A model generated the notes under the pieces. The model did no database searches. It had not been told where the DNA came from and worked only from the letters and a program-made list of their open reading frames with translations. Made by a program: the position numbers and the translations under genes. A stretch of DNA of 64,000 nucleotides, from the NCBI GenBank assembly GCA_029953675.1, contig JAMWBK010000005.1, positions 186,001 through 250,000 on the forward strand, written 5' to 3'. The DNA is from Rhodosorus marinus CCMP1338. Lineage: Eukaryota; Plantae; Rhodophyta. Within the stretch, counting starts at the first letter, position 1, and each line of letters begins with the position of its first letter. This document shows, in pieces, positions 1 through 64,000 of this stretch.

Positions 1-514
1 GAAAGATGCAGGAAATGAAAGCAGAGACGAGATTCCCCTTCGGATCCGTAGTTCCCCTTTGGTCTCGTCAAATTCCCTACACGATGGCCAAGTTCTTCTT
101 CTTTGAGAAGGTGAGCTTAGCCTCCAGACTTCTAAGGTTGTAGTTCATGCTTATCATTCTTTTCGTTTCTTCTTCTAGGTTGTTTCCGTCTTCTATACTT
201 ACGTTTTTACCCAACCCAAGAGCAGCTATCCAAAGACAACACAGCTCGGAGTTACTTTCGCTTCTGGCTACATCGCCGGTGTTATCTGCGCGATTGTTTC
301 GCATCCCGCCGACTCCATCGTTTCCTTGCTTGGAAAGGCCGAGAACAAAGGGAAGGGCTTTGGGACAATAGCGAGCGAGTTCGGATACTATAACCTCTTC
401 ACCAGAGGCCTCGGTCCAAGAATTATCATGATTGGTACTCTGACCGGTTTGCAATGGTGGATCTACGATACGTTCAAGACGGCTTTCGGACTAGGCACAA
501 CTGGTGGCAAATAA
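1..514 (+). CDS. Mitochondrial phosphate carrier (SLC25A3/MIR1 family), 3' part; gene starts upstream of the window
   Basis: Exon 1-110 reads VPLWSRQIPYTMAKFFFFEK. GT-AG intron 111-178. Exon 179-514 reads QLGVTFASGYIAGVICAIVSHPADSIVS...RGLGPRIIMIGTLTGLQWWIYDTFK, typical phosphate-carrier motifs. Confidence 0.93.
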
Positions 515-1243
515 ACTTGACCAGTTCACCCTTCGGCCTTCGTTTTTGGGTTTTGAGTAGCCTTTTGATGGCGTTCTGTGTCTCAAGGGCTTGAAGTTTT
601 CTTCCTGAAGCCTGCATTGTTTCCTTTCTAAAGACTAATACAATTGTATTCTGATATCGAGTTACAAGGGCTCCTGAGGCAGGTCTCATCGAAAAAGCCC
701 GCGCACTATTCTGCACAGAGTTCTGCCCAATTGCTTTCTATGGTCCCCAAGTTTTCTCTATTGGTGGGAGTGCTTTGGATTGATCGGGATTCCCTCTATA
801 GGAACACCCGGACCCTTCGCACTGACATTCTTTTGAACCCCAGACTTTTGATGCCGAAACATAGCAGAGCTGCACAGTGAGCACTTCAGACTCAAGGAGG
901 TCGCAAGGAAATTTGTCCCGTCCGGGCTTTTGGTCAACGCGGGTTGCTTGCAAACTCCGGTGTTAGTAGTACTACGAACAAGCATAACTAGAAAGACGTA
1001 GTAGAATTTACCGTCGTAACACGGAAGGCTTCAATCGGTCCCGTCGAATTGATAGACAGTTTGCTGAGCTTCGACTCCTGCAGTCAAGTGGGGCGTAAAC
1101 AACGGTGAGGTCATTCCGCTCTAACAACCCGGATGACTTTACAAGTAACTATATGACAATCCGCTCACGGGGACAACTAAATCGAAAACGCAACTTCACG
1201 CAGCTCGCCTATTGGATACAACATAAACCAGAGCCGGAATTAT

Positions 1244-2706
1244 CTACTTGCCAGACCGCCAATCGTCAACAGCAGTCATTAGTCTGGAAAGATCCTCTTT
1301 CAGCGGAAGTCTTATTAAATAGTTTGTTGGTTTCATGTCCCCGTCGAAGGCGGAGAATCGAACACTGCGCTCGTTCGCCTTGTCCAATCGTATGTCCTCA
1401 TATAAGTTAGCGTTCAGAATCAATCTCAAGCTCCCTTCCGAACGCATGATCAGGCGTGCTGACTTTGAGTCCTTTCCTACGTTGAGTTTCAGCTGCCCGA
1501 CACCGCGCTCTTTCCATTGAACTTTCTCAGTGCCCTCTAGTTCGTATAGCTTTGCTTTGGAGCGAAACTCTGCCTGCTCCATCTCTTCCCCATTGGACAC
1601 TGCACTCTCTCGGAGTTTTTGTATTGCTCCCTGCTGAGCGTTCGATGCCGGCTGTGAACTCTGAAACAGCAGCGGGGGTGTGGCATTGTCCGACTCCTTT
1701 TGCTGAAGTGCTGGTACTGAAAAGGAGAACGGTTTGTCTTCAGACGCCACAGCTGAAAAGGAGAATCCTTGGCCATTAGCGGACGGATTGGACTGTCCGA
1801 AGCTGAACGCACGCTTCTAAAAGAAATTCATAGTAGCAAATAAATTAGAGCCTGGTCATCAGTGCTTTCTCGTCGAGAGCATTGCATAGTCGAGGATCAT
1901 GGGAGGTATAAACTTGCCTCGCTGTTTGGCCCGGACCAGCTTTCATTCAGGCCCTTCTTGTCAACTCCGTTGGACTGTGCGGCGTGCTCTGCTTTCCTGG
2001 AAACGCTGTCCTCTTTTCCTGCGGGCTTCTGCGCACTTTCCTTCCCTGTCGTTTTTCCGCTGGTCTGGAAGGCCTCAGACGTATGCGCTAGATCTGCTGC
2101 TGCCCCAGGAGTCTCCTGAAGATTCCGAAGCGACTAAGACTTCGGGTCAGAACGAAAAGTCCCGGACAACGACAGAAAGATAAATTCACGACTATATCTG
2201 ACAACCTTGGTTCCCTCTGGGTCCCTCATTTCCTTCACGTTTGTTCCAATCGCAGCTCGCTCTGTAGGATTCTCAGTGCCATCAGAACTCGCAGGCTTTC
2301 TCTCCACCTCAGATCTGCCTGTGGGCGCCGAGACATCGCCAGCGTTTGCCTCGTCTGCATCCTCACGCTTTGCATCTGCTTGAAGCCGCGAATCATCCTT
2401 GGAAGAGTCGACCTGGACCGCGGAAGGCGCAGGGGCACTCAGCCCAGCAAAGAAACCTATCTTCTCCGCTTCTTGATCTTGGTCTAGGTGAGTCCTCTTC
2501 GCAGTGAAAATCTTTCGCTGAGCCAGGACGGACGGATCAGCGACCTTAAACGTCCCGTCCGATGCCTGCAACGAAAAAGAATAAGAATTTTGATCTAGTA
2601 GTACGGCTCCGGTAGGGATAGTCATACTCACCTTCACCTCCGGGTTCGGGATCTCGTCAGCTTGTGACATGTCCTTAGTAAGTTGGATCTCCGTCTTGCG
2701 CTTCAT
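1244..2706 (-). CDS. NUP50: Nup50/Nup2-like nucleoporin (N-terminal NUP50 motif, FxFG motif, C-terminal Ran-binding domain), about 407 aa
   Basis: Exons 2706-2632, 2565-2206, 2133-1918 and 1816-1244 join in frame. N-terminus MKRKTEIQLTKD...TFKVADPSVLAQRKIFTAKR matches the NUP50 importin-alpha-binding motif. FSFG/FSFS repeats are present. RanBD reads KAKLYEL...WKERGVGQLKLN...ARLIMRSEGSLRLILNANL. Confidence 0.85.
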
Positions 2707-5041
2707 GATAAACCTGGAACACTAGTGCGCACCCTTGACGCTTTTTAGCTAGTCCCTACCTGGTGGCTATAGAAAAACAAACGCCGTCCCTGCGCTTACT
2801 GACTTATGCGCTCAACTTCAAACGCCGCGAACAACAAAAAGCGTAGGTTTCCGACGACGAGATGCTGGGCGTCTTGGTTCTTCGAAATGAAAACCCTCTA
2901 GCTTCTAAGGGACTACCAGTTCGGCTTGTTCCTATTCCTAGCAATCCCCTCTCAGTCTTAGCCTGCCTCCCTACTCGAAGCGGTTGCGAAGCTCTGTTCG
3001 GACCTGCTTCTGGGACCATAGCCAATAACCATGAACACAACACTTTCACATTCAAGCCCTTTACTAGCCAGATATCAACTTAAGACCATAGATTCCTAGA
3101 TTTGGTTGGGAAAGAAGAACAACTTGGAGTCTTTCCAAAATGGTGGCTGCTCGTCAACGGGGGCTGAGGCTCATGGGTTTTACCAACAGCGGTTTTCGGG
3201 TTTCCAACTGAGTAAAACCAAACTACAGAAACGCGTTTGAGGGGTTGGGTTAATACCGCGAAACTTCCAATAAAGATTTCGCGCTTCAAAAATTTAGCAG
3301 ATGATTTCCTTAATTTCGAAATATATGTTGGTCCTAGTATATTCCTTAGTTTTGTGTATGCGTAGCGTTATCTATCCGGACACAGTTTCGCACTAACACG
3401 AACTTTTTTTTTTGGGAAAGGAGTGAGAAGATAAGATTTTCTCATTTAGTCGGTTCATCAACCAACTAAATGTGTTTAAAAGAAGACTGGAACAAGAAAA
3501 CGGATGGGAAAAGAAGACAGCTGAACCAGCCTGCCTTCACGAAGATGCGTTTCTTGCCATGCTGAGCTCGAGGATAGGATTATTCGATGAAACTATGAAT
3601 CATGTATCGATGCCAATTGACTGATAGACCGGTATCCTTTGCTATCCATCGTGTCTGGTAATCCTCCACAGCAAAAGACTTCTCTTGATTATCAGAACAT
3701 CCGAAGAGAACCAGGGTCCCCCAGTCGACACAGTGTCCGTGCTGATGCTTGGGGGTTCTCCACGAAGTTCTGCTCTGATGGAGTCCAGAGCACAGCTGAA
3801 ACTGCAAGATGTTAGGAGTAATTCCGTTTAGATATCTCTTCTGCTCATTGACCCTATCGCACCAAGTTCACCGAGCTTAGAGCGCCATGCCACACTCATT
3901 GATCACAAGTTCATTCAGGTACTCACCCGCAAAGCAAGAATAGAGGACTTCAGAAATATTAGCAAAACAAAGACAAACGAAAACAGGCGATTTTGAGTTA
4001 AGCCGATCCGTTTTGAGTGAAACCCGCGTTTCAGAGTAAACCGAGGAAAACCCCTAAAACCCAATTCCCACAAAAAACCAAATATGGGTTTAAGCAGGTC
4101 GCGTGAAGCCGAACAGTTTGGGAACTATCCCAAACGCGTGATGGGGCAATGGCCCGAAGAGCGCGACCACTAACCAGCAGGCTGAACGCTCAGTTAGCAT
4201 ATCGGAACGCCGTATCTGGAGTCCCACTAATCATCGTACTAAGTTGTACGATCCACGCAATTCCGATACATTACGAGGGGAGGCGCACCGTACGACTCAA
4301 GTGCCGAAAGCAAACCAGAGAAATGTCTGTGTATACTCCTTCGAGCGGCGGAGAGCATGGCATAGTGATCGTGTATCAGTTTCACGCGCTGAACTGGGAA
4401 GTGGGAAGTTCGGCCCGTGAAACTCATGTTCAGTGACCACGCAGCTACTTCCATTTAAGCTAGGCCGGCCCCCCCCCGAAAGCTCTTGCCCACTGAAACT
4501 TGGATTTTAATGACACCACATCAACCATATTTCAGTCAATTTCATTTCAATGACTGAATATTCTTCGCCCGGTATACATAAAAAAAAATGTCAAAGAAAA
4601 CTTGATATATCCGCCGTAGGGGGAAGATTGACCCTTTGCCAGTTTTCAACGAGCTCTTGTTTTTTGCAACCGATCCAACTGAAACTCCAATCCCCCAGGG
4701 GATATAGAAAGGCTTGAAATTCTATTTTTAAGTTTTTCTTCCATAATTCAAATAATCAGGTGAGAAACGTGTTTGTTCGGTGGGGGCAGAAACAAAGTAG
4801 GATGTTTCGAAGTGGAAATCGCAAGGGGTTAGGCTTTCGGGCGGGAAGCCTCTAGTGGGTTCTTAATAGCATTTGCATGTGGGCTGGTGGAGCGTGACAT
4901 AAGATTGTGGGCAAAGTGGGTTATTGGGTTTGAGGAGAAGGCAAGGCACGAAGAGGGAAAATCGTATCGCGATCTTACGCGCGAGATTCTCTATAACTTG
5001 CACACATAAATCGAGGGAGTCCGGTGGATACGATCGAGAGA

Positions 5042-6007
5042 ATGGTAGGGACTATAATAAAACACGCAGATTGGCTTTTATTCTGGAGTGGCTTGGCGGG
5101 GGCGTGAACACGACGCGGAGCCTCTCCGACACTGGCTAAAGCTCGAGCATATACTTGTTTTTTGATCTTGTTCTAGGCAAATCCAGGACAAGAAGCGGCC
5201 ACGTTCAAGTTGCTCCTCGTCGGTGATGGCGGTACTGGTAAAACGACTTTTGTGAAAAGGCATTTAACCGGGGAGTTCGAAAAAAAGTATATTGGTAAGA
5301 CTAGCATTGGACCAAGTGGATCAGCTGGTTCGGCTTCATGACCGCGGTTGCTTGCGTTGGCTCTGATCCTTGAGACTTCGTTTTCCACACCAGCCACTGT
5401 TGGAGTTGAGGTTCGGCCGTTGAAGTTCTTTACCAACCGGGGACCTATCGTTTTCAATTGTTGGGACACTGCTGGCCAGGAGAAGTTCGGCGGATTGCGG
5501 GATGGATACTAGTAAGCTCTGGGCCGACGCTTAATGTTCCGTCTAGTCCTTTTTGGCCTAACATAGTTCCGGGTGCATATCGTTTCTACTTCCAGTATTT
5601 CCGGGAATGCAGCCATCATTATGTTCGACGTTACTTCAAGGGTGACATATAAGAATGTACCTACTTGGCATAAGAACCTGGTTCGAGTCTGCAACAATAT
5701 TCCGATTGTCCTCTGCGGAAACAAGGTGGATATTAAGGACAGAAAAGTGAAGGCGAAAATGATCACTTTCCACAGGAAAAAGAATCTTCAGTACTATGAC
5801 ATTTCAGCAAAGAACAACTACAACTTTGAGAAGCCTTTCCTGTGGCTGGCGAGGAAGCTTGTAGGAGATTTAAATCTTACGTTCGTAGAGGCGCCGGCTC
5901 TGGCGCCACCTGAGGTACACATTGATGAGAGCTATAAGCAGCAATTAGAAGAGCAAATGGCGCGAGCCCAAGCTGAGCCCGTACCAGAAGAAGATGATGA
6001 CATGTAA
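5042..6007 (+). CDS. RAN: GTP-binding nuclear protein Ran
   Basis: Exons 5042-5044 (ATG only), 5177-5294, 5394-5511 and 5596-6007. Motifs [52 protein letters not shown] and an acidic EEDDDM tail. Confidence 0.97.
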
Positions 6008-6061
6008 ATGCAGGTGTCTCCGAGACACTTTCGAGCAAGGATCGAGTGTAGCGGACACGTT

Positions 6062-6775
6062 TCAGAAGCTAACCTTGGGATTCACAATCCTTGTGTTTCC
6101 GCATTCAGCGTTTATATCTTTTCGGGATTCAAGCAGAGACTGAGGAGCTGGGACCGCTTTCTTGCGATTTTTCCATAGTCGCATGGAGAGTCGCCTCCGG
6201 TCCGTGAGAATTCTCATTCCGGCTCTGCCACGTTTGGGCCCGCGAATAAAATGATTTTGAGTGGAAGTGCTTCCTGAGAACATTGTATATCCGTGGTTGA
6301 CGGATGATACATGAGAAGGTTCCGTGTTGAGGTCCGCTATAGCTGGACAACAGCTTGTAGCCTTTACTAGAACCTCGTTAGAACAAGCTAGTCCTACCGG
6401 ATCCCCAGACGTCCAGAAGTCAAACGCATTGATATGCCGCGTGAAACGATATCGAATCCAAACTCTACTTCGGGAGAGGCTTAATTCGCTGGACAATGAA
6501 CTGAATGCTAGGCACCACCAACGCACACGTGCATTGGAGTGCTGAGCAGGCAGAAGTTGTGCCGGACAATGCGATGCCCGAGCTTGGAGCAGACTGCGGG
6601 GCCTCAGGCTCTGCATCCATTCCGATATCCGGTAACAAGCAGGGAAGAGTATCATACAACCACCGCCTTGGACGTCGCGTCTTAGAGATGGGTCTAGTTT
6701 GCGAAAGTGAAGATATTTGCGAGCTGAAATTTGTTCTATCGGAGGTGTCGCTAAATGCTGTCGTGTCCGCTTCAT
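6062..6775 (-). CDS. Hypothetical protein (237-aa ORF, no recognised domain)
   Basis: Uninterrupted ATG-started ORF, with TATATAAG about 80 bp upstream on the same strand. Its stop converges 54 bp from the Ran stop. No motif recognised. Confidence 0.4.
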   Translation of the reverse strand: MKRTRQHLATPPIEQISARKYLHFRKLDPSLRRDVQGGGCMILFPACYRISEWMQSLRPRSLLQARASHCPAQLLPAQHSNARVRWWCLAFSSLSSELSLSRSRVWIRYRFTRHINAFDFWTSGDPVGLACSNEVLVKATSCCPAIADLNTEPSHVSSVNHGYTMFSGSTSTQNHFIRGPKRGRAGMRILTDRRRLSMRLWKNRKKAVPAPQSLLESRKDINAECGNTRIVNPKVSF

Positions 6776-6856
6776 CAGCTATTCAGAGCCCGAATGTCAG
6801 ACGAGATGTTTGGTCGGTTGTGCATAGCATGGAGATAGGTTGTAAGATGAGCACCA

Positions 6857-6864
6857 CTTATATA
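6857..6864 (-). promoter_or_regulatory. Candidate TATA box (TATATAAG)
   Basis: Exact TATATAAG on the minus strand upstream of ORF 6062-6775. Confidence 0.35.
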
Positions 6865-7556
6865 CAGCCCTCTTGCTTGTGTACTAGGTAGACCCAACGC
6901 ATGGCTGCCCAGCCAGTGCTTCGTGGATCAATTCTTCGCTTTCCCTTCCGTGATGGTTGCGGAGTGCTCTGCGTGTCCACGCGTAGGCCTTTTTTCAAAT
7001 TCCACTGTTCGCAAGTGATAAAATCATGGACAATACGGCTCAGAACCAGACGATTTTACCTCGTGCGCATGATCAAGGTCATGTTGCGGTTGCAAAATAA
7101 ATTTGGGCTTGCCGTGCAACTGCTCAAGTCCAAGATTATCTCCATTTGACTACCGCTGGGATCCAGATAGACGGTTTTGGTTCAAGGCCCATCCCCGGGG
7201 TAGCAGGAAAAAATGAACTTCAATTAGCCTTTTGTCATAAGCTTCGCTTGGTTTCGTGGTTGCTCAAGTAGCGGTGCAGAGTCGCTCCTTGAACCGCGTG
7301 TTCACAAACCATCTACCTCGCATGAGCTTGCTGGGGTTACGCAACCCCAGACTAACATTATAGTGCGCAGGAGTATGCGGACTTGGTCCGTGTGAGCTTT
7401 TCGCTCTTGCTACGCATTTGCTTTCTAGTCGCACAAATGAACCGCACCGTATAATCCTTTCAGAATACCTCGGGGCTGTGACCGTGAACCCGGGCGCGCC
7501 GAAAACAGGTCTTGCTTTTAGGTAAATAAGAACCATTTTCGAAACCTCTTAGTGCA

Positions 7557-7708
7557 CCAATGCACAGTCCGTGCGTATGGAGCCCTAAGAAAGGTCTAGG
7601 ACGAGGTGTGCTCATTCGATCATCTCCCCATACAACATGTGTATTTTCTGACTGCGTGACCTGAAGCCAGCACTTCATTTCACGCGCAAATGAATTCAGT
7701 CTGAAAAT
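7557..7708 (+). repeat. Dispersed direct repeat, copy A (about 150 bp)
   Basis: The first 48 nt (CCAATGCACAGTCCGTGCGT...AGAAAGGTCTAGGACGA) match copy B at 8948 with 3 transitions. Weaker similarity continues to GTCTGAAAA. Confidence 0.85.
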
Positions 7709-7803
7709 TATTCTCAAAACAATTGTGTGAAAGGGCTTTTGTTCGATAAAATCAAAATATTGGGGAGCAAACAAGCATTCAAAAAATCTGATGGTATAAC
7801 GGC

Positions 7804-7811
7804 TATATAAG
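7804..7811 (+). promoter_or_regulatory. Candidate TATA box (TATATAAG)
   Basis: Exact TATATAAG about 240 bp upstream of the PH-domain gene ATG. Confidence 0.35.
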
Positions 7812-8048
7812 ACAGAGCTTGAGCTTCAAATTTTCATCGGACCAAATTGTTTTTTGCAGACGGATAGATTGATTTCCGCAGACAGGATCCATTTTGAAAT
7901 ACTTTTGGTGCTCGTCTGGTCTAGTTGATCAGAGGACGACTAGAGGCATTGTTTACTGTTGTTTGATGGGTACTGGGGGCGGCACAGCTTGAGTGCCGTA
8001 ACCTAGTGAAAGGAAGCGGTCTTCGCGCGAGTAGCTGAGGGCTTCAAA

Positions 8049-8726
8049 ATGGCATCGGGAAGCCAAAGCGACAAGGAGAATGCGTATAACAACCTGCAAC
8101 CGATGCACGATGTCAGCAAGACCATCAAGCTGATGCAGAAGCTGGATAGAGGGACGGATGAGGGCTCAGATGGTGAGCCGATGTCTCCTTATACATCGTG
8201 GCTGCCTAGGTACAACGACGAACCTGATGAGGAAGAGGTGATGGACCTACCACAGAAACTGATGGGAAGGCCAGAGGCGACAAAGCAAGTACACGACCTG
8301 AAGAGGTGCAGCGTGCGAATTGGAAAGGACTTGAGAGAAGCCACCTTAAACCGATCTTCGCCAGGGAAGGATTTCCCAGCAGCTGCGAACATGGTCGCAA
8401 AGAAGGAAAAGGAAATAAGAGTGCAAGGGGAGCTGAATATGAAAGCAGGTTTTATTTTCAAGACATGGCGGAGGAGGTATGGTAGTGTCGTTGAGCATGC
8501 CTATTTCGGCCCGGTGCTGTTTCTGTTCAAGTATGACAGTGAAGGAAACATTGAAGTTCAACACTCGGACATGATTGCCCTGGTCGACTGCTCTATCACG
8601 GTCGGCAAGGATCGAAAGGCTGGACCAGGTGCAAGATACGAGTGGAACGTTAAAACCTCGAGGAAAAAGTACAGACTCGCTGTTAACGATGCGAAGAAAA
8701 GAGATTTTTGGATAGATCATATGTAG
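8049..8726 (+). CDS. PH-domain protein (225 aa, intronless CDS)
   Basis: C-terminal PH fold pattern: VQGELNMKAGFIFKTWRRRYG...LFLFKY...MIALVDCSI...WNVKTSRKKYRLAVNDAKKRDFWIDHM. Good AAAATGG start context. Confidence 0.85.
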   Translation: MASGSQSDKENAYNNLQPMHDVSKTIKLMQKLDRGTDEGSDGEPMSPYTSWLPRYNDEPDEEEVMDLPQKLMGRPEATKQVHDLKRCSVRIGKDLREATLNRSSPGKDFPAAANMVAKKEKEIRVQGELNMKAGFIFKTWRRRYGSVVEHAYFGPVLFLFKYDSEGNIEVQHSDMIALVDCSITVGKDRKAGPGARYEWNVKTSRKKYRLAVNDAKKRDFWIDHM

Positions 8727-8947
8727 TAAAGATGAACTAATCTAAATATAAATAATCGAGGCTGTGCACCCTGGAACGTTGGGAAACGTACAAATTTAGC
8801 CCTGACGTGAAAATCAAAACCAACAACGTATGCGCACAGCATACTCTGGGTACGTTGCTCTCTTCGGCATCATCAGACCAAATCCTCGATCATCCGTCGC
8901 CCAGATGGATGGGCGCGGGCTCAGATCTGTGGTAGTCATCCAAATGC

Positions 8948-9108
8948 CCAATGCACAGTCCGTGCGTACGGGGCCCTGAGAAAGGTCTAGGACGACTACG
9001 CTCACTTGATCACCTACCATTACAAACAGACGTATTCCTGACTACGCATTCCGAAGCCCGCGCTTCATAACCCACAACCCACGGGTTCACGTGAATCCAG
9101 TCTAAAAA
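8948..9108 (+). repeat. Dispersed direct repeat, copy B (about 160 bp)
   Basis: Homologous to 7557-7708 in the same orientation. Confidence 0.85.
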
Positions 9109-9612
9109 CTGATTTCTCTTCCTCTCTCCCAACGCTCGGACACACGGCACAGAGGAATTCAAGTTGGGTTTTTGTTTTCTCTCTGAAGCTACAAGTAATG
9201 AAACCTAGTTCATTTACTCTTTTTGGCAGAGCGAAATTTATTGTATTTTTTTGTTCCGGTAGAAAGCATGGATTCCTCAGCTTTTGCTGGTAAAAACTGG
9301 CAAAAAATTGGCTCACGTGCTGTTCGACAGACTCTCTTCCCACTGCATAGCAACGTAGATTGCTTGCGGCTTAAAAGGGAGCAGGACAAATTGATCTTGC
9401 CTGGGTGGCGTTGATTGTTCGTCCTAAGGGGGAATCTCGTCGCATGCTGATGATGAGAATTAGGTATTCACGTTCAAAGAACGTAGGGAACCAATTGGGA
9501 TTTCGAATAAGCGCTCTTTCGAAAGCTGAGCATCGTGTGGAAGCGAGAGAACTCCTTCTCGTCATGTTGAGCCTGACATTCGCTGCAAAGTTGTAAACAT
9601 GCTGAGTTAGAG

Positions 9613-12600
9613 ATGGCGGATGGAGAAACTGAGCATGAACTTGCACGCGGTGTAGCGCTGGGTGGAGGTTCTGGAGATGGTGGAAAGGACGACAAGTCTA
9701 TCCGCAGTGAGAGTATGGAAATAGAGTTGGATGGTCCCGGCACTGAAAGGAATTTTGATTATATACCGCAAATTGACTACCAAAAATTTACAGAGCGAAA
9801 TACTGAATCCAGGGAAGCTTCAGAGGAGTATCAGCAGGTAGACTTGAAACTGCAGGATGTTAGCACTTCTGTCCAGTGGGTAGAGTCAGGAGAGAGTTCT
9901 TTTGTCCAAGCCCACTCCGTCTCCATGGAGGTTAAGAGGACGCCGTCCCAGGGCCAGGTTGAAACTGACTTTAAGGGCTTAAACTCTCCAGTTGATGGAC
10001 AAGTACCTGATGAGACGCTTCGACGGGGGGACCTGGAGCGAGCTTCGCACGAGATAAACACTGCAGCTTTGGATCGCAAAGAAGAGACGCGCTCAGAGAC
10101 AGAAGGAACTGGTGCTGGGGGGCTTGGTACAGCAGTGAATACCCCAATCGAGTTTGGAAGCATGCACGTAGAACAGGGTGACAGTGGCGCGGATCACGGC
10201 CTTGAGATTCAACCGAGCCTCGACCGAGAAAACGGTGGTGTGGACATGGAGCCAGAGCTTGACCACGGCGATCAAGACATGAGGACTGTGGACTTGGGAT
10301 CCTCAGGGCTCGGACCAAATCGAGAGTCCGCTAATCTACATCCGAATAGTAATGTGAAAGATTCGTCAAACTTGGACACTTCGGGAAGCCCAGTCGATAT
10401 GGAGTCAAGACAGGAAGCTCAAGAGGCTCAACCTGAAAGCCCGATCGTAATGCGGCCGGTTAGCCTGGATCCTCCGAAAGGCCTAGAGTCCAACCCTGAA
10501 TCTGAACCGGCTCCTGATGGGAAGTCCGTTCCTATATCGGACCTAACTGAGTTTCGGGAATTAGCTCAACTGGTTGAGCCTTTCACATCGCGCATCCTCA
10601 GGCAGGCTGCAGGGAAAAAGTATACAGAAATCAGGCATCTGGCAAGGGATGTACAAGCCATGCTCACTGATGCGGATATAGAGCAGGCGCAAGCAATTCA
10701 GACATTGCGAAAGTTTTTACTCCTTTGCTGTTCCGGAGGTAAAACTGTTAGTGAGACAGCAATAGACTGCATGCACAAGTTAATCGAAGAGCAATACCTA
10801 GGAGGTGGAAACAGATCAAAAGCTCTCGCACTCGACGAAGGAAACCCAGAACTGTTCGAAAGTTTTATCAGCGGCGCTTGTAAGGGTTCCAAGATTCGAG
10901 ACGAGGGTCTCACGTTGCGAATTGTCAGAACCCTTTTAGCTGCAGTTCAGACAGAGGCCGGTGTGCACTACAAATCGCTCCTTCAGGTTGTGCAGACGAT
11001 ATACAATGTTTACCTGAATTCGTCGTCCACCAACGTCAAGCAGTCTTCCCGCCAAGCTTTGGAAAGGATTTCGGCAAAAGTTTTCGAAGCTCTTGAAGAG
11101 AACCATCATGATGCAGCTGCTGAGAAAATGAGCGAGGTTGCGGAAAATGGGGAGCCCGACAAAGAAAGAATTGGCGTAGATGAAACGCTGTCTTTCAAGG
11201 ATGCCTATCAACTTTTCAAGGGACTTTGCAACCTATCGTCGAAACAGTTGCCATCAAGCTCAAGCACAGAGTCCATGGCTGTGAAGTGGAAACTTTTGGC
11301 TTTGGACCTGCTCAAGAATGTGCTTGAAAATTCAGGCCAGAAATTCGGAACCCATCCCAAGTTCATCCATGCGATGAGGAGCTACTTGGCTCCGTCGATC
11401 CTCTCCAACGCGCTGTCGGGTTCATTATCTGTTGTAACTTCGGCGATGGAAATACTTGAAATGGTGGTTGTTCGAAAATCTTTTAGGGCAATTCTGAAGA
11501 GAGAGATAGCGGATATTTTCCAGTCGGTTATTTTCCGGTTCCTGGAGTCTCCTACTGCGGGTTATGGCAGACGCAGGGTCGTTTTAGAAGTGCTCTCAAC
11601 GATTTGCTCGGATCCTCAAACCTTGACAGATATGTTCTTGAACTACGATTGTGATATGAACTCGATTCACGTATTTGAGCAGATGATTACGTCCTTGTGT
11701 TCAGCCGCGCAAGACGGAGTGAGCGGTCCAATCGCAACCCCGGACGAGGGCATCTCAGGAGGGGAAGCAGGGCAGCTACGCACTGAAGCATTGAAAGCGT
11801 TGGTTCTATCACTCAAGTCCTTACGAGCATGGTGCTCCTCGCTTGAGGTATCTGACGACGATGAGATTGATCCTGTTGAGCCACAGCAAGAGCTGAGCGG
11901 TGTCGGGTCAGCGGTGGAGAGATCGGCTAGCATGGCAACACCGGAGCTGGATGAGACTGCGCGGTTCCAGGAAACACTGCGGCGGAAGAAAATTCTCGAG
12001 GAAGGAGTGCAACGGTTCAATGCTAAGCCAAAAGCTGGGATCGAGTACTTGGCTTCACACGGATACTTGAATGCCACTGCAGAGGAGATAGCGGGTCTAC
12101 TGAAGAACGTTAGAGATTTAGACGCAACGGTTGTCGGCGAGTATCTCGGAGAAGCCGACAAGATGAACCTTGAGGTACTGTATTCTCTGAACAGAACTTG
12201 TAGGGCGAGCCCATGTTCATAGCGCATGCTCGCGTGGGACTAGAACGGGCACTGAATAGACCTCGATCTTGCCGCCTCTTTAACAGGTTATGAAAACTTA
12301 TACGAAGTCTTTTGATTTTGGGGGCATGCCTTTTGAGGATGCCTTGAGGGAATTTCTATCCGGTACGGAAAAAAAAAACGACATGCAAGAGCGAAGCTTT
12401 TGCGACCTGCAAGGGGTGAATGAGTTTGGAGGCGAGTACTAAGAATTCTGCCGTCACTACTATAGGATTCCGTCTTCCAGGTGAAGCTCAGAAGATCGAT
12501 AGGATCATGGAAGCGTTTGCTGGTCAGTTCCACGAAGGCAACCCTACCATCTTCGCTTCAACAGACACCCCGTTTGTCCTAGCATACTCGACGATCATGT

Positions 12601-15600
12601 TGAACACGGACGCGCACAATCCTCAGGTGAAGAAAAAAATGAGTAAAGCGGTAAGTCTGCGAGCAGCGCTTGGTTCCAGCTGATAATGAGATACTGATAT
12701 TGAAGCTCCACCCGATCATGCTAACTTCCTTCTTCGCCTTCAAGGAATTTCTTCGGAACAATAGGGGAATCGACGACGGGAACGACCTGGACGCGGAAAT
12801 ACTAGAAACAATATATGATCGCATTGTCCAGGATGAGATCAAGCTCAGCGGGGATAAGAAGGACAGGGCATCCGAATCGGCGACAGGGAACGCACTGGGT
12901 GTTGACCGGCTGTCACGGTATAATTGGCAGAACATGGATCCCCGCCAAAGAAATGAAATTTTTAAGAAGGAGAGCGAGAGAGTCCTCGCACAAGCAAAGG
13001 CACAGTTTCAAAAGCGAAAAGCGGAGGATATAGACGAGATTCCATTCTATCAGACGGCCTCCAGTGTACATATTGTTCGGTTGATGTTAGAAAACATATG
13101 GTGCCCGGTATGTGAGCAACGAAGCCAACAGGACCTGAGGATATAATCCTAAGCAAAGCACCAACACGTTTCGTTTCGTAGATTCTTGCTGCTATGTCCA
13201 TTCTACTTGAGAGAGCTGGGCCAAGCGATGTTCAAACTGTTGACCTCTGCCTTGACGGTTTCCGAAATGCCATTGCAGTCGTGGGGGTGTTTGGGATGGA
13301 CATGGAGAAGGACGCTTTTGTTTCGTCGTTGTCTAAGTTCACCCTTCTGAACTCAATCACTGACATGAAGAAAAAGAATATAGAATGCATCAGAGTGCTG
13401 CTCGCGATTGCGGCATCCGAAGGCAGCAATCTTGGTAGTCAGTGGACCTGGGTATGTGTACTATTCCCACGAATAGATTCGTGCTGGTGCATTCGCTCCT
13501 ACAACTCGGTATTAGCAGGAACTGAAAAGGAAGGTGCTTCTACTGGGGCAGATGATTCGCGCGATTGTTCAGCTGGAGCAGATGCGAGCGGTAGCTGCCA
13601 ACATACCGAACAAGCACAGGATTCGGAACAAGTCGCCCGCCAGCAAAGAAGAGTCGATCGGCAACCAGAAGGTTACTCGAGATGGTGATATGAGCACTGG
13701 TCCGCCGGTGGATGCCAACACTGTACTGGTAGCTAATTCCATTAAGGACAGCGAGGTGGAGCATATTTTTAGCAACTCTCCATCCCTCAGTTTCGCCGGA
13801 TTCTACGATTTGTGTGCCGCTCTCTGCAAAGTCTCTGCCGAGGAGCTCGCGGAGAGCGTACCTGTTACGTACTGTTTGCAGAAGCTTGTGGAGATTGTCC
13901 TTTACAATATTGAGGAAAGGCAGAAGAAGCAGTGGCACAGGGTTTGGGAATTGTTCAGCCCTTTCTTTGGTAGCGCCTTAAGTGAGTTTACCCTGAATTG
14001 CTTCGAGTTCCCCGTTCCCAGACATCGAGAGCACTCATTAGAAGTATCGCGTTTATTCCTTGTAGGTCACAAAGATAAGGACGTATCGCTGTTCGCGCTA
14101 GATCGTCTTAAACAGCTTGTCTGGAAGTTCTTGGAAGCGGACGAAAGACATGCATACGAGTTCCAGTTCTTGCTTCTCAAGCCGTTTGAGTCGTGCTTTT
14201 CGAGGACAACGGCTCACCCAATACAAGAAACCGTCTTGACATGCTTGTCGCAGGTTGCTCTGGCTCGAGCGGCGAATGTAAAAAGTGGATGGAAGTACGT
14301 GCTTCTCAAACCCGAACTTCTCAAACGCGAACCTCTCCGACTTTTTCGTATTACAACATTCACCGTCATGTCTTCCTGTCTTCATGTCTTCCCCTCCTAG
14401 GCCGTTTTACAGCGTCGTGGGCATGGCAGCAGATAGCAAGTCCGAGGAAGTCATGAAGTACGCGTACCAGATCTGTGACGCCATAGTAAGAAAGCATCTT
14501 GGAGTGATCGAGGAAATGTTTGTCCCAGCGATTTCCGGAGTTGGTGAGTGCTTCCGAGATTCTCGGGCACGTCTCTCAGCAGAAGTTAGGACAGGTCTCT
14601 GAAAGTAGCCCTGTTGCGATTCTCGGCTAGGTGCATTTACGAGGACTCCGCTGTCATCTGCAGTAGCTGTCGCTGCATTGGATCATTTGTCAATAAGATT
14701 TGTGTCTTTGCTTTCCGAAGGAAAGGCCTTACCAGCAGCTCGCCCTTTGCAGATTGAAGGGAAGGGTGAATTGATTTTTACGGAAACCGTTGATGCACAT
14801 ATTCAGACGTGGTTTCCACTCCTGATTGGGGTCAGCTCGGGAATAACGTCTTCCTTGGCTAGTGTTCGAGTTACTGCCACGAGCGCCCTCTTCCGTGTAC
14901 TCTCAGAGAATGGTGATAAGTTCTCCTCCGGATTATGGACGCTAATTTACCGAGGAGTACTGGCTCCGATATTTGACGATGTTAAGCATCATCTAGGTAT
15001 GGTCGACAGAGCTCCCCATGTGATGCTACCCACCTCTAATGAATTCTGACAGCAGGGCCTACTTTCCTTGCTCCGTGGGCGCTGTCAATGTGGTAGAGAC
15101 GAACGCTGGTGGTGGTTCCTCAGGGTGGGCGATGTCCACTGGCTCCTCTGCATTGAGGCAACTTATTTCAGTTGTTCTGTTGAATGAGAACACAAGAGGT
15201 TTGCTACCGGACGTTATTGGGCTCATCTCTGGCTGGATTACACAGGTATGCTGAATCATGGAAACGCGCTCAACTTCTCAGTTACTAGAAACTTTGACGA
15301 ATTCTGAATTCCGCATGAATTCCTGTCATGGAATGGATTGCTGGTTCGTATGTTAAGTCAACGGAGGCCGTAGCTCGGGAAGGTGTTATTGTTTTCACTT
15401 TCTTGCTGACTGATGGAGGACACAGGTTTTCTGAGGATGACTGGCAGCAGGTCACATCCGTATACCGTACTCTGTTCAAGGAAACAATGCCGGTCGAAAT
15501 CATGGGTCCGCAGGACGGCATTGAGAGCGTCGCAGATACATCACACGTCGAAGCGGATGAATCGGACCGACCTGCTCCCGTTGACTTCAGGATGGTCCGT

Positions 15601-16509
15601 TCAAAGTGTGTTGTGCAGTTGCTCCTAGCTCAGTCGGTCCTCGACACGGTCGTCATGAATTACGGTCGGCTATCGGCTGCACAGGTGCTTTGCTTGGCGA
15701 ACCTCCTGGAAGAGAGTTATGCATTTGCTCGTGATTTTAACGCGAATTCGGAGCTCAGATTTGCTCTTTGGCGTGCCGGTTTCATGACCCAAGTTCCAAA
15801 CTTGTTGAAGCAAGAGACAACCTGCTTGCAGGCCTATGTTCAGATTCTATTCTGGCTTGCTGCGGATGAGGGCTCGGTCGAGGGAGCAGCTCCTAAGGAA
15901 CTGCTGCTGGACACCTGTAAGATGTTCCTGGCAAAGTACGCCGAGGTTTGCAGCTCACCGCGCGGAAAGAATGGCAGAGATGATGCGAGAGAACTCGGCG
16001 CGCGAACTGCGATTGCAATTTTCATGATTGAGGGCTTCGTGCATGTTTCAGAGGAAATCTTTGAAAGCGTTCTGCAGACCTTTTGGGGAACTTTCGTGAC
16101 GCTTCTCCGGGTTAGCGAGTCCAGGAACCTAAGAGATGCCGTTTGTGATATTTTGGACAAACGAGTATCTTCTACACTTGTTATGAACTCGGAGGGGTCG
16201 TTCTCACCAGATCCCAAAAGGCCTGGTGACCGGCGAGTGCTAAATTTCACAGTGAAGGATCCGAACAAGACTGAGCATATGCAAAAGGCCGTTGAAGAGA
16301 TGGATGGTGTCATATCGGCAGAATTCGGTGAGGACCGAAAGAACTTGCGTGTTCTCGGCAGTGTCCCTGTCGCTGATGTTATTAGAAAGCTGGACGGTTT
16401 TTCGTCGGGTTCTGTCTTTACCTCAGGGGGAGCCGCACCATTCGTACAGCTGCAATCCCGACCTGTCATCACTGAGGAGCCAGACTCAGGTCCAGCATCT
16501 TCCACTTGA
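9613..16509 (+). CDS. BIG/Sec7-family ARF guanine nucleotide exchange factor (DCB, HUS, Sec7, HDS domains), multi-exon
   Basis: HUS box FLNYDCD. Sec7 domain [13 protein letters not shown]...VGEYLGE...[18 protein letters not shown]...[20 protein letters not shown], with the Glu finger intact. HDS motifs [11 protein letters not shown] and [21 protein letters not shown]. Several GT-AG introns; not every boundary was resolved. Confidence 0.93.
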
Positions 16510-18806
16510 GGGCGAAACAGGATGAGACACTGCATCGGAGCACTCTGAACCTGAGTCAGTGAATTGGGTGTCGCGGGCATTCTGACTTCGGCATTGCTGA
16601 TCCTTCTTAATCACTCACGGATTTTACCCTCGATGGGTTGGTTGAGAAATCACCTTCATGGGAGCACTGAACAAGAAGAATTTACACTGGGCAGATATGA
16701 GGGAGTATGTAATGTGCATTAAAACCACTACTCACAGATTGAGAGTCAATAAACATATTTTTTTACCGAGCAATCCTGCATGTTCTGCGGTCAGCACCAT
16801 TCCCGGGCACGCCTCCGCCGCAAATCCACGATAGGAGAGTGCGGGAACACTGCTAAGTCTCTTTCCTTGTAACGCCGTCGATCGGGTAAAACGTAGTCCC
16901 GAGAATGCTCCATACTGGATGAATGCCCTAAGAACGTTCAATACGCAGAGAGATCAGGCTTCTATTATGCGAGGCGAAGACCTGTTGACGCCGTGGTAAA
17001 CCTGAAGCCAGTTGGTCTTGGGTACGTCAATCGTCCATGGCCGTAATCTCTCCCCGAGCGCCCAGCCCATTTGTTGGCTGAGCTGTTCACCGCGTTATGA
17101 TATGTTCTGTGGCTTACGTATTCTGCGCTGGAGTTCAGCTCGCGTTCACCCCTTGGCAGACACATTTGTCCACCCAGCGCAGGATATTTTACATGCCTTA
17201 GCAGCCGATATCCATGTCATTGAAACATGTACAATTGTAATTTATCGTGATACTACATTCTGAATTTCTTCCGTACCCTAGCCCATCGACACTCTCCCAA
17301 CCAACAAAAACCGACAATTGCACTTCTGAAGTTGATATTGGGTTCTGCTTTGATTGGTGTAATTCCACTGGCGCTCACAAGAATATCCCCCCTTCCTCCC
17401 TGCTTGTGTGTGGATTTTGACTGTGCTTAACCCCCCCCCCCTCTCCTCTCAAGCCTTTTAATGGCTCTTCTGGTAAGGCCATCAACCCCCTCGAAAATCA
17501 AGCACTTTTTATACAGTTCTCCATTCCACTCAATAGGTTTCCTATCAAACGCTTGATGGACCCCCATTGCCCTTGGCTAATTCGAAAACGGAAATCGCCG
17601 CCAAGATGGTTTTACCCTTCCCCCCTGCTTTTTCGAATGAGAGAAAAGTTTAAAAACTCATGAACAGTTCAGGATAATCCTCCGAATTTCAGGGACCACC
17701 AAATTGAAAAGGATGCAGCAGTTTCCGTTCGGAATCGCGGGAAGCTATTCACCGAATACACTATCACACGAACGGAGCACAACCCCCTCAGATGGGGACC
17801 AACAAGTGCATTGAGCTCATTTTTGCTATATTTCTCGAGCGCCGAGCTGCTTCCTTCATCCTACTAACATCCACCAGACCAAAGCCAGCCCCTTGATGTT
17901 GTCCGATTCGGACATTGATTATGCAGGACAAACGACCTATTTTATAAAAACAAAAAAGCGCATACGTATAAAATGGATTTATTTCTAGATCTGGAATTCT
18001 CGTCATCAATTTGGGCGTTGTGCGGAAACTGATTTGTGAGGTTGGCTGCGTCCAGAATCCGACATCGAAGCCAGGTCCCAAGAATGCTGGTCGAACTCGC
18101 CACAAGCGCCAGGAAGCTTTGGACATATCTTCAAGCAAGTCGCAGCCACCGAAGCTTTGAATCAGCGCCCAAGCTGTTCTTCATCCCACAGCCGTGCCAA
18201 TCCGGTTGAGCGAAGGGATGAGTCAATATTTGCGTAGGGGAAGAAGGACTTCGCGCCTTTCGTAGGGCCACAAAATAATGTATTTATGTGCTGCTGTTGG
18301 TTTCATGGTGATAAGACAAAGGAGAATCGATTTTTGATTATTTTATCGTAGATACTTTTGTGCGCTGCGTCTTGGAAGTTGGGAGGGAGTTGTAGTTTTA
18401 CTCGCAAGGGCGTAGCGAAGAAGCTTCCTCGGAGTAATTCTTATGCGAGTTTTTAATCTTGTTTAGGGTGTAATGGGAGGTTCTCGACCCTCACGTTGGG
18501 CTCGTGATGACTCTCATTCGTGAAAGCTAGTGTGTAGTATGAGTGGCTCCTGAATGCAAACGGGTTGGCGGCAAGGGCGAGAGAATCCCTGGCCATGTTC
18601 GCTGTGGACGACGCCAGAGCAGCAATGGATCCACGCGCTGTTCCTCCGGGTAAGCCAGATTCTGAATGACTCTTCAACCGCAAGGAATTTGAATCCGCGA
18701 ACTTAAGCATGGCATTTGTCTCCTAGACAAACTCAAGAATGGAGACGAGGAATCTGCCGGTGGCAAACCGACACGGCTGCCACTAGGAACCGTCTCTATA
18801 GGTCAA

Positions 18807-21800
18807 ATGGATGGGGTTGAACATAGCTCGGATACCTTCACCCATGAACGCCATGGTCACGAAGATCCGAACAGCATCGAAAATGACTTGTCACCGCCGA
18901 ACAGTTGCGGCGTATTAGAGTCCAGTCCTGACCTGGCTCGAGTCCTGGGAGAAATTCTGCATGAATGCAGCCTGGTTACGGACAGAACAAAAGTCGCAAG
19001 GTTGAACAGGCTTGACCGCATAAAAGCTATTGACTCACGGATACATGCGAGAGAGGCAGCCTCGAACGCTTACAAATTTAGTACTGGACAGTCAAGCACG
19101 GGCAATGAAGCACTCAAAGTTCTTCATCACCCGAGCCCGGCAGTCCCAGGAATTCAACTCTTCCCAACTAAGAGAGTAGAAGCGGCAGCAACTAGACTAA
19201 TTGAGGAATCCTCAAAGGTAAGAGTTCATTCATTGATGTTGTCCTGTTTTCTAAGCGAGTTGATCTGATATCATGTGAATTCTAACTCGGCGTCAAGGTC
19301 GTACAAGAGGACCAAACGTTGAAGAGAGCCACTGAAGTCACCAAGCGAAACGCGATTATTGCGAGAGAGAGACTTCCCAAACAACCCGAAGCACCGCGGT
19401 TGAAGAGTCACTGGGATTTCTTGCTAGATGAAATGCTCTGGACGTCAACCGATTTCAAGGCTGAGCGTCAGTGGAAACTGGACTTGGCAGCCAAGGTTTC
19501 CAAGATTATTTCCGTATACTGGGAATCGAGGGTTGCGAAGAGACATTGTTGTGACAGCGAAGACTCCACAGCCTGTCAATTGGTGGCACGGCAAATGGGG
19601 GCGATGGTCGAAGACTTCTGGGACGAGGCGTCTTACCTTTGGAGCCCGAGACAAAAGGGAGAGGAAGATGAGTCCTCGGAGAGCACTTCCGACCGAAGCT
19701 GTGCTCTTGTGAAAAGAGAGACCGTGACCACTAGTAAATCAGGAGGACCTGGGGTAATTGTAGCTCCGGAAATGGAGGGAAGCGTCAACGCACCTGGCCA
19801 GGTTGAGAACGAAAACGTTAGGGATCTTGTCGATGTGCTAAAGGAAGAAGCGGCTATGGATATTCGAGACGTGCTGAAGAGACGAGCGGTTGATCTGGAT
19901 GATTATTGGGACGAAACGGGAGCTACGGTTACTGGATCGGGGGCTGAGGTCTCTGACGAACAAGTGCAAGGGAACACGAGCAAACCCTCGACGAGCGGTG
20001 TGGACCAGCGCGAGGGACAACCAACTACCGACTTGAGCCATATGGCGAAAATCTCCCCGGCAGCATCAGTGCACAATACCTCGAAGGCGGCGGAGTTAAA
20101 TCATGGTCCAGGAATGAATCATGTTGATGTAGACATTAAGGATGTTCCTCGAATTTTTGCTGAACACCGGCGACGTTCAGGACCAAGTCTCAGCGCGTGC
20201 CAGACGTTCCCAACCTCAGAATTGTTCCTTGCGAAGCCCGCAGATTCGGAGGACAGGACTCTAGCTAACCACACTAACAAGAGCCTTCTGAGAGGGACTG
20301 TTGACGACTCTGCGGACAATTTACTCGTTCGCTCTTTAATGGACTTGCATTCGAGACGACTGGGTTGTATTTTGAGTAGCAATTCGGCCGAGACAAGGCG
20401 CGATGCAGTAGGGCGATTGCTGCTGACGTAAGTTTATGTGCGCCTACTCTCCGTGCCGGAATGATAGGCGCTGAGTCGCGGTTGTATCTTCTACTACTTC
20501 GTTTTTAGGTTGGCTGAAAGCCGAGGGCGATGGGGTCCGCATCTCATAGTAGTGCCTTCGGCAACCATAGGCTTGTGGGAGCGCGACTTACTTTCCGTAG
20601 GATCTGCGTTGGTAGCAATTATTTACAAAGGCGACGAACCTATTAGGAGTCGATTGCGGGTTTGTTGCAGTAGTCCACTCTCTTTTAACGTGATGGTTGC
20701 TCCGTACCAATACTTTGTCTCCGACATGAAGTGGTTTGTGAAGCGAGCTTGGGATCTGGTTGTGCTGGATGAGTCTCAACGGCTGAGAAATTACGCAAAG
20801 CTGGTGCCGCTACGGAGGTGGTCTACGATCCTCCTGCGGAACCCGGATCCTCTCGCGACAAACGTCCCGGAGCTGTGGGCTGTTGTGAGGGTTCTTCTGC
20901 CTGAGCTTCTTCAAGACTCGAGCATGCGAGCTGCTTTCAAATCTGCCAGTCAGGACAGAGGAGAATTCGTCAAGCAACTCCAGGATGGTATTGCTCAGTT
21001 CCGGGTAGGGACAGACCTCTCCCCGGAGACAATCGACTTCTCGGAAGAGAGTGTAGAATGCGATATGTCATTGAGGGAACGAAAGGTGTATCAATCTGTT
21101 GTACCAACTGGAGAGAAGCTCTCGGATTTAAGTCAAATCCAGATTTTGAAGACACTGAAGGGATTGAGGCGAGCTTGCAGTCACCCCTTCCTGATTGGTG
21201 GGGTTGGAGATAGCTGTACAATATTTCAGGATCCACTGGGAATTGCGCTCCCTGTATCGCTGTTGGAAATTGTGCGGAGGCCACAGAAGAGATTGCTTCG
21301 GATGGACAGTCCGAAGAGTCTTTTGCTAACGCGAGATCTTGTTGCACATACTCGTGAATCCGGCTTTTTGGATAGAGTGGAGAACCTTGAAGAGGCTGAT
21401 GATTTGCAGATAAGGAAGCGTCGTGAATCGGACGCCCAGAATGGGAAAGAGGGAGGACTCGATACCGTACATGCCAAGGACTCGCTTGGAAAAGACACTG
21501 CGACGAATAGCAGAGAAAGACGGGTAAGTTACTGTCGGTACTGAATACTTGTTTCGAAGCGAGAGCTTTGTCCGGCTAAACGGTGCGGTTGTCCATTCTG
21601 AGCAGACGAAGGGGCGACTTTGCGATGTGGAGAGTTTGGAAACGAGCATCGCGGAGCGGTTAGGTTTCTGCTTTCCCGGTCATAATATTCTACATTTTTT
21701 TGTAGAACCAGTCGCAGCCGGAACGCCAACTCTTTACACAATGGACGGAAGAGACGAAACGGCGGGTTTGGAGGCAGCCTTGATTGGAAAGAGTGCTGAG

Positions 21801-24800
21801 CTTTTCCCTGCCGGGGACTCCAACGTGCACTATCTACCTAGAACACCACCGGTATTTCAGCTCTTAAGTACGAAGATACGATGCCTTCTGCGACTTCTTG
21901 ACGAATTTGAGTCGAAGTCTAAGCGTTGTATGGTCGTCACAAGAATACCTGGTATGGACGAGCTGCTTGAGCGCTTCTTTGCGGCTTCAAGAATCTCTTA
22001 CGAGACAATCGACGCATCTATGTCAGCTAGAGAGCTAGAAGACGTTGTAGAGAGGGTCAACAACGTTGGCCCGCGATGTTTATTGTATGCGGCTGATTTC
22101 CCAAAGTGGTTTCACGAGGTAGCTGTTCGAAACACGACGGAGATAGTCTTGATGGATGGCCCGGACACTGGGGCCTTTGTCCATTCCATCGTTTCCATGC
22201 TGGACTGGTCTGGAGTGGGCAACGAAATCACTGTACATTCATTGACCGTGAAGGACACCGTGGAAGATAGAAGGATTTCTGAGGCACAGGACCTGAAGCC
22301 CAGTCTCTTTTCACAGCTTACTCGTCGCGCAGACGATATTTGCTCTTCGGTTGCGTCAACGCTGAACGTGGATGCGGAAGTCTTGAGGCTTAGTTTGCAA
22401 TCGCTTGATCATGGTGTCTACGAGAAGCGCTTCATTGACAATGAGAATGTTTGGGGAGCTTATCGCAGGGACTTTGCTGCCTTTGAGTCGCCACCGATGG
22501 AAATCGATTTTTCGCTGCAGTCGGCCGAAGATTGTGTGGAGCCCAATCAAATTGAGAGGTACCTCAAGCGAGTTCTGCTACTGATGACCACTTCCGAGGA
22601 ATACGGCTGGAGCCCTGGTTCCGCGAAGATCGTTGACAAACAGCAAAAATCAGACTGGGGAATAGTTTTTGACTATTTGAAGTCCTTAACATCAGCCACG
22701 ACGACGAATACGAATCAGAACTTGCAGTACGCTGCACCGCCTCTGTTTTACACGATTCAGAAGACTGCGGAAGGAATGGAACAGCTGAGACGAGCGCTTT
22801 CGCGGGAGGAAGAGGAGTTTCGTGTTTACAGCGCTCCTCGTAGCTCTGGTAGTGATGAGCTCTTGTTTACACCCTTTGGAGGGACCTGGTCAGCCGTGGA
22901 GTCCGCCGAAGACCTCGGATTCTTTCCTCATGCCTACCATAGACTTGCAAGGACGAATCGAGTTACACGCAGGCAGAAAGAGACCAGTGCTGCTCGCTTA
23001 AAGGCAGAGCAGCAAGAGAAGGCTTCTGCGGAGCTGAAATTGTCGGACGCAATGAAAAATCCGATAAAGACCAAGGGGCAAAATGACTCGTCCGATGTTA
23101 AACTCGGCACTGCCAAAGGTAATGCGTTTGTGGCCCTATGCGGAACTGGACCACGAACTTGGAGATCATTGCTGACAGCTGGTTTTTCCAAACATATCTC
23201 CACTCAAGGTCATCTAGGCGCAATCTCCAGAAAACAAGTTCGAAAGTCCAAGACGAAGAAGGACAAAGGAATTGCTTTGGACTCCTCGGGGCTCGGGGCA
23301 CTCTCTAGGGAGCAATATGGTGAGGGAACCTCTGCGTTGGAAGGGCGGTCATCTGTCTCGCATGCCTCACTTGATCAAACCCTAGCCGGACGGAAATCTG
23401 TAGCTGAGCTGTCGTCAGAGGCTATGGAGCCTGTCGTACCCTGGACTCCGGAGGAAGATGCTGAAATCCTACTCGCCTGCGCGAAGTTGGGTTTGAACAA
23501 TGCGCTGCTGTGGGATTGGATGAGGCTGGCGCCCAGTTTCCACGCAGGCTGCCGCCAGTACAGATCACCACGACTGTACGCCGAACGGTACAAGCTGCTA
23601 GCGGGTAGAAAAGTGCAACCGTCAAACACCAACACGCCTGAGCAAGAGGTAGGTGGTGAAGCCTTTGTTGCTAATTCGATCACTTTCGATGAAGAGTAAG
23701 TGCTGACTCCTTTCTCATGCCTCTCCGCTGACTTCGAAATGAAGATCGTCTCCCTGCATCTTGACTCGATACTGAACAACGTCGAGAAAGGGAAAAGAAA
23801 AAAGAGTACCTCGGCGGCAATTGGGGGACAACCACACCCCTCTCAAGCAGCTGCGGCTGCCGCTGTGAAATTTTTGCCGGACAGAATTCCTGGACCATGG
23901 GAAATTGTGCAGCGGTTCAAGCCGTCGCAATCACACGTTCCTGGTCGGAAAGTCGAAGCTGCTGTGAGCAGAAAACGTCCGTTTCTATTTATGAGTTCGT
24001 ATCAAACCGAAACTCGAGGAGTTGGCGGAAACGCTGCAGTAGGCAGCCGCCCAGGTAGGAATTGCGTCCACTGCATGGCTGATCCAGAGACAGCACCAGA
24101 TTCGCCTTGTCCCAAACTTTCCAAGTCAGCGAGAATCCTGGGACGTCTTGCTAAGCTAGACCTCTGCTATTGACTCTTGTGGTTGTTCTAGTCACTAATG
24201 CCAATTCACACACGGCAGCATCCGGAAGCTCCGAGAGAACAGCTTCAGGTAAATCTGTGACAACGTTAGGAGCCTCAGTACCTCTTGCTGAATTTCTTCA
24301 CCGGCATCGCGTTTTTGGGAAATCATTTAGGAGTTGTGCAGGCACGAGCCCAAGCAACTGGAAAGAGAAGAAAAAAGGCCTCGAAGATGACAGCATCTGA
24401 TACCCGAGCGTTAGCTACCGGACAATCTCAGCCGGATTTAGCATCCGCTGCTGGCATGGGAGCCAGGCGAGGAATGCAACCAGCCTCGATTAGTCCGAAT
24501 TCGAATCAAGGGGTCCTCAAACACGACGTTGGCGTGGGTGGCTTTCAAGGTTATACCGGCGGTGGCATGATGGGTCTCAATCCTAAGGCCGTGCAATCCG
24601 TGCCCCAGCAATCGACGCCCTTCGGATCAGTTGGCATAGAAACCCATAGAGTTGGGACGTGGGGAACGGTGGGGGATTCCACCCCGATGACGAAAGGCAA
24701 TGCCAGTGGCCGAAGTGTGACTGGCAGTCGGGGAGCTGGCGGGCATGGTTCTTCAACGGCTACACGAGGAAGCTCTCGGGGACGCGGAGGATCTCGGGGG

Positions 24801-25280
24801 GGTACCAATCAGCGGGGAGGAGGGTCGCGCTCAGCTGTACATAGCGGACAAAATAAGGGAAAACCGGCTCTTCCGCAGGCTGCTAATAGTGCCGATCGTA
24901 TGCAATCGCTTTCGATGCAGCGATTTACGGCAGTCGGGAGAGGAGCGAACTTGCCCCATATCGGAGTAGGTGCAGGAAGGGCCATGGCGCAAATGGGAGC
25001 TGGAGGACCCCAGCAGACTTTTTTGCAAGGCCGGGGGGGTGGTTTGCAGGTCAACCACGGTTCCCTTGGAAAACCAGCAGTTGATCGGAATAAGAAAGCA
25101 CCTGTCGATCGTGGCGGGACACCTCAGCCTTTGGAAGCTGACCGAACGCCCGTGAGAGGTTCGAATGCACAGGCAGATGACAGTCGCAGTACCCACGGTG
25201 CGCTGAGTACTGGTGAAGGTCGTCCATCCAGCAAGGGAGGAAGTATCTCTCCGGGAAAACCGGTTGAAAACGATGATTAG
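18807..25280 (+). CDS. SWR1/EP400/PIE1-family protein: HSA domain, degenerate SNF2-like ATPase lobes, SANT/Myb domain, Gly/Arg-rich tail; multi-exon
   Basis: HSA: [25 protein letters not shown]. SNF2-like: WGPHLIVVP, WDLVVLDESQ, LRRACSHPFL, KIRCLLRLL...RCMVVTRIPGMDELLERF. SANT: PWTPEEDAEIL...QYRSPRLYAERYKLL. 3' exon boundaries are uncertain. Confidence 0.82.
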
Positions 25281-26664
25281 CCGAAGTTACTCAAGAGACC
25301 ATCACATATTAAGGGTAGCTCTATAGTGGAAAATTTCCGCTGGTGGTGGGCAAGGGAGTCGCGCATCGCTGAACTCTCAGCAAACAGGGCGTGGGGACAG
25401 GATGGACGCGATGTTAGGAGGTAGTACATTGGCTTTGCCTTTCTACCTATATGATGGAAGTTCTGAGGCCTCTTCGAGGGCGGCTTGAGCAACTGTATTC
25501 TGTAAACAATGTAAATAGATGATTTCTTACTAAAAGGTGCCCGTTTAACTAAGCCGGAGCTCGTTTCGTTGAGCGAGAGAGTCAACGGAGGCGAAAGGCC
25601 TAAGGCCCCTACAGCCGTTCGGCCACCCCGTGTTTTAACAGCATCGTGTAAAGAATGGCTTCCGTACTTTTTTCTGGAAACAGGCATTGCTTAGTGGGTT
25701 AGCAAAAATATTCCGCTTTCAGGACAGGTAGCGTGCGATACACGCACCCCGTCCCACATCGAAGTGGAGACCCGGAGTCATCATCAAAAAGCCAAATCTG
25801 GTAAAAATCATTCTCCTGGTGGAGGGACAGCTGTCCCAAATCGAACGGGTATTCTGACTGGAGCCTGAAGTCGTTACCAACATTTATGCTAGTCTCATAT
25901 CCACCCCTGTGATGATGTGGAAACGAATTCGGCCAAAACATCTAGATACGAATTGCTTCTTGTCGCAAGGGGATCCCCTGCAACTGGGACCCCCCCCTCC
26001 CCAACGTGGTTCAGAAACATATATTTGAGGGTTATACTTCAGTTTTTGAAAATTCTATTCGTTTTCTGAAATCGTGACAAGCCACCTTTCTGTTACATGT
26101 TCATGTCTGAAATTCCCCCCAAAACGAAACTACTGCAATAGCAAATTTGAGGCGTAGGGGGGAGGGGGAGATTTGACAGACCAGCAATTTCAAGGAGGTA
26201 ATTCAAAGTCACACTTTTCTCCCCTGCCCCTACACAAAACGCGTACTCAATCGATATACTAGAATATTTAGCTCCCGACCCGGCCTTGCTAGGGATTGCT
26301 TTGAGGGATACGAGGCTTGAACACATTCCCGCGACATTTGAACCTAGACGATTATTCCTCCAAAAACCATCATTGTCGCAGCTTAATGCTTGGAAAGTTG
26401 ATCCTGGTTGGGGGGGGGGGAACACAGGAAGCGTTTGAGGGAGATAAGCTCGTTTGAAGGAGGTAATGGAGCAATCTGGGATTCGTGTGTGGTTGGGTAT
26501 GGATGGGGTTGGGGAGTTGTGAATTAAGAATCTGAGGACCGTGGAGAAAGGAGAAGGATTCGGTAGTCCGCGGTACTTTCCAGAAGTGGTTTGGGGAATA
26601 TAGGGCGGAAATACCGTTCTGCTGTGTTTGCTCTTTGTACGGCTGCAGAAATTGATTCTGGACG

Positions 26665-29600
26665 ATGGCTGCCCGTGCCTTCTCCAGGTCATCATTCTCG
26701 AGGTCGAGATCGATCAAATCATATGGCTCGGAGGCAATCGATAAGCTCACTATCTTGAGGGATTTGCCGAAATCACGGTATGCGACCAGACCAGCAATCG
26801 TGGTCATTCCGCCACCCGGCTCGACCGCAAAGCCGCGGCAGTTCTCTCACATTGACATTTTCAAGATGGTGGAGAACGTTGCACATAGTTTGCGAGAGAA
26901 TGGTGTGCGCCCAAAAACAAAGGTTGTAACCGTGTTGCCACCCAATCTCGACGGAATCGTAGCCTTCTTTGCTTTGCAATGGGTGAACGCGGTAACCATC
27001 GCGTTGCAGCCCGATATGAGCGTGGAGACAATGCTTGAGCGTGTGAAAAGCAGCGGTGCTGAAATCGTTATAACCTCAGACGTTATAGAAGACGAGCGAG
27101 AGGCAAACGAGGTTTACCAAAAGGTGGTTCGCTTGAACTCTGAACTAAACGCGCTTGCTTGGCATGTCAGCTACAATAACATCTCAGGAGTTGAGCTTAA
27201 GACAGGCGGCAAATCGTTCGGGGTTCCTGCGTGGCGAGGGGGTTACAAGGACTTCACTGTAGAACCAACAGAGTTGTCCGTGTATACATTCTCTCCAGGC
27301 GCGGGCACAGATACGACTTTGGCCATAGGTCTTACACATGAAAACATCACCGCAGCAGCGAAAGCCTTCGTTGCTGCCTACGAACTGTTCGACGGTGAAG
27401 AGATGGTCATGGAAAGCAATTCCAGGACCGTTTTGACGTCAGACTTTAGCAGTGTGCAGGGAATATTGACTCTTGTCAGTTCCTTCTACGCGGGAGGCTC
27501 CTTGATTATGTATGAAAATGGCGAGTTTCGGCCAACCGAGTTCTGGGACCTTGCGCTAGCGCATGAGTTGACGTGGGTCAGCGTCAACCAAACTCAATTC
27601 AAAGTGCTGTACCACAAGAGAAAGGAAGGGGTTGTTCCGAGCAAGCTGAAATATATTAGAATATGCGATGACGATTTCCAGGACACAGCCGAGCAGCTCT
27701 CATACGAGAAAGTTCTTGGCTGTCACATTTTGGAGTCTTATGGTCCACCGGAGGCGTCTGGAATCGTCACCACTGAGGTTTTTAGTGAGGAGGTGCGAGG
27801 TACTCTAGGTGCAGCCGTGTTGGGATGTGAAGTAGCCGTCTTCGCCGCGGACAAGTCCAGACTAGAACAAGACGAGGAGGGCGATGTTGCTGTTCGTGGC
27901 TTGAGCGTTACATCCGGGTTCTTGAACGACGAGGAGGAGACAGCGTCGAGCATAATCACCATTAAGACAGCATTGGGAGACTCGACTTGGTTCCTGACCG
28001 GAGACAGGGGGAAAGTGGACGAGAGCGGGAGGCTTATCCTAACTGGCAGTGTACGAGGGGCGAGGGCCCAAGCTCGATTGCGGAGGGATGTGGAAGCCTC
28101 ATTCGAAGACTTGCCGCCAGAAGTAGAGGAGACAAAGGACTTAACTGGTGCTCCAGTTGCAGTCGCGAACGCGGTGGCAGCGGGTGCTGGTGCGACAGCG
28201 GTGCTAGCGAAGCCGGCTGACGACGCGAACAATGAGGGGAGACAGATTCGACGGCTGACTGAGGATGACATAAAGAAGGTCGGGCCAGATTGGTGCATTG
28301 TAACGCCGTTTCTCGGTATTCCAGCTGAAGATGACGATGTAGAAGAGAAGGTCGTTCTGATGAGGCGTGTATCGTCGGATGAGGTTGTTGAGATCTCGGA
28401 TCTCCCTGATTCAGTACCCTTGTCAAGTGGCCAGAACGATTCCTCGCAGAGTGCAAACATTGCCGCAGCTGAAGCTGCCGCAACGGCTGCCGCTGCAACA
28501 GCAGCTGCCAACGCAGCAGCAAGATCACAGGCAGACGGGCAGGTTACAAAGAAGATAGTCAAATTCGGCGGTGTTACTTACGAATATTTCTATACTCATG
28601 AAGACGAGGAGGAGATGTTGATGGAGCTCCTTGGCGATGACCATGAAGGCTCAGAGAAGAAGCGCTCTGTGAAGCTTCCACCAAAGTACCAAGGGGGATA
28701 CTTCACTGAAGAAGCAGACGAGAACGATAGGATTCAAGTAAGGATAATGACCACAGGGGAGGCAACCCAGTTTCGCAGGAAATTGGAACATGAGTTTGCC
28801 GCAAAATTGGAGGAGGAGAAGGGCAGAATGCGTACAGAATACGACGCTCTTCTTGCAGCGGCACTAGTTGAACAAGACTCCCAGTTTCAGCAAGTTTTTA
28901 CGGAGCAGAGCAAGAGTGTGCAAGAGGAGTACAACAGGAAATTTGACGAGGAGTCTCAGCAACAACTAGTTGAAGTTCAGAAGCGGTTGATAGAAGAATC
29001 GAAAGCCCGAAAGGAGATCTACGAACAGCTTTTGAGCGAGAACGGAGAGAAGGAGTTTTCGCAGGCGGAGAATACGCTACAAAGCAAAAGAGAGAAGGAT
29101 AGAACAGAGGTATTGGACCAATTAACTGCAATGAAGGGTGAGCTCACATTCGGAGTGTCATCTTACTTTAAGGGCGTGGATAATATGGATGATGTGGAAG
29201 CTTCAAAAGGGGGCGTATCTCGCTTCGATCGGACTGGAGACGCGAAGAAACCAGCTTTGCTGATGCTCATCAACGACCCTGAAAAAGTTCGTGACTCTCG
29301 GCCAGAACTCGACGCAGAGTTTCTGAAAAGAATGCAAGAAGCGAAGGAAGAGGAGAGCAGACTGTGGCGCGCTAGCGTAGTTGCCGACCTAAACAAGTCC
29401 GCGTTCTCGGTAATTCGGGACATTGAGGACAGGCACGCCATGGACCAAATGAGCTATGCAAAAATGCTGGAGAAGATTGAAGGGTTAAAGAAGACGCAGA
29501 GCGAGATGGAAGAGAACCTCTCATTGGCGAAGCAAGTTGAGGTGGACCGCGCCCGCGAGCTCGGTGAAGCATTAGCCGAGGAAAGAAAGAACATGGGAGC

Positions 29601-30444
29601 GCTCTCAGGTCGACTGGAAGTCGAAGCCATGGCGTCGAGAACTGAACCAGCGATCGCGACCACGAAGACGGACACTCTGGAAACGGCCATATCGGATACT
29701 ACCACCAGTGCCCATCAAACCAGCAAAGCAGCGTCAGAGACTGTGGCTTCGGTCCAAACCATGACGGTGGCCAGCGACAAGGCAATAGTTCAGGCAAGGA
29801 CGGCCTCAACAGCCGCCACAACCGGGTCTGACGCGACGGTTCGAGCTGCGGATGTTGTCAAGTTAGCGGCAAACCGTCAACCCGAGATGAAGGAGACTGT
29901 ACTTCGCGAAGTACTCCCTGGAGACGTTGTTGGTGAAAGGTTCAAGAAGAGAACCATTTCTGTGGATCTTCGATCTATTGACGAGGCCCTCAAGGCACAT
30001 CCTAGCGTTGCCGATGCGAGGGCCTTCACCACTCCAAATCGGAAGTCCACCTTCGATATTAGCGCTGTGGTCCAGTTGAAGGAAGGTATGCTATTTGCTC
30101 GCCCAACTGACCCGTCATTTTTTAGTGCATGCACCATTACCATGTTTTACAACCACTCATTGACGAACTCCTGTTCTCTTTGGTGACGCTTCGTGGTTGC
30201 AGGGGCTCGAGCGAGCGAGGCTTGGCTGAAACAGCACGCTTTGAATACCTTGCCAGTCGCTTCTGTACCTACTCGGTTCTTCTATACGACTACTTCGATT
30301 CCTCCGGGGAGGAAACAATTGGCCTGGAACCCTGATCTGCAGTTGTTCACAAATATCGCGGGTGAATCTCAAGCATACATTCCACCCAAGAGAGTGGAAA
30401 GAGCAGAGATCCACCCCGCCGAAACGCCGCAGGCCACGGCATGA
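26665..30444 (+). CDS. AMP-binding (ANL superfamily, AAE3/Pcs60 oxalate-CoA-ligase-like) protein with a ~630-aa insertion; probable pseudoenzyme, about 1220 aa
   Basis: Exons 26665-30085 and 30203-30444 (intron 30086-30202, in frame). The N-domain has LTHENI, ILESYGPPEASG and WFLTGDRGKVDESGRLILTG. The small C-subdomain SIDEALKAHPSVADARAF...AVVQLKEG...WLKQHALNTLPVASVPTRFF only resumes at about 29950. Confidence 0.85.
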
Positions 30445-30976
30445 TGGTGTGATTGTGTATCGGTGTATGATGCGCTTTCTGCTTTCGAAAGAGGAGCATT
30501 TCCTTGTTTTAAGTGTATACGCTTGAATTTTTGGGTTAGATTTTGGTTCTCGGATAAATCGATGCGTTCGGTGGATGGAGGTCAATGGAACTGCTGCTGC
30601 CATGCCTTTCGAGCAGTGAGGCCGTCTGTGAACCCCAGACAGGGAGGACGCCCTAGCGATGGTACGCCATGCATGAGACCGCCGTGCATGAAACGAGAGG
30701 AACAAGGAGAAACAGCACAATTTGAGCATCCCACGTGTTACTGCTAGCAATCCCTTTCATGTCATGTGGCAATTGTGACTAAGGCATTCCCACGGCCTTC
30801 CGCGCAAACAAGGCCGGTTCAGCTCGAGACTATGATTGCGGTGCATGCTCGACCGATCAGAAGGCCCCAATGGGGGCACTGAAGGATGTACATAGCTTGG
30901 GGTACAGTTTGCTTGGCAAAAGTGTAAGAACAGGCTAATTTTCATGGGGAATAAACTGCTATGATAGTCGTTTTAC

Positions 30977-33900
30977 TCAAATGGTCAACTCCTGATCGAT
31001 TCCAACAAAACTATCAGACATTATGTACAAACGGAGCTTAGCTACATTTTCGATCCTGCTCGATAACAACAGGTGCGTCCGATGGACCCCGTGATCCAAC
31101 TTTCGTGGGAGACGCTTAATCGCATAAAGCTCATCTGCAAGAGGATCGCCCAGAACGAGATACCATGAATCTTTGACAGTCATTTCCTTGCGTGACGTAA
31201 AGGACGTAGAAACTTCAACTCCCTTTGCGTCCTCTTGCAATCGAGTTTTCACAGTTGGTATCGAGATCCGACTCCTAAACAGCATGACCTAAGAGAAAAA
31301 GAAGAACCTCATATATTAGCTCCAGCCATTCAGAAGAACAAGGTGAGTGTTCCTTTCCGTACCTGATCAATGCTTTCGCGGGGGATCTTCCTCTTACGCA
31401 ACTCCTTCTCCAGCTCTGCCGCCGGATAAAACAAGAGTTCGGGAACACAGACAATACCAATCTTCAGGAACGCTTGGCGTACGCGATCGCGATGCGACTT
31501 GTTGACGAAACCCAGTGGAAGAGGACTTTCCGAAGCCCACTCGCTCTGTGTTAACTGCTGCGCCAAGTGAACACATCTCAGCGTAGTATGTAGCATGCCG
31601 CTTTCAGCAGCTACATCCATCATCCCCTGCAACACTCGATACATGTTGTCTTGGACGATATTTGTTCCATAGTCTACGGTCGGTAAAGGAAGTCGCGAGA
31701 TCTGCGCAACAAGAAGGAGACGAGTTTTGACATGTGGGGAAAACCAGTCCGGGACAGGGCTCTTTGGAAGGAGCTCTTCCGCGGGGGCGTCGCGGTCAAC
31801 GAAGTTTTGATACATATCCATCCACAACTCCTCCGCTAGACGATCTTCATTGTGGCGGACGGGAACCTCAGCGAACTCGTCAGCATCAGCCAGCAAGTTG
31901 AGCAGGGCCCCATCTCCGATCGACCTGGACAGCCTCCCTGAGAAGTGGTGCATCGTCCTGTGAGAGAGATAATAGTACGCTGCAATATGCCCAAGAGGTA
32001 GTGGGCGAAGCAGGAAAGTTTCCGCCCCCGCACAGGAGCGGCTCTGCTTTGGATTCGCGATGTGCATCTCCTGTACAATTGAAGAATGCTTGTTTGAAAC
32101 CCCAGGTTCCAGCGAGCGTACTTTCTGTGCCTCTTCCAGTACTGAGAAGGGCTCAACTACTGCGATACACCCAGCAGCCACCAGCTTGTGCAGAACCGTT
32201 TCCACCAAGTTTGACAAAAAAGTCGAAATCGAAGAAGCTGATGGCTTCTCCAAACCGTAGAAAGAAGGGTTCATAAGCAGCCGACGGAAGAAATATGTCC
32301 AAGTTAAATAGTCCATCGCATCTTGTGTTGTTCTAATCGTCTCGCTCGCAATCTCCGCATTAATATGATCAGCCAACTGAGCTGGGAGCGATGATTCAAC
32401 CGGGAAAGCCTCATACAGGAACTTCTTGTAGAAGCCCTTTCGAGGTTCGTGCACTAGCAGGACGGCGAATGCGCGATCATCGAATTGGGGACGCCCAGCT
32501 CTCCCAATCATCTGAAGAACGTCGGTGAGAGGCATATCAACGTATCTGTGCTGTTTTGCGTCGAAGAATTCAGTTCCTTTCAGCACTACCAAGTGCGCTG
32601 GGAGGTTCACCCCCCACGCGAGCGTACTCGTGCTTATCAGAACTTGAATCTCGGCAGACGCAAACAACGCTTCCACAGTGGCACGATCGGACTCTGCCAG
32701 ACCAGCGTGGTGCATCCCTACTCCAAACTCCAGGGTCTGTCTTAGTGATTCGTCCTTCACCGAGGGAAGAATTCCTTCCAACGTGCTCTCGTTTGCTGAT
32801 CTACCTTGAGCCAAGAATCGCCTTGGGGACCCGTCAGCAGCGGCGAACTTAACCAGGTCCATCGCCGTGAGCCTGGTCTGCCTTCTTGAAGAGACAAAAA
32901 TCAGGCAAGGCTTGTCTGGAGAGTATCTCAAAATTGCCGCGTAGCTCGGGCGATTCATGGCCATCATTCTCGGACAGTAGTGATCACCGGACACCCCTTG
33001 TATATGTACCTCACAAGGGACTGGCCTCACCGAAGGACGGAAATTGAACAGTGATTCTCCAGGGCGAACTCCGATCCAATCGCCTAGCTCGCCTGGATTC
33101 GCCAGCGCTGTCGATAAAGCAACAATCCGAACAGATGAATCCAGCCTCCGAGCCCTGGAAACAAGCACTTCAAGAACGGCTCCCCTCTCGGAGCACAGGA
33201 GATGAACCTCATCAATGATCAATAGGGAAACGCGGCTTACATAAGCCCGTTGTCTCCAACCTCGAGTAACGCCGTCCCACTTCTCAGGTGTCGTTACTAC
33301 AACATCCGCTCTGCCTAGCTCAGATGCGCTGCTTTGTGCGTCTCCAGTTAGCTCCACCACTCGCTTTCCGAGTTTCCGCGAGAGGCGGTTCTTCCAGTCC
33401 TTAACACGCTCTCGGACTAGAGCCTTAAGGGGCGCGACGTAGACAACAAGGTCCTTCGGGCGAACTCGAAAGGCCCTCAGAGCAGCCAACTCCGCAGTTA
33501 CAGTCTTCCCTGATCCAGTTGGAGCCCCAACAAGCACGTTGCTGTCCGTGTGGTACAAAGTCCAAAACATCTGAGTTTGCAGAGCGTTAAAGTATTCAAA
33601 CGAGTACAGCGATAACACCGCTGGATCAGTGCCCAACGCGCTCTTCGGCAGAGGTCGCAGATCCAGTAAATCAGTGCTTATTGGATGCTGCTGCGGGAGA
33701 GTAACGCCTGCAAGAGACAATGTCACGGCTGTCCCCGCTCCGTGCCACCTCTCGGACTCAACGCTCACAACGTAGTGAGAAGACGGTGGGTCAAAAACCG
33801 GGACCATCAGCACCAGCGACAGTGGGTTCAGCTCGCTCAAATCCTTACACTGCCTCCGGGAAAGGCTAATGCGCTCAGTGTGGTATATTCTGTCATGCTC

Positions 33901-36900
33901 CGTGTCCTCCACCCACAATCGCCACAACTGTACTTCCTTACCGTGCACCGAATCTGACCACGTGAAGCCAGGCCACAGCTCAACGTTGATGCGTAAAACA
34001 GAGCGGGTAACTGGGACGACTGCTGCGCTCACATACAGTACCGGAATACACCTCAAGGCACGGCGTACTTGGGCAGCCACCTTCGCAGATCCTACTACAC
34101 TGATGAGTTCCCCGTGCGTACATTCTAAGAGTGACTCGACGTCCCCAGCAGGTCCCATATGGGCAAGTTGGTTGCAGGTTTCAGGAGGAACATACTCAGG
34201 CCTTCGGCGATCGTCTGAGAATTGGGCAAGAGGGTGGCTAAAAGGCCACAGCCGACGATCAATTGCGCGAGAGAGCTCTAGAGCCAGTAGCGCCACAGAA
34301 GGCCAACCCTTCCTTACTGCAGTTTCAAAGAGCGCTCGCATTAGTCGAGCTGCACTTTGTGCCACATAGTTTTGATCTGAAACAAGCGAAAAGCTTCGAA
34401 TCGGAGCACGGGATATATACCCCTGTAACAGAGTCACAGCTTTCCCTGCGTACGTGTCCAGACCGGCGCTCACTGAAACCTCGCACGCGTGACGTTCCAA
34501 ACTGGTAAGCTCCTCCATCTCTTCCTCTCGTGGCTTTACTTGCTCGAACTCGCTTGCATTCGCAACGGCAAGGAGGACTTCGGAATCCTTTGAATCGCCA
34601 GCGAGATTCTCGTTCCAAGAAGAAATTGTCCCATGTGAAACGTAGAAGTGGGACGCAACCCGTCCTAGCTCTGTTGGTGCAAGTTCCTCCGACTTCTCGT
34701 CGAAACGGATCATTCTCGCCGAATTAAGAGCCCGAGCCGCTTCCAGAATAAGCGTTCTCCGAGCTTGAACGAGCTCAGGGTCTGTGACCACCTCGTCCCA
34801 GCGACACCCGTAGTGAAGTGGGTTCCTTTTCATCCTTACTGCCATGTACGTATAACCGAGCCACTGAACCGCCTCGGCTACTGAGGAAACCGTTCCGAGC
34901 ACCACTTCGGCGTTCAGATGGTCGGGAAGGAGTCCGCCTTGCTGAAGTCGCGATTCTATCGGAAGTGAAGAAGTAAGAAACCGCAAATAATGAGGCAACT
35001 GCTCAGAGCTCGTTATGATAGTCCCTTCCCCGAAAGTGTCGAATTGCGGTCTCCCAGCACGCCCGAATATCTGCATAACGTCAAGCATACTCAGCTCCAC
35101 GAAGCCTCCTCTCTTTGCGTCATATATCTGCGTTCCTTTTATTATCACGGTGTGAGCCGGCAAGTTCACCCCCCAAGCGAGAGTCGCAGTGCACACGATA
35201 ACTTGTAGGACTCCTTCTAGGAACAGCCTCTCAACAAGCTTTCGATCCGCTCGAAGCATGCCCGCATGGTGGATGCAGACCCCTTTTAATGCCAGCATGC
35301 GCAGTTCGTTAGCACGAAACTTGGTTATCTCCTGCCGCGCCCAACTAGGGATTGGCTCAGCACTAGAATTATCATCTGCGGTCTTAGCGTCCCCGCTGTC
35401 GAGAAGCTTTCTCTCCACTAAGTCCTTCGCCGTCGCGAGGGTGTCCTTTCTGGAGTGAACAAAGACCATACACTGGTTTCCCTCTCCCAGAGAAGCTCTG
35501 AGTTTATCGAAGGTAATATCCAGGTATTTCTCGTTTCTCTTCTGTGGATTTTTCCCCTCAACGCCAATGAAAGTCTGCGACAGAGGGACAGGACGAAAAG
35601 ACGAGTCAAAGAAGAAAAGCCCCTCATCGCCTACTCCCAGGAACTTTGCGACATCCCGATAGTTCGGGAGGGTTGCCGAAAGTCCAACTAAACGTATCAT
35701 CCTCTGTTCACTTTCTGAGCGACGCTGTGTGCGCGCAACCAACGATTCAAGCACGGATCCCCTGTCCTCATGCAAAAGATGGACCTCGTCGATGATCAGC
35801 AGCGACACGTCCTCAGCAACTGAGGAACCTCCCTCCCCTCCTCCTTTCCTTGTAACTACATCCCACTTTTCCGGAGTAACAACGACTACTTGCGTTTTCA
35901 AAGCCTCTGCGCGAGACAAGTTCACGTCCCCGGTAAGCTCTCTCACCTGCAGACCGAGAGCGCCCAATCGCACTTGAAACTTTTCTACGATCTCGGCTGC
36001 TAGCGCCTTCATGGGTGCAACATAGACGGCTCTCCACCCTTGCGTTAACGGACGACCGTTTTCGTCAGAGAATCGCCGAGCTTCACGCAGGATAGTCATT
36101 AGAGCGATATTCGTTTTTCCAGCGCCCGTTGGGGCGCAGACGAGCATATTCTGACTGGATCTCAGGGCAATCATCCAGACTTTCGACTGAATTGGGTTTA
36201 GCATCTCTACTCCCTCCATCGCCGGCAGGAGCTCGGCTGGTAAAATCTTGCGAACTTCGACTGGATCAACTTTGTTTCTCGTGTCCATCCGCTGAGGGGG
36301 CATCACATATTCATCATATCCATCTTGAGTACTTCGCGTCATACCCTGTGGCAGCGCCATGCGGTCCAAAGAAACTTTGCTTTCCGCGGTGAAGTGCCGA
36401 AGGGCCTCGAGAATTACTGGGTCCTCGGTTTGCCCATATTCATCCTCTTCAGTTCTAGACTCGTTGTAGCGCTGTCGTTGCTTCTGACTTGCACTCTGAA
36501 AATCGACTATTTGGAACGAAGGTTGAGGGAATCCTGTGTTTCGCCGACTTCGACGAGTCCCACCAGCCGTGGAGTTGGTGGGCGGTGCCGCGTTTTCTCG
36601 CGCGAGAATTTCGGATTGGATCGAATACGCATTCGCCTTGATCTCGTTTCGGTGAACGAACATAGACGCTGCAGCCTCAAAATTCCCTAAGGCGTCGAAC
36701 AGATCTTCCTGGAGCTCATCATCTGACTTGCCGCTGACGACGATCTGCAGAATCGTACTTGCCATATCGAAAGGGTCCCACCAAGACCCGAGCTGTGCAG
36801 TCACCTGCATGCATTCTGAAAAAAGGTGAAAGGACCCATCCTCTCGATTGCTAACGACTTCTTCAGGATTTTGCCTGTTTTCGTCACACGGCCCCGGTAC

Positions 36901-37125
36901 AACTTCCCATTCCTCGTCACCTAAGGTAAACTCCTCCAAACCTTTGTACGCGGAAGACAACGAACCTGTCCAGTGCGTATCTGACGTACGCTGAGCATAT
37001 GGTTCTGCATTTGTTCCAGGACGAAAATTCGATCGAAGTGTGACCCACGCTTCGTAATCAAACCGCATTCCATCTTGCAGCTCTCGGAGGAGCTTTGAAA
37101 ACCTCACTACTTCGATGCTGGTCAT
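30977..37125 (-). CDS. ASCC3: ASCC3/Slh1 (Ski2-like double helicase cassette with Sec63 domains)
   Basis: Exons 37125-31363 and 31288-30977. Two cassettes, APTGAGKT/DEVH and APTGSGKT/DEVH. The signature HYCPRMMAMNRPSYAAI...LIFVSSRRQTRLTA favours ASCC3 over Brr2. Confidence 0.9.
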
Positions 37126-37352
37126 CCCGCTACTTAAATACTTACATTTAAGTCCACTCAGTGACCATCAACGAGTACGGATTCTATCCAATCACACCAA
37201 TATCACATAGTTGCTTCGTCTCGTATTCGACTCAGCAGCAATTCCCAATCATAAGAACAGAAGCTCGCAACTGTTCCCTGCTGCGCTTTTCCGACGTGAC
37301 CTGGTCGTGATAGTGCCTGACCAACTCTATGCATCAATCAATCAGATCGGTT

Positions 37353-37898
37353 TCATTCCGTTCGCTGAGGACTTTCGATCCAGGCGATCCTTTCCAGTAG
37401 CGAGCGACGTTTATGTAGACAATTCGAGTGGAACTGTCCTATGCCGTTCCAGACGGATGCGTTACGCCAGCGATACCATCTCGCAACCACGAAATGCATG
37501 CAGGCACTGTCGCTCTCATCCTCGTATTTGATGACCACCAACTCTTGCAACTGAACGGCTCGACCATGCGTCGAACTTTGCCTTGAGGCGGATTCGCCAT
37601 CATTTAGGTCTATTTGGCGAACCCACCCCTTTGGCTGACTTGGGGACCAGACAAAAGCCATGCGAGTATTGAGGGCATTTGCGCTCCCAACCCAGGGTTT
37701 TTCCCACGTTGCGCATATGTATCCTACAGCAGATCACTCAATGTGGGCCATGTACCTGTGCGATGTGCTCTCCAGATGCTGAACAGTGTGGAGCTCAAAG
37801 CTGGGGAAAAGTTTCGGATGAAAGAGGGCTGCCTCAAGAGAACTATGAGGTTGCCGTACCAATGTCAAAACCAGGCAAACGTAACCTAGTCTAGACAT
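37353..37898 (-). CDS. Possible small multi-exon gene of unknown function
   Basis: ATG at 37898 gives hydrophobic MSRLGYVCLVLTL followed by GTACGG. The downstream open frame GYICATWEKPWVG...MAFVWSPSQPKGWVRQID... ends at 37353. The splice path is inferred, not unique. Confidence 0.3.
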
Positions 37899-38047
37899 GT
37901 GATTCGGCCGTAGACCCCCAGGACCTTCCGATCCCAGAGCGCCGATTTCTTTTTTCGGCGAAGCAACTAGTTAAGCGACTTAAGCAGATGAAAACTTGAA
38001 TATGGTTCAGATGTCAAACGTTTGCTTCCTTTACATTAAACGAGCGC

Positions 38048-38552
38048 CTATGCTTCCGCCTTTTTCAACGATTTAAACTCCTTGCTTAGCAACGATGATC
38101 GTTTCTTTCGCAAGACCATCACCTTGAATCGGTCATAATCACTCAAAGCGGCCCTCTTATTTCTCACTTCCAGCTTCTTTCCCCATGCCGAGCTCGCAAA
38201 CGTCTCTGCAACCTTCTCATTCTCGAAATGTCTCTTTACAATAGACGTCTTGGAAGCTCTCTTCACGGGGATCTTAATGGTAGTAAGTTGAAGGTGCTTG
38301 TACGGCATCAGCTGTCTCTTCACTCCAGTACAAGGACCATCAACGAGGCACTTGTTCTGATCTAAGATGTCCACGATCACAACAAGCTTCCCATAGTTCC
38401 TTCCTTTATCAATCAAGGCCACGCGCCCGGCTTCAACAAACGTCCGGAACTCCTAAGCCAATAAAAAAGGGCAAAAGCAAATCTTATAAGCTACGCATTA
38501 AAACACACACATCCACTTGAAGTATAAACGTCATGGTTAGTGCACGTACCAT
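38048..38552 (-). CDS. RPL14: 60S ribosomal protein L14 (eL14)
   Basis: Exon 1 is ATG only (38552-38550), intron 38549-38453, exon 2 is 38452-38048. Reads MEFRTFVEAGRVALI...YGKLVVIVDILDQNKCLVDGP...LSDYDRFKVM. Confidence 0.95.
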
Positions 38553-38703
38553 TTTTCTGATCAGCTTAAACAACTAGTACGTCTCCCTCCACCTACAGAC
38601 CCGTCTCCACCTTGGTCAACGAAACGCGCTACCAGCCTCCCAATATTCATTCGGCCGGCGAAAGCACATGAGACACAGCGCTTGTTCAGATTTTTGTAGG
38701 GGT

Positions 38704-38923
38704 GGTTTCATCCTAAACACCTCATCTCGATATTGATCACCACCCCGTTAGAATTATTATGTTGAATAGTAGTAATTATGAAATAAATTGTAATGTATTA
38801 CACGTAATTACACAAACATACCCCTGCTAAAAAGGAGCATTCTCATCTCCACGAGGGAATAGATAGTGAGCCAAGGGGGGAAACACTGGAAAATAGAGAA
38901 AACCCAGTTTTTGGGATGAAACC
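38704..38923. repeat. Candidate MITE-like segment with 14-bp imperfect terminal inverted repeats
   Basis: GGTTTCATCCTAAA at 38704-38717 versus the reverse complement of 38910-38923, GGTTTCATCCCAAA (13/14). AT-rich interior. No TSD identified. Confidence 0.3.
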
Positions 38924-39039
38924 CAAACGTCGACGACGACGCCGAAAACGGGTAAATGAGAAAGTATTCAATCAAGTGTGGTGGTTCTTCTTTTTATAGA
39001 TTGAAATAAACGACAGGTTGTCCAAGTGGCAGCTAACTT

Positions 39040-39380
39040 TGTGTGGGTCTCATCTTTCCAAGAAAGTCCAACCTTCTAGCAATATCAGGCTGAGCTAAAT
39101 TATGCTCAGGCTGTGCCAGAATCTATGGAGGTACAACACTTATTTTTGTCTCGATGGTATGGCACATCCCGATGAAGAAAGGGAATAAACGCGATGGAAT
39201 CCCTGATGCTTTCGAGGGTAGCTTGAGGTAGAGAAGCAAAAAGTAAGGAGGAAGAACCAGAGTTAGAAAAGGAAAGTTAGTTTTGGGATAAACTACCTAA
39301 TTGGGGAGTACCGAGGAAAAGTAAAACCTTGAATTCTGAATAATTGAAGCAGTATCCAGATGGACACGTGGGACGTGTCA
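39040..39380 (+). repeat. 5' LTR (TG...CA, 341 bp)
   Basis: Starts with TG directly after AACTT, ends GTGTCA, and aligns with 43427-43814. Confidence 0.9.
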
Positions 39381-39489
39381 GTTGGTCTCATCGATGGTTG
39401 CGATTGAGGAACGACGAACCTGAACCTGACTGAGCCCAAGAACAAGATAACCAGACCCAGATAACCAGAAACAGATCACCAGAACGATC

Positions 39490-40200
39490 ATGGCTAGTCT
39501 CCCGATGAAGATCCAGGCACCCCACCCGAGGGCCTACGACGGGAGGCCTTGGGCGCCCCTCACAATACATACGTGGCTCAACAGCCTGAAGAACTTCTTC
39601 AAGCTGGCGGGCCTTGGAGAGGACGAAGACGACCAGAAAATCCTCTTAGCAGAGGGATATCTTACCGGAGATGCCTCGTATTGGTATTCCTTGCTGCCCT
39701 TCCACGTTTGAGGAATTCGAGACAGCGCTACGACAACAGTTCTACCCTCCGGACCCAAAATGCCGGGCTAAGCAACAGTTAGCCCGAGCACAGCAACGAA
39801 CGTCCGTCGCAGTGTACATACTTCAATAAGTGCCTGATAGAGGTCGGAACCATCTCCAATTTTGAGAAATTCGATCGGTTCGTTGATGGTCCAAAACCGG
39901 AGATCCGAAAGTACATTTACATCCAGGAGATCGAAGACTTCCAGGACACCCAGGCTTCGGCCTTGAAAATTGAAGGTTCAGATGTCGCGAGTGTCCGCCG
40001 GCCAGGGAACCATAAGACTTCTGCTGCGCGAGCCCCACGGATCTCCCAACCAAGGGGCAGACCCGGAGTGGAAGGAGTTACACCAGCCCACAGACCCAGG
40101 AGATAAACAAAAATTATACCAATATCCGGTGTAACTACTGCCACAACCTGGGACATACACAACGAATCTGCTGGGACAACCCCGAGAGGGACCTTCGAGT
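39490..40200 (+). pseudogene. Retrotransposon gag remnant with CCHC zinc knuckle
   Basis: KIQAPHPRAYDG...WLNSLKNFF...YLTGDASYWY, EKFDRFVDGPKPEIR and the knuckle CNYCHNLGHTQRIC at 40130-40171. Frameshifted. Confidence 0.85.
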
Positions 40201-40569
40201 GGAGAAATCGGGACCACCCCGGTCCGGTCGCAGGAAATGATGTTAACCCGAAGCAGTAGTGGGTCCCGCCGCCACTACTGTGCACCAGGCGGACGGCAAC
40301 CGATTAATCCTGATATGACGGTGACCACGTACATCGAATGAACATCCTGAAAACACAGAAGAACCTGAAGAATCTGTTACAAATAACGAGAAAAGTGCAT
40401 CGAACAAAAATTAAACCTGGTGCTATCCAAACCTTGGAGGAACCCGCAACCAAAGATAAGGAGGAATTTAGGGAAGAACAACTGGAAGAGGCAAAGGATC
40501 TGGAGAAATTCATCACGGAAAATACTGGGACGTTTTCGTAGAAGATATTAAGAACTTACCCCCCTGGCG

Positions 40570-43340
40570 AAATGTCAACTTCACAATCGACTTGAAACCT
40601 AGGACAGAGCCAACATAGCACCGGCCATACCGCATGAGTCTCGGGGACCGCAAGGACTGAAAAGTCAACTTAATGATCCTTTAAGCAGAAACCTTGTTCG
40701 ACCTAGCTCGTCACCATTCGCATGGCCATGCCTTTTTGTGGACAAAAAGGATGGTGGGCAGCGACTGTATCTAGACTACCGAAGGTTGAACCAGGTAACA
40801 ATCCCCAACATAACGAGCCCGCCGCGGATTGGCGACTGCCTTGATGCACTCGGAAGCGCCACATACCTCAGTGTCATCGATCTGAGGAGTGGTTATTGGC
40901 ATCTTCGGGTAAAAGAAGCCGACATACCCAAACAAATGCGTCGGCTGTCTTCACCCGATTATTGAAACACAATTTCTTTAACGAGTTGGGTGTTTTCACT
41001 ATGTTTTTTTGACGACATCAGCATATACTCTGCGAATTCGGACGACCATAAGAGACACCTGAACGTCGTCTTTTCAAAACTGAGGGATAACAAGTTGTAT
41101 ACCAAAGGATCAAAGTGCGTTTTTGTTGTTCCAGAGACCAAATATCTGGGTCATCTCGTTGGAAGCGGAAAGCGGCGACCGGATCCCAGTAAAGTAGCCG
41201 GTCTAAACAATTGGCGAACCCCGGAGAACGTGCATGACGCGAGGTCCTTCCCGGGCTTTACGGGCTATCTACGCAGTTATCCGTCGCAATTCAGCCTCGT
41301 CGCAGCCCTTCTGACGGACCTAACCAAGGACGTAAGATTTCGGTGGGGACCTGAGCAGCAAGAAGCGTTTGACACACTGCGGGCAAAATTAGTTGAGCAG
41401 CCAGTCCTTCGAAATCCCGACTTCACGCAAACATTCACCATTTGCGACAGACGCTAGCAGCAAGGGAGTGGGTGCTGTGCTGCTACAAACATTTGAAGAC
41501 GGAGAGCACCCAATCGCGTATTTCTCCCAGAAGTTTACTACTACCGAGCAGAAGTACTCGACATATGAACACGAATCGTTTGCGTTAACCCCGGCCGTGT
41601 AACATTGGCGGACGTCTGTGGAGGCGCAACGTTTCATACTTCGCACGGATCACAATCCTTTGCGCTTCTTACATTCGCAAAAGGAGTTGACGAAGCGGCA
41701 GGCCCCATATGTCAACCGATTGCTGCCTTTTAATTTTGACATCCGGTACAAAAAGAGAGCGGAAAATATGGCAGATCCGCTCAGCCGAGGAGCTATCAAC
41801 CAATTTTCGATTTCTGGAATCATACCCCATCAGGATTGGCCTGGAGCGCGTACCTGCAGGACCCTGACCTTGCAGCAGTATTTCCTGAGGCAGCGAAGTA
41901 TGTGGCACAAGGCTTTCGCAAGGAAGCAGGACATCCTATACAAACATCAACGCATATGTGGGCCGCAGAAATTCGTACCCGACCTGTTGCGGAGGCATCA
42001 TGAGGAACCTACCGGAGGTCATTTCGGCATCCACAAAAATGTCAACCAGCTGAAACGGCGTTATTACTGGCGAACACTACGAGATGACGTCCAATCGCTC
42101 ATCAGAACCTGTGAGATTTGCCAGAGACAGAAAACCCTAAGCGCAGCTCAGGGGCTTCTACAGCCTCTCAGGTACCCGAGTCGAAGCTGCAGGACATCTC
42201 GATGGACTGCATTGTCAGTCTCCCGATGACGGAATCTGGACATGATGCAATCTTGGTAATCGTTGACTGATTCTCGAAGTACGCGCTAGTTTGTGGCGAC
42301 TAGGACTGATGTAGACGCGCGCATAACAGCCGAAGTCTTCCTCCAGAACTGGGCACGCTTCGCAGGACTACCCCGCACGATTGTTTCCGACCGTGATTCG
42401 AAGTTTACCAGTCTATTGGGCAGCAACTTATGCGGCTGTTGAAATTGAAAACCAACATGACTACTGCGTACCATCCCAAGACGGATGGGCAAACTGAGCG
42501 GGTCAACCAAAGTTTGGAGGCGTTATTGAGGTGCAACAGTACCCAAGCAACCTGGGCCTCGGATCTACCCATGGCTGAGTTGGTCTACAACACTCAAAAT
42601 TCCGAGGCGACGAAGTATTCACCTTTCGAACTTTTGTATGGGCGCAATCCCGACCTACCAGGGACATTAACTGGACTACGTGCCGACGAGGCTACCCCTG
42701 CTCCTCTTCCTGGCTGAAGTTTTGCTACGACATCAACACGATCAATACACGGAGGCGCGGAATAACATGCTTTATGCTAAGCCAGTGCTGAAAGTACGAT
42801 ATGATACAGGTACGCGTGACCCGGAGTTTTCCACTGGCGAATTGGTGTTATTATCGACAACAAACCTGCCGCTACGCAACCCGAAACCTCCCAGACCCCG
42901 TTACATCGGACCTTTCAAGGTCGCACGTAAGGTGAGTACTTCGTCGCCTCGCAAATTTGAGTGTTGTAGACCAACTCCGCCATGGGTAGATCCGAGGCCC
43001 AGGTTGCTTGGTTACTGTTGCACCTCAAGTACGTCTCCAAAGTTTGGTTGACCCGCACAGTAAGGTGGACGCTGTTGCTTATACGTTAACGCTACCCGCT
43101 GAGATGGATATACATCCAGCGTTCCACGTTTCCCTGCTGAGGGAATTTACGGGAGTCCACGACAATGTCCGACATGAAATGCCCAGTTTCACGACGGAAT
43201 CACCGACCGGACGAATCACGTCACTACTTGGACATCGGCTGCAACCAGGCAACACAAGCGAGTACCTGGTTTACTTTGATGGAGAAACTGTAGCCGATGC
43301 TCGAAGGTTCGCGGCTCATAAGTTGCCACAAATTTGCTAG
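40570..43340 (+). pseudogene. Retrotransposon pol remnant (RT, RNase H, integrase, chromodomain)
   Basis: RT: FVDKKDGGQRLYLDYRRLN, IDLRSGYWHL, FFDDISIYS. RNase H: DASSKGVGAVLLQ, IAYFSQK. Integrase: HEEPTGGHFG...CEICQRQK. Chromodomain-like: ITSLLGHRLQPGNTSEYLVYFDG. Confidence 0.92.
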
Positions 43341-43415
43341 TACGAAGAAGCAGATTCGATACTACCCTAATTTTCATCGCGCTGCTGAATCTGCCCGACC
43401 CCACGCTTCTTCTTC

Positions 43416-43426
43416 GGTGGGAGGGA
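43416..43426 (+). other. Polypurine tract of the LTR element
   Basis: GGTGGGAGGGA immediately before the 3' LTR. Confidence 0.75.
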
Positions 43427-43814
43427 TCTGAAGTCTCGTCCTTCAAGCAAGTTCAACCTTCCAGCAGTATGGCTGAGCTAAATTATGCTCGGGCTGTGCC
43501 AGAATCTATGGGGGTACAACACTTATTTATGATGATGATGGTGATGTATTTTAGTCAGCAGTAGTGCACATCCCCAGGAAGTAAGGGTATAACTTCGATG
43601 GAATCATCGAAGTTATACCCTTACTTCCCGAATCCCTGATGCCTTCGACGCTAGCTTGACGGTAGAGAAGGAAAAAGTAAGGAAGAAGAACCAGAGTTAG
43701 AAATGGAAAGGTAGTTTTGGGATAAACTACCTAATTGGGGAGTAATTAGGAAAAGTAAAACCTTGAATTCTGAATAATTGAATCAGTAACCAGATGGACA
43801 CGTGGGATGTGTCA
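43427..43814 (+). repeat. 3' LTR (about 388 bp; contains a 52-bp palindrome absent from the 5' LTR)
   Basis: Aligns with the 5' LTR and ends GTGTCA followed by AACTT. Left boundary is uncertain by about 2 nt. Confidence 0.9.
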
Positions 43815-44575
43815 AACTTGTACACGAAGGCATTTTCAGTCAGATATCGTTCATGCTAATGGGGGTGGACGTGAAATCGAAGAAGGATAAGCACTAATCG
43901 GATGTCTGAACAAGACTCTTCGATGCAAAAGCTGATGCGAGCCTAAGGAGAACTGCTTTGTGCTTGTCAAAGTGGCCTTGCCTGGCTTGATAGATTTTCG
44001 GCTTCGATGAGAAGCTGAGCAATTTTTCGGTGCAGTGTCACGTCGCTGGATTGGGTTGTCCTGGCCGTGACTGTGACTTTCACCGGGATGCAGCTGCTAG
44101 CTGTACCATTAGCAGGAATAGGGGGTTAAAGCTAGTTCAAAGGGAACCGTGAACGGCTAGAACCGAGTTTTCAAAGTATAACTTTGCCCGTCCAAGTTGG
44201 TCTAATTGTATTTGCGCCGAACGCGTAACTCCCCTGCCAAACTCACACTCACAATTCGGCACAGGAGCCTTCTAGTGGCTCCAGCGAAAACCATTCAAGT
44301 TAATCGTGGCATCGCGACCATCGCTAGCCTTCCGTAATTGTGCCCGTTAACTAGCACAGATGTCCGCTCATCTACAAGCCTAGGGAGAATACAACAGTAT
44401 GGCTCTGTGTGGTTCACACAAGCCGCTTCGCGAATAGTGCTCGAGACTCTCTCGGGGAGATGACGCGCACGTCGGGTTGAGCCTAATTTACCGTTCGAAT
44501 GGCAATAGATCTGTAGTCCCTCCTCACCCCCTCGGTGGGGTCCTGTGCTCTCACCGATCCGAAAACGCGTGGACA

Positions 44576-44611
44576 CCTGAAGTTGCTCCTGAAGTTGCTC
44601 CTAAAGTTGCC
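44576..44611 (+). repeat. 12-bp tandem repeat x3
   Basis: CCTGAAGTTGCT CCTGAAGTTGCT CCTAAAGTTGCC. Confidence 0.85.
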
Positions 44612-46352
44612 TTTGTTTGAACTCTGCTTCCGGGTATCAGGCAACCCTAAAACTACTTTGCTTGAAGAAGACCCTCGCTGCTAGCATCCGCATCAATATT
44701 TCTGCGTGGGTTGTGTAGTCCTTGTTGAGCAAGCACGCGACCCACCAATCGTAATTTTGGCCGAACGACCTCGGGTGTCTAAGTGTCTATCGTTCATACT
44801 CAGGTGCGATTCATTCTGTCCCAAGCATCTGAAACCAACAACTAAAAGCGTTGGCTGATTGCGCAAGTAAATCCAACACCTATATGAAAATGCTCTCCGG
44901 ACATTCTCCAGCTGGATGTGCCGAACTCAGACCGCGGCAGCATCAAAAACAGCACACGTGTGGGTGCAGTGCAACAAGGTCGGACTCAATCTTCAACAAG
45001 AGATTGAAGGCATGCTCCTGGATTAATGAGCTTGCATTTTTTGCCGTTCAGCATGCAGATTTCCGAACCCGGTTGCCAGCGTAGAATGAAAAAAGGCCAC
45101 AATCCGGAGGCCAATGGCATATCGTCATCGTCCGACCTCCAATCTCCAATCTGGAATCTGCAACCCAACATCTCCTGGAGCCAGTTCCCCCCAAAAAGAC
45201 CCGCTTTTCACTCTATCCCAGTGCTCGGTTGCTCGGCACTCCTGCGAGAGCAAGAACCAAAACATTTGAGAATGCAATGGACCTGATTCCCTCTTGTTCC
45301 CACATGAGGCAATCTGATGTGTACGATGGCGCGAGACCGAGTAGGTTTGATGACGCAAGAGCTTACGACTGAGTAGTAGTTGAGTCTTGATTGGATGCAT
45401 GGTCGCGGTACTTTAAAAATAAAATTTAAATGACAAATTTCAAGAAATATTTGAGGGAATTGATTAGTCATTACGGGTTTCAAGTTCTTGATTATGATTG
45501 ACATATATGCCGTATCGAGACCCGGTCTCACCTGCGCTTTTGGGGCTGTGACCCCGAGGTCCCAATTATAGGCGTTGACATAGAATTGTCCGTTGCTGCT
45601 GCAGTAAAAAGCGGCTCGCAGCTTCACGTTTGCAATCGCGTTTGCCCGGCCGGCCGCGGATGAATCGCAAGGCTACCATCAGATCGCAATGCAGGGCGGG
45701 GGGTCTACGAAGAGCAAACCGAATCGGACTTGTTCCTGCGATGTCTCGTCGCGTGGATTTGCTCTCATAATCAATCATCATGCGTTATGGTCCGGGCGGT
45801 CATGCCTGCCATTTTTGCGTGGGGAAAATAGTGCTGAATCCAGTAGAGATTTCTCGGGTTCGGAAAATCTTGGCCAAAACGGGAGAGCTTAAAAGCGCTG
45901 CGGGTCATGTTTCATCCGGCAATCCGTGGAATTGCAACCGAGATGAGCTTTCGTGGTGACCTTCCCCGGCCAGTGTGACAACAAGCGTGTTTGGAGATAC
46001 CTTTGCTGTGAAACACTACTCCAATGTACAGGTGTTAACGTAGTTCGTTTTGCTAGGTCCAATAGAGCAGGTCCAGACTCTAGTGTCACTGGCATTCGTT
46101 AGTTCTAGAAAAAAACTGTGTCCGGCTACTAGGAAGATCAGTTTGGCAGTTGAAACGGCCCAAGATACATCGGCGGTTTAATCGAGTTGTAGTCAAGTCA
46201 AACAAAGAAATCCACAAAGCCTGTACATAAGCATGCTACTATTGTCATCCAGCATGTAGCAGCTTCTCGCCTTAGTCATATTTGCATTTTGTCAAGAGAA
46301 GGCGGCAAAGTAAGAAACCCTCCGAGACCAAAAAAAAGAAGAAGTTATTGAT

Positions 46353-47303
46353 CTATGCACCCGCATTGAGCAGGAAAGGTATCGAAGCGCGGGTTTCAGC
46401 TTTTCTGCCGGGGTAACAAACCGGTTCACTGCCACTGGACAAGTTAGAAAGCGTGGTGCTAGTCTCCATTCCTTTCTTCCTGGTCCACATTCGAGGACGA
46501 CTCCCGAAAACGTTGCCAATCACATTTGCGACTTCCTCTGCGATATGTAGTGCCTCCATAGCCTCATCTTCACTACAAATTGTCTCGTAGAATGCCGCCA
46601 CCCCTCGGACATGTCCTTGGACAATGATTGGGACCGCGAAGCACATTCCCAGACTTAGAGAGCTTGGTTCCGATACCTCGTTCTTTCCGCTTGATGGCGA
46701 AGATGGACAAAGGAACACACTCTGGCCCCTCATGTTCTCAATCGTTCTCTTCAACAATCCCGTCTCAGGCTGCAGCTTATCCTCCGCATGTTTTCGTTCA
46801 AGTTCGTTAAAAAATTGCAGCTCCTCGCCAGATAGGTTCTTCTCAACTTTATGGGTGTTCAGTTCCATAGTAGCCACCGCCGAGCCGGGTAGCCTAACAA
46901 CAGACCAGAACTCCGCATACTTCCAACCCCTCTTGTTGACAATCAGATCCAAAAGTGGCATGGTTGCTGTCTCAAGGTCCTGCGCTGATGAAACAACCTT
47001 CTCGATCCACTTGTTCATCCTCTTCCTATCTGTCATTGCTAGCTGTAACTGCAAGTCCTTTGTCTCCTCCAGCAGCCGATTCAAAACGTACATTGTATGG
47101 TCAATAACCTTAGCGCGATGGTTGACGCTCCCGTCCGACGCCACACCTGGAATAGTACTCGCAAGTTCCTCAAACTTCCTTGCCATCTTGTCACGATACC
47201 GTTGACAATCCTTCACATGCTTATTCTTTGCCAAACCGCTAGATGGTTTCTTCACCACCTTCGCAGCTGCCACAGGGCCTTCCCGAGATACGCAGCTCAC
47301 CAT
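46353..47303 (-). CDS. bHLH domain plus C-terminal GAF-like domain protein (putative transcription factor)
   Basis: bHLH: KHVKDCQRYRDKMARKFEELASTIP...HRAKVIDHTMYVLNRL, then a leucine-zipper-like stretch. GAF-like: RGWKYAEFW...MCFAVPIIVQGHVRGVAAFY. First ATG at 47303. Confidence 0.75.
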   Translation of the reverse strand: MVSCVSREGPVAAAKVVKKPSSGLAKNKHVKDCQRYRDKMARKFEELASTIPGVASDGSVNHRAKVIDHTMYVLNRLLEETKDLQLQLAMTDRKRMNKWIEKVVSSAQDLETATMPLLDLIVNKRGWKYAEFWSVVRLPGSAVATMELNTHKVEKNLSGEELQFFNELERKHAEDKLQPETGLLKRTIENMRGQSVFLCPSSPSSGKNEVSEPSSLSLGMCFAVPIIVQGHVRGVAAFYETICSEDEAMEALHIAEEVANVIGNVFGSRPRMWTRKKGMETSTTLSNLSSGSEPVCYPGRKAETRASIPFLLNAGA

Positions 47304-50300
47304 GTCGCTACCAACAACCAAAAAAAAAAACGAAACCCAAAACACACCAGCCCTACGACCTTCCTACCTATGTCACATCTCTTCCCCGCTCGTGCTCATT
47401 AGCCAAGGATCAAAAAATCCTTGCTCCAGAGCTATAAAGTCTATAACTGCCGCTTCCTTTCCACCAAAGTACGGCCGGCAAGGCAGCGCACCCCACAGCT
47501 TTGGTTTAGTTTCCGGAACACACGTTGCTGTACAACAGCTTGCGCCATTTTCCGAATGATTTCTGATGGCCCAAAAATCAAGCTATGGCTGGAAACTACA
47601 AAATTCCGGTTTTGTACCCGTATCCAAAATGTTCTGTAGATTATTCTTTTATCAGCCAGCCCCAGTCTGTTGGCAACCCCCCTCAAAAAAGCGCTTCAGC
47701 ACCTTGGGGGAAAATATCTTGCATAGGATACCAAAATTCCCTACATTATCAACCAAGGAGACCAGATTAAGTATTTCTAGAATCAAGTTCATATTGTAGA
47801 ATTTAACTCCGACCAGAGCCTAATTTGATATTCTTCTCACCCTAATTAAAATTTAATAACCAATATTTTTAGATTCTTTTCCAGAAGCTTGGGAAAACAT
47901 GGTTCAGGGCGTTAACGCTGCTGATTGGAAAACGTCAAAGTTGTGGAGGCCATTTAATTGGACTTCAGCCTATGTCCAAAGCCAAAACCCTCTCAGATTG
48001 AATGAACAGGATTAGATTCGCGTTCGTTGAGGTTGCAATTGGTTGCGTGTTGTTTACACGATTCGGAAATCGGTTTCAAAATTTCCGGATTCCAAGGGGG
48101 TCCGGAGATTGCCTATCTATTCTGGAAGGCGAAGGTGAGTACCAATCAAGAAGGAGTCTCGTCAGAACTATCCTGGATACTCTAGTTCTAGCCGGTGCGA
48201 TCGATATATTACATTCTATCGAAGAAAAAATGAATGGAAGAATTCCGGAATAGTATTTAGATCCCCGGATCATTCTTGATTTAAGTAAAGGTGAATTTGA
48301 ATCCTTGAGTTTCATTTGCTGATAGTATCTGTTTGTCAATTAATCGATAGGACACAAATGTTTTTTTAATATTTAATCCCCTCCTTGACTGGGTCCAGAA
48401 TCGCGCGCGAGAAAATGACCAGGTGCAATCCCTGTCCTGAGAGGGCTTTCACATTGACCCGCAGGCGACCTTCTACCGCAGACGACCTTCTAGCGCAGAC
48501 AAGCCAGCCGGCAACTCGCTAAACTCCTGCTGACCGCACTGGTTGCTCCTCGCATGGACCGGGAAGCACCCTTCTGGTCAGACGGACTCGCCGAAGCACA
48601 ATTTCCCTTCGGTCTGCCGGGGTTGCCTCTGGGTGATGTGTCACAATCGTTCTCACGCGAAGCGAGGAGTTTAGTCAACCGTCGGTGAAGCAGCATTGGG
48701 TACTGTTGCAGTACTACGCAGTACTGGTGTACTAGTGGAGAATGGTTCTGTCAGTGCCAGCATCGACCTCGGGCTATCTTTCCGGCACAGTCAGTCTTTC
48801 ATTGTCGGGGTAGATAGCTATAGTTCTGGAAGGAATTCATGGAAGACTCTGATGACTTTCAAGATGCGAATCGAAACGAATCTTCAGGAACATTGCAATA
48901 AGGCCTCCCTTCGACTTCACCTACTCACGCGCCTGGCACCCCGTCCACCACAAGGCGTTTTAGACAGAGTTCAACGGTTCCGAGGGTGGGGGGGGGCCCA
49001 ATAGCGTGAGAAGGAAAAGCGCTTTCCCCTAAATGGGGTGCCTATGGCGGAATTGTGCCTTGCAAAACGGGACCTCACGCGAAGGACTTCTACAATCTGC
49101 CAGGTGGCCATGAATTGCTATCCATTCTATATCTCCCTTGGACAAGATTTTTCTTTAAATGCGATTACGACTGTCGCTGGCCGCCGTGGAAGCAAAACTC
49201 GCGCGAGTTTACGCGCCACTAGCAAAAATATCTCAAACACCTGAAGCCTCTCCCTATTGGTGAAGGTTTTTTCTTCATGAAAACTGTTTACGTTTACCAA
49301 AATTCAATATGCAAGTGGTATCTCTGGGACCGGCGAAGGTCCAATCATTCTCACAGGACGGCATATGAACAAGCAATTTCAACGGAGGAAGACCCAGGGA
49401 AGGTGAAAATCACGAGACTAATTCTTTTTAGTCGGAGTAGGGTTACTGAGCTCAAACTAGGAACAATTCCCGCATCCCCAAACTAGGCCAATCCGGAATA
49501 AATATTTTTATTTTGAAAAAACAATATGTCTATATTTACGACGAGACTCTATCCCCAGACGTTAGGAAGAACCTGAGAGGGTTTCCGCTCCTCATGCTAC
49601 CCAGAGGCTCAATTCATGAGGAACTCGGCGCTGAGCGAATTCCGCGTGCCGTACCCACCCCTTCCATGCACAGTGCAAATCATCTCCCTTTTTCCTAAGA
49701 AAAAAATATAGCGTCTGAAACTGCAAAATATGCAATTCTAGCTCACTGTGTGGTAGTTTCGCCGCCCTCCAATAATATCTCAAACGAACGCTCCTATACT
49801 ATTGGTAATGCGCTCGTCCGTCTTACCAATAAAAATATAGTATTTTGTTCCAACACTATTTTTCTTCTGTATTTAAATTTTGACCAGACCAATGATAAAC
49901 CTCTGATTACCGACGGTATCTTCATATCATTGAATAAAAATGATGGAGTTTTCGTGCCCGTGAACGCGTATCACATTGTGTCTTGGCTGCAGAGCCACTC
50001 GCGGATCCCTGTGACACCCAGGAAACAGCTCCCCTAGATTGCTTGCACTTCCATAAAGTTCTGCTCTGCTCACATGCTCGTTCGAATCGGTCAGGACTTG
50101 ATGTTGGCATTCCCCGTTTTGCTGCTGTCTGCAACCAAGAGCAACTGGGAGCAACCCAGGACTTGCGAATTTTAGGCAACCATTAAACTGATCCGTTAAT
50201 TTGAGACTGCTTTCAATTGCGCGTTCGTACGCAGTAACAATTTCTTTTGGTGAGGTACTGAGAATCTCAGACAGATCTCGTTCCTGCACTGGAGTGTACT

Positions 50301-51454
50301 AGTGTTCCTACGAGGACTCCCTGTCCCCAGTTTCCGCGTTTTTGACTGACTCCAAATTGAACTTGCTTGTGTTGCGCCGTTCGATTCTTCGAAGCAATCG
50401 GTTTTTTCCCGATTAGCAAAAGCCTAGCGCCACTATTGGCAGCTCAAAGCGAACCTTGCCGGCTGGGGTTCGGACCAACACTGTCCATTTCTGCGTAACG
50501 AAGAACTTGATATTATGGAGAACAGCTGGAAATCGGGAGTGCGGTGCGGGGGAACCCTCTTGTTAAACAGCAGTAACTAGGCACGGAGTGCCACTACATG
50601 TGGAGACCAAAGCTATCTGCGTTCACAAATGCACCGAAATCATGCTAGCATCCACTCCCACGAGGTAACGGGCTGGTTGGAGAGTCGTTTTGAGTGCAGT
50701 CGAGCTTCTACGGGTTTCATTTAGCAGAAGAACATGCGACAGATGGTTATTGTCCTCAAATGCCTTCCTCCCTCAGTCGCAAGAGTATCGTTCGGGACGG
50801 AGCTTCAAGAAGAGTGCAAATGTTTATGGGCTAGCTTTGCCAGCGAGCTATTGCTACGACCAGCATCTGACCGTTTGCTCCGATCGTAGTGCTTGAGTCA
50901 TGCGCATGACATATTCAAACTATGCAACCGCTTTGTTGTTTTTGTGGTGCAGAATTTTGTAAGCTCTCACCGCCATCGCTCGTCGTATCGGCTTACGTTT
51001 TCCGGAACAACTATCCCGTGACATAGATATGCGACGAGCGTTTCCACACGAACCGTACGCATCCCGTCATCTTGTGGCCTAGCGCTGGGACCCAGGCGAG
51101 TTTTTCGCGGTAACCCGAATCGCTGCTCAATCCTATGCGTCATCAACCCCAAACTTCAACGACAAATCAGCAAGCGCATGACGCAGAAAGCCCGGTAGGC
51201 GTCCAGTTGCTAACAGCGCTCGCAGTTAGCACAGTTTGGCAAAACGACTCCGTTTCGAAACAAAACATCGCTCAAGAGCCAAGCGTGGCTTATTTGTCAG
51301 TGGTTCCTTAGCACTTGGGCTTGAGCTAGGGTAGAGACCTCATCGCTGAAAAAAAAAAAATACACGTCCTCTCCGAACAATCCAATAGCATACACAAACT
51401 TTTGCTGTCTTTAATAACGCTATCCGATGAACTATAAGCCCGTAGTCAGAAAAA

Positions 51455-52695
51455 TTACGCAGATTTGGGCTTGGCCTGCGCAGCCTTGTTCTTCGACATT
51501 GAGTACAGGAACGTTCCAACGATTGCAACGATGCTTCCCACGGCATTGAGCGGCATTACCTTGGTCTTGAAGAAGACGATCGACGCACCAATAATGATGA
51601 CCCGCTTGATCGTGTTACCGACGGAGAACGTCACCGGGGATACGTTGCCGAGAGCGAGGTAAGACACCTCGTTGTAGAGGTGGTACAGCAGACAAGAGGA
51701 CATAAAGTACCGGAACAAAGTCGCGAAGGGAATTCCCGCTGCGACCATGGCCGGAATTCCATTGTCAAAATAAATTGCAAACGGTAGTTCCATGAGGAAC
51801 GCCATAATTGAAATCAGTCCATAGATGTTCTCGCTGGATAGAGTACTATCGCTCTTGTAATCCGCCATTGTAATCTTACTGAACACGTTCCTCATCGCGA
51901 AAGCAAAGTTGCTGATCATCGCGGTAATGAAGCCCATCCACGTGAAAGTCAGCTCAGTCGCGGAGGAGAGAGCGACACCAAAGATAATGGGTATCAACGT
52001 CAAGTAGACATAGAACGGGTACGCCTCGCCTAGAAAAGCGGCGGCGCATACTGCTCCGAACACGGGTTCTGCGGACTTGACAATGTGAGTAAATGAGATG
52101 GCCACGGAGGAGAAGCTTAGGCATGACATGATATGGCCCAGAGTATGAGCAGCAGCTGGCAAAGTCAGAGCCTTGAGCAATCCCCAAGAAACATTTGGCC
52201 TCTTTCTGGTGCCGATGAGCCATTGAATCGTGCAATAAGTCGCGCCAACACCGAGCTGAACGAGGGAGAGGGTCCATGGATAGGACCACATGTTCAGGGT
52301 CTGCTTGTTGATGATGTTAAAAATCACGTTCAGGAAGTACCACAGACCAAAGTAGAACCCAACCTTCATTGTGCTAGCTCCTCCGGTTGCCTCCGGTGCT
52401 GCGGAGGCCGAGCTAGCCAACAATTTCGTTGAGGAGCGGTCGAATTTACCCATTGGAAGCAGAGCGCATCGGGTGGGCGCAACTCGGCTCTGAGCAATGC
52501 GACCTAAGTATCGGTAAATGATGGGCACCGAGCACGACAAGCGAAAAGGTTAGAAAAAGCAAGATAACTTGTCATTTCGTTGAGGCGCCAAGCAGTGGCG
52601 TTACCTGCTCGCGTTTCCTTCTGCAGAGGGGTTGAGACCCATTGCGAACGCCCCAAAACACTCGATCCCGATCCCGCAACAAAACCAATAGCCAT
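51455..52695 (-). CDS. TPT: Plastid triose-phosphate/phosphate translocator (TPT family)
   Basis: Exon 1 (52695-52605) encodes the transit peptide MAIGFVAG...; intron 52604-52504. Motifs FGLWYFLNVIFNIINK, SFTHIVKSAEPVF, YHLYNEVSY and VGNTIKRVIII. Confidence 0.93.
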
Positions 52696-54346
52696 CTTTC
52701 CCTAGCCCCGAAAAGCTCGACGCTGCGATCCTCTTCTACTTCTCACAATAACCGATTACTTTCCTACGAAACACTGAACCAGTATCGTTCCTTTCAATAC
52801 TAACTAATGCCAAACACAACCTGGACTGGCACTCAACTACCTATACCTTATACCTTACTAAGCCCGGCAGTGCCTCTCGCTAGCGTCGTCTCCTCTAACC
52901 TATCAGATCTTCTCGCTGAGGCTGTCGTACAAGCAAACAGTTTCTTAAAGAAATAAGTCAGGATCGGCTACAACCTCGATTTAATGGCGGTTCTCACCCG
53001 CCTGCTAGCCTTTTTGCGATGGGCCTACCCCCTGCCCGCTGTCACGGGGACGAAAGTGTTTTCTGGGATTCTCATATCATTTTGGGTTGGAACAAATATT
53101 CCCTGGCCTAGTCCCTCCGGGCGATGAATGGAGGTGACTCTTGAATATCGATTAGGATTTGATTGTCAATGGTAAACAATTGCAACAGTAATCATTTCGC
53201 AGATTTCATCTTATGAAATCTGAAATATGAGTCCCAGGGTCAAGCATATCTGTCATCTCACCCCTTTTACCAAGTTTCTGCTCCCGATCTCTAGGGTTTC
53301 GGATTGCTTCTTGAATCGCAAATACAAACCGAGCGAAAATTTCTGGGGGTAACTCGTTATCCCAAATGAATCAAATTAATTGTTTATTCAGAAAATCTAA
53401 TGACACTTAAACATGCAAGAAGAAATAAATGTATCTTTTTATTTTACAAAATATATATTCCGCGAAGCCCAGCTATTTAAGATACTTTCACTGCAGCGAC
53501 GTTCTTGTTTTCAAACCCCCCACCAGAGTGTCAATCCCCAACTGAAGTTTAGCTCGTTCCCATGATGCGGCGATCTCAATTCATTCCAACCCCAACCCCC
53601 CCATTCTTCTCCCTCTCTACCCCCGGCGAGCCCCGTCCATTCCTTTCTCACCTCTCTGGTTTCATGGAATTTCGGTTCCCCAATTCAGTTTCAGCTAGTC
53701 ACTAGAAATCGAGTAGAACATTTTAAAATGTTTCTAAATATCGAATATTGAAAAGATGGGGTTGAATCCAAGAATAAAAAATTGGGTTCCATCCATTCCG
53801 CCTCTATCTTGAGTACCCCCAGACATCGGCAACAGCAAAAAAAAAAAAGGAACATCTGCACTGACGTCGGATTCACAGTAGGCCCTAGATTATTCACAAA
53901 AAAAACAAACACAGTACAGACCTTTTTGGTAGGCCCCCCTTGGATGATGAGATGGGCTGGGCGTTTGGGACTAGGTATAGTTTATTGTATTCCAATAAAT
54001 CCGGTAATATTGGTTTGGTTTGTACGTTGACTTTGTCCAGCCTGTACTAACCGAATTTGGTCTTGTACCTTTTTCTTCTCCGCGGTTTCCGGTACGGGTT
54101 GGGATGGTGCTAGTCGTGTGCTCTGTCTCTGCTCCTACTCAATTCTTCTCCGCCTTGACCTAGGTGGATATTTCTACAAGTTTTACAATCATTGGATGTT
54201 GAGAATTAGGGAAATTTCTCCTCTCCTCTCGGAACATGCCAGAGTTGGGCTAGGTTCTTTTTTCGCGCTGGGCGTTTGACGAAGCGGAGTGAGTAGTGGA
54301 AACCAACTCGAACGCCCTCTACCTGTCTATCAACCCGTGAGTTTAG

Positions 54347-54808
54347 ATGGCCCGGGCCGCCCGTTGTGAACTGAAAGCAGCCCTTCGCTCTTCCGTGGCG
54401 AAAACGTACAAGCGAGCTAAGTTCTGGACAGGAGCGAAATTTACTATAAAGAATTTTTATGATCTTGTGTTTAGGGACGTATCAGGCACGTCTCATGCTT
54501 CCAGTGAAAAGCTCTTTCCATTTCGACTCCAGCGGAAGCTGAACTCTTCATCCACTTCTCGGGTGTGGCTTGCAACCCTGTTCGCGGTGCTAGTGTCATC
54601 CGGAGAAAGCGCTAGCGTGCTATACAGAAAAAAGAGTGCGGAAGGGTTCTCCCTAGTGCCTCAGTGTCCGAGGGAACAAACTATCAGAGATACGACCGTG
54701 AGAAGTTGGTATGCTTTGAAGCTGTATGCAGTAGGCGCGCCCCGCTGTCGTTCTCGGCGACGGTCCCTTGCTGAAGGTCGGCAAGAGTGTCCGGCTTCCT
54801 CTCCTTGA
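54347..54808 (+). CDS. Hypothetical ORF (153 aa)
   Basis: ATG-started ORF converging on BRE1. No recognised motif. Confidence 0.2.
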   Translation: MARAARCELKAALRSSVAKTYKRAKFWTGAKFTIKNFYDLVFRDVSGTSHASSEKLFPFRLQRKLNSSSTSRVWLATLFAVLVSSGESASVLYRKKSAEGFSLVPQCPREQTIRDTTVRSWYALKLYAVGAPRCRSRRRSLAEGRQECPASSP

Positions 54809-54885
54809 CAGTCCGTTCCAAATTGAAACGAGCGTAACTGCAAGCTGCACTTCGCCATGCTATAATATGTGTTGCAAGCGCATCC

Positions 54886-57800
54886 CTAGGAAAAGTATAT
54901 AGGCCTCACTTCATCGTTGCTGAAGTTTTTCCCGCAGATCGGGCACTTTCTGTTCCTCTTGGTGACCAGGTCATCCACGCACTGCCGGCTAAACAGGTGC
55001 CCGCATCTCAGCAATACCACTTCTTTGGGTCTGTCAGTCTTCACGGAACAGTTTCTGATCTTTCTGTACTCGCGCAGCAGCTCGTCCTTAGAAAACTCTA
55101 CACCAGAGTCGTCCTCTTCCGCCTGCCCTTCCTTTTTCTGCAACGAAACCAACATGAAAGCGCACTTCTGTTCAGAAACTAGCTTCAATAATAACAACAA
55201 CAACAACAACATGCGCAACGTTAAATCTTCCCGGTGCTGCTGCCCATGGAAGCTTGCCAGAACAATGATTTAGTGGACGCCTTACACTCAATCGACGCCT
55301 TAAAATGGCTACTTGCTCTTCTGCCTTCTTCGTGTTGAACCTCTCCTCCTCAACCTCAGTCACCACGGAAAGCGCTCTTGACTGCGCCGCGTTCTTCGCC
55401 TTCTTCAGCTCCTCTGTTTCTGCCTGTGCCTGTCTCGTCTTTCTTTCGGCCTTCTCAGACGCCGCAGAGAGCGTTTCTGCCCTCTGCTCGAGCAAGCCGA
55501 CCTCTTCCTGGCACTTTTGCACTACTTTTTGGACCTCGTCCGACAAATGCTTGGAAGCGGTCAACAGCGCTTTAAGCGACTTGTTCTGCTCCTCCTCTGA
55601 CTTGAGCCGTACTTGCATGGTCTTCGATTCCTCCCGGATGCTGATCACCTGTTGTCTATACCTGAGCCGTTCTTTTTGCTCCTGAACGAAGCACAGAGAA
55701 CCGTCAAAGCCAACATTAGCATTTGCAGTTTTTGGACGCTCTAGCCAGTTTTTCGGCTCCAGAAACCTTTTTTAGAGCCTCCACTGAGTCAGTGTATTTC
55801 TTTTCCAGCTCCAGCTTTTCCTTCTCAAGGTTTGACATTTCAGTTGAGAGCGATTCCATCTCGTCGTAGAGGCTGTCCGAGTTTTGCTTTTCAACTTGCA
55901 GATCATTTCGTAGACGGCTGATCTCATCGTCCTCCGAGAACTATTGAATGCAACCGACAAGATCCGGGGTCAGATTAAGGATTGAGAAAGATTTCTCGTC
56001 ACACAGGATACGCAAGATCATCATTTGGCCTTCTTCTTCCAAGGAGCCAAAACAATTAGCGCCTCCTTCGTCTACTTCGCAAAGCTACTTGATCAGCCTG
56101 GTTTGACTATTGATCCACATGGCGCGCCAACTTTGGCCTCGCTCTGGAAACCGTAGTAACACCAAATCATCACTCGAATATACTTGGCAAAGGATAGAAC
56201 TAAGGTATCTCGCAACACGATGCTGACTGACCTTGATACCACTCGCGAGCTTGTTTTCGGCTTCTTCTATTCTCTGCCGAAGGGCAATCATCTCCTGCAC
56301 GAGGTCTGTTTTCTTGCTCACTAGCTTCCTCTGCAGGTATGAAACACGAAACGCGTGGGTTGGCGCAAGCGATTTCCAGATCTTGAAATGATCTTGACGG
56401 TTGATGAGCTCACATTAGCTTTCTGTAGCTCATCTACTTGATTTTCCAACAGAGTCCTCTTCTCGTCTGTGCTGCTATCGAGCTTTCGCCACTCATAGTG
56501 AAGAGAGATCTTGTCCCGAGAAGCTTTCGCTTGCTCGGCACTCTTCGTAGCCTCACCAAGTTGCCTTTCCAGCACCTTCAATCGTCTCTTGTAGTTGTCT
56601 CTCTCAGACCTGAGCGAATCCTGAAGAAGACAACAGCAGGAGCTCATATATTAGCTTTTGCGCCAATGGCCTAAGTATCAACGACTGGGATTCGATAGCC
56701 CTACCTCGTACTGAGCAACGATTGCATCTCTTTTGCTTAACATTGCCCGTCGCTCCTGGTCCCAACGCTGTTCCTTGAGGACGAGCTTCAGGAAAGAAAA
56801 CAAGATGAAGGAGGGTGTTAGAGCAAAGGCTCTCGTCCAAGCCAAAGTCTATTACTATCTGTTTTGCTTCATGTAGATCGATCGACCAGACGCGAAATCC
56901 GCGTGGCGAAACCTCACCTCTTGCAGATTTGCTTCCATTGTCTGGTAGAGTGCACTGCCAAGCACGCTCTGTACAGACGGCGTATCACGAGCTTGGTTGT
57001 TCCTTTCAAGTTCTTCTCCCAACTTCTTTCTAGCATCGAGTCCCTGTGCAAGTTGTTCTTCCAACACCTCTATCTTCGCTTTGAACTCGTGTACTTGATC
57101 AGCATTTGAGGTATCGGGGTTTGTCGCTGAAGCCTTCGGAGTCTCGGGGGCACCCTCCTAGGGTTGGACACGGAATCACTCCTTTCAGAGAAATGGACTA
57201 ATAGGGAGTCGACTCCTCGTCATCGTCTAGCGCTACCAACCAACCTCCTTTCCCTCAGGCTCACTCTTCTGGCCAAACGCAATGGTGGACTGAAGCTTTG
57301 TTATTTGGTTCCGGCGACGCGAAAGCTCGGCTTTGGAATCCTCAAGCTGCTCTTCCAGGGAGGCTATTTTGTCGTGAAGCTCAGTCTCAGCCCCGGCTCG
57401 CTTTGTCAGGAGGTCATTAGAACGCTTCAGACGAGCATGTAGCTCATCAGATGACTTTCGCGCCGTCTCATCCCCATTTTTTAGTGAGGACTCCAACTTG
57501 TCTTCAACTAGCTCTACAATCTGCGCGAGCAAACGATTCACTGCATCGGATTTAGCCGAGAGGGATTCATCACGAATACTACTAAATCCGTCCGCCTGCA
57601 AGATCGCCTCCGCAACGGCTGACGTAGTCTCATCAACTTCAATATCTTCCCCTTCCGCACCAAGTCGGGCTAGAGTTAGAGTAAGATCCTCTTGAACGGA
57701 AGTAAGATACAATATTGCGCTCTTGCAATCCCCATCTGCCCGCGAGAGGTCGTCCTGCAAGTGAACCACCTGTTTTTCCAGAATGGAAACCTTTTCGACT

Positions 57801-58148
57801 TGCTCTCTCGTGAGGGCACTTAGCTGGTTGCGCTGCAAAAGGAGTACCTTTCCCCTATGTTTGGACAAAACAAAGGAGAGACGACGTATTATTTAGTTAG
57901 CACAGGAAGAAAGCAACTGACGAAGTCACAGCAGGTTTGGAAAAGGATGTTTAATAGGGCTCTGCCTCAGCTCACCATTCTGTTGACATGTCCTTTTCAT
58001 CGTCACCGGTGAATGGTACCGAGAACGGCATCAAGAGAACATCGACGGAGACTGGTTGAGCACTGGAAGCATCTCCCTGTGCTTCTGTCCTAAGCTGCTT
58101 TGACGGCTGATCAGCATTCTTCCCGATTAAGGATCGTTTTCGATCCAT
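54886..58148 (-). CDS. BRE1: BRE1/HUB1-like E3 ubiquitin ligase (long coiled coil with C-terminal RING), multi-exon
   Basis: C-terminal CSVKTDRPKEVVLLRCGHLFSRQCVDDLVTKRNRKCPICGKNFSNDEVRPIY matches the Bre1 RING. Coiled-coil exons upstream are joined by GT-AG introns. Confidence 0.85.
55187..55210 (+). repeat. (AAT)2(AAC)6 microsatellite, within a BRE1 intron
   Basis: AATAATAACAACAACAACAACAAC read directly. Confidence 0.85.
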
Positions 58149-58779
58149 TCGACGCCCGTGAACCAAGACCACGCTCAGTGCCAAGCTCTCGGAGTCGCTC
58201 TAATCCTATTCTCCTACCCCTAATTCTCCAACCGAAAAGCAATCTTCTCCTCAATCGAAAAAAAGGATCATCCCATAGAGCCCCAAATCCCAAACTACCA
58301 AAGTCAACAATCATGTATGCTCTCCACCAAACTCAGAAGACTGCAACACTTCATGAGTGCCCTAAACAAACCCACACGATGTCACTCCGAAAAGACAGAA
58401 AAGATCATAGCTCCACCGCGTAACGAAACCAATCCTCCCTGCCCGTTTAGAGCCTATTAAACTGCCGCTTGCGAGGTCGCGGCTCGCTCGCTGATTCCGT
58501 TTTCACCCCTCTCCCCCAAGTTTTTCATAAATAAAAATGCCGTCCATGAGCATGTGCTCATCGGAGAGATCTTAATGACTGCAAGCCGAATGGGAGCCTT
58601 AGCGTAAATCGTTGAGGTTTGTGCGAGGGCGCGCTTGAGTTCAGACTTCAGCGTTGAGACGAGACGGATCCTGAGATTGTCCTTGGGATCTCATAACTAG
58701 CTTGTCGAAAGCTAAAGAGCGGCTGCCAATGGAAGGCAGAGTGTAAAAACTTGACTTTGGTGCTAGTTTCCATGCGGGC

Positions 58780-60351
58780 ATGTTGGGATTTGTTTGTGGT
58801 GCTTTAGCTCCAAGAGCGCCGCGGAGAGCTGCTTGCGTTAAGTGCGAAGGCGAGGAGAAGTCACTGTTCGTCTTTGGTCTTGGCTACACGGGCTTGGCGT
58901 TGGGATGCTTTCTCCGTACGCTTCACCATGCTTTCTATTCTCGAATTGGTGCACTGGAGGAGGAATTTCTGACACCTAGAAAACTCTCTTCTCCTCCTCC
59001 CGAATGCTTCTCGATACTCGGGCTGTTGGCTTGACTATGTCGATTTCTTAGAAGACAAGGGGTGGCGTATTTATGGGACTTGCTCGTCCCGTGAGAAAGC
59101 TGAGAGACTAAGGGAACGGTAATATTTCTCGAGCCAAATTTTCATGAGCAGCGACTGCTTGAACCCATCCCACGCCATCTTGGTGAGATGGTTTGGTTAA
59201 ATCGTTCGAGGCCCAAAAGACGTTCGGAAGCTCAATTTCACCGGAGCTACGGCTCTAAGACCGGCACAGGACACGGCATCCTACGAACAAACAATTTTTT
59301 GTTGCCAACAGCCTGTCCAACGTTTTAGTTCGTCGATTTCTTAGTGTCTATCGGGTTAGTGTCATCGCTGAAGCTGCTCAAATTTCCAGGGACTGGGGTG
59401 CGTTTCAGTGGACAGCCGGATATCCTCTCGACACGGCGATCGTAAAGACTGCGCAACTCTGTTCACATGTCATGTCATCGATTCCACCCCTGGAGGGAAT
59501 AGATCCACTTTTGTCTTTGCATCAGGAGATGTTTCATCTCGCAAAAAAGACGAAATGGGTGGTGCGCACAAATTCCAGACAAGTCTGCTTGTGGGCATCT
59601 GCACAGATATTCGGACTCATTGAAGCTATTTAACCATGCCCGAATTCGCGAAACAGGGCTACATATCATCCACATCTGTCTACTCTGAAACTGAGGGTGG
59701 GTGGGTTGACGAGGGATCCCCTACAGACAAAAACTTGCACCGCTGCATAGCAGAGAATCTTTGGCTGGAGCTGGGGGGCTTGGAGGAAATGCGCTCTCGA
59801 GTGTTTCGATGCGCAGGTATTCTAGTCTAGACAAGCAGCAGCACGTAGATTCCCGCCGCATTCTGTACTAAGTCAAGATCTGGCCAAATGGTCTGGTCGT
59901 GGCTAATCGTGTAGGTATCTACGGACCCAATCGGAATGCCCTGGCCACGCTGAGAGCCAGAAAAGCTGGCAATACCACAGATTCAAAGCTGGTCTCTAGA
60001 ATACACGTGGGCGATCTTTGCAGGGGTATCCATGCCTCCATGACTTCACCAATAACTGATCGAATGAGAGTATACAACATGTCTGATGACCTGCCAGCCA
60101 GCAGAATGGATGTGTTCTCTTACGCGAAGCGACTGGGATCTATCTCGGAAGGTGCCACTGATCTTGTCAAACTCACTCGTCGGGACAAGTCGCGCTCTTC
60201 AAAGCGCGTCAACAACGCCCGCCTGCGCAACGAGCTTATCACAGACCTGGTGTATCCCTCCTACGTTGAGGGCCTCAAAGATCTTGAGAACCAGTCCATC
60301 TGGCCGTTCACGGAGAGCATACTTCAACTATCCGCTAATCGCAACAAGTGA
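58780..60351 (+). CDS. NAD(P)-binding epimerase/dehydratase-like atypical SDR (YeeZ-like), probably plastid-targeted; multi-exon
   Basis: LFVFGLGYTG Rossmann motif, GWRIYGT, HVMSSIPP, WV|GYISSTSVY, RCAG|IYGPNR, SRIHVGDL and SKRVNNARL. N-terminus MLGFV. Confidence 0.85.
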
Positions 60352-61419
60352 CCGTATCCAGTTGAGGCACCCCGCGCAAGGACTATTTTCAACTCTGCAA
60401 CGCTGTAGCCAAAGCGATCCATTCAAACGATTCAGGGTGATCGGACTTCTCCGCAAATGTCATCAAGGCTCAATGCTCTGAACCTACACGCAGAGCGGGG
60501 TGCAGACTCCTCAGCTATCCAGTGCTGACCATTGCGGAACTAACGGAAGGCGATCGTCTTGGGCCTGTTCTACCCGCTGGCTTGTCCCATATTCCGGATG
60601 ATTGCTTTCTTGCCTTGATCTGCAGAGGGTGAGGAGAATGGGACATGGTTCTCAACCCACGTTTCCGTGAGCACGCTGCCAGTTGGCTGAACCGTTCAGC
60701 CGCAGTGCGTTTTGCGCATTCGCACGCGAAGGCTTCCTTAGCGTACGACGCGTGTATGTGACGCTTCTGGTGAAGCAGGCTAAACAACAATGCTCGACCT
60801 TATCCTATGCCTTCCCTCAGTTTCTTCTACAAGATGCTGATTGATGTCCAGAAAAGTATGTACACGTGTCCAATGCATATACGACATACGATAATTGGTT
60901 GTTAGGTATTCATATTATGATATACATTTGAAGCAGTTGAAGAACCCGGCGGAAAGATCCAATTTCGATAAAAACACACCAACATGACAGACACGTGTCA
61001 TCTTATAAGAGGTAGAACATTTCGTATACTTAAAAATTATCTCAATTGTTAGTAATAATTATTGAAAGAAATATAGATCAGGAATTTGGTGGTCAAATGC
61101 TCCTTTTTTTTCTTCTGTTGCACGGTGCGGGGTTGGGGGGGGAGGAAGGGGGAGGAATTGGATGATTGATGGAGCTGGGGAAGGGCTACAATTGCTTGTT
61201 TTCAATGTTGAATGCTCGTTAACGGATGAGTTGGAAATACCTTGAGACTTTTTGGATGAGAACTTAGAAGTATTTTGTAGCCTGACCGGCGTGGATGTTG
61301 TTTCTGTGATCTAGAGTTAAATTTGGGATGGAGATTCTGAGTTGATATCGGGAGTGTGATTCCTGTGCTGCTGTTTTGAGGGGGTTTCGGACTGTTGAGT
61401 GGAGTGACAGTTAAGCGTT

Positions 61420-62546
61420 ATGGGATCTAACGCGAGTACCTCGAATGCTTCTGCATCCGGAAACAGAGAAGTGGAGGAAAACGAACCGGGCGAGGATGGA
61501 CAGCACAAATCCGTTGGAGTACAAGCCGTGATGGACGGTCTCCAACCCGAGGATGGGATTTTTACTGAACCTCCAGATATCGCCGTTGAGGAAGATGGGG
61601 AAGCAGACGAAATAGGTGGCAGAAAGAAACCAGAAGTAGAAGCTGATCAAGGACTGGATGAAGTGGAGCTTTTGCGGAGGAGGGTATTGGAATTGGAGAG
61701 CCAGGTAAAATCTTGGCAGGACGTTGCTAGAGGTTTTCTCTTTGGTATGGCCCTGAGCCCGGAAATGAACTCGTGGTATGCCACCCTCCTGAGAGAGTAC
61801 TTGCAGAAGGCGTTAGCAGAAATTCCTCAGGTTGAAAAGGTCAACTTCACAGAATGCAGCTTCCCCTGCGTTCCAAGCGAGGCGCCGGAAGTCCAAATGT
61901 TGAAATGGGAAGGAATGCGACTCGGGTAGGAGCCGGCTGATCCGCGCAATCAAAACTTCTTTCGATCCCTGAATTGACGCGGATTTTCTTTGCAGGGAAT
62001 GGAATTTTGAGTGGGCCCCCAAGAGCTGGTGGATCGCTTTATCTGTCACTGGCACTCAATCGCCGTTGCCGACTCGGTTCAATGCTATTGTCACAATTTC
62101 AAGCTTGCACCTCCAGGGAAGACTTCGGACTGCCCTACCGAACGACGTGTCCTCTGTAAGATTTGCTTTTTGTGACAAGCCGGACCTAACCTTCAAAACG
62201 TCTTTCCAGCTCAATTGGGGACGACTTCCTGTACCAGTAAGGGTGTCCATCGAATCCACGGTACGTTTTCAAAAAAAACACCCTTCCTTTTTTGATGTGG
62301 CGCAAGGCCAAAAGCACACAGTTCACAGTGACATTATATATGATGCCACCAACCGATTCCGTCCAACAGGTTGAAGCCGCAATCGACGCTTTCATCCAAA
62401 CCAAGCTTCTCCTGCCGAACTCTTATTGGGTCGTCATGCGTAGAAAACGATCTTTCAAGGTAAACGACCAGGAAATGTTGGTTGCCATCAAGTCAGCCCA
62501 GCGGGCGAGGGAGTTCTTGTCTCCACCGCCGACACCGGTGCAATAG
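61420..62546 (+). CDS. SMP (TULIP) domain protein, about 315 aa
   Basis: Exons 61420-61925, 61996-62260 and 62370-62546 join in frame. SMP-like pattern: NSWYATLLREYL...ISSLHLQGRLR...VRFAFCDKPDLTFKT...IDAFIQTKLLLPN. Confidence 0.65.
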
Positions 62547-62853
62547 GAATGAGCCCCAAGCAATGTGCGCTTCTTGAGAACTATTGTGAATACAACCAGA
62601 AGCACCACCAAGAAGCTATTCCGGATTCGCAAAGCTGGTTTATGTGGCTGAGGCGCTGGGTACCCTGAGGAAGCTCTGGGCATTGAATCTTTTATCGCTG
62701 AGGTTTGGCTTGTCGGAGGATGCAGGGCACTCGAGTCCACGGGGAAAGGGTTCCTGGGATAAGGTCCGGCCGATCCATGTTCACTAGCAGGAGGTTGCTT
62801 CGATACGCGTACGAAATGCCGGAGCTCAACGAACAGCACAATTCAACTCATCC

Positions 62854-62900
62854 AGCGCACTCGCTGAGCGCACTCGCTGAGTACGCTCAGCGAGTGCGCT
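62854..62900. repeat. Tandem 13-mer plus perfect 15-bp hairpin
   Basis: AGCGCACTCGCTG x2. Stem 62867-62881 / 62886-62900 with a TACG loop. Confidence 0.85.
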
Positions 62901-63188
62901 ACGCTCTCGTCGATTAACGCTCAGCCCCATGAATGGTTGGAGAGGCCCCACATCGGGTGAGATGCGGCAAATAATAGATTTCTTTATTACGTTCGTCCAA
63001 TAAATCTGAACCCAAAAAATTGTCGAAAAGGTCTAATAAATTCCACGTTACAGCGAAATTCGGTTTGAGTTCCTAGTAAGTCCGTGAAACAGGCTCATGT
63101 GAGTCACGGGACGCCCATGTTGTTCCAAGCACTATAGAATGCGCTCCAAGCAGAGCGCCAGCACTGGAACGCATGGAATACGGAACAT

Positions 63189-64000
63189 CTAGAGGTTTCT
63201 TTTCTTTGTCGGCGTTGGCAAAGGAGCTTTCCATTCCCAAACATCGCAAGGTACATTGTACACCTTTTTCGGCCCGCTCTTCAATATTCTAGTGTCATAG
63301 CTCATTTTCAACTCGACTAGAGCCCACAGCTTCGTTTTCATCGCTTGATTCTCCTTGTCTAAGAGATCGTCGCGCAAGTGAGTATCCACGATGAACGCCT
63401 GATTTGCGCGGCCATCGTCAAAAGCTATCCTCGCCTCTTGCAAGAGTTCGAGCGCCTGTGGGAACGCAAACGTTTCCTTTTCGTTAACACAAGGATTCGA
63501 CAACAAGTAGCAGTAGCCGTTCAGGCTTTCTGGCAAACACACCTCTTTGTAAATTTCGTCCACTCGCTTCCAGCGATAGCGCATAGTCGAGATCATTACG
63601 GTCATGGTCGTTACGACCACAATCGCAAGCACGAAGCACGCTACCCACAGCTTGTGATTCCACAAGAACATTCTGAAGGCGCACAGTAGATATTGTCGCG
63701 GGCTCATCGACTGATACAAAAGCTTGCGACAATCTGTGCAGTTGTCTGTTCCCTTCGTCGTGAAGCTGACGGACACGTCCGATAACGAGCTTACATATTG
63801 AAGGGCCTTCTCGAAAGCAACGCTGAATTTTTCAGAGCTCGCGTTCAACTGAATCCAATGACGAGTTGCGGGTTCAGCAAATAGCATCAGACAACGTAAG
63901 TCACAGCAACAACTGCCCAAGTTCTATTTATCCCCGGGCAGTTCATTGCAGCGCGTTAGCACGGATCGAATTCGTTTTCATTACCTTGGGGTTCCTCAGT
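63189..64000 (-). CDS. MAN1/Src1(Heh1)-like inner nuclear membrane protein, 3' part; gene starts beyond the window
   Basis: TM helix LWVACFVLAIVVV followed by the MAN1 C-terminal winged-helix pattern IVDTHLRDDLL...LWALVE...DTRI...VWEWKAP. Confidence 0.75.

Follow-up and report, generated by a model that had tools for sequence, protein, structure and literature searches.

The window, 64,000 nucleotides of Rhodosorus marinus nuclear DNA, contains a p400-like gene whose product, NDN08_001013, is a functional, expressed red-algal PIE1/p400-type paralog that has probably turned into a non-catalytic Eaf1/p400-like scaffold, with possible NuA4 membership suggested by its architecture. A motor protein has seemingly been converted to a pure scaffold, its SNF2 fold kept as structure. 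The preliminary description, which proposed an Eaf1-like scaffold with a pseudo-ATPase, is partly supported.

The gene is composed of nine exons, and the translated exon set matches NCBI NDN08_001013 exactly (1986 aa; annotated 'hypothetical protein').

18595–25280, forward strand: whole gene, nine exons, 1986 aa
18595–18649, 18727–19217, 19298–20427, 20509–21523 and 21606–23118, forward strand: exons 1–5
23209–23648, 23745–24054, 24192–24248 and 24331–25280, forward strand: exons 6–9

All eight introns are GT-AG and span 77–137 nt (intron 4, 82 nt). The gene is longer than the extent first proposed, 18807–23700, and the stop codon at 23699 is intronic in the nine-exon model. A transcript contig from a sister strain (L001), about 90% identical in nucleotides to the window at this locus, is colinear with the exons and supports introns 1–6 and 8; intron 7 is retained. 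The preliminary description had raised two other explanations, an alternative exon that restores the catalytic motifs and an untranscribed pseudogene, and neither agrees with the data. The sister-strain cDNA contig contains no alternative exon across the gene, and no frame of 18.5–25.3 kb encodes GxGKT, DEAH/Q, GTPLQN or DRxHRxGQ. The gene is transcribed and spliced and is not a pseudogene, because it has a spliced sister-strain transcript, an open 1986-codon reading frame, low dN/dS, and an ortholog with the same dead motifs.

The domain order of the protein is HSA, SNF2 lobe 1, insert, SNF2 lobe 2, FFPHAY motif, SANT and RGG tail.

19325–19630, forward strand: HSA domain (aa 192–293; Pfam core 19379–19525; Pfam HSA E 6.4e-12)
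20276–21196, forward strand: SNF2 lobe 1 and helical subdomain (aa 509–788), split by intron 3
21197–21845, forward strand: insert between the lobes (aa 789–977), split by intron 4; ~190 aa, 192 by alignment
21846–22328, forward strand: SNF2 lobe 2 (aa 978–1138), from HHalign against intact red-algal lobe 2
22896–22982, forward strand: conserved post-ATPase (FFPHAY) motif VESAEDLGFFPHAYHRLARTNRVTRRQKE, a signature of red-algal PIE1-like proteins
23436–23606, forward strand: SANT/Myb-like domain (aa 1478–1534; Pfam Myb_DNA-binding E 1.3e-4)
23934–23957, forward strand: HVPGRKVE motif, in exon 7, downstream of the 3' limit first proposed
24723–24833, forward strand: Arg/Gly-rich stretch in the last exon (exon 9), from translation

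Pfam, alignment and AlphaFold2 bear out the HSA, SNF2 and SANT order of p400/PIE1 that had been predicted, and AlphaFold2, Foldseek and HHalign confirm the two recognizable ATPase lobes. Both lobes are homologous to those of SWR1/SRCAP/EP400, and both keep their structural core residues. Lobe 1 matches Pfam SNF2-rel_dom (E 5.2e-18, 65.6 bits against a cut-off of 24.9), is modeled with a beta-alpha-beta pattern at pLDDT 75–90, and retrieves SRCAP, INO80, EP400 and SWR1 in Foldseek (E 1e-20 to 3e-24). By sequence, the best solved-structure relatives are SRCAP (1.7e-36), EP400 (3e-35) and Swr1 (2.6e-18). Lobe 2 has no match to Pfam Helicase_C and is weak by phmmer (E 0.27–0.4 to INO80), and HHalign aligns it to the intact red-algal lobe 2 with 97.5% probability (E 5e-12) over 149 colinear columns. 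Its model has RecA-like strand and helix order at pLDDT 55–79. The insert separates the lobes where INO80/SWR1-family proteins carry their RuvBL-binding insert. It has 192 aa, compared with 218–282 in intact red-algal relatives and 227 in one fungal Swr1, and its pLDDT is below 50. Profile–profile comparison with the relatives' insert was not significant, with just 12 columns matching, around AERLGFCFP.

Outside the motor, the first half of the HSA (ARERLPKQPEA..HWDFLLDEMLW) is near-identical to that of red-algal PIE1-like proteins; in related proteins this domain is the actin/Arp4-binding helix. Conservation is highest in the SANT domain and the FFPHAY region, whose counterparts in Eaf1 and EP400 belong to the Tra1/TRRAP side. 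The E, D, F, F, H, A and Y of the FFPHAY motif are invariant columns in two alignments. The SANT domain is modeled as three helices at pLDDT 86–91. Its Myb/SANT Pfam match is partial, at 22.5 bits just below the 24.4 cut-off, and its profile matches c-Myb at 4.6e-5. A specific link to Eaf1/EP400 is weak (E 0.08–0.16 by sequence, marginal against yeast Eaf1 SANT, and 0.1 by fold). Within HVPGRKVE, the G and K are invariant in the alignment. The Arg/Gly-rich stretch may be missing from some products, because the sister-strain transcript keeps intron 7 and so stops early.

The catalytic motifs are altered throughout both lobes, with the motif Ia region and the D-E pair of motif II retained.

20297–20320, forward strand: Q-motif remnant TVDDSADN, by alignment (relatives, LR(D/P)YQ)
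20363–20401, forward strand: motif I (Walker A) remnant GCILSSNSAETRR, by ungapped HMMER against SRCAP and EP400 and by MAFFT
20531–20563, forward strand: motif Ia region WGPHLIVVPSA, retained
20768–20779, forward strand: motif II DESQ, D-E pair kept
20831–20863, forward strand: motif III remnant LLRNPDPLATN (relatives, LLLTGTPLQN)
22080–22127, forward strand: motif V remnant LLYAADFPKWFHEVAV (relatives, ILTTRAGGVGLNL)
22182–22220, forward strand: motif VI remnant HSIVSMLDWSGVG (relatives, QAQDRxHRIGQ)

The sequence statements of the preliminary description all hold, including those on Walker A and DESQ. In Walker A, AETRR stands in place of GLGKT: two glycines are gone, Lys is replaced by Arg and Thr by Arg. 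The sister strain has AKTRR and a distant ortholog from another organism, L002, has SLERR, making Arg-Arg at the Lys-Thr position common to all three dead sequences. Lysine to arginine at this position is a standard ATPase-dead mutation in the superfamily. Within the motif Ia region, the alignment has invariant W, G, H and L and a nearly invariant P. At motif III, RNPDPLATN occupies the TGTPLQN position. The predicted lack of motif VI arginine fingers is also confirmed, as the relatives' arginines face Met and Trp in the HHalign alignment, with no arginine anywhere in the motif VI stretch; L002, with QSLLDLIAKSD, likewise has none. By comparison, GKT, DEA, TGTP.QN and QDR.HRIGQ are invariant columns in 28 of 28 aligned red-algal relatives. 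Motif II, DESQ here, is DESH in the sister strain and DECQ in L002. DESQ had been read as a dead DEAH, but by itself it is no sign of death, because SRCAP-type relatives have DEAQ, EP400 has DEMQ, and DESQ retains the catalytic D and E. The argument for loss of activity, as read from sequence, instead comes from the Q motif together with motifs I, III, V and VI. The SNF2 motor is almost certainly unable to bind or hydrolyze ATP, making it a predicted pseudo-ATPase.

The dead lobes are under purifying selection. Their dN/dS is 0.20 (bootstrap 95% CI 0.13–0.30; maximum 0.42 in 2000 replicates), and that of the whole gene is 0.23. By region, values are 0.06 for SANT, 0.11 for HSA, 0.17 for lobe 2, 0.23 for lobe 1 and 0.43 for the insert. 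The dead state is ancient, because L002, only ~36% identical, shares the domain order and equally dead motifs. Its reading frames are open across all matched pieces, and the FFPHAY and HVPGRKVE motifs are kept.

NDN08_001013 is closest to PIE1-like proteins of red algae, for example Porphyridium purpureum KAA8492875.1 (annotated PIE1), a Compsopogon caeruleus MMETSP0312 transcript and Hildenbrandia rubra. They are the best full-library matches (E 1e-48 to 1e-36) and have HSA, split SNF2 ATPase, QRYAL-like motif, FFPHAY motif, SANT and PGxKxE motif following one another as in NDN08_001013. Unlike NDN08_001013, they keep every catalytic motif. Among themselves they are about 75–78% identical, whereas NDN08_001013 shares 30% identity with them in lobe 1 and 20% in lobe 2. 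Neighbor-joining places the dead clade inside the red-algal clade, on a very long branch whose exact position is unstable. A lineage-specific derived state within red algae fits the data; 'intermediate', the term first applied, may hold in that sense but not for an ancestral form.

The second, intact SWR1-type protein that the preliminary description proposed looking for was found in the sister strain's transcriptome. This paralog, P0292 (Rhodosorus marinus, MMETSP0011), has an HSA and all catalytic motifs (SNF2 299 bits, Helicase_C 88 bits). Its HSA is diverged, especially in the first half, and every one of its transcripts ends in a retained intron. A SANT domain may be present in P0292 too, and would then make the split between motor and scaffold less clean.

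In the origin that we favor, an ancestral PIE1-like gene of red algae, with HSA, ATPase and SANT, would have duplicated on the lineage to Rhodosorus. One duplicate would have retained the motor, for H2A.Z exchange, and the other its assembly surfaces. In the dead copy, the HSA would serve actin/Arp4-type modules, SANT and the FFPHAY region would serve the acetyltransferase/Tra1 side, and the SNF2 fold with its insert would form a rigid hub, possibly a RuvB-like dock. With these surfaces retained, the protein would therefore provide a platform without catalysis, comparable to Eaf1, to Drosophila DOM-A or, according to one recent view, to EP400 in TIP60.

The dead copy could instead have a scaffolding or regulatory role in the SWR1 pathway. 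It might be a decoy, competing with P0292 for modules that the two share (actin/Arp4, Swc4, Yaf9, RuvBL), or sit beside P0292 in one complex as a non-catalytic partner. Such a role is conceivable but rather unlikely. The dead copy retains the HSA and a split ATPase fold of SWR1 type, P0292 has a diverged HSA, and in known systems Swr1 and Eaf1 each bind the shared module through their HSA (PMC4358907). However, a pure decoy would not need the SANT and FFPHAY regions, the most conserved parts of NDN08_001013. Recruitment of the fold outside NuA4/SWR1, for example as a non-hydrolyzing nucleosome or DNA binder, would suit the RGG tail and the kept motif Ia region, which contacts DNA in relatives. 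We consider it improbable, as the conserved non-ATPase elements are all common to red-algal PIE1-like proteins, in the same order, which argues for continuity of partners.

Residual ATPase activity or a nucleotide-binding switch using non-canonical residues is very unlikely. The motif II D-E pair, the Arg at the Walker lysine position and the Arg-Arg shared by the three dead sequences would be compatible with it, but neither R. marinus nor L002 retains the P-loop glycines, the Q motif, motif III, motif V or either arginine finger, and the Walker substitution is itself a standard way to kill such enzymes. A decaying duplicate, still transcribed by chance, is largely refuted: lost motifs, a long branch, the low identity of the lobes and introns retained in some transcripts are outweighed by the open reading frame, dN/dS with a confidence interval well below 1, the kept core residues, and an ortholog with open frames and the same order. 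Wrong exons, or a missed exon with real motifs, have next to no likelihood. The first ORF-based model did differ from the final one and further introns exist, but a transcript assembled independently, from another strain, agrees in both exon structure and dead motifs, a third organism shares those motifs, and canonical ones are absent from every frame of the locus.

The non-catalytic platform that we favor has several counterparts. Human EP400, of the TIP60 complex, arranges HSA, ATPase and SANT in the same order and ranks among the top PDB matches by sequence and fold. Its motifs are partly decayed (III, LLLIDAPLHN; V, STHSRATGVSL; VI, QEWCDRIGR), and one recent structural study argues that it is architectural in TIP60 (bioRxiv 10.1101/2024.07.30.605802). 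EP400 still has GLGKT and one motif VI arginine, whereas NDN08_001013 has neither; the Pfam ATPase domains score 202 and 45 bits in EP400 versus 66 and none, and the EP400_N region is found only in EP400. NDN08_001013 would have arisen inside red algae, separately from EP400. In Drosophila, the NuA4-type isoform DOMINO-A is a p400-type scaffold, and its K945G mutant still sustains H4K12 acetylation, the ATPase being dispensable there (PMC7239659); H2A.Z exchange is done by a separate product, DOM-B. DOM-A and DOM-B are splice isoforms sharing one intact ATPase, while Rhodosorus has two genes and the ATPase of the scaffold copy has decayed.

The NuA4 platform, Eaf1 in yeast and EAF1 in Arabidopsis, has HSA and SANT and no ATPase activity, alongside a separate Swr1/PIE1 motor (PMC4358907). 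Eaf1 lacks any SNF2 lobe between HSA and SANT, whereas NDN08_001013 keeps both lobes and the insert, under selection. Swr1 and SRCAP also combine an HSA with an SNF2 ATPase split by a long insert, and among solved structures SRCAP gives the best match, but these are active motors without SANT and NDN08_001013 is a dead motor with SANT. The Rhodosorus counterpart of this class is P0292, whose JGI copy shares sample 3300017118 with the dead transcript and whose GC3 is similar to that of the dead copy (0.52 against 0.53).

The gene was resolved by searching donor and acceptor pairs against the annotated protein, which yielded nine exons whose translation equals NDN08_001013 exactly (1986 aa). This protein is labelled 'hypothetical protein' by NCBI and 'HSA domain-containing protein' in UniRef, in the published Rhodosorus marinus CCMP1338 assembly of 31 Mb and 8392 genes (PMC10250338). 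All eight introns are GT-AG and span 77–137 nt. The exons, placed by match to the annotated protein, are as follows:

18595-18649, + strand, exon 1
18727-19217, + strand, exon 2
19298-20427, + strand, exon 3
20509-21523, + strand, exon 4
21606-23118, + strand, exon 5
23209-23648, + strand, exon 6
23745-24054, + strand, exon 7
24192-24248, + strand, exon 8
24331-25280, + strand, exon 9

The preliminary description had joined four forward-strand ORFs into a feature at 18807-23699. It had found a real gene but not its extent, as the feature is part of this larger nine-exon gene and the stop at 23699 that closed it lies inside intron 6. A candidate 40-nt intron at 21524-21563, with the gene ending at 23699, was ruled out by transcript alignment and the annotated protein.

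A protein of the sister strain, P0002, is approximately 87% identical to NDN08_001013 over a full-length alignment and is encoded as one uninterrupted ORF on the JGI contig Ga0186320_100084 (L001, 6668 nt). The alignment of L001 with the window breaks into eight blocks of 86–91% identity. The gaps between these blocks are introns 1–6 and 8, therefore L001 is a spliced sister-strain transcript. Intron 7 (24055-24191) is kept in L001 (about 5249-5256), truncating that isoform to 1660 aa versus about 1986 aa.

The window protein carries an HSA domain, a SNF2 ATPase region and a SANT domain on one polypeptide (aa 192–293, 509–1138 and 1478–1534), the order of the p400/PIE1/Domino proteins; a p400/PIE1-like protein had been proposed. 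Pfam recognizes the HSA domain (E 6.4e-12) and SNF2-rel_dom (E 5.2e-18, 65.6 bits; cut-off 24.9), and finds no Helicase_C in the protein. The best sequence matches among solved structures are SRCAP (1.7e-36), EP400 (3e-35) and Swr1 (2.6e-18). Aa 509–1138 comprise two SNF2-type RecA-like lobes. Lobe 2 is marginal by phmmer (E 0.27–0.4 to INO80), and is recovered by HHalign with 97.5% probability (E 5e-12, 149 colinear columns) when a profile of the three dead sequences, namely the window protein, P0002 and the distant ortholog described below, is compared with a profile of 52 intact relatives. Modeled with AlphaFold2, aa 496–1145 reach pLDDT values of 75–90 in lobe 1 and 55–79 in lobe 2 and display the RecA-like alternation of strands and helices. 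Foldseek matched this lobe model to SRCAP (3e-24), and also to INO80, the EP400 RuvBL lobe and SWR1.

Within this recognizable fold, the catalytic motifs are eroded. The Q motif reads DSA where relatives have (D/P)YQ. The Walker A remnant, GCILSSNSAETRR, lies at 20363-20401 on the forward strand, and ungapped alignment to SRCAP and EP400 places AETRR opposite GLGKT, showing that both P-loop glycines are lost, lysine is replaced by arginine and threonine by arginine. Motif III reads RNPDPLATN versus TGTPLQN. The motif V remnant is AADFPKWFHEVAV versus TRAGGxGxNL, and HHalign sets TTRAGGVG.NL opposite AADFPKWFHEV at this position. The same method sets AQDRVHRIGQ opposite IVSMLDWSGV, so the motif VI arginine fingers are Met and Trp; the motif VI segment contains no arginine at all. 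Motif II, DESQ (20768-20779, forward strand), retains its D and E. The change from DEAH to DESQ had been read as a sign of a dead ATPase; the sequence is as reported, but relatives have DEAH or DEAQ and EP400 has DEMQ, so DESQ alone is uninformative. Because motifs I, III, V and VI do not match, the protein falls outside the active Snf2 enzymes. Pfam, HHalign, AlphaFold2/Foldseek and the motif alignments thus uphold the view that both lobes are recognizable and the catalytic machinery is gone. Judged by its sequence, the SNF2 motor of the window protein is almost certainly catalytically dead.

Aa 190–1150 of the window protein served as query for an exhaustive HMMER search across 1.84 billion representatives. 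Next after P0002 came P0011 and P0124, fragments located together on a 7352-nt Logan contig, L002 (run SRR22824290). The L002 gene is colinear with the R. marinus protein at about 30–41% identity (tblastn), and it changes frame from piece to piece at points close to the R. marinus intron sites, the junctions being approximate. Its HSA domain is well conserved, and the C-terminal part contains an FFAHAY motif, a SANT domain and then an HVSGRKVE motif. Motif I reads GCIVVADRSLERR, motif II DECQ and motif III LLRSLSELAKS, and the motif VI region, QSLLDLIAKSD, contains zero arginines. L002 is equally without catalytic motifs; therefore the loss is older than the split of the two organisms, and the protein has been retained since. 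The source of L002 may be another stylonematophycean red alga, at a guess from a run accession that is near in date to the Stylonematophyceae sequencing of PMC10250338. P0002, for its part, has AKTRR in motif I and DESH in motif II. In all three dead sequences the Walker A Lys-Thr pair has become Arg-Arg (AETRR, AKTRR and SLERR; window 20393-20398, L002 near 2300).

Two alternatives to a retained, motor-less protein were weighed: that an alternative exon restores the catalytic motifs, and that the locus is an untranscribed pseudogene. L001 has no extra exon near motif I, and GxGKT, DEAH/Q, GTPLQN and DRxHRxGQ are encoded in no reading frame across 18.5–25.3 kb. A pseudogene is countered by the spliced transcript L001, by the open frame and by dN/dS values well below 1. 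Nei–Gojobori comparison of the window gene with L001 gave 0.23 for the whole gene, 0.11 for HSA, 0.23 for lobe 1, 0.43 for the insert between the lobes, 0.17 for lobe 2 and 0.06 for SANT. For both lobes jointly, dN/dS was 0.20 (bootstrap 95% interval 0.13–0.30; maximum 0.42 in 2000 replicates), thus selection maintains the dead lobes about as strongly as the remaining protein.

Outside the lobes, the window protein and its red-algal relatives have several signatures in common: ARERLPKQPEA..HWD in HSA, a QRYAL-like motif, (E)AED..FFPHAY..R.Q.E, the SANT tryptophan and PG.K.E. The SANT domain is a partial Pfam Myb/SANT match (E 1.3e-4) modeled as three helices with pLDDT 86–91, and a profile of the region reached the yeast Eaf1 SANT only marginally, at E 0.08–0.16. 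Foldseek of the C-terminal model gave no match with E <0.09; the TRRAP-module chain of EP400 ranked first, at a non-significant E of 0.1. After this chain came only generic Myb/SANT domains, so the C-terminal search supports just a SANT-like three-helix bundle. The insert between the lobes is in the expected position and measures 192 aa versus 218–282 aa in relatives. Its HHalign match is not significant, with 12 columns aligned around AERLGFCFP, and its pLDDT is <50.

The best intact matches to the window protein are from Compsopogon caeruleus (1.4e-48), a Hildenbrandia rubra relative and Porphyridium purpureum (annotated PIE1), and their overall order is alike. In an alignment of 28 red-algal proteins, GKT, DEA, TGTP.QN and QDR.HRIGQ are invariant columns. 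Neighbour-joining trees with 100 bootstraps grouped the three dead sequences at 100% in both cases, on a very long branch within the red-algal clade; the red-algal PIE1-like clade itself had 100% bootstrap in the first tree. The neighbour of the dead clade varies, being P0140 at 73% in one tree and Compsopogon in the other, and in the neighbour-joining trees it is never sister to the intact Rhodosorus copy described below (1%). This placement is unstable and long-branch effects are likely. The p400/PIE1 ancestry previously suggested is borne out by the position within the red-algal PIE1-like clade and by the ARERLPKQPEA, FFPHAY and PGxKxE motifs common to both. We take the trees to mean that the dead-motor gene descends from a red-algal PIE1-like gene, and read nothing further from them. 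Red algae have been said to have no Eaf1 and Swr1 homologues (PMC6089883); the many red-algal PIE1-like proteins in these searches contradict this. In two red-algal contigs, eIF-6 on the opposite strand follows the intact PIE1-like gene (L005, 8496-9245; L007, 10593-11762). There is no eIF-6 within the 64-kb window, so synteny is mute on orthology, either way.

An intact Rhodosorus paralog was reached through the exhaustive representative search and cluster look-up. Word-index searches with red-algal PIE1 queries listed no Rhodosorus; their recall was poor, as P0017, the Porphyridium PIE1-like protein that was a member of the query alignment, was also missed, probably through low-complexity words swamping the candidate list. 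Among representatives, P0073 is most similar to red-algal sequences and is without the FFPHAY motif. Its 90% cluster includes P0292 (EP00189_Rhodosorus_marinus / MMETSP0011), a protein of 1893 aa with HSA, SNF2-rel_dom (299 bits) and Helicase_C (88 bits), and with the motifs GILADEMGLGKT, DEAQ, SGTPLQN and QDRAHRIGQ. The preliminary description had proposed looking for a second, intact SWR1 in the same genome; an intact SWR1-type paralog is seen in the sister-strain transcriptome. Its lobes share 71–73% identity with other red-algal PIE1-like proteins, as is usual, versus 30% (lobe 1) and 20% (lobe 2) for the dead protein. A JGI member of the P0292 cluster lies on Ga0186320_100353 in sample 3300017118, which is also the source of L001. 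As both transcripts occur in this sample, one Rhodosorus culture expresses the dead-motor protein alongside a working SWR1-type motor. The two paralog transcripts agree in GC/GC3 (0.51/0.52 versus 0.52/0.53).

Every available transcript of the intact paralog ends in a retained intron, with isoforms of 1487–1893 aa. A scan of JGI metagenome contigs with an FFPHAY plus SANT profile returned five unrelated loci among the matches listed and missed L001 itself. Intron retention is frequent in MMETSP Rhodosorus transcripts of both paralogs (L001; L010 at about 4844), shortening the predicted proteins; it could be regulated, or the sampled RNA could have been incompletely spliced. The HSA regions of the two paralogs have decayed in complementary fashion (window 19325-19630 versus P0292 aa 160–226). 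The dead copies retain the N-terminal half (ARERLPKQPEA..HWD.LLDEM.W), while P0292 retains the post-HSA half (RDVRHFWKQI) and its first HSA half has diverged. In other Snf2 enzymes, the post-HSA half touches lobe 1. The complementary halves would fit a division of labour between the paralogs.

By architecture and descent, the window protein is of p400/PIE1 type. HSA and SANT are common to it and Eaf1; unlike Eaf1, it has a complete dead SNF2 fold between them. The presence of the lobes sets its architecture apart from that of Eaf1, although the protein may work as Eaf1 does. Catalytic motifs are altered in other p400-type proteins as well. A whale EP400 (P0210) reads LLLIDAPLHN, STHSRATGVSL and QEWCDRIGR, a frog p400-like protein (P0132, Ascaphus truei) reads GLGKN and QSWCDLIGR, and an ichthyosporean HSA-SNF2-SANT protein (P0156, Chromosphaera perkinsii) has GMGKD and has lost motif VI.

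Table. Pfam scores of the ATPase lobes (SNF2-rel_dom; Helicase_C)
Intact red-algal copies: 297–299 bits; 88–95 bits
Frog p400-like protein: 226 bits; 39 bits
Whale EP400: 202 bits; 45 bits
Ichthyosporean protein: 175 bits; 23 bits
Rhodosorus window protein: 66 bits; no match

ATPase decay among these proteins appears graded, with the Rhodosorus window protein at the extreme, which suggests that catalytic constraint has been repeatedly relaxed in NuA4-type scaffolds. A literature search returned no account of the window protein or of any 'pseudo-ATPase' Snf2 protein.

We infer that the window protein is a non-catalytic platform, with putative roles in NuA4 and RuvBL binding. Its HSA domain would hold an actin/Arp4-type module, as the HSA does in Swr1, Eaf1 and EP400 (PMC4358907). 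By analogy with Eaf1 and EP400, the SANT and FFPHAY region might conceivably face the acetyltransferase/Tra1 side. The kept lobes and the 192-aa insert would form a rigid hub, with a putative RuvBL link suggested by position, length and just the 12-column AERLGFCFP match. In INO80, SWR1 and TIP60 structures, the insert passes through the RuvBL1/2 hexamer, against which lobe 2 rests (bioRxiv 10.1101/2024.07.30.605802). Precedents make an ATP-independent role credible: in the fly, mutating Walker A of DOM-A leaves its support of H4K12 acetylation in place (PMC7239659), and one recent structural study argues that human EP400 is architectural and concludes that current data do not favour histone exchange by human TIP60 (bioRxiv 10.1101/2024.07.30.605802). 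Other authors assume that human EP400 exchanges H2A.Z.

The locus bears on what purpose a p400-type ATPase serves inside TIP60/NuA4-like complexes. Catalytic residues erased in at least two lineages, with lobes under purifying selection, provide independent evolutionary evidence for a structural, ATP-independent role of the fold. It also bears on the historical relation of SWR1, NuA4 and TIP60. The usual picture takes p400 as a fusion of Eaf1 and Swr1 (PMC4358907, PMC6089883). The locus would instead represent the opposite course, with duplication and then loss of motor function before any lobe deletion, in which a gene of the merged type separates into a motor and a platform. We tentatively propose, as a possible rather than a probable history, that a merged PIE1/p400 gene gave rise to a SWR1-like motor and a NuA4-type platform with a selected fossil SNF2 hub, in Rhodosorus and at least one distant relative, as an intermediate on the way to Eaf1. 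If this is true, Eaf1-type platforms can arise via duplication and motor decay, besides p400 arising via insertion of a motor into Eaf1, and the locus is a natural experiment for ATP-independent function of the SNF2 module in p400-type scaffolds.

Several other genes were observed in the window. At 5231 (forward strand), an ORF with a P-loop looks like a Ran-type small GTPase gene. Just upstream of the dead-motor gene, three large forward-strand ORFs at 9613-16509 carry DCB, HUS, Sec7, HDS and BIG2_C domains and together resemble a single multi-exon Arf guanine-nucleotide exchange factor of BIG/GBF type. At 26665-30186 (forward strand), a single 1173-aa ORF makes an unusual combination of an AMP-binding domain of acyl/aryl-CoA ligase type (aa 41–420) and a tail of about 750 residues, partly of low complexity, with many charged residues. 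On the reverse strand, an uninterrupted 1931-aa ORF at 31330-37125 contains two DEAD/Helicase_C/Sec63 cassettes and an SNRNP200 winged-helix domain, and so encodes a Brr2/ASCC3-family helicase; the gene is intronless, in a genome averaging about three introns per gene. Also on the reverse strand, 51455-52540 holds a gene of the triose-phosphate/phosphate translocator family (Pfam TPT, E 3.5e-97).

What the first reader, a model, noticed from the sequence alone, without database searches (positions are those of the whole stretch)
26665..30444. Adenylating-enzyme homologue split at its hinge by a ~630-aa coiled-coil insertion, with catalytic motifs lost
Seen: an AAE3/Pcs60-like large domain ends at GDRGKVDESGRLILTGSVRG (about 28060), where ANL enzymes have the hinge motif GRxKD. 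The small C-subdomain resumes only at about 29950. In between lie acidic, Ala-rich, long coiled-coil (about 28780-29620) and Thr/Ser/Ala heptad-like segments. The P-loop (canonically TSGTTGxPKG) reads FSPGAGTDTTLAIG with no Lys. The FHVHG substrate motif reads FSSVQG, and the A10 region reads IPPGRKQL. There is no PTS1 tail. Known: ANL catalysis needs a ~140-degree rotation about this hinge. Inference: the fold has been repurposed as a non-catalytic ligand-sensing or structural head on a filament or tether protein. I could not check whether homologues are already described.
Basis: partly seen in the sequence, partly recalled or inferred. Interest (0 to 1): 0.8.

Follow-up and report, generated by a model that had tools for sequence, protein, structure and literature searches.

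The report
Red-algal dead ligase split by helical insert
This Rhodosorus marinus gene encodes a relative of oxalyl-CoA synthetase that has lost its ATP-handling motifs and is split just after its hinge by a roughly 630-residue, mostly helical insertion. The same layout is conserved in an undescribed protein family whose named members are all red algae.

Summary
The window is nuclear DNA of the red alga Rhodosorus marinus. One gene (26665-30085 plus 30203-30444, with a 117-nt intron) encodes a 1220-aa protein identical to NCBI's "hypothetical protein NDN08_001014".

Its N-terminal lobe is an AMP-binding domain, closest by sequence and by fold to oxalyl-CoA synthetase (AAE3/Pcs60). The small C-terminal lobe resumes about 630 residues after the hinge. 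A transcript from another strain is colinear with the genome except for the small intron, so the insertion is not spliced out.

An exhaustive HMMER search found about 20 cluster representatives with the same split. Every named member is a red alga (Rhodosorus, Compsopogon, Porphyridium, Porphyra, Neopyropia). All 25 members examined lack the P-loop. All 24 with an intact C-terminus lack the A10 Lys. All 24 with the hinge region present carry a 170-720-aa insertion there. The A5 Glu and A7 Asp are mostly kept.

dN/dS is 0.07 for the N lobe and 0.15 for the insertion. A conserved module inside the insertion scores 0.05.

This is most likely a non-catalytic pseudo-ligase with a helical spacer or oligomerisation arm. 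"Coiled coil", "filament" and "ligand sensor" remain unproven. No literature on the family was found.

The parts
26665..30085 (+). Exon 1 (aa 1-1140 plus the first base of codon 1141). The start ATG has in-frame stops upstream in the transcript.
   Evidence: product identical to NCBI NDN08_001014
30086..30202 (+). The only intron: 117 nt, GT..AG, phase 1. It lies inside the C-terminal lobe. It is retained in one MMETSP transcript isoform (P0003), which then ends early.
   Evidence: Transcript L003 is colinear with window 26487-30574, with this 117-nt gap as its only gap longer than 12 nt.
30203..30444 (+). Exon 2 (aa 1141-1220 and the stop codon).
26746..28068 (+). ANL large N-terminal lobe (aa 28-468; Pfam AMP-binding covers aa 41-420).
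   Evidence: Pfam E=5e-30. PDB 6qjz and 5ie0. Foldseek 5ie2, 6qjz and 8aff. AF2 pLDDT about 80. dN/dS 0.071.
27289..27330 (+). Degenerate A3 P-loop, FSPGAGTDTTLAIG (canonical TSGTTGxPKG). It has no Lys and carries a one-residue insertion.
   Evidence: Alignment to 6qjz. Lost and variable in length in all 25 members. AF2 pLDDT below 50 here.
27445..27462 (+). A4 region, FSSVQG (canonical FHVHG).
27733..27762 (+). A5 region, ESYGPPEASG (canonical GYGxTE). Tyr, Gly and Glu are kept; Thr is replaced by Pro.
27991..28071 (+). A7 TGD (kept) followed by the remnant of the A8 hinge, LILTGSVRGARAQ (canonical GRxKD). The insertion begins directly after this.
28069..29943 (+). Insertion of 625 aa (aa 469-1093) in the A8 hairpin just after the hinge.
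   Evidence: No Pfam domain. dN/dS 0.147. Present in mRNA.
28069..28233 (+). Acidic, Ala-rich linker (aa 469-523). It is the least constrained part.
   Evidence: dN/dS 0.43; AF2 pLDDT below 50
28234..28800 (+). Conserved module (aa 524-712) made of strands and helices, with an Ala-rich loop. It is shared only with P0004, P0026 (truncated copy P0005) and P0042. Its fold is unknown.
   Evidence: Alignment A3. dN/dS 0.051. AF2 model is low-confidence. No PDB match by sequence or fold.
28753..29172 (+). Long charged, Gln-rich helices (aa 697-789 and 795-836).
   Evidence: AF2 secondary structure. 37% charged residues and no significant heptad periodicity.
29314..29628 (+). Long helix (aa 884-988). 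It contains the Rhodosorus version (aa 931-954, nt 29455-29526) of the family-conserved helix ILxRLxxIExNQxxLE.
29629..29943 (+). Thr/Ser/Ala-rich segment (aa 989-1093) with a predicted helix at aa 1025-1069. It is the counterpart of the family-conserved Ala/Ser helix MDExExAVxxAAxSAE.
   Evidence: dN/dS 0.24
29944..30324 (+). ANL small C-terminal lobe (aa 1094-1181, interrupted by the intron).
   Evidence: PDB 5ie0 residues 425-493, E=0.004. BLASTP to the P0006 C-domain, E=7e-18. AF2 pLDDT about 85. 18 of 22 relatives hit Pfam AMP-binding_C.
30298..30321 (+). A10 remnant, IPPGRKQL. The SGK of PKTxSGK, including the catalytic Lys, is deleted; the following Arg is kept.
30325..30441 (+). C-terminal tail (aa 1182-1220) with no PTS1. 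Most relatives carry a conserved 'K(S/A)PxWxP' motif here.

Best explanation
The gene encodes a pseudoenzyme that arose from an oxalyl-CoA-synthetase-type (AAE3/Pcs60/FadD7-like) adenylate-forming ligase. All named members of its family are red algae.

Shown:
- Both ANL lobes are kept and are under purifying selection.
- The elements needed for adenylation are gone in every family member where the region is present. These are the P-loop that holds the ATP beta and gamma phosphates, the A10 Lys, and the canonical GRxKD hinge motif.
- The turn of the A8 hairpin just after the hinge has been expanded into a 170-720-residue, mostly helical, low-complexity insertion.

Inferred:
- The protein no longer makes acyl-AMP or acyl-CoA.
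- The two-lobed body serves as a binding or scaffolding head. It may still hold an adenosine-containing ligand, because the A5 Tyr/Glu and the A7 Asp persist.
- The insertion acts as an extended spacer and oligomerisation arm. Its family-conserved heptad helix, with a buried Asn-Gln, is the likeliest dimerisation element.
- In the Rhodosorus subclade, an added and strongly constrained module (aa 524-712) supplies a further interaction surface.
For: - Identity and gene model.
- Closest relatives by sequence, by fold and by NCBIfam. In NCBIfam the FadD7 family scores 133 bits against a cut-off of 650, and matches stop at aa 464.
- The C lobe is confirmed.
- An exhaustive HMMER search of 1.84 billion representatives found about 20 clusters of 834-1315 aa, nearly all matched in two separate stretches. 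The next hits are NRPS megasynthases.
- Named members are only red algae, from four classes.
- Motif table over 25 members against canonical references. A3 is lost in all 25. A10 SGK is deleted in all 24 with a C-terminus. The insertion is present in all 24 with the region. A5 Glu and A7 Asp are mostly kept.
- 22 of 22 members hit Pfam AMP-binding, 18 of 22 hit AMP-binding_C, and nothing hits the insertion.
- The family is monophyletic and sister to AAE3-like sequences in an NJ tree.
- dN/dS against a transcript from another strain: N lobe 0.071, insertion 0.147, module 0.051, C lobe 0.20.
- The transcript is colinear with the genome apart from one 117-nt intron.
- A full-length spliced MMETSP0011 transcript, P0019, exists.
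- The conserved helix shows an a/d pattern.
Against: - No biochemical data exist. Loss of canonical motifs does not exclude migrated catalytic residues or a different chemistry.
- The AF2 models of the insertion are low-confidence (pLDDT 30-70).
- The global heptad periodicity of the long helices is not significant, so the 'oligomerising arm' is weakly based.
- Nothing is known about localisation, partners or ligand.
- The taxon is unknown for most family members, which come from unnamed Logan and JGI contigs. Restriction to red algae is therefore inferred from the named members only.
Confidence: 0.55

Rival explanations
1. It is still an enzyme with non-canonical chemistry. It might use migrated residues, or catalyse only a thioester or transfer half-reaction on a pre-activated substrate. 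The insertion would then act as a regulatory or targeting element.
For: - The N lobe is very strongly constrained (dN/dS 0.071).
- The adenosine-pocket residues A5 Tyr/Glu and A7 Asp are retained, as is an invariant Arg after the A10 deletion.
- From general knowledge: interrupted NRPS A domains stay active despite 260-390-aa insertions (PMC8341866).
Against: - The P-loop is not merely substituted. It varies in length from about 8 to 45 residues across the family and is poorly ordered in the model.
- The A10 Lys is removed by a deletion in every member with a C-terminus.
- The A5 Thr is replaced by Pro in most members.
- No compensating invariant Lys specific to the family was seen in the C lobe.
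Confidence: 0.12
2. It is a pseudoenzyme partner that regulates or scaffolds the active oxalyl-CoA synthetase, or another ANL enzyme. It would do this by hetero-oligomerising through the conserved N lobe, and the insertion would anchor the complex.
For: - The closest structures include oligomeric Pcs60p/OCS (8atd 'hexamer', 8aff).
- The family is sister to AAE3-like sequences.
- Pseudoenzymes commonly regulate their active paralogues (general knowledge; reviews PMC5106787 and PMC10211241 were listed but not read in detail).
Against: No test was possible. Whether red algae keep a canonical AAE3 alongside this protein was not established here. Conservation of oligomer-interface residues was not examined.
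Confidence: 0.1
3. It is an artefact: two genes fused by annotation, an unspliced intron read as coding sequence, or a decaying pseudogene.
For: One MMETSP isoform (P0003) retains the small intron and ends early. Some database models of relatives are truncated: Porphyra OSX73901.1 at 216 aa and Neopyropia KAK1864852.1 at 660 aa.
Against: - The ORF is uninterrupted for 1173 codons.
- A transcript from another strain spans the whole gene, with only the 117-nt intron removed.
- A full-length 1226-aa MMETSP transcript exists.
- The insertion has dN/dS 0.15.
- The same split is seen in about 20 clusters.
Confidence: 0.02

Closest known systems
Oxalyl-CoA synthetase (plant AAE3, yeast Pcs60p, bacterial FadD7/MatB-like) of the ANL superfamily
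   Same: It is the best match by sequence (6qjz 7e-22, 5ie0), by fold (5ie2, 6qjz, 8aff) and by NCBIfam (FadD7 family). It is the sister group in the NJ tree. The two-lobe architecture and the A5 Glu, A6 and A7 TGD motifs are shared. The C lobe alone also hits AtAAE3 best.
   Different: - The A3 P-loop, the A10 Lys and the GRxKD hinge motif are lost.
- A 625-aa insertion sits in the A8 hairpin, where AAE3 has about 14 residues.
- There is no PTS1.
- There is an extra C-terminal tail.
- The NCBIfam score is far below the family cut-off (133 against 650 bits).
Interrupted adenylation domains of NRPSs (methyltransferase or other domains embedded in an A domain)
   Same: A large foreign segment of 260-390 aa is embedded inside an ANL-fold domain, most often in the C-terminal subdomain between a8 and a9 (PMC8341866).
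   Different: - Those insertions are catalytic domains in active bacterial or fungal assembly lines, and they sit at a2-a3, a6-a7 or a8-a9.
- Here the insertion lies inside a8 and is helical and low-complexity, with no recognisable domain.
- The host domain is stand-alone, eukaryotic and has lost its catalytic motifs.
Fatty acyl-AMP ligases (FAAL) with their insertion motif
   Same: This is an ANL variant in which an insertion changes what the domain-alternation cycle can do (own knowledge, not tested here).
   Different: The FAAL insertion is about 20 residues in the N-terminal domain, and the enzymes remain active adenylators with intact A3 and A10.
SMC/Rad50-type heads split by a long helical arm (topological analogy only)
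   Same: Two halves of one nucleotide-binding-fold head are separated in sequence by hundreds of helical residues (own knowledge).
   Different: The folds are unrelated. An antiparallel coiled coil is not demonstrated here. The ANL head here has lost its phosphate-binding loop.

Membership tests
ANL superfamily (class I adenylate-forming enzymes), by fold | Large N-terminal domain of the AMP-binding fold | tested here: met
   Pfam PF00501, E=5e-30, aa 41-420. Foldseek to 5ie2 and 6qjz, E about 1e-24.
ANL superfamily (class I adenylate-forming enzymes), by fold | Small C-terminal domain following a hinge | tested here: met
   Pfam PF13193 is below threshold in this protein (E=0.044). However, the region hits AtAAE3 residues 425-493 in PDB (E=0.004) and the P0006 C-domain (E=7e-18). 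18 of 22 relatives hit PF13193 at E<=0.01. The domain is separated from the hinge by 625 aa.
ANL superfamily, as an active enzyme | A3 P-loop [ST]SG[ST]TGxPKG | tested here: not met
   It reads SPGAGTDTTLAIG. It is lost and variable in length in all 25 members.
ANL superfamily, as an active enzyme | A10 catalytic Lys (PKTxSGK) | tested here: not met
   A 4-6-residue deletion removes SGK in all 24 members with an intact C-terminus.
ANL superfamily, as an active enzyme | A8 hinge motif GRxKD directly followed by the hairpin of the C lobe | tested here: not met
   It reads GSVRGARAQ and is then followed by the 625-aa insertion. An Arg at position +3 is common but not universal.
ANL superfamily, as an active enzyme | A5 GYGxTE and A7 (S/T)GD, which contact adenosine and Mg | tested here: inconclusive
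   A5 reads SYGPPE, with Tyr, Gly and Glu kept and Thr replaced by Pro. A7 TGD is kept.
ANL superfamily, as an active enzyme | ATP-dependent adenylation or thioesterification activity | not testable with these tools
   This needs ATP-PPi exchange and CoA-ligation assays.
Oxalyl-CoA synthetase (AAE3/Pcs60/FadD7) | Full-length match above the family threshold | tested here: not met
   NCBIfam NF004511 scores 133 bits against a cut-off of 650, covering profile positions 21-405 of 505 only. The canonical P0178 scores 461 bits over 13-504.
Oxalyl-CoA synthetase (AAE3/Pcs60/FadD7) | Peroxisomal PTS1 (Pcs60 type) | tested here: not met
   The C-terminus is ...PQATA. None of the relatives ends in an SKL-like tripeptide.
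Interrupted NRPS adenylation domains | A catalytic domain embedded at a2-a3, a6-a7 or a8-a9 within an NRPS module | tested here: not met
   The insertion is inside a8. It has no Pfam domain. There are no carrier or condensation domains. Definition from PMC8341866.
Coiled-coil proteins | Sustained heptad (3.5-residue) hydrophobic periodicity over the long helices | tested here: inconclusive
   The windowed a/d score stays below the 95th percentile of shuffles. Fourier power at 3.5 has p=0.05-0.9. Only the roughly 35-residue family-conserved helix shows a clear a/d pattern. No dedicated coiled-coil predictor was available.

The most novel reading that the evidence does not exclude
This is a pan-rhodophyte, previously undescribed class of ANL-derived mechanical or sensory protein. 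Ligand-dependent opening and closing of the two dead ligase lobes would be transmitted, through the A8 hairpin, into a long helical arm. In the Rhodosorus lineage it would also reach a novel alpha/beta module. The protein would thus act as a switchable tether or as a component of a red-alga-specific cellular structure.
Probability: 0.15. Interest if true: 0.8.

Novelty: new variant of a known kind. Interest (0 to 1): 0.55.

Why it matters
The ANL superfamily is a textbook case of catalysis by domain alternation about a hinge. I know of no described member that keeps both lobes under selection while it deletes the P-loop and A10 Lys and inserts hundreds of helical residues just after the hinge. 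The literature searches found none either.

If confirmed, this would be a clean example of a metabolic enzyme fold recruited to a non-catalytic role. It would also provide a lineage marker for red algae, and a new conserved module of unknown fold (aa 524-712). It also flags that current annotations such as 'acyl-CoA synthetase' or 'AMP-dependent synthetase/ligase' would mislead metabolic reconstructions for these genomes.

Tried and rejected
- A word-indexed search with the N+C alignment (A1) returned only three family members plus generic ligases. With the module alignment (A3) it returned nothing, not even the query's own proteins. Low-complexity words probably swamped the candidate list. 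The family was recovered only by the exhaustive HMMER search.
The window's own N+C concatenation was accepted instead.
- Fold of the inserted module: the AF2 model had mean pLDDT 51, the Foldseek PDB search gave E>1, and the PDB profile search gave only E of about 0.7 noise. No fold was assigned.
- Coiled-coil tests were crude, home-made and not significant, so I do not call the helices a coiled coil.
- Tandem repeats: only two tiny arrays were found. The Thr/Ser/Ala segment is not a DNA repeat.
- Literature searches found nothing on the family. I searched on red algae plus AMP-binding plus coiled-coil, on ANL pseudoenzymes, on oxalyl-CoA synthetase plus Rhodophyta, and on locus tags and accessions. 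The assembly accessions that carry P0046 could not be tied to a species.
- Gene-fusion, unspliced-intron and pseudogene readings were rejected.
- Genomic context was not pursued as evidence, because this is a eukaryotic nuclear locus with unrelated housekeeping neighbours.
Full report
**What is there.**
The window is nuclear DNA of the unicellular red alga Rhodosorus marinus. A 1173-codon ORF (26665-30186) continues across a GT..AG intron (30086-30202, 117 nt, phase 1) into 30203-30444. The 1220-aa product is 100% identical to NCBI 'hypothetical protein NDN08_001014 [Rhodosorus marinus]'.

A transcript contig from another strain (L003, JGI 3300016967) aligns colinearly to window 26487-30574. 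Its only gap longer than 12 nt is that 117-nt intron. A full-length spliced MMETSP0011 transcript (P0019, 1226 aa) also exists. So this is one gene, and the roughly 1.9-kb middle part is coding sequence in mature mRNA. The in-frame sequence upstream of the ATG in the transcript contains stops, so the N-terminus is complete.

- N lobe. Pfam AMP-binding covers aa 41-420 (E=5e-30). The nearest solved structures by sequence are oxalyl-CoA synthetases 6qjz (7e-22) and AtAAE3 5ie0. By fold they are 5ie2, 6qjz, 5ie0, Pcs60p 8aff and MatB 4fuq (E about 1e-24).
- NCBIfam. The best model is the FadD7 family, at 133 bits against a cut-off of 650. All matches stop at about aa 464.
- Net insertion. The alignment to AAE3 ends at ...LILTGSVR (aa 464), opposite GRIK. 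The C-terminal region alone (aa 1090-1197) hits only ANL C-domains in PDB, best AtAAE3 residues 425-493 (E=0.004). It aligns at E=7e-18 with the Pfam-validated AMP-binding_C of homologue P0006. AAE3 has 14 residues between these anchors and this protein has 644, so the net insertion is about 630 aa.
- Exact site. The insertion sits in the turn of the A8 hairpin, between '...GxxRxxR' and 'K(T)VxVxLxxVExAxxxHPxV'. That is a few residues after the hinge residue rather than at it.
- Motifs.

**Anatomy of the insertion (aa 469-1093).**
- An acidic, Ala-rich linker spans aa 469-523.
- A module with predicted strands and helices spans aa 524-712. It is interrupted by an Ala-rich loop.
- Long charged, Gln-rich helices span aa 697-789, 795-836 and 884-988.
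- A Thr/Ser/Ala-rich segment follows, with a helix at aa 1025-1069 (AF2).

In the model the N lobe has pLDDT about 80 and the C lobe about 85, but the insertion only 30-70. No Pfam family hits the insertion.

My heptad-register and Fourier tests found no significant 3.5-residue periodicity in the long helices, which are 37-39% charged. I therefore call them long helices, not a demonstrated coiled coil. There are no meaningful DNA tandem repeats.

**A family, not a one-off.**
I ran an exhaustive HMMER search with the window's N+C lobes against 1.84 billion representatives. It found about 20 clusters (at 50% identity) of 834-1315 aa, nearly all matched as two separate stretches. After these the list drops to NRPS megasynthases.

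Every member that carries a name is a red alga:
- Rhodosorus marinus (Stylonematophyceae)
- Compsopogon caeruleus (Compsopogonophyceae)
- Porphyridium aerugineum (Porphyridiophyceae)
- Porphyra umbilicalis and Neopyropia yezoensis (Bangiophyceae)

The rest are unnamed Logan, JGI or NCBI-assembly contigs.

I aligned 25 members against canonical references.
- The P-loop is lost in all 25 and varies in length from about 8 to 45 residues.
- The A10 SGK is deleted in all 24 members with a C-terminus.
- All 24 members with the hinge region carry a 170-720-aa insertion at the same place.
- The A5 Tyr-Gly...Glu and the A7 TGD are mostly kept.

Of 22 members scanned, 22 hit Pfam AMP-binding and 18 hit AMP-binding_C. 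In an NJ tree the family is monophyletic and sister to AAE3-like sequences.

Two helices of the insertion are conserved in nearly all members. The first is 'ILxRLxxIExNQxxLExxL..H..E', which shows an a/d heptad pattern over 4-5 heptads with Asn-Gln in the core. The second is 'P.V..V.MDExExAVxxAAxSAExS', just before the C lobe.

The aa 524-712 module is found only in a basal subclade: Rhodosorus, P0004, P0026 (truncated copy P0005) and P0042.

**Selection.**
Nei-Gojobori dN/dS between the window and transcript L003 (dS about 0.27) gives the following values:

| Region | dN/dS |
|---|---|
| N lobe | 0.071 |
| Whole insertion | 0.147 |
| Module, aa 524-712 | 0.051 |
| Long helices | 0.137 |
| Thr/Ser/Ala segment | 0.24 |
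| Linker | 0.43 |
| C lobe | 0.20 |

The insertion is therefore functional protein, and its module is the most constrained piece of the gene.

**How it most likely works.**
Shown: both ANL lobes persist under selection. The residues that bind the ATP phosphates and catalyse adenylation are deleted in every family member where the region is present. A long helical element has been built into the hairpin next to the hinge.

Inferred: the protein cannot adenylate, so it is a pseudoenzyme. Its bilobed body serves as a binding or scaffolding head and may still hold an adenosine-containing ligand. The insertion provides length and self-association through the conserved heptad helix. The Rhodosorus-clade module adds an interaction surface.

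I give this about 0.55. Rivals are residual or non-canonical catalysis (0.12), a regulator or scaffold of an active ANL paralogue (0.10), and an artefact or pseudogene (0.02).

**Comparison with known systems.**
- AAE3/Pcs60. This is the closest family, but the protein fails the features that define an active member (A3, A8, A10, family score threshold).
- Interrupted NRPS A domains. It resembles them only in having a large segment embedded near a8. Those insertions are catalytic, sit at a2-a3, a6-a7 or a8-a9, and leave the A domain active (PMC8341866).
- FAAL insertion motifs and SMC/Rad50 split heads. These are analogies from my own knowledge, not tested here.

**Novelty.**
Database names are only 'hypothetical protein', 'AMP-dependent synthetase/ligase domain' or 'acyl-CoA synthetase'. 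Full-text searches for the family, its accessions, or ANL pseudoenzymes in red algae found nothing. I rate it a new variant of a known kind, of moderate interest. It is a clear and conserved architectural oddity in a well-studied superfamily, but its function is still unknown.

**Limits.**
- The insertion and module models are low-confidence, and no fold could be assigned.
- Most members have no taxon name.
- I could not check whether a canonical AAE3 co-exists in these genomes.
- No dedicated coiled-coil predictor or targeting-peptide predictor was available.

Noticed in passing
window 30086-30202 (intron); protein P0003: One MMETSP transcript isoform retains the 117-nt intron. It would end at ...SLRNSSLW and so lack the last 80 residues of the C lobe, including the A10 remnant. 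This may be an assembly of unspliced RNA or a real isoform.
   Followed up: partly
window 28492-28522: A small 12-nt Ala/Thr-coding microrepeat lies in the Ala-rich loop of the insertion. Strains differ by a 12-nt indel at about 28501.
   Followed up: partly
window 9613-16509 (+): Three ORF pieces carry DCB, HUS and Sec7, then HDS, then BIG2_C domains. Together they form a BIG/GBF-type Arf-GEF gene interrupted by introns or frame changes.
   Followed up: partly
window 19319-25280 (+): HSA and SNF2 domains in consecutive ORFs are followed by a domain-less 716-aa ORF and a Gly/Ser/Arg-rich 331-aa ORF. This is probably one large SWI/SNF-type chromatin remodeller with a low-complexity tail. The gene model was not worked out.
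   Followed up: no
window 31330-37125 (-): A 1931-aa Brr2/SNRNP200-type double helicase (two DEAD/Helicase_C cassettes, two Sec63 domains, wHTH) is encoded as a single uninterrupted ORF. It converges on the 3' end of the studied gene.
   Followed up: partly
window 51455-52540 (-): This is a triose-phosphate/phosphate translocator family (TPT) gene, E=3.5e-97.
   Followed up: no
relatives P0210 (Porphyra umbilicalis OSX73901.1, 216 aa) and P0213 (Neopyropia yezoensis KAK1864852.1, 660 aa): Public gene models of the family in Bangiales look truncated or mis-spliced when compared with the 850-909-aa JGI/ENA versions (P0129, P0212). P0213 lacks the hinge region and most of the insertion.
   Followed up: partly
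C-terminal tails of relatives (e.g. P0007, P0040, P0034, P0033): Most family members share a short motif near the C-terminus, '(V/I)K(S/A)PxWxP', after the A10 remnant. Rhodosorus has YIPPKRVER there instead. It may be a linear interaction motif.
   Followed up: no
L001 8001-10370; L005 2189-4897: Genomic copies of two relatives (P0006, P0046) are single uninterrupted ORFs on contigs that also encode bZIP, RING and ribosomal L14e genes. P0046 occurs in two unannotated NCBI assemblies (GCA_013332695.1 and GCA_029976255.1) whose species I could not determine.
   Followed up: partly
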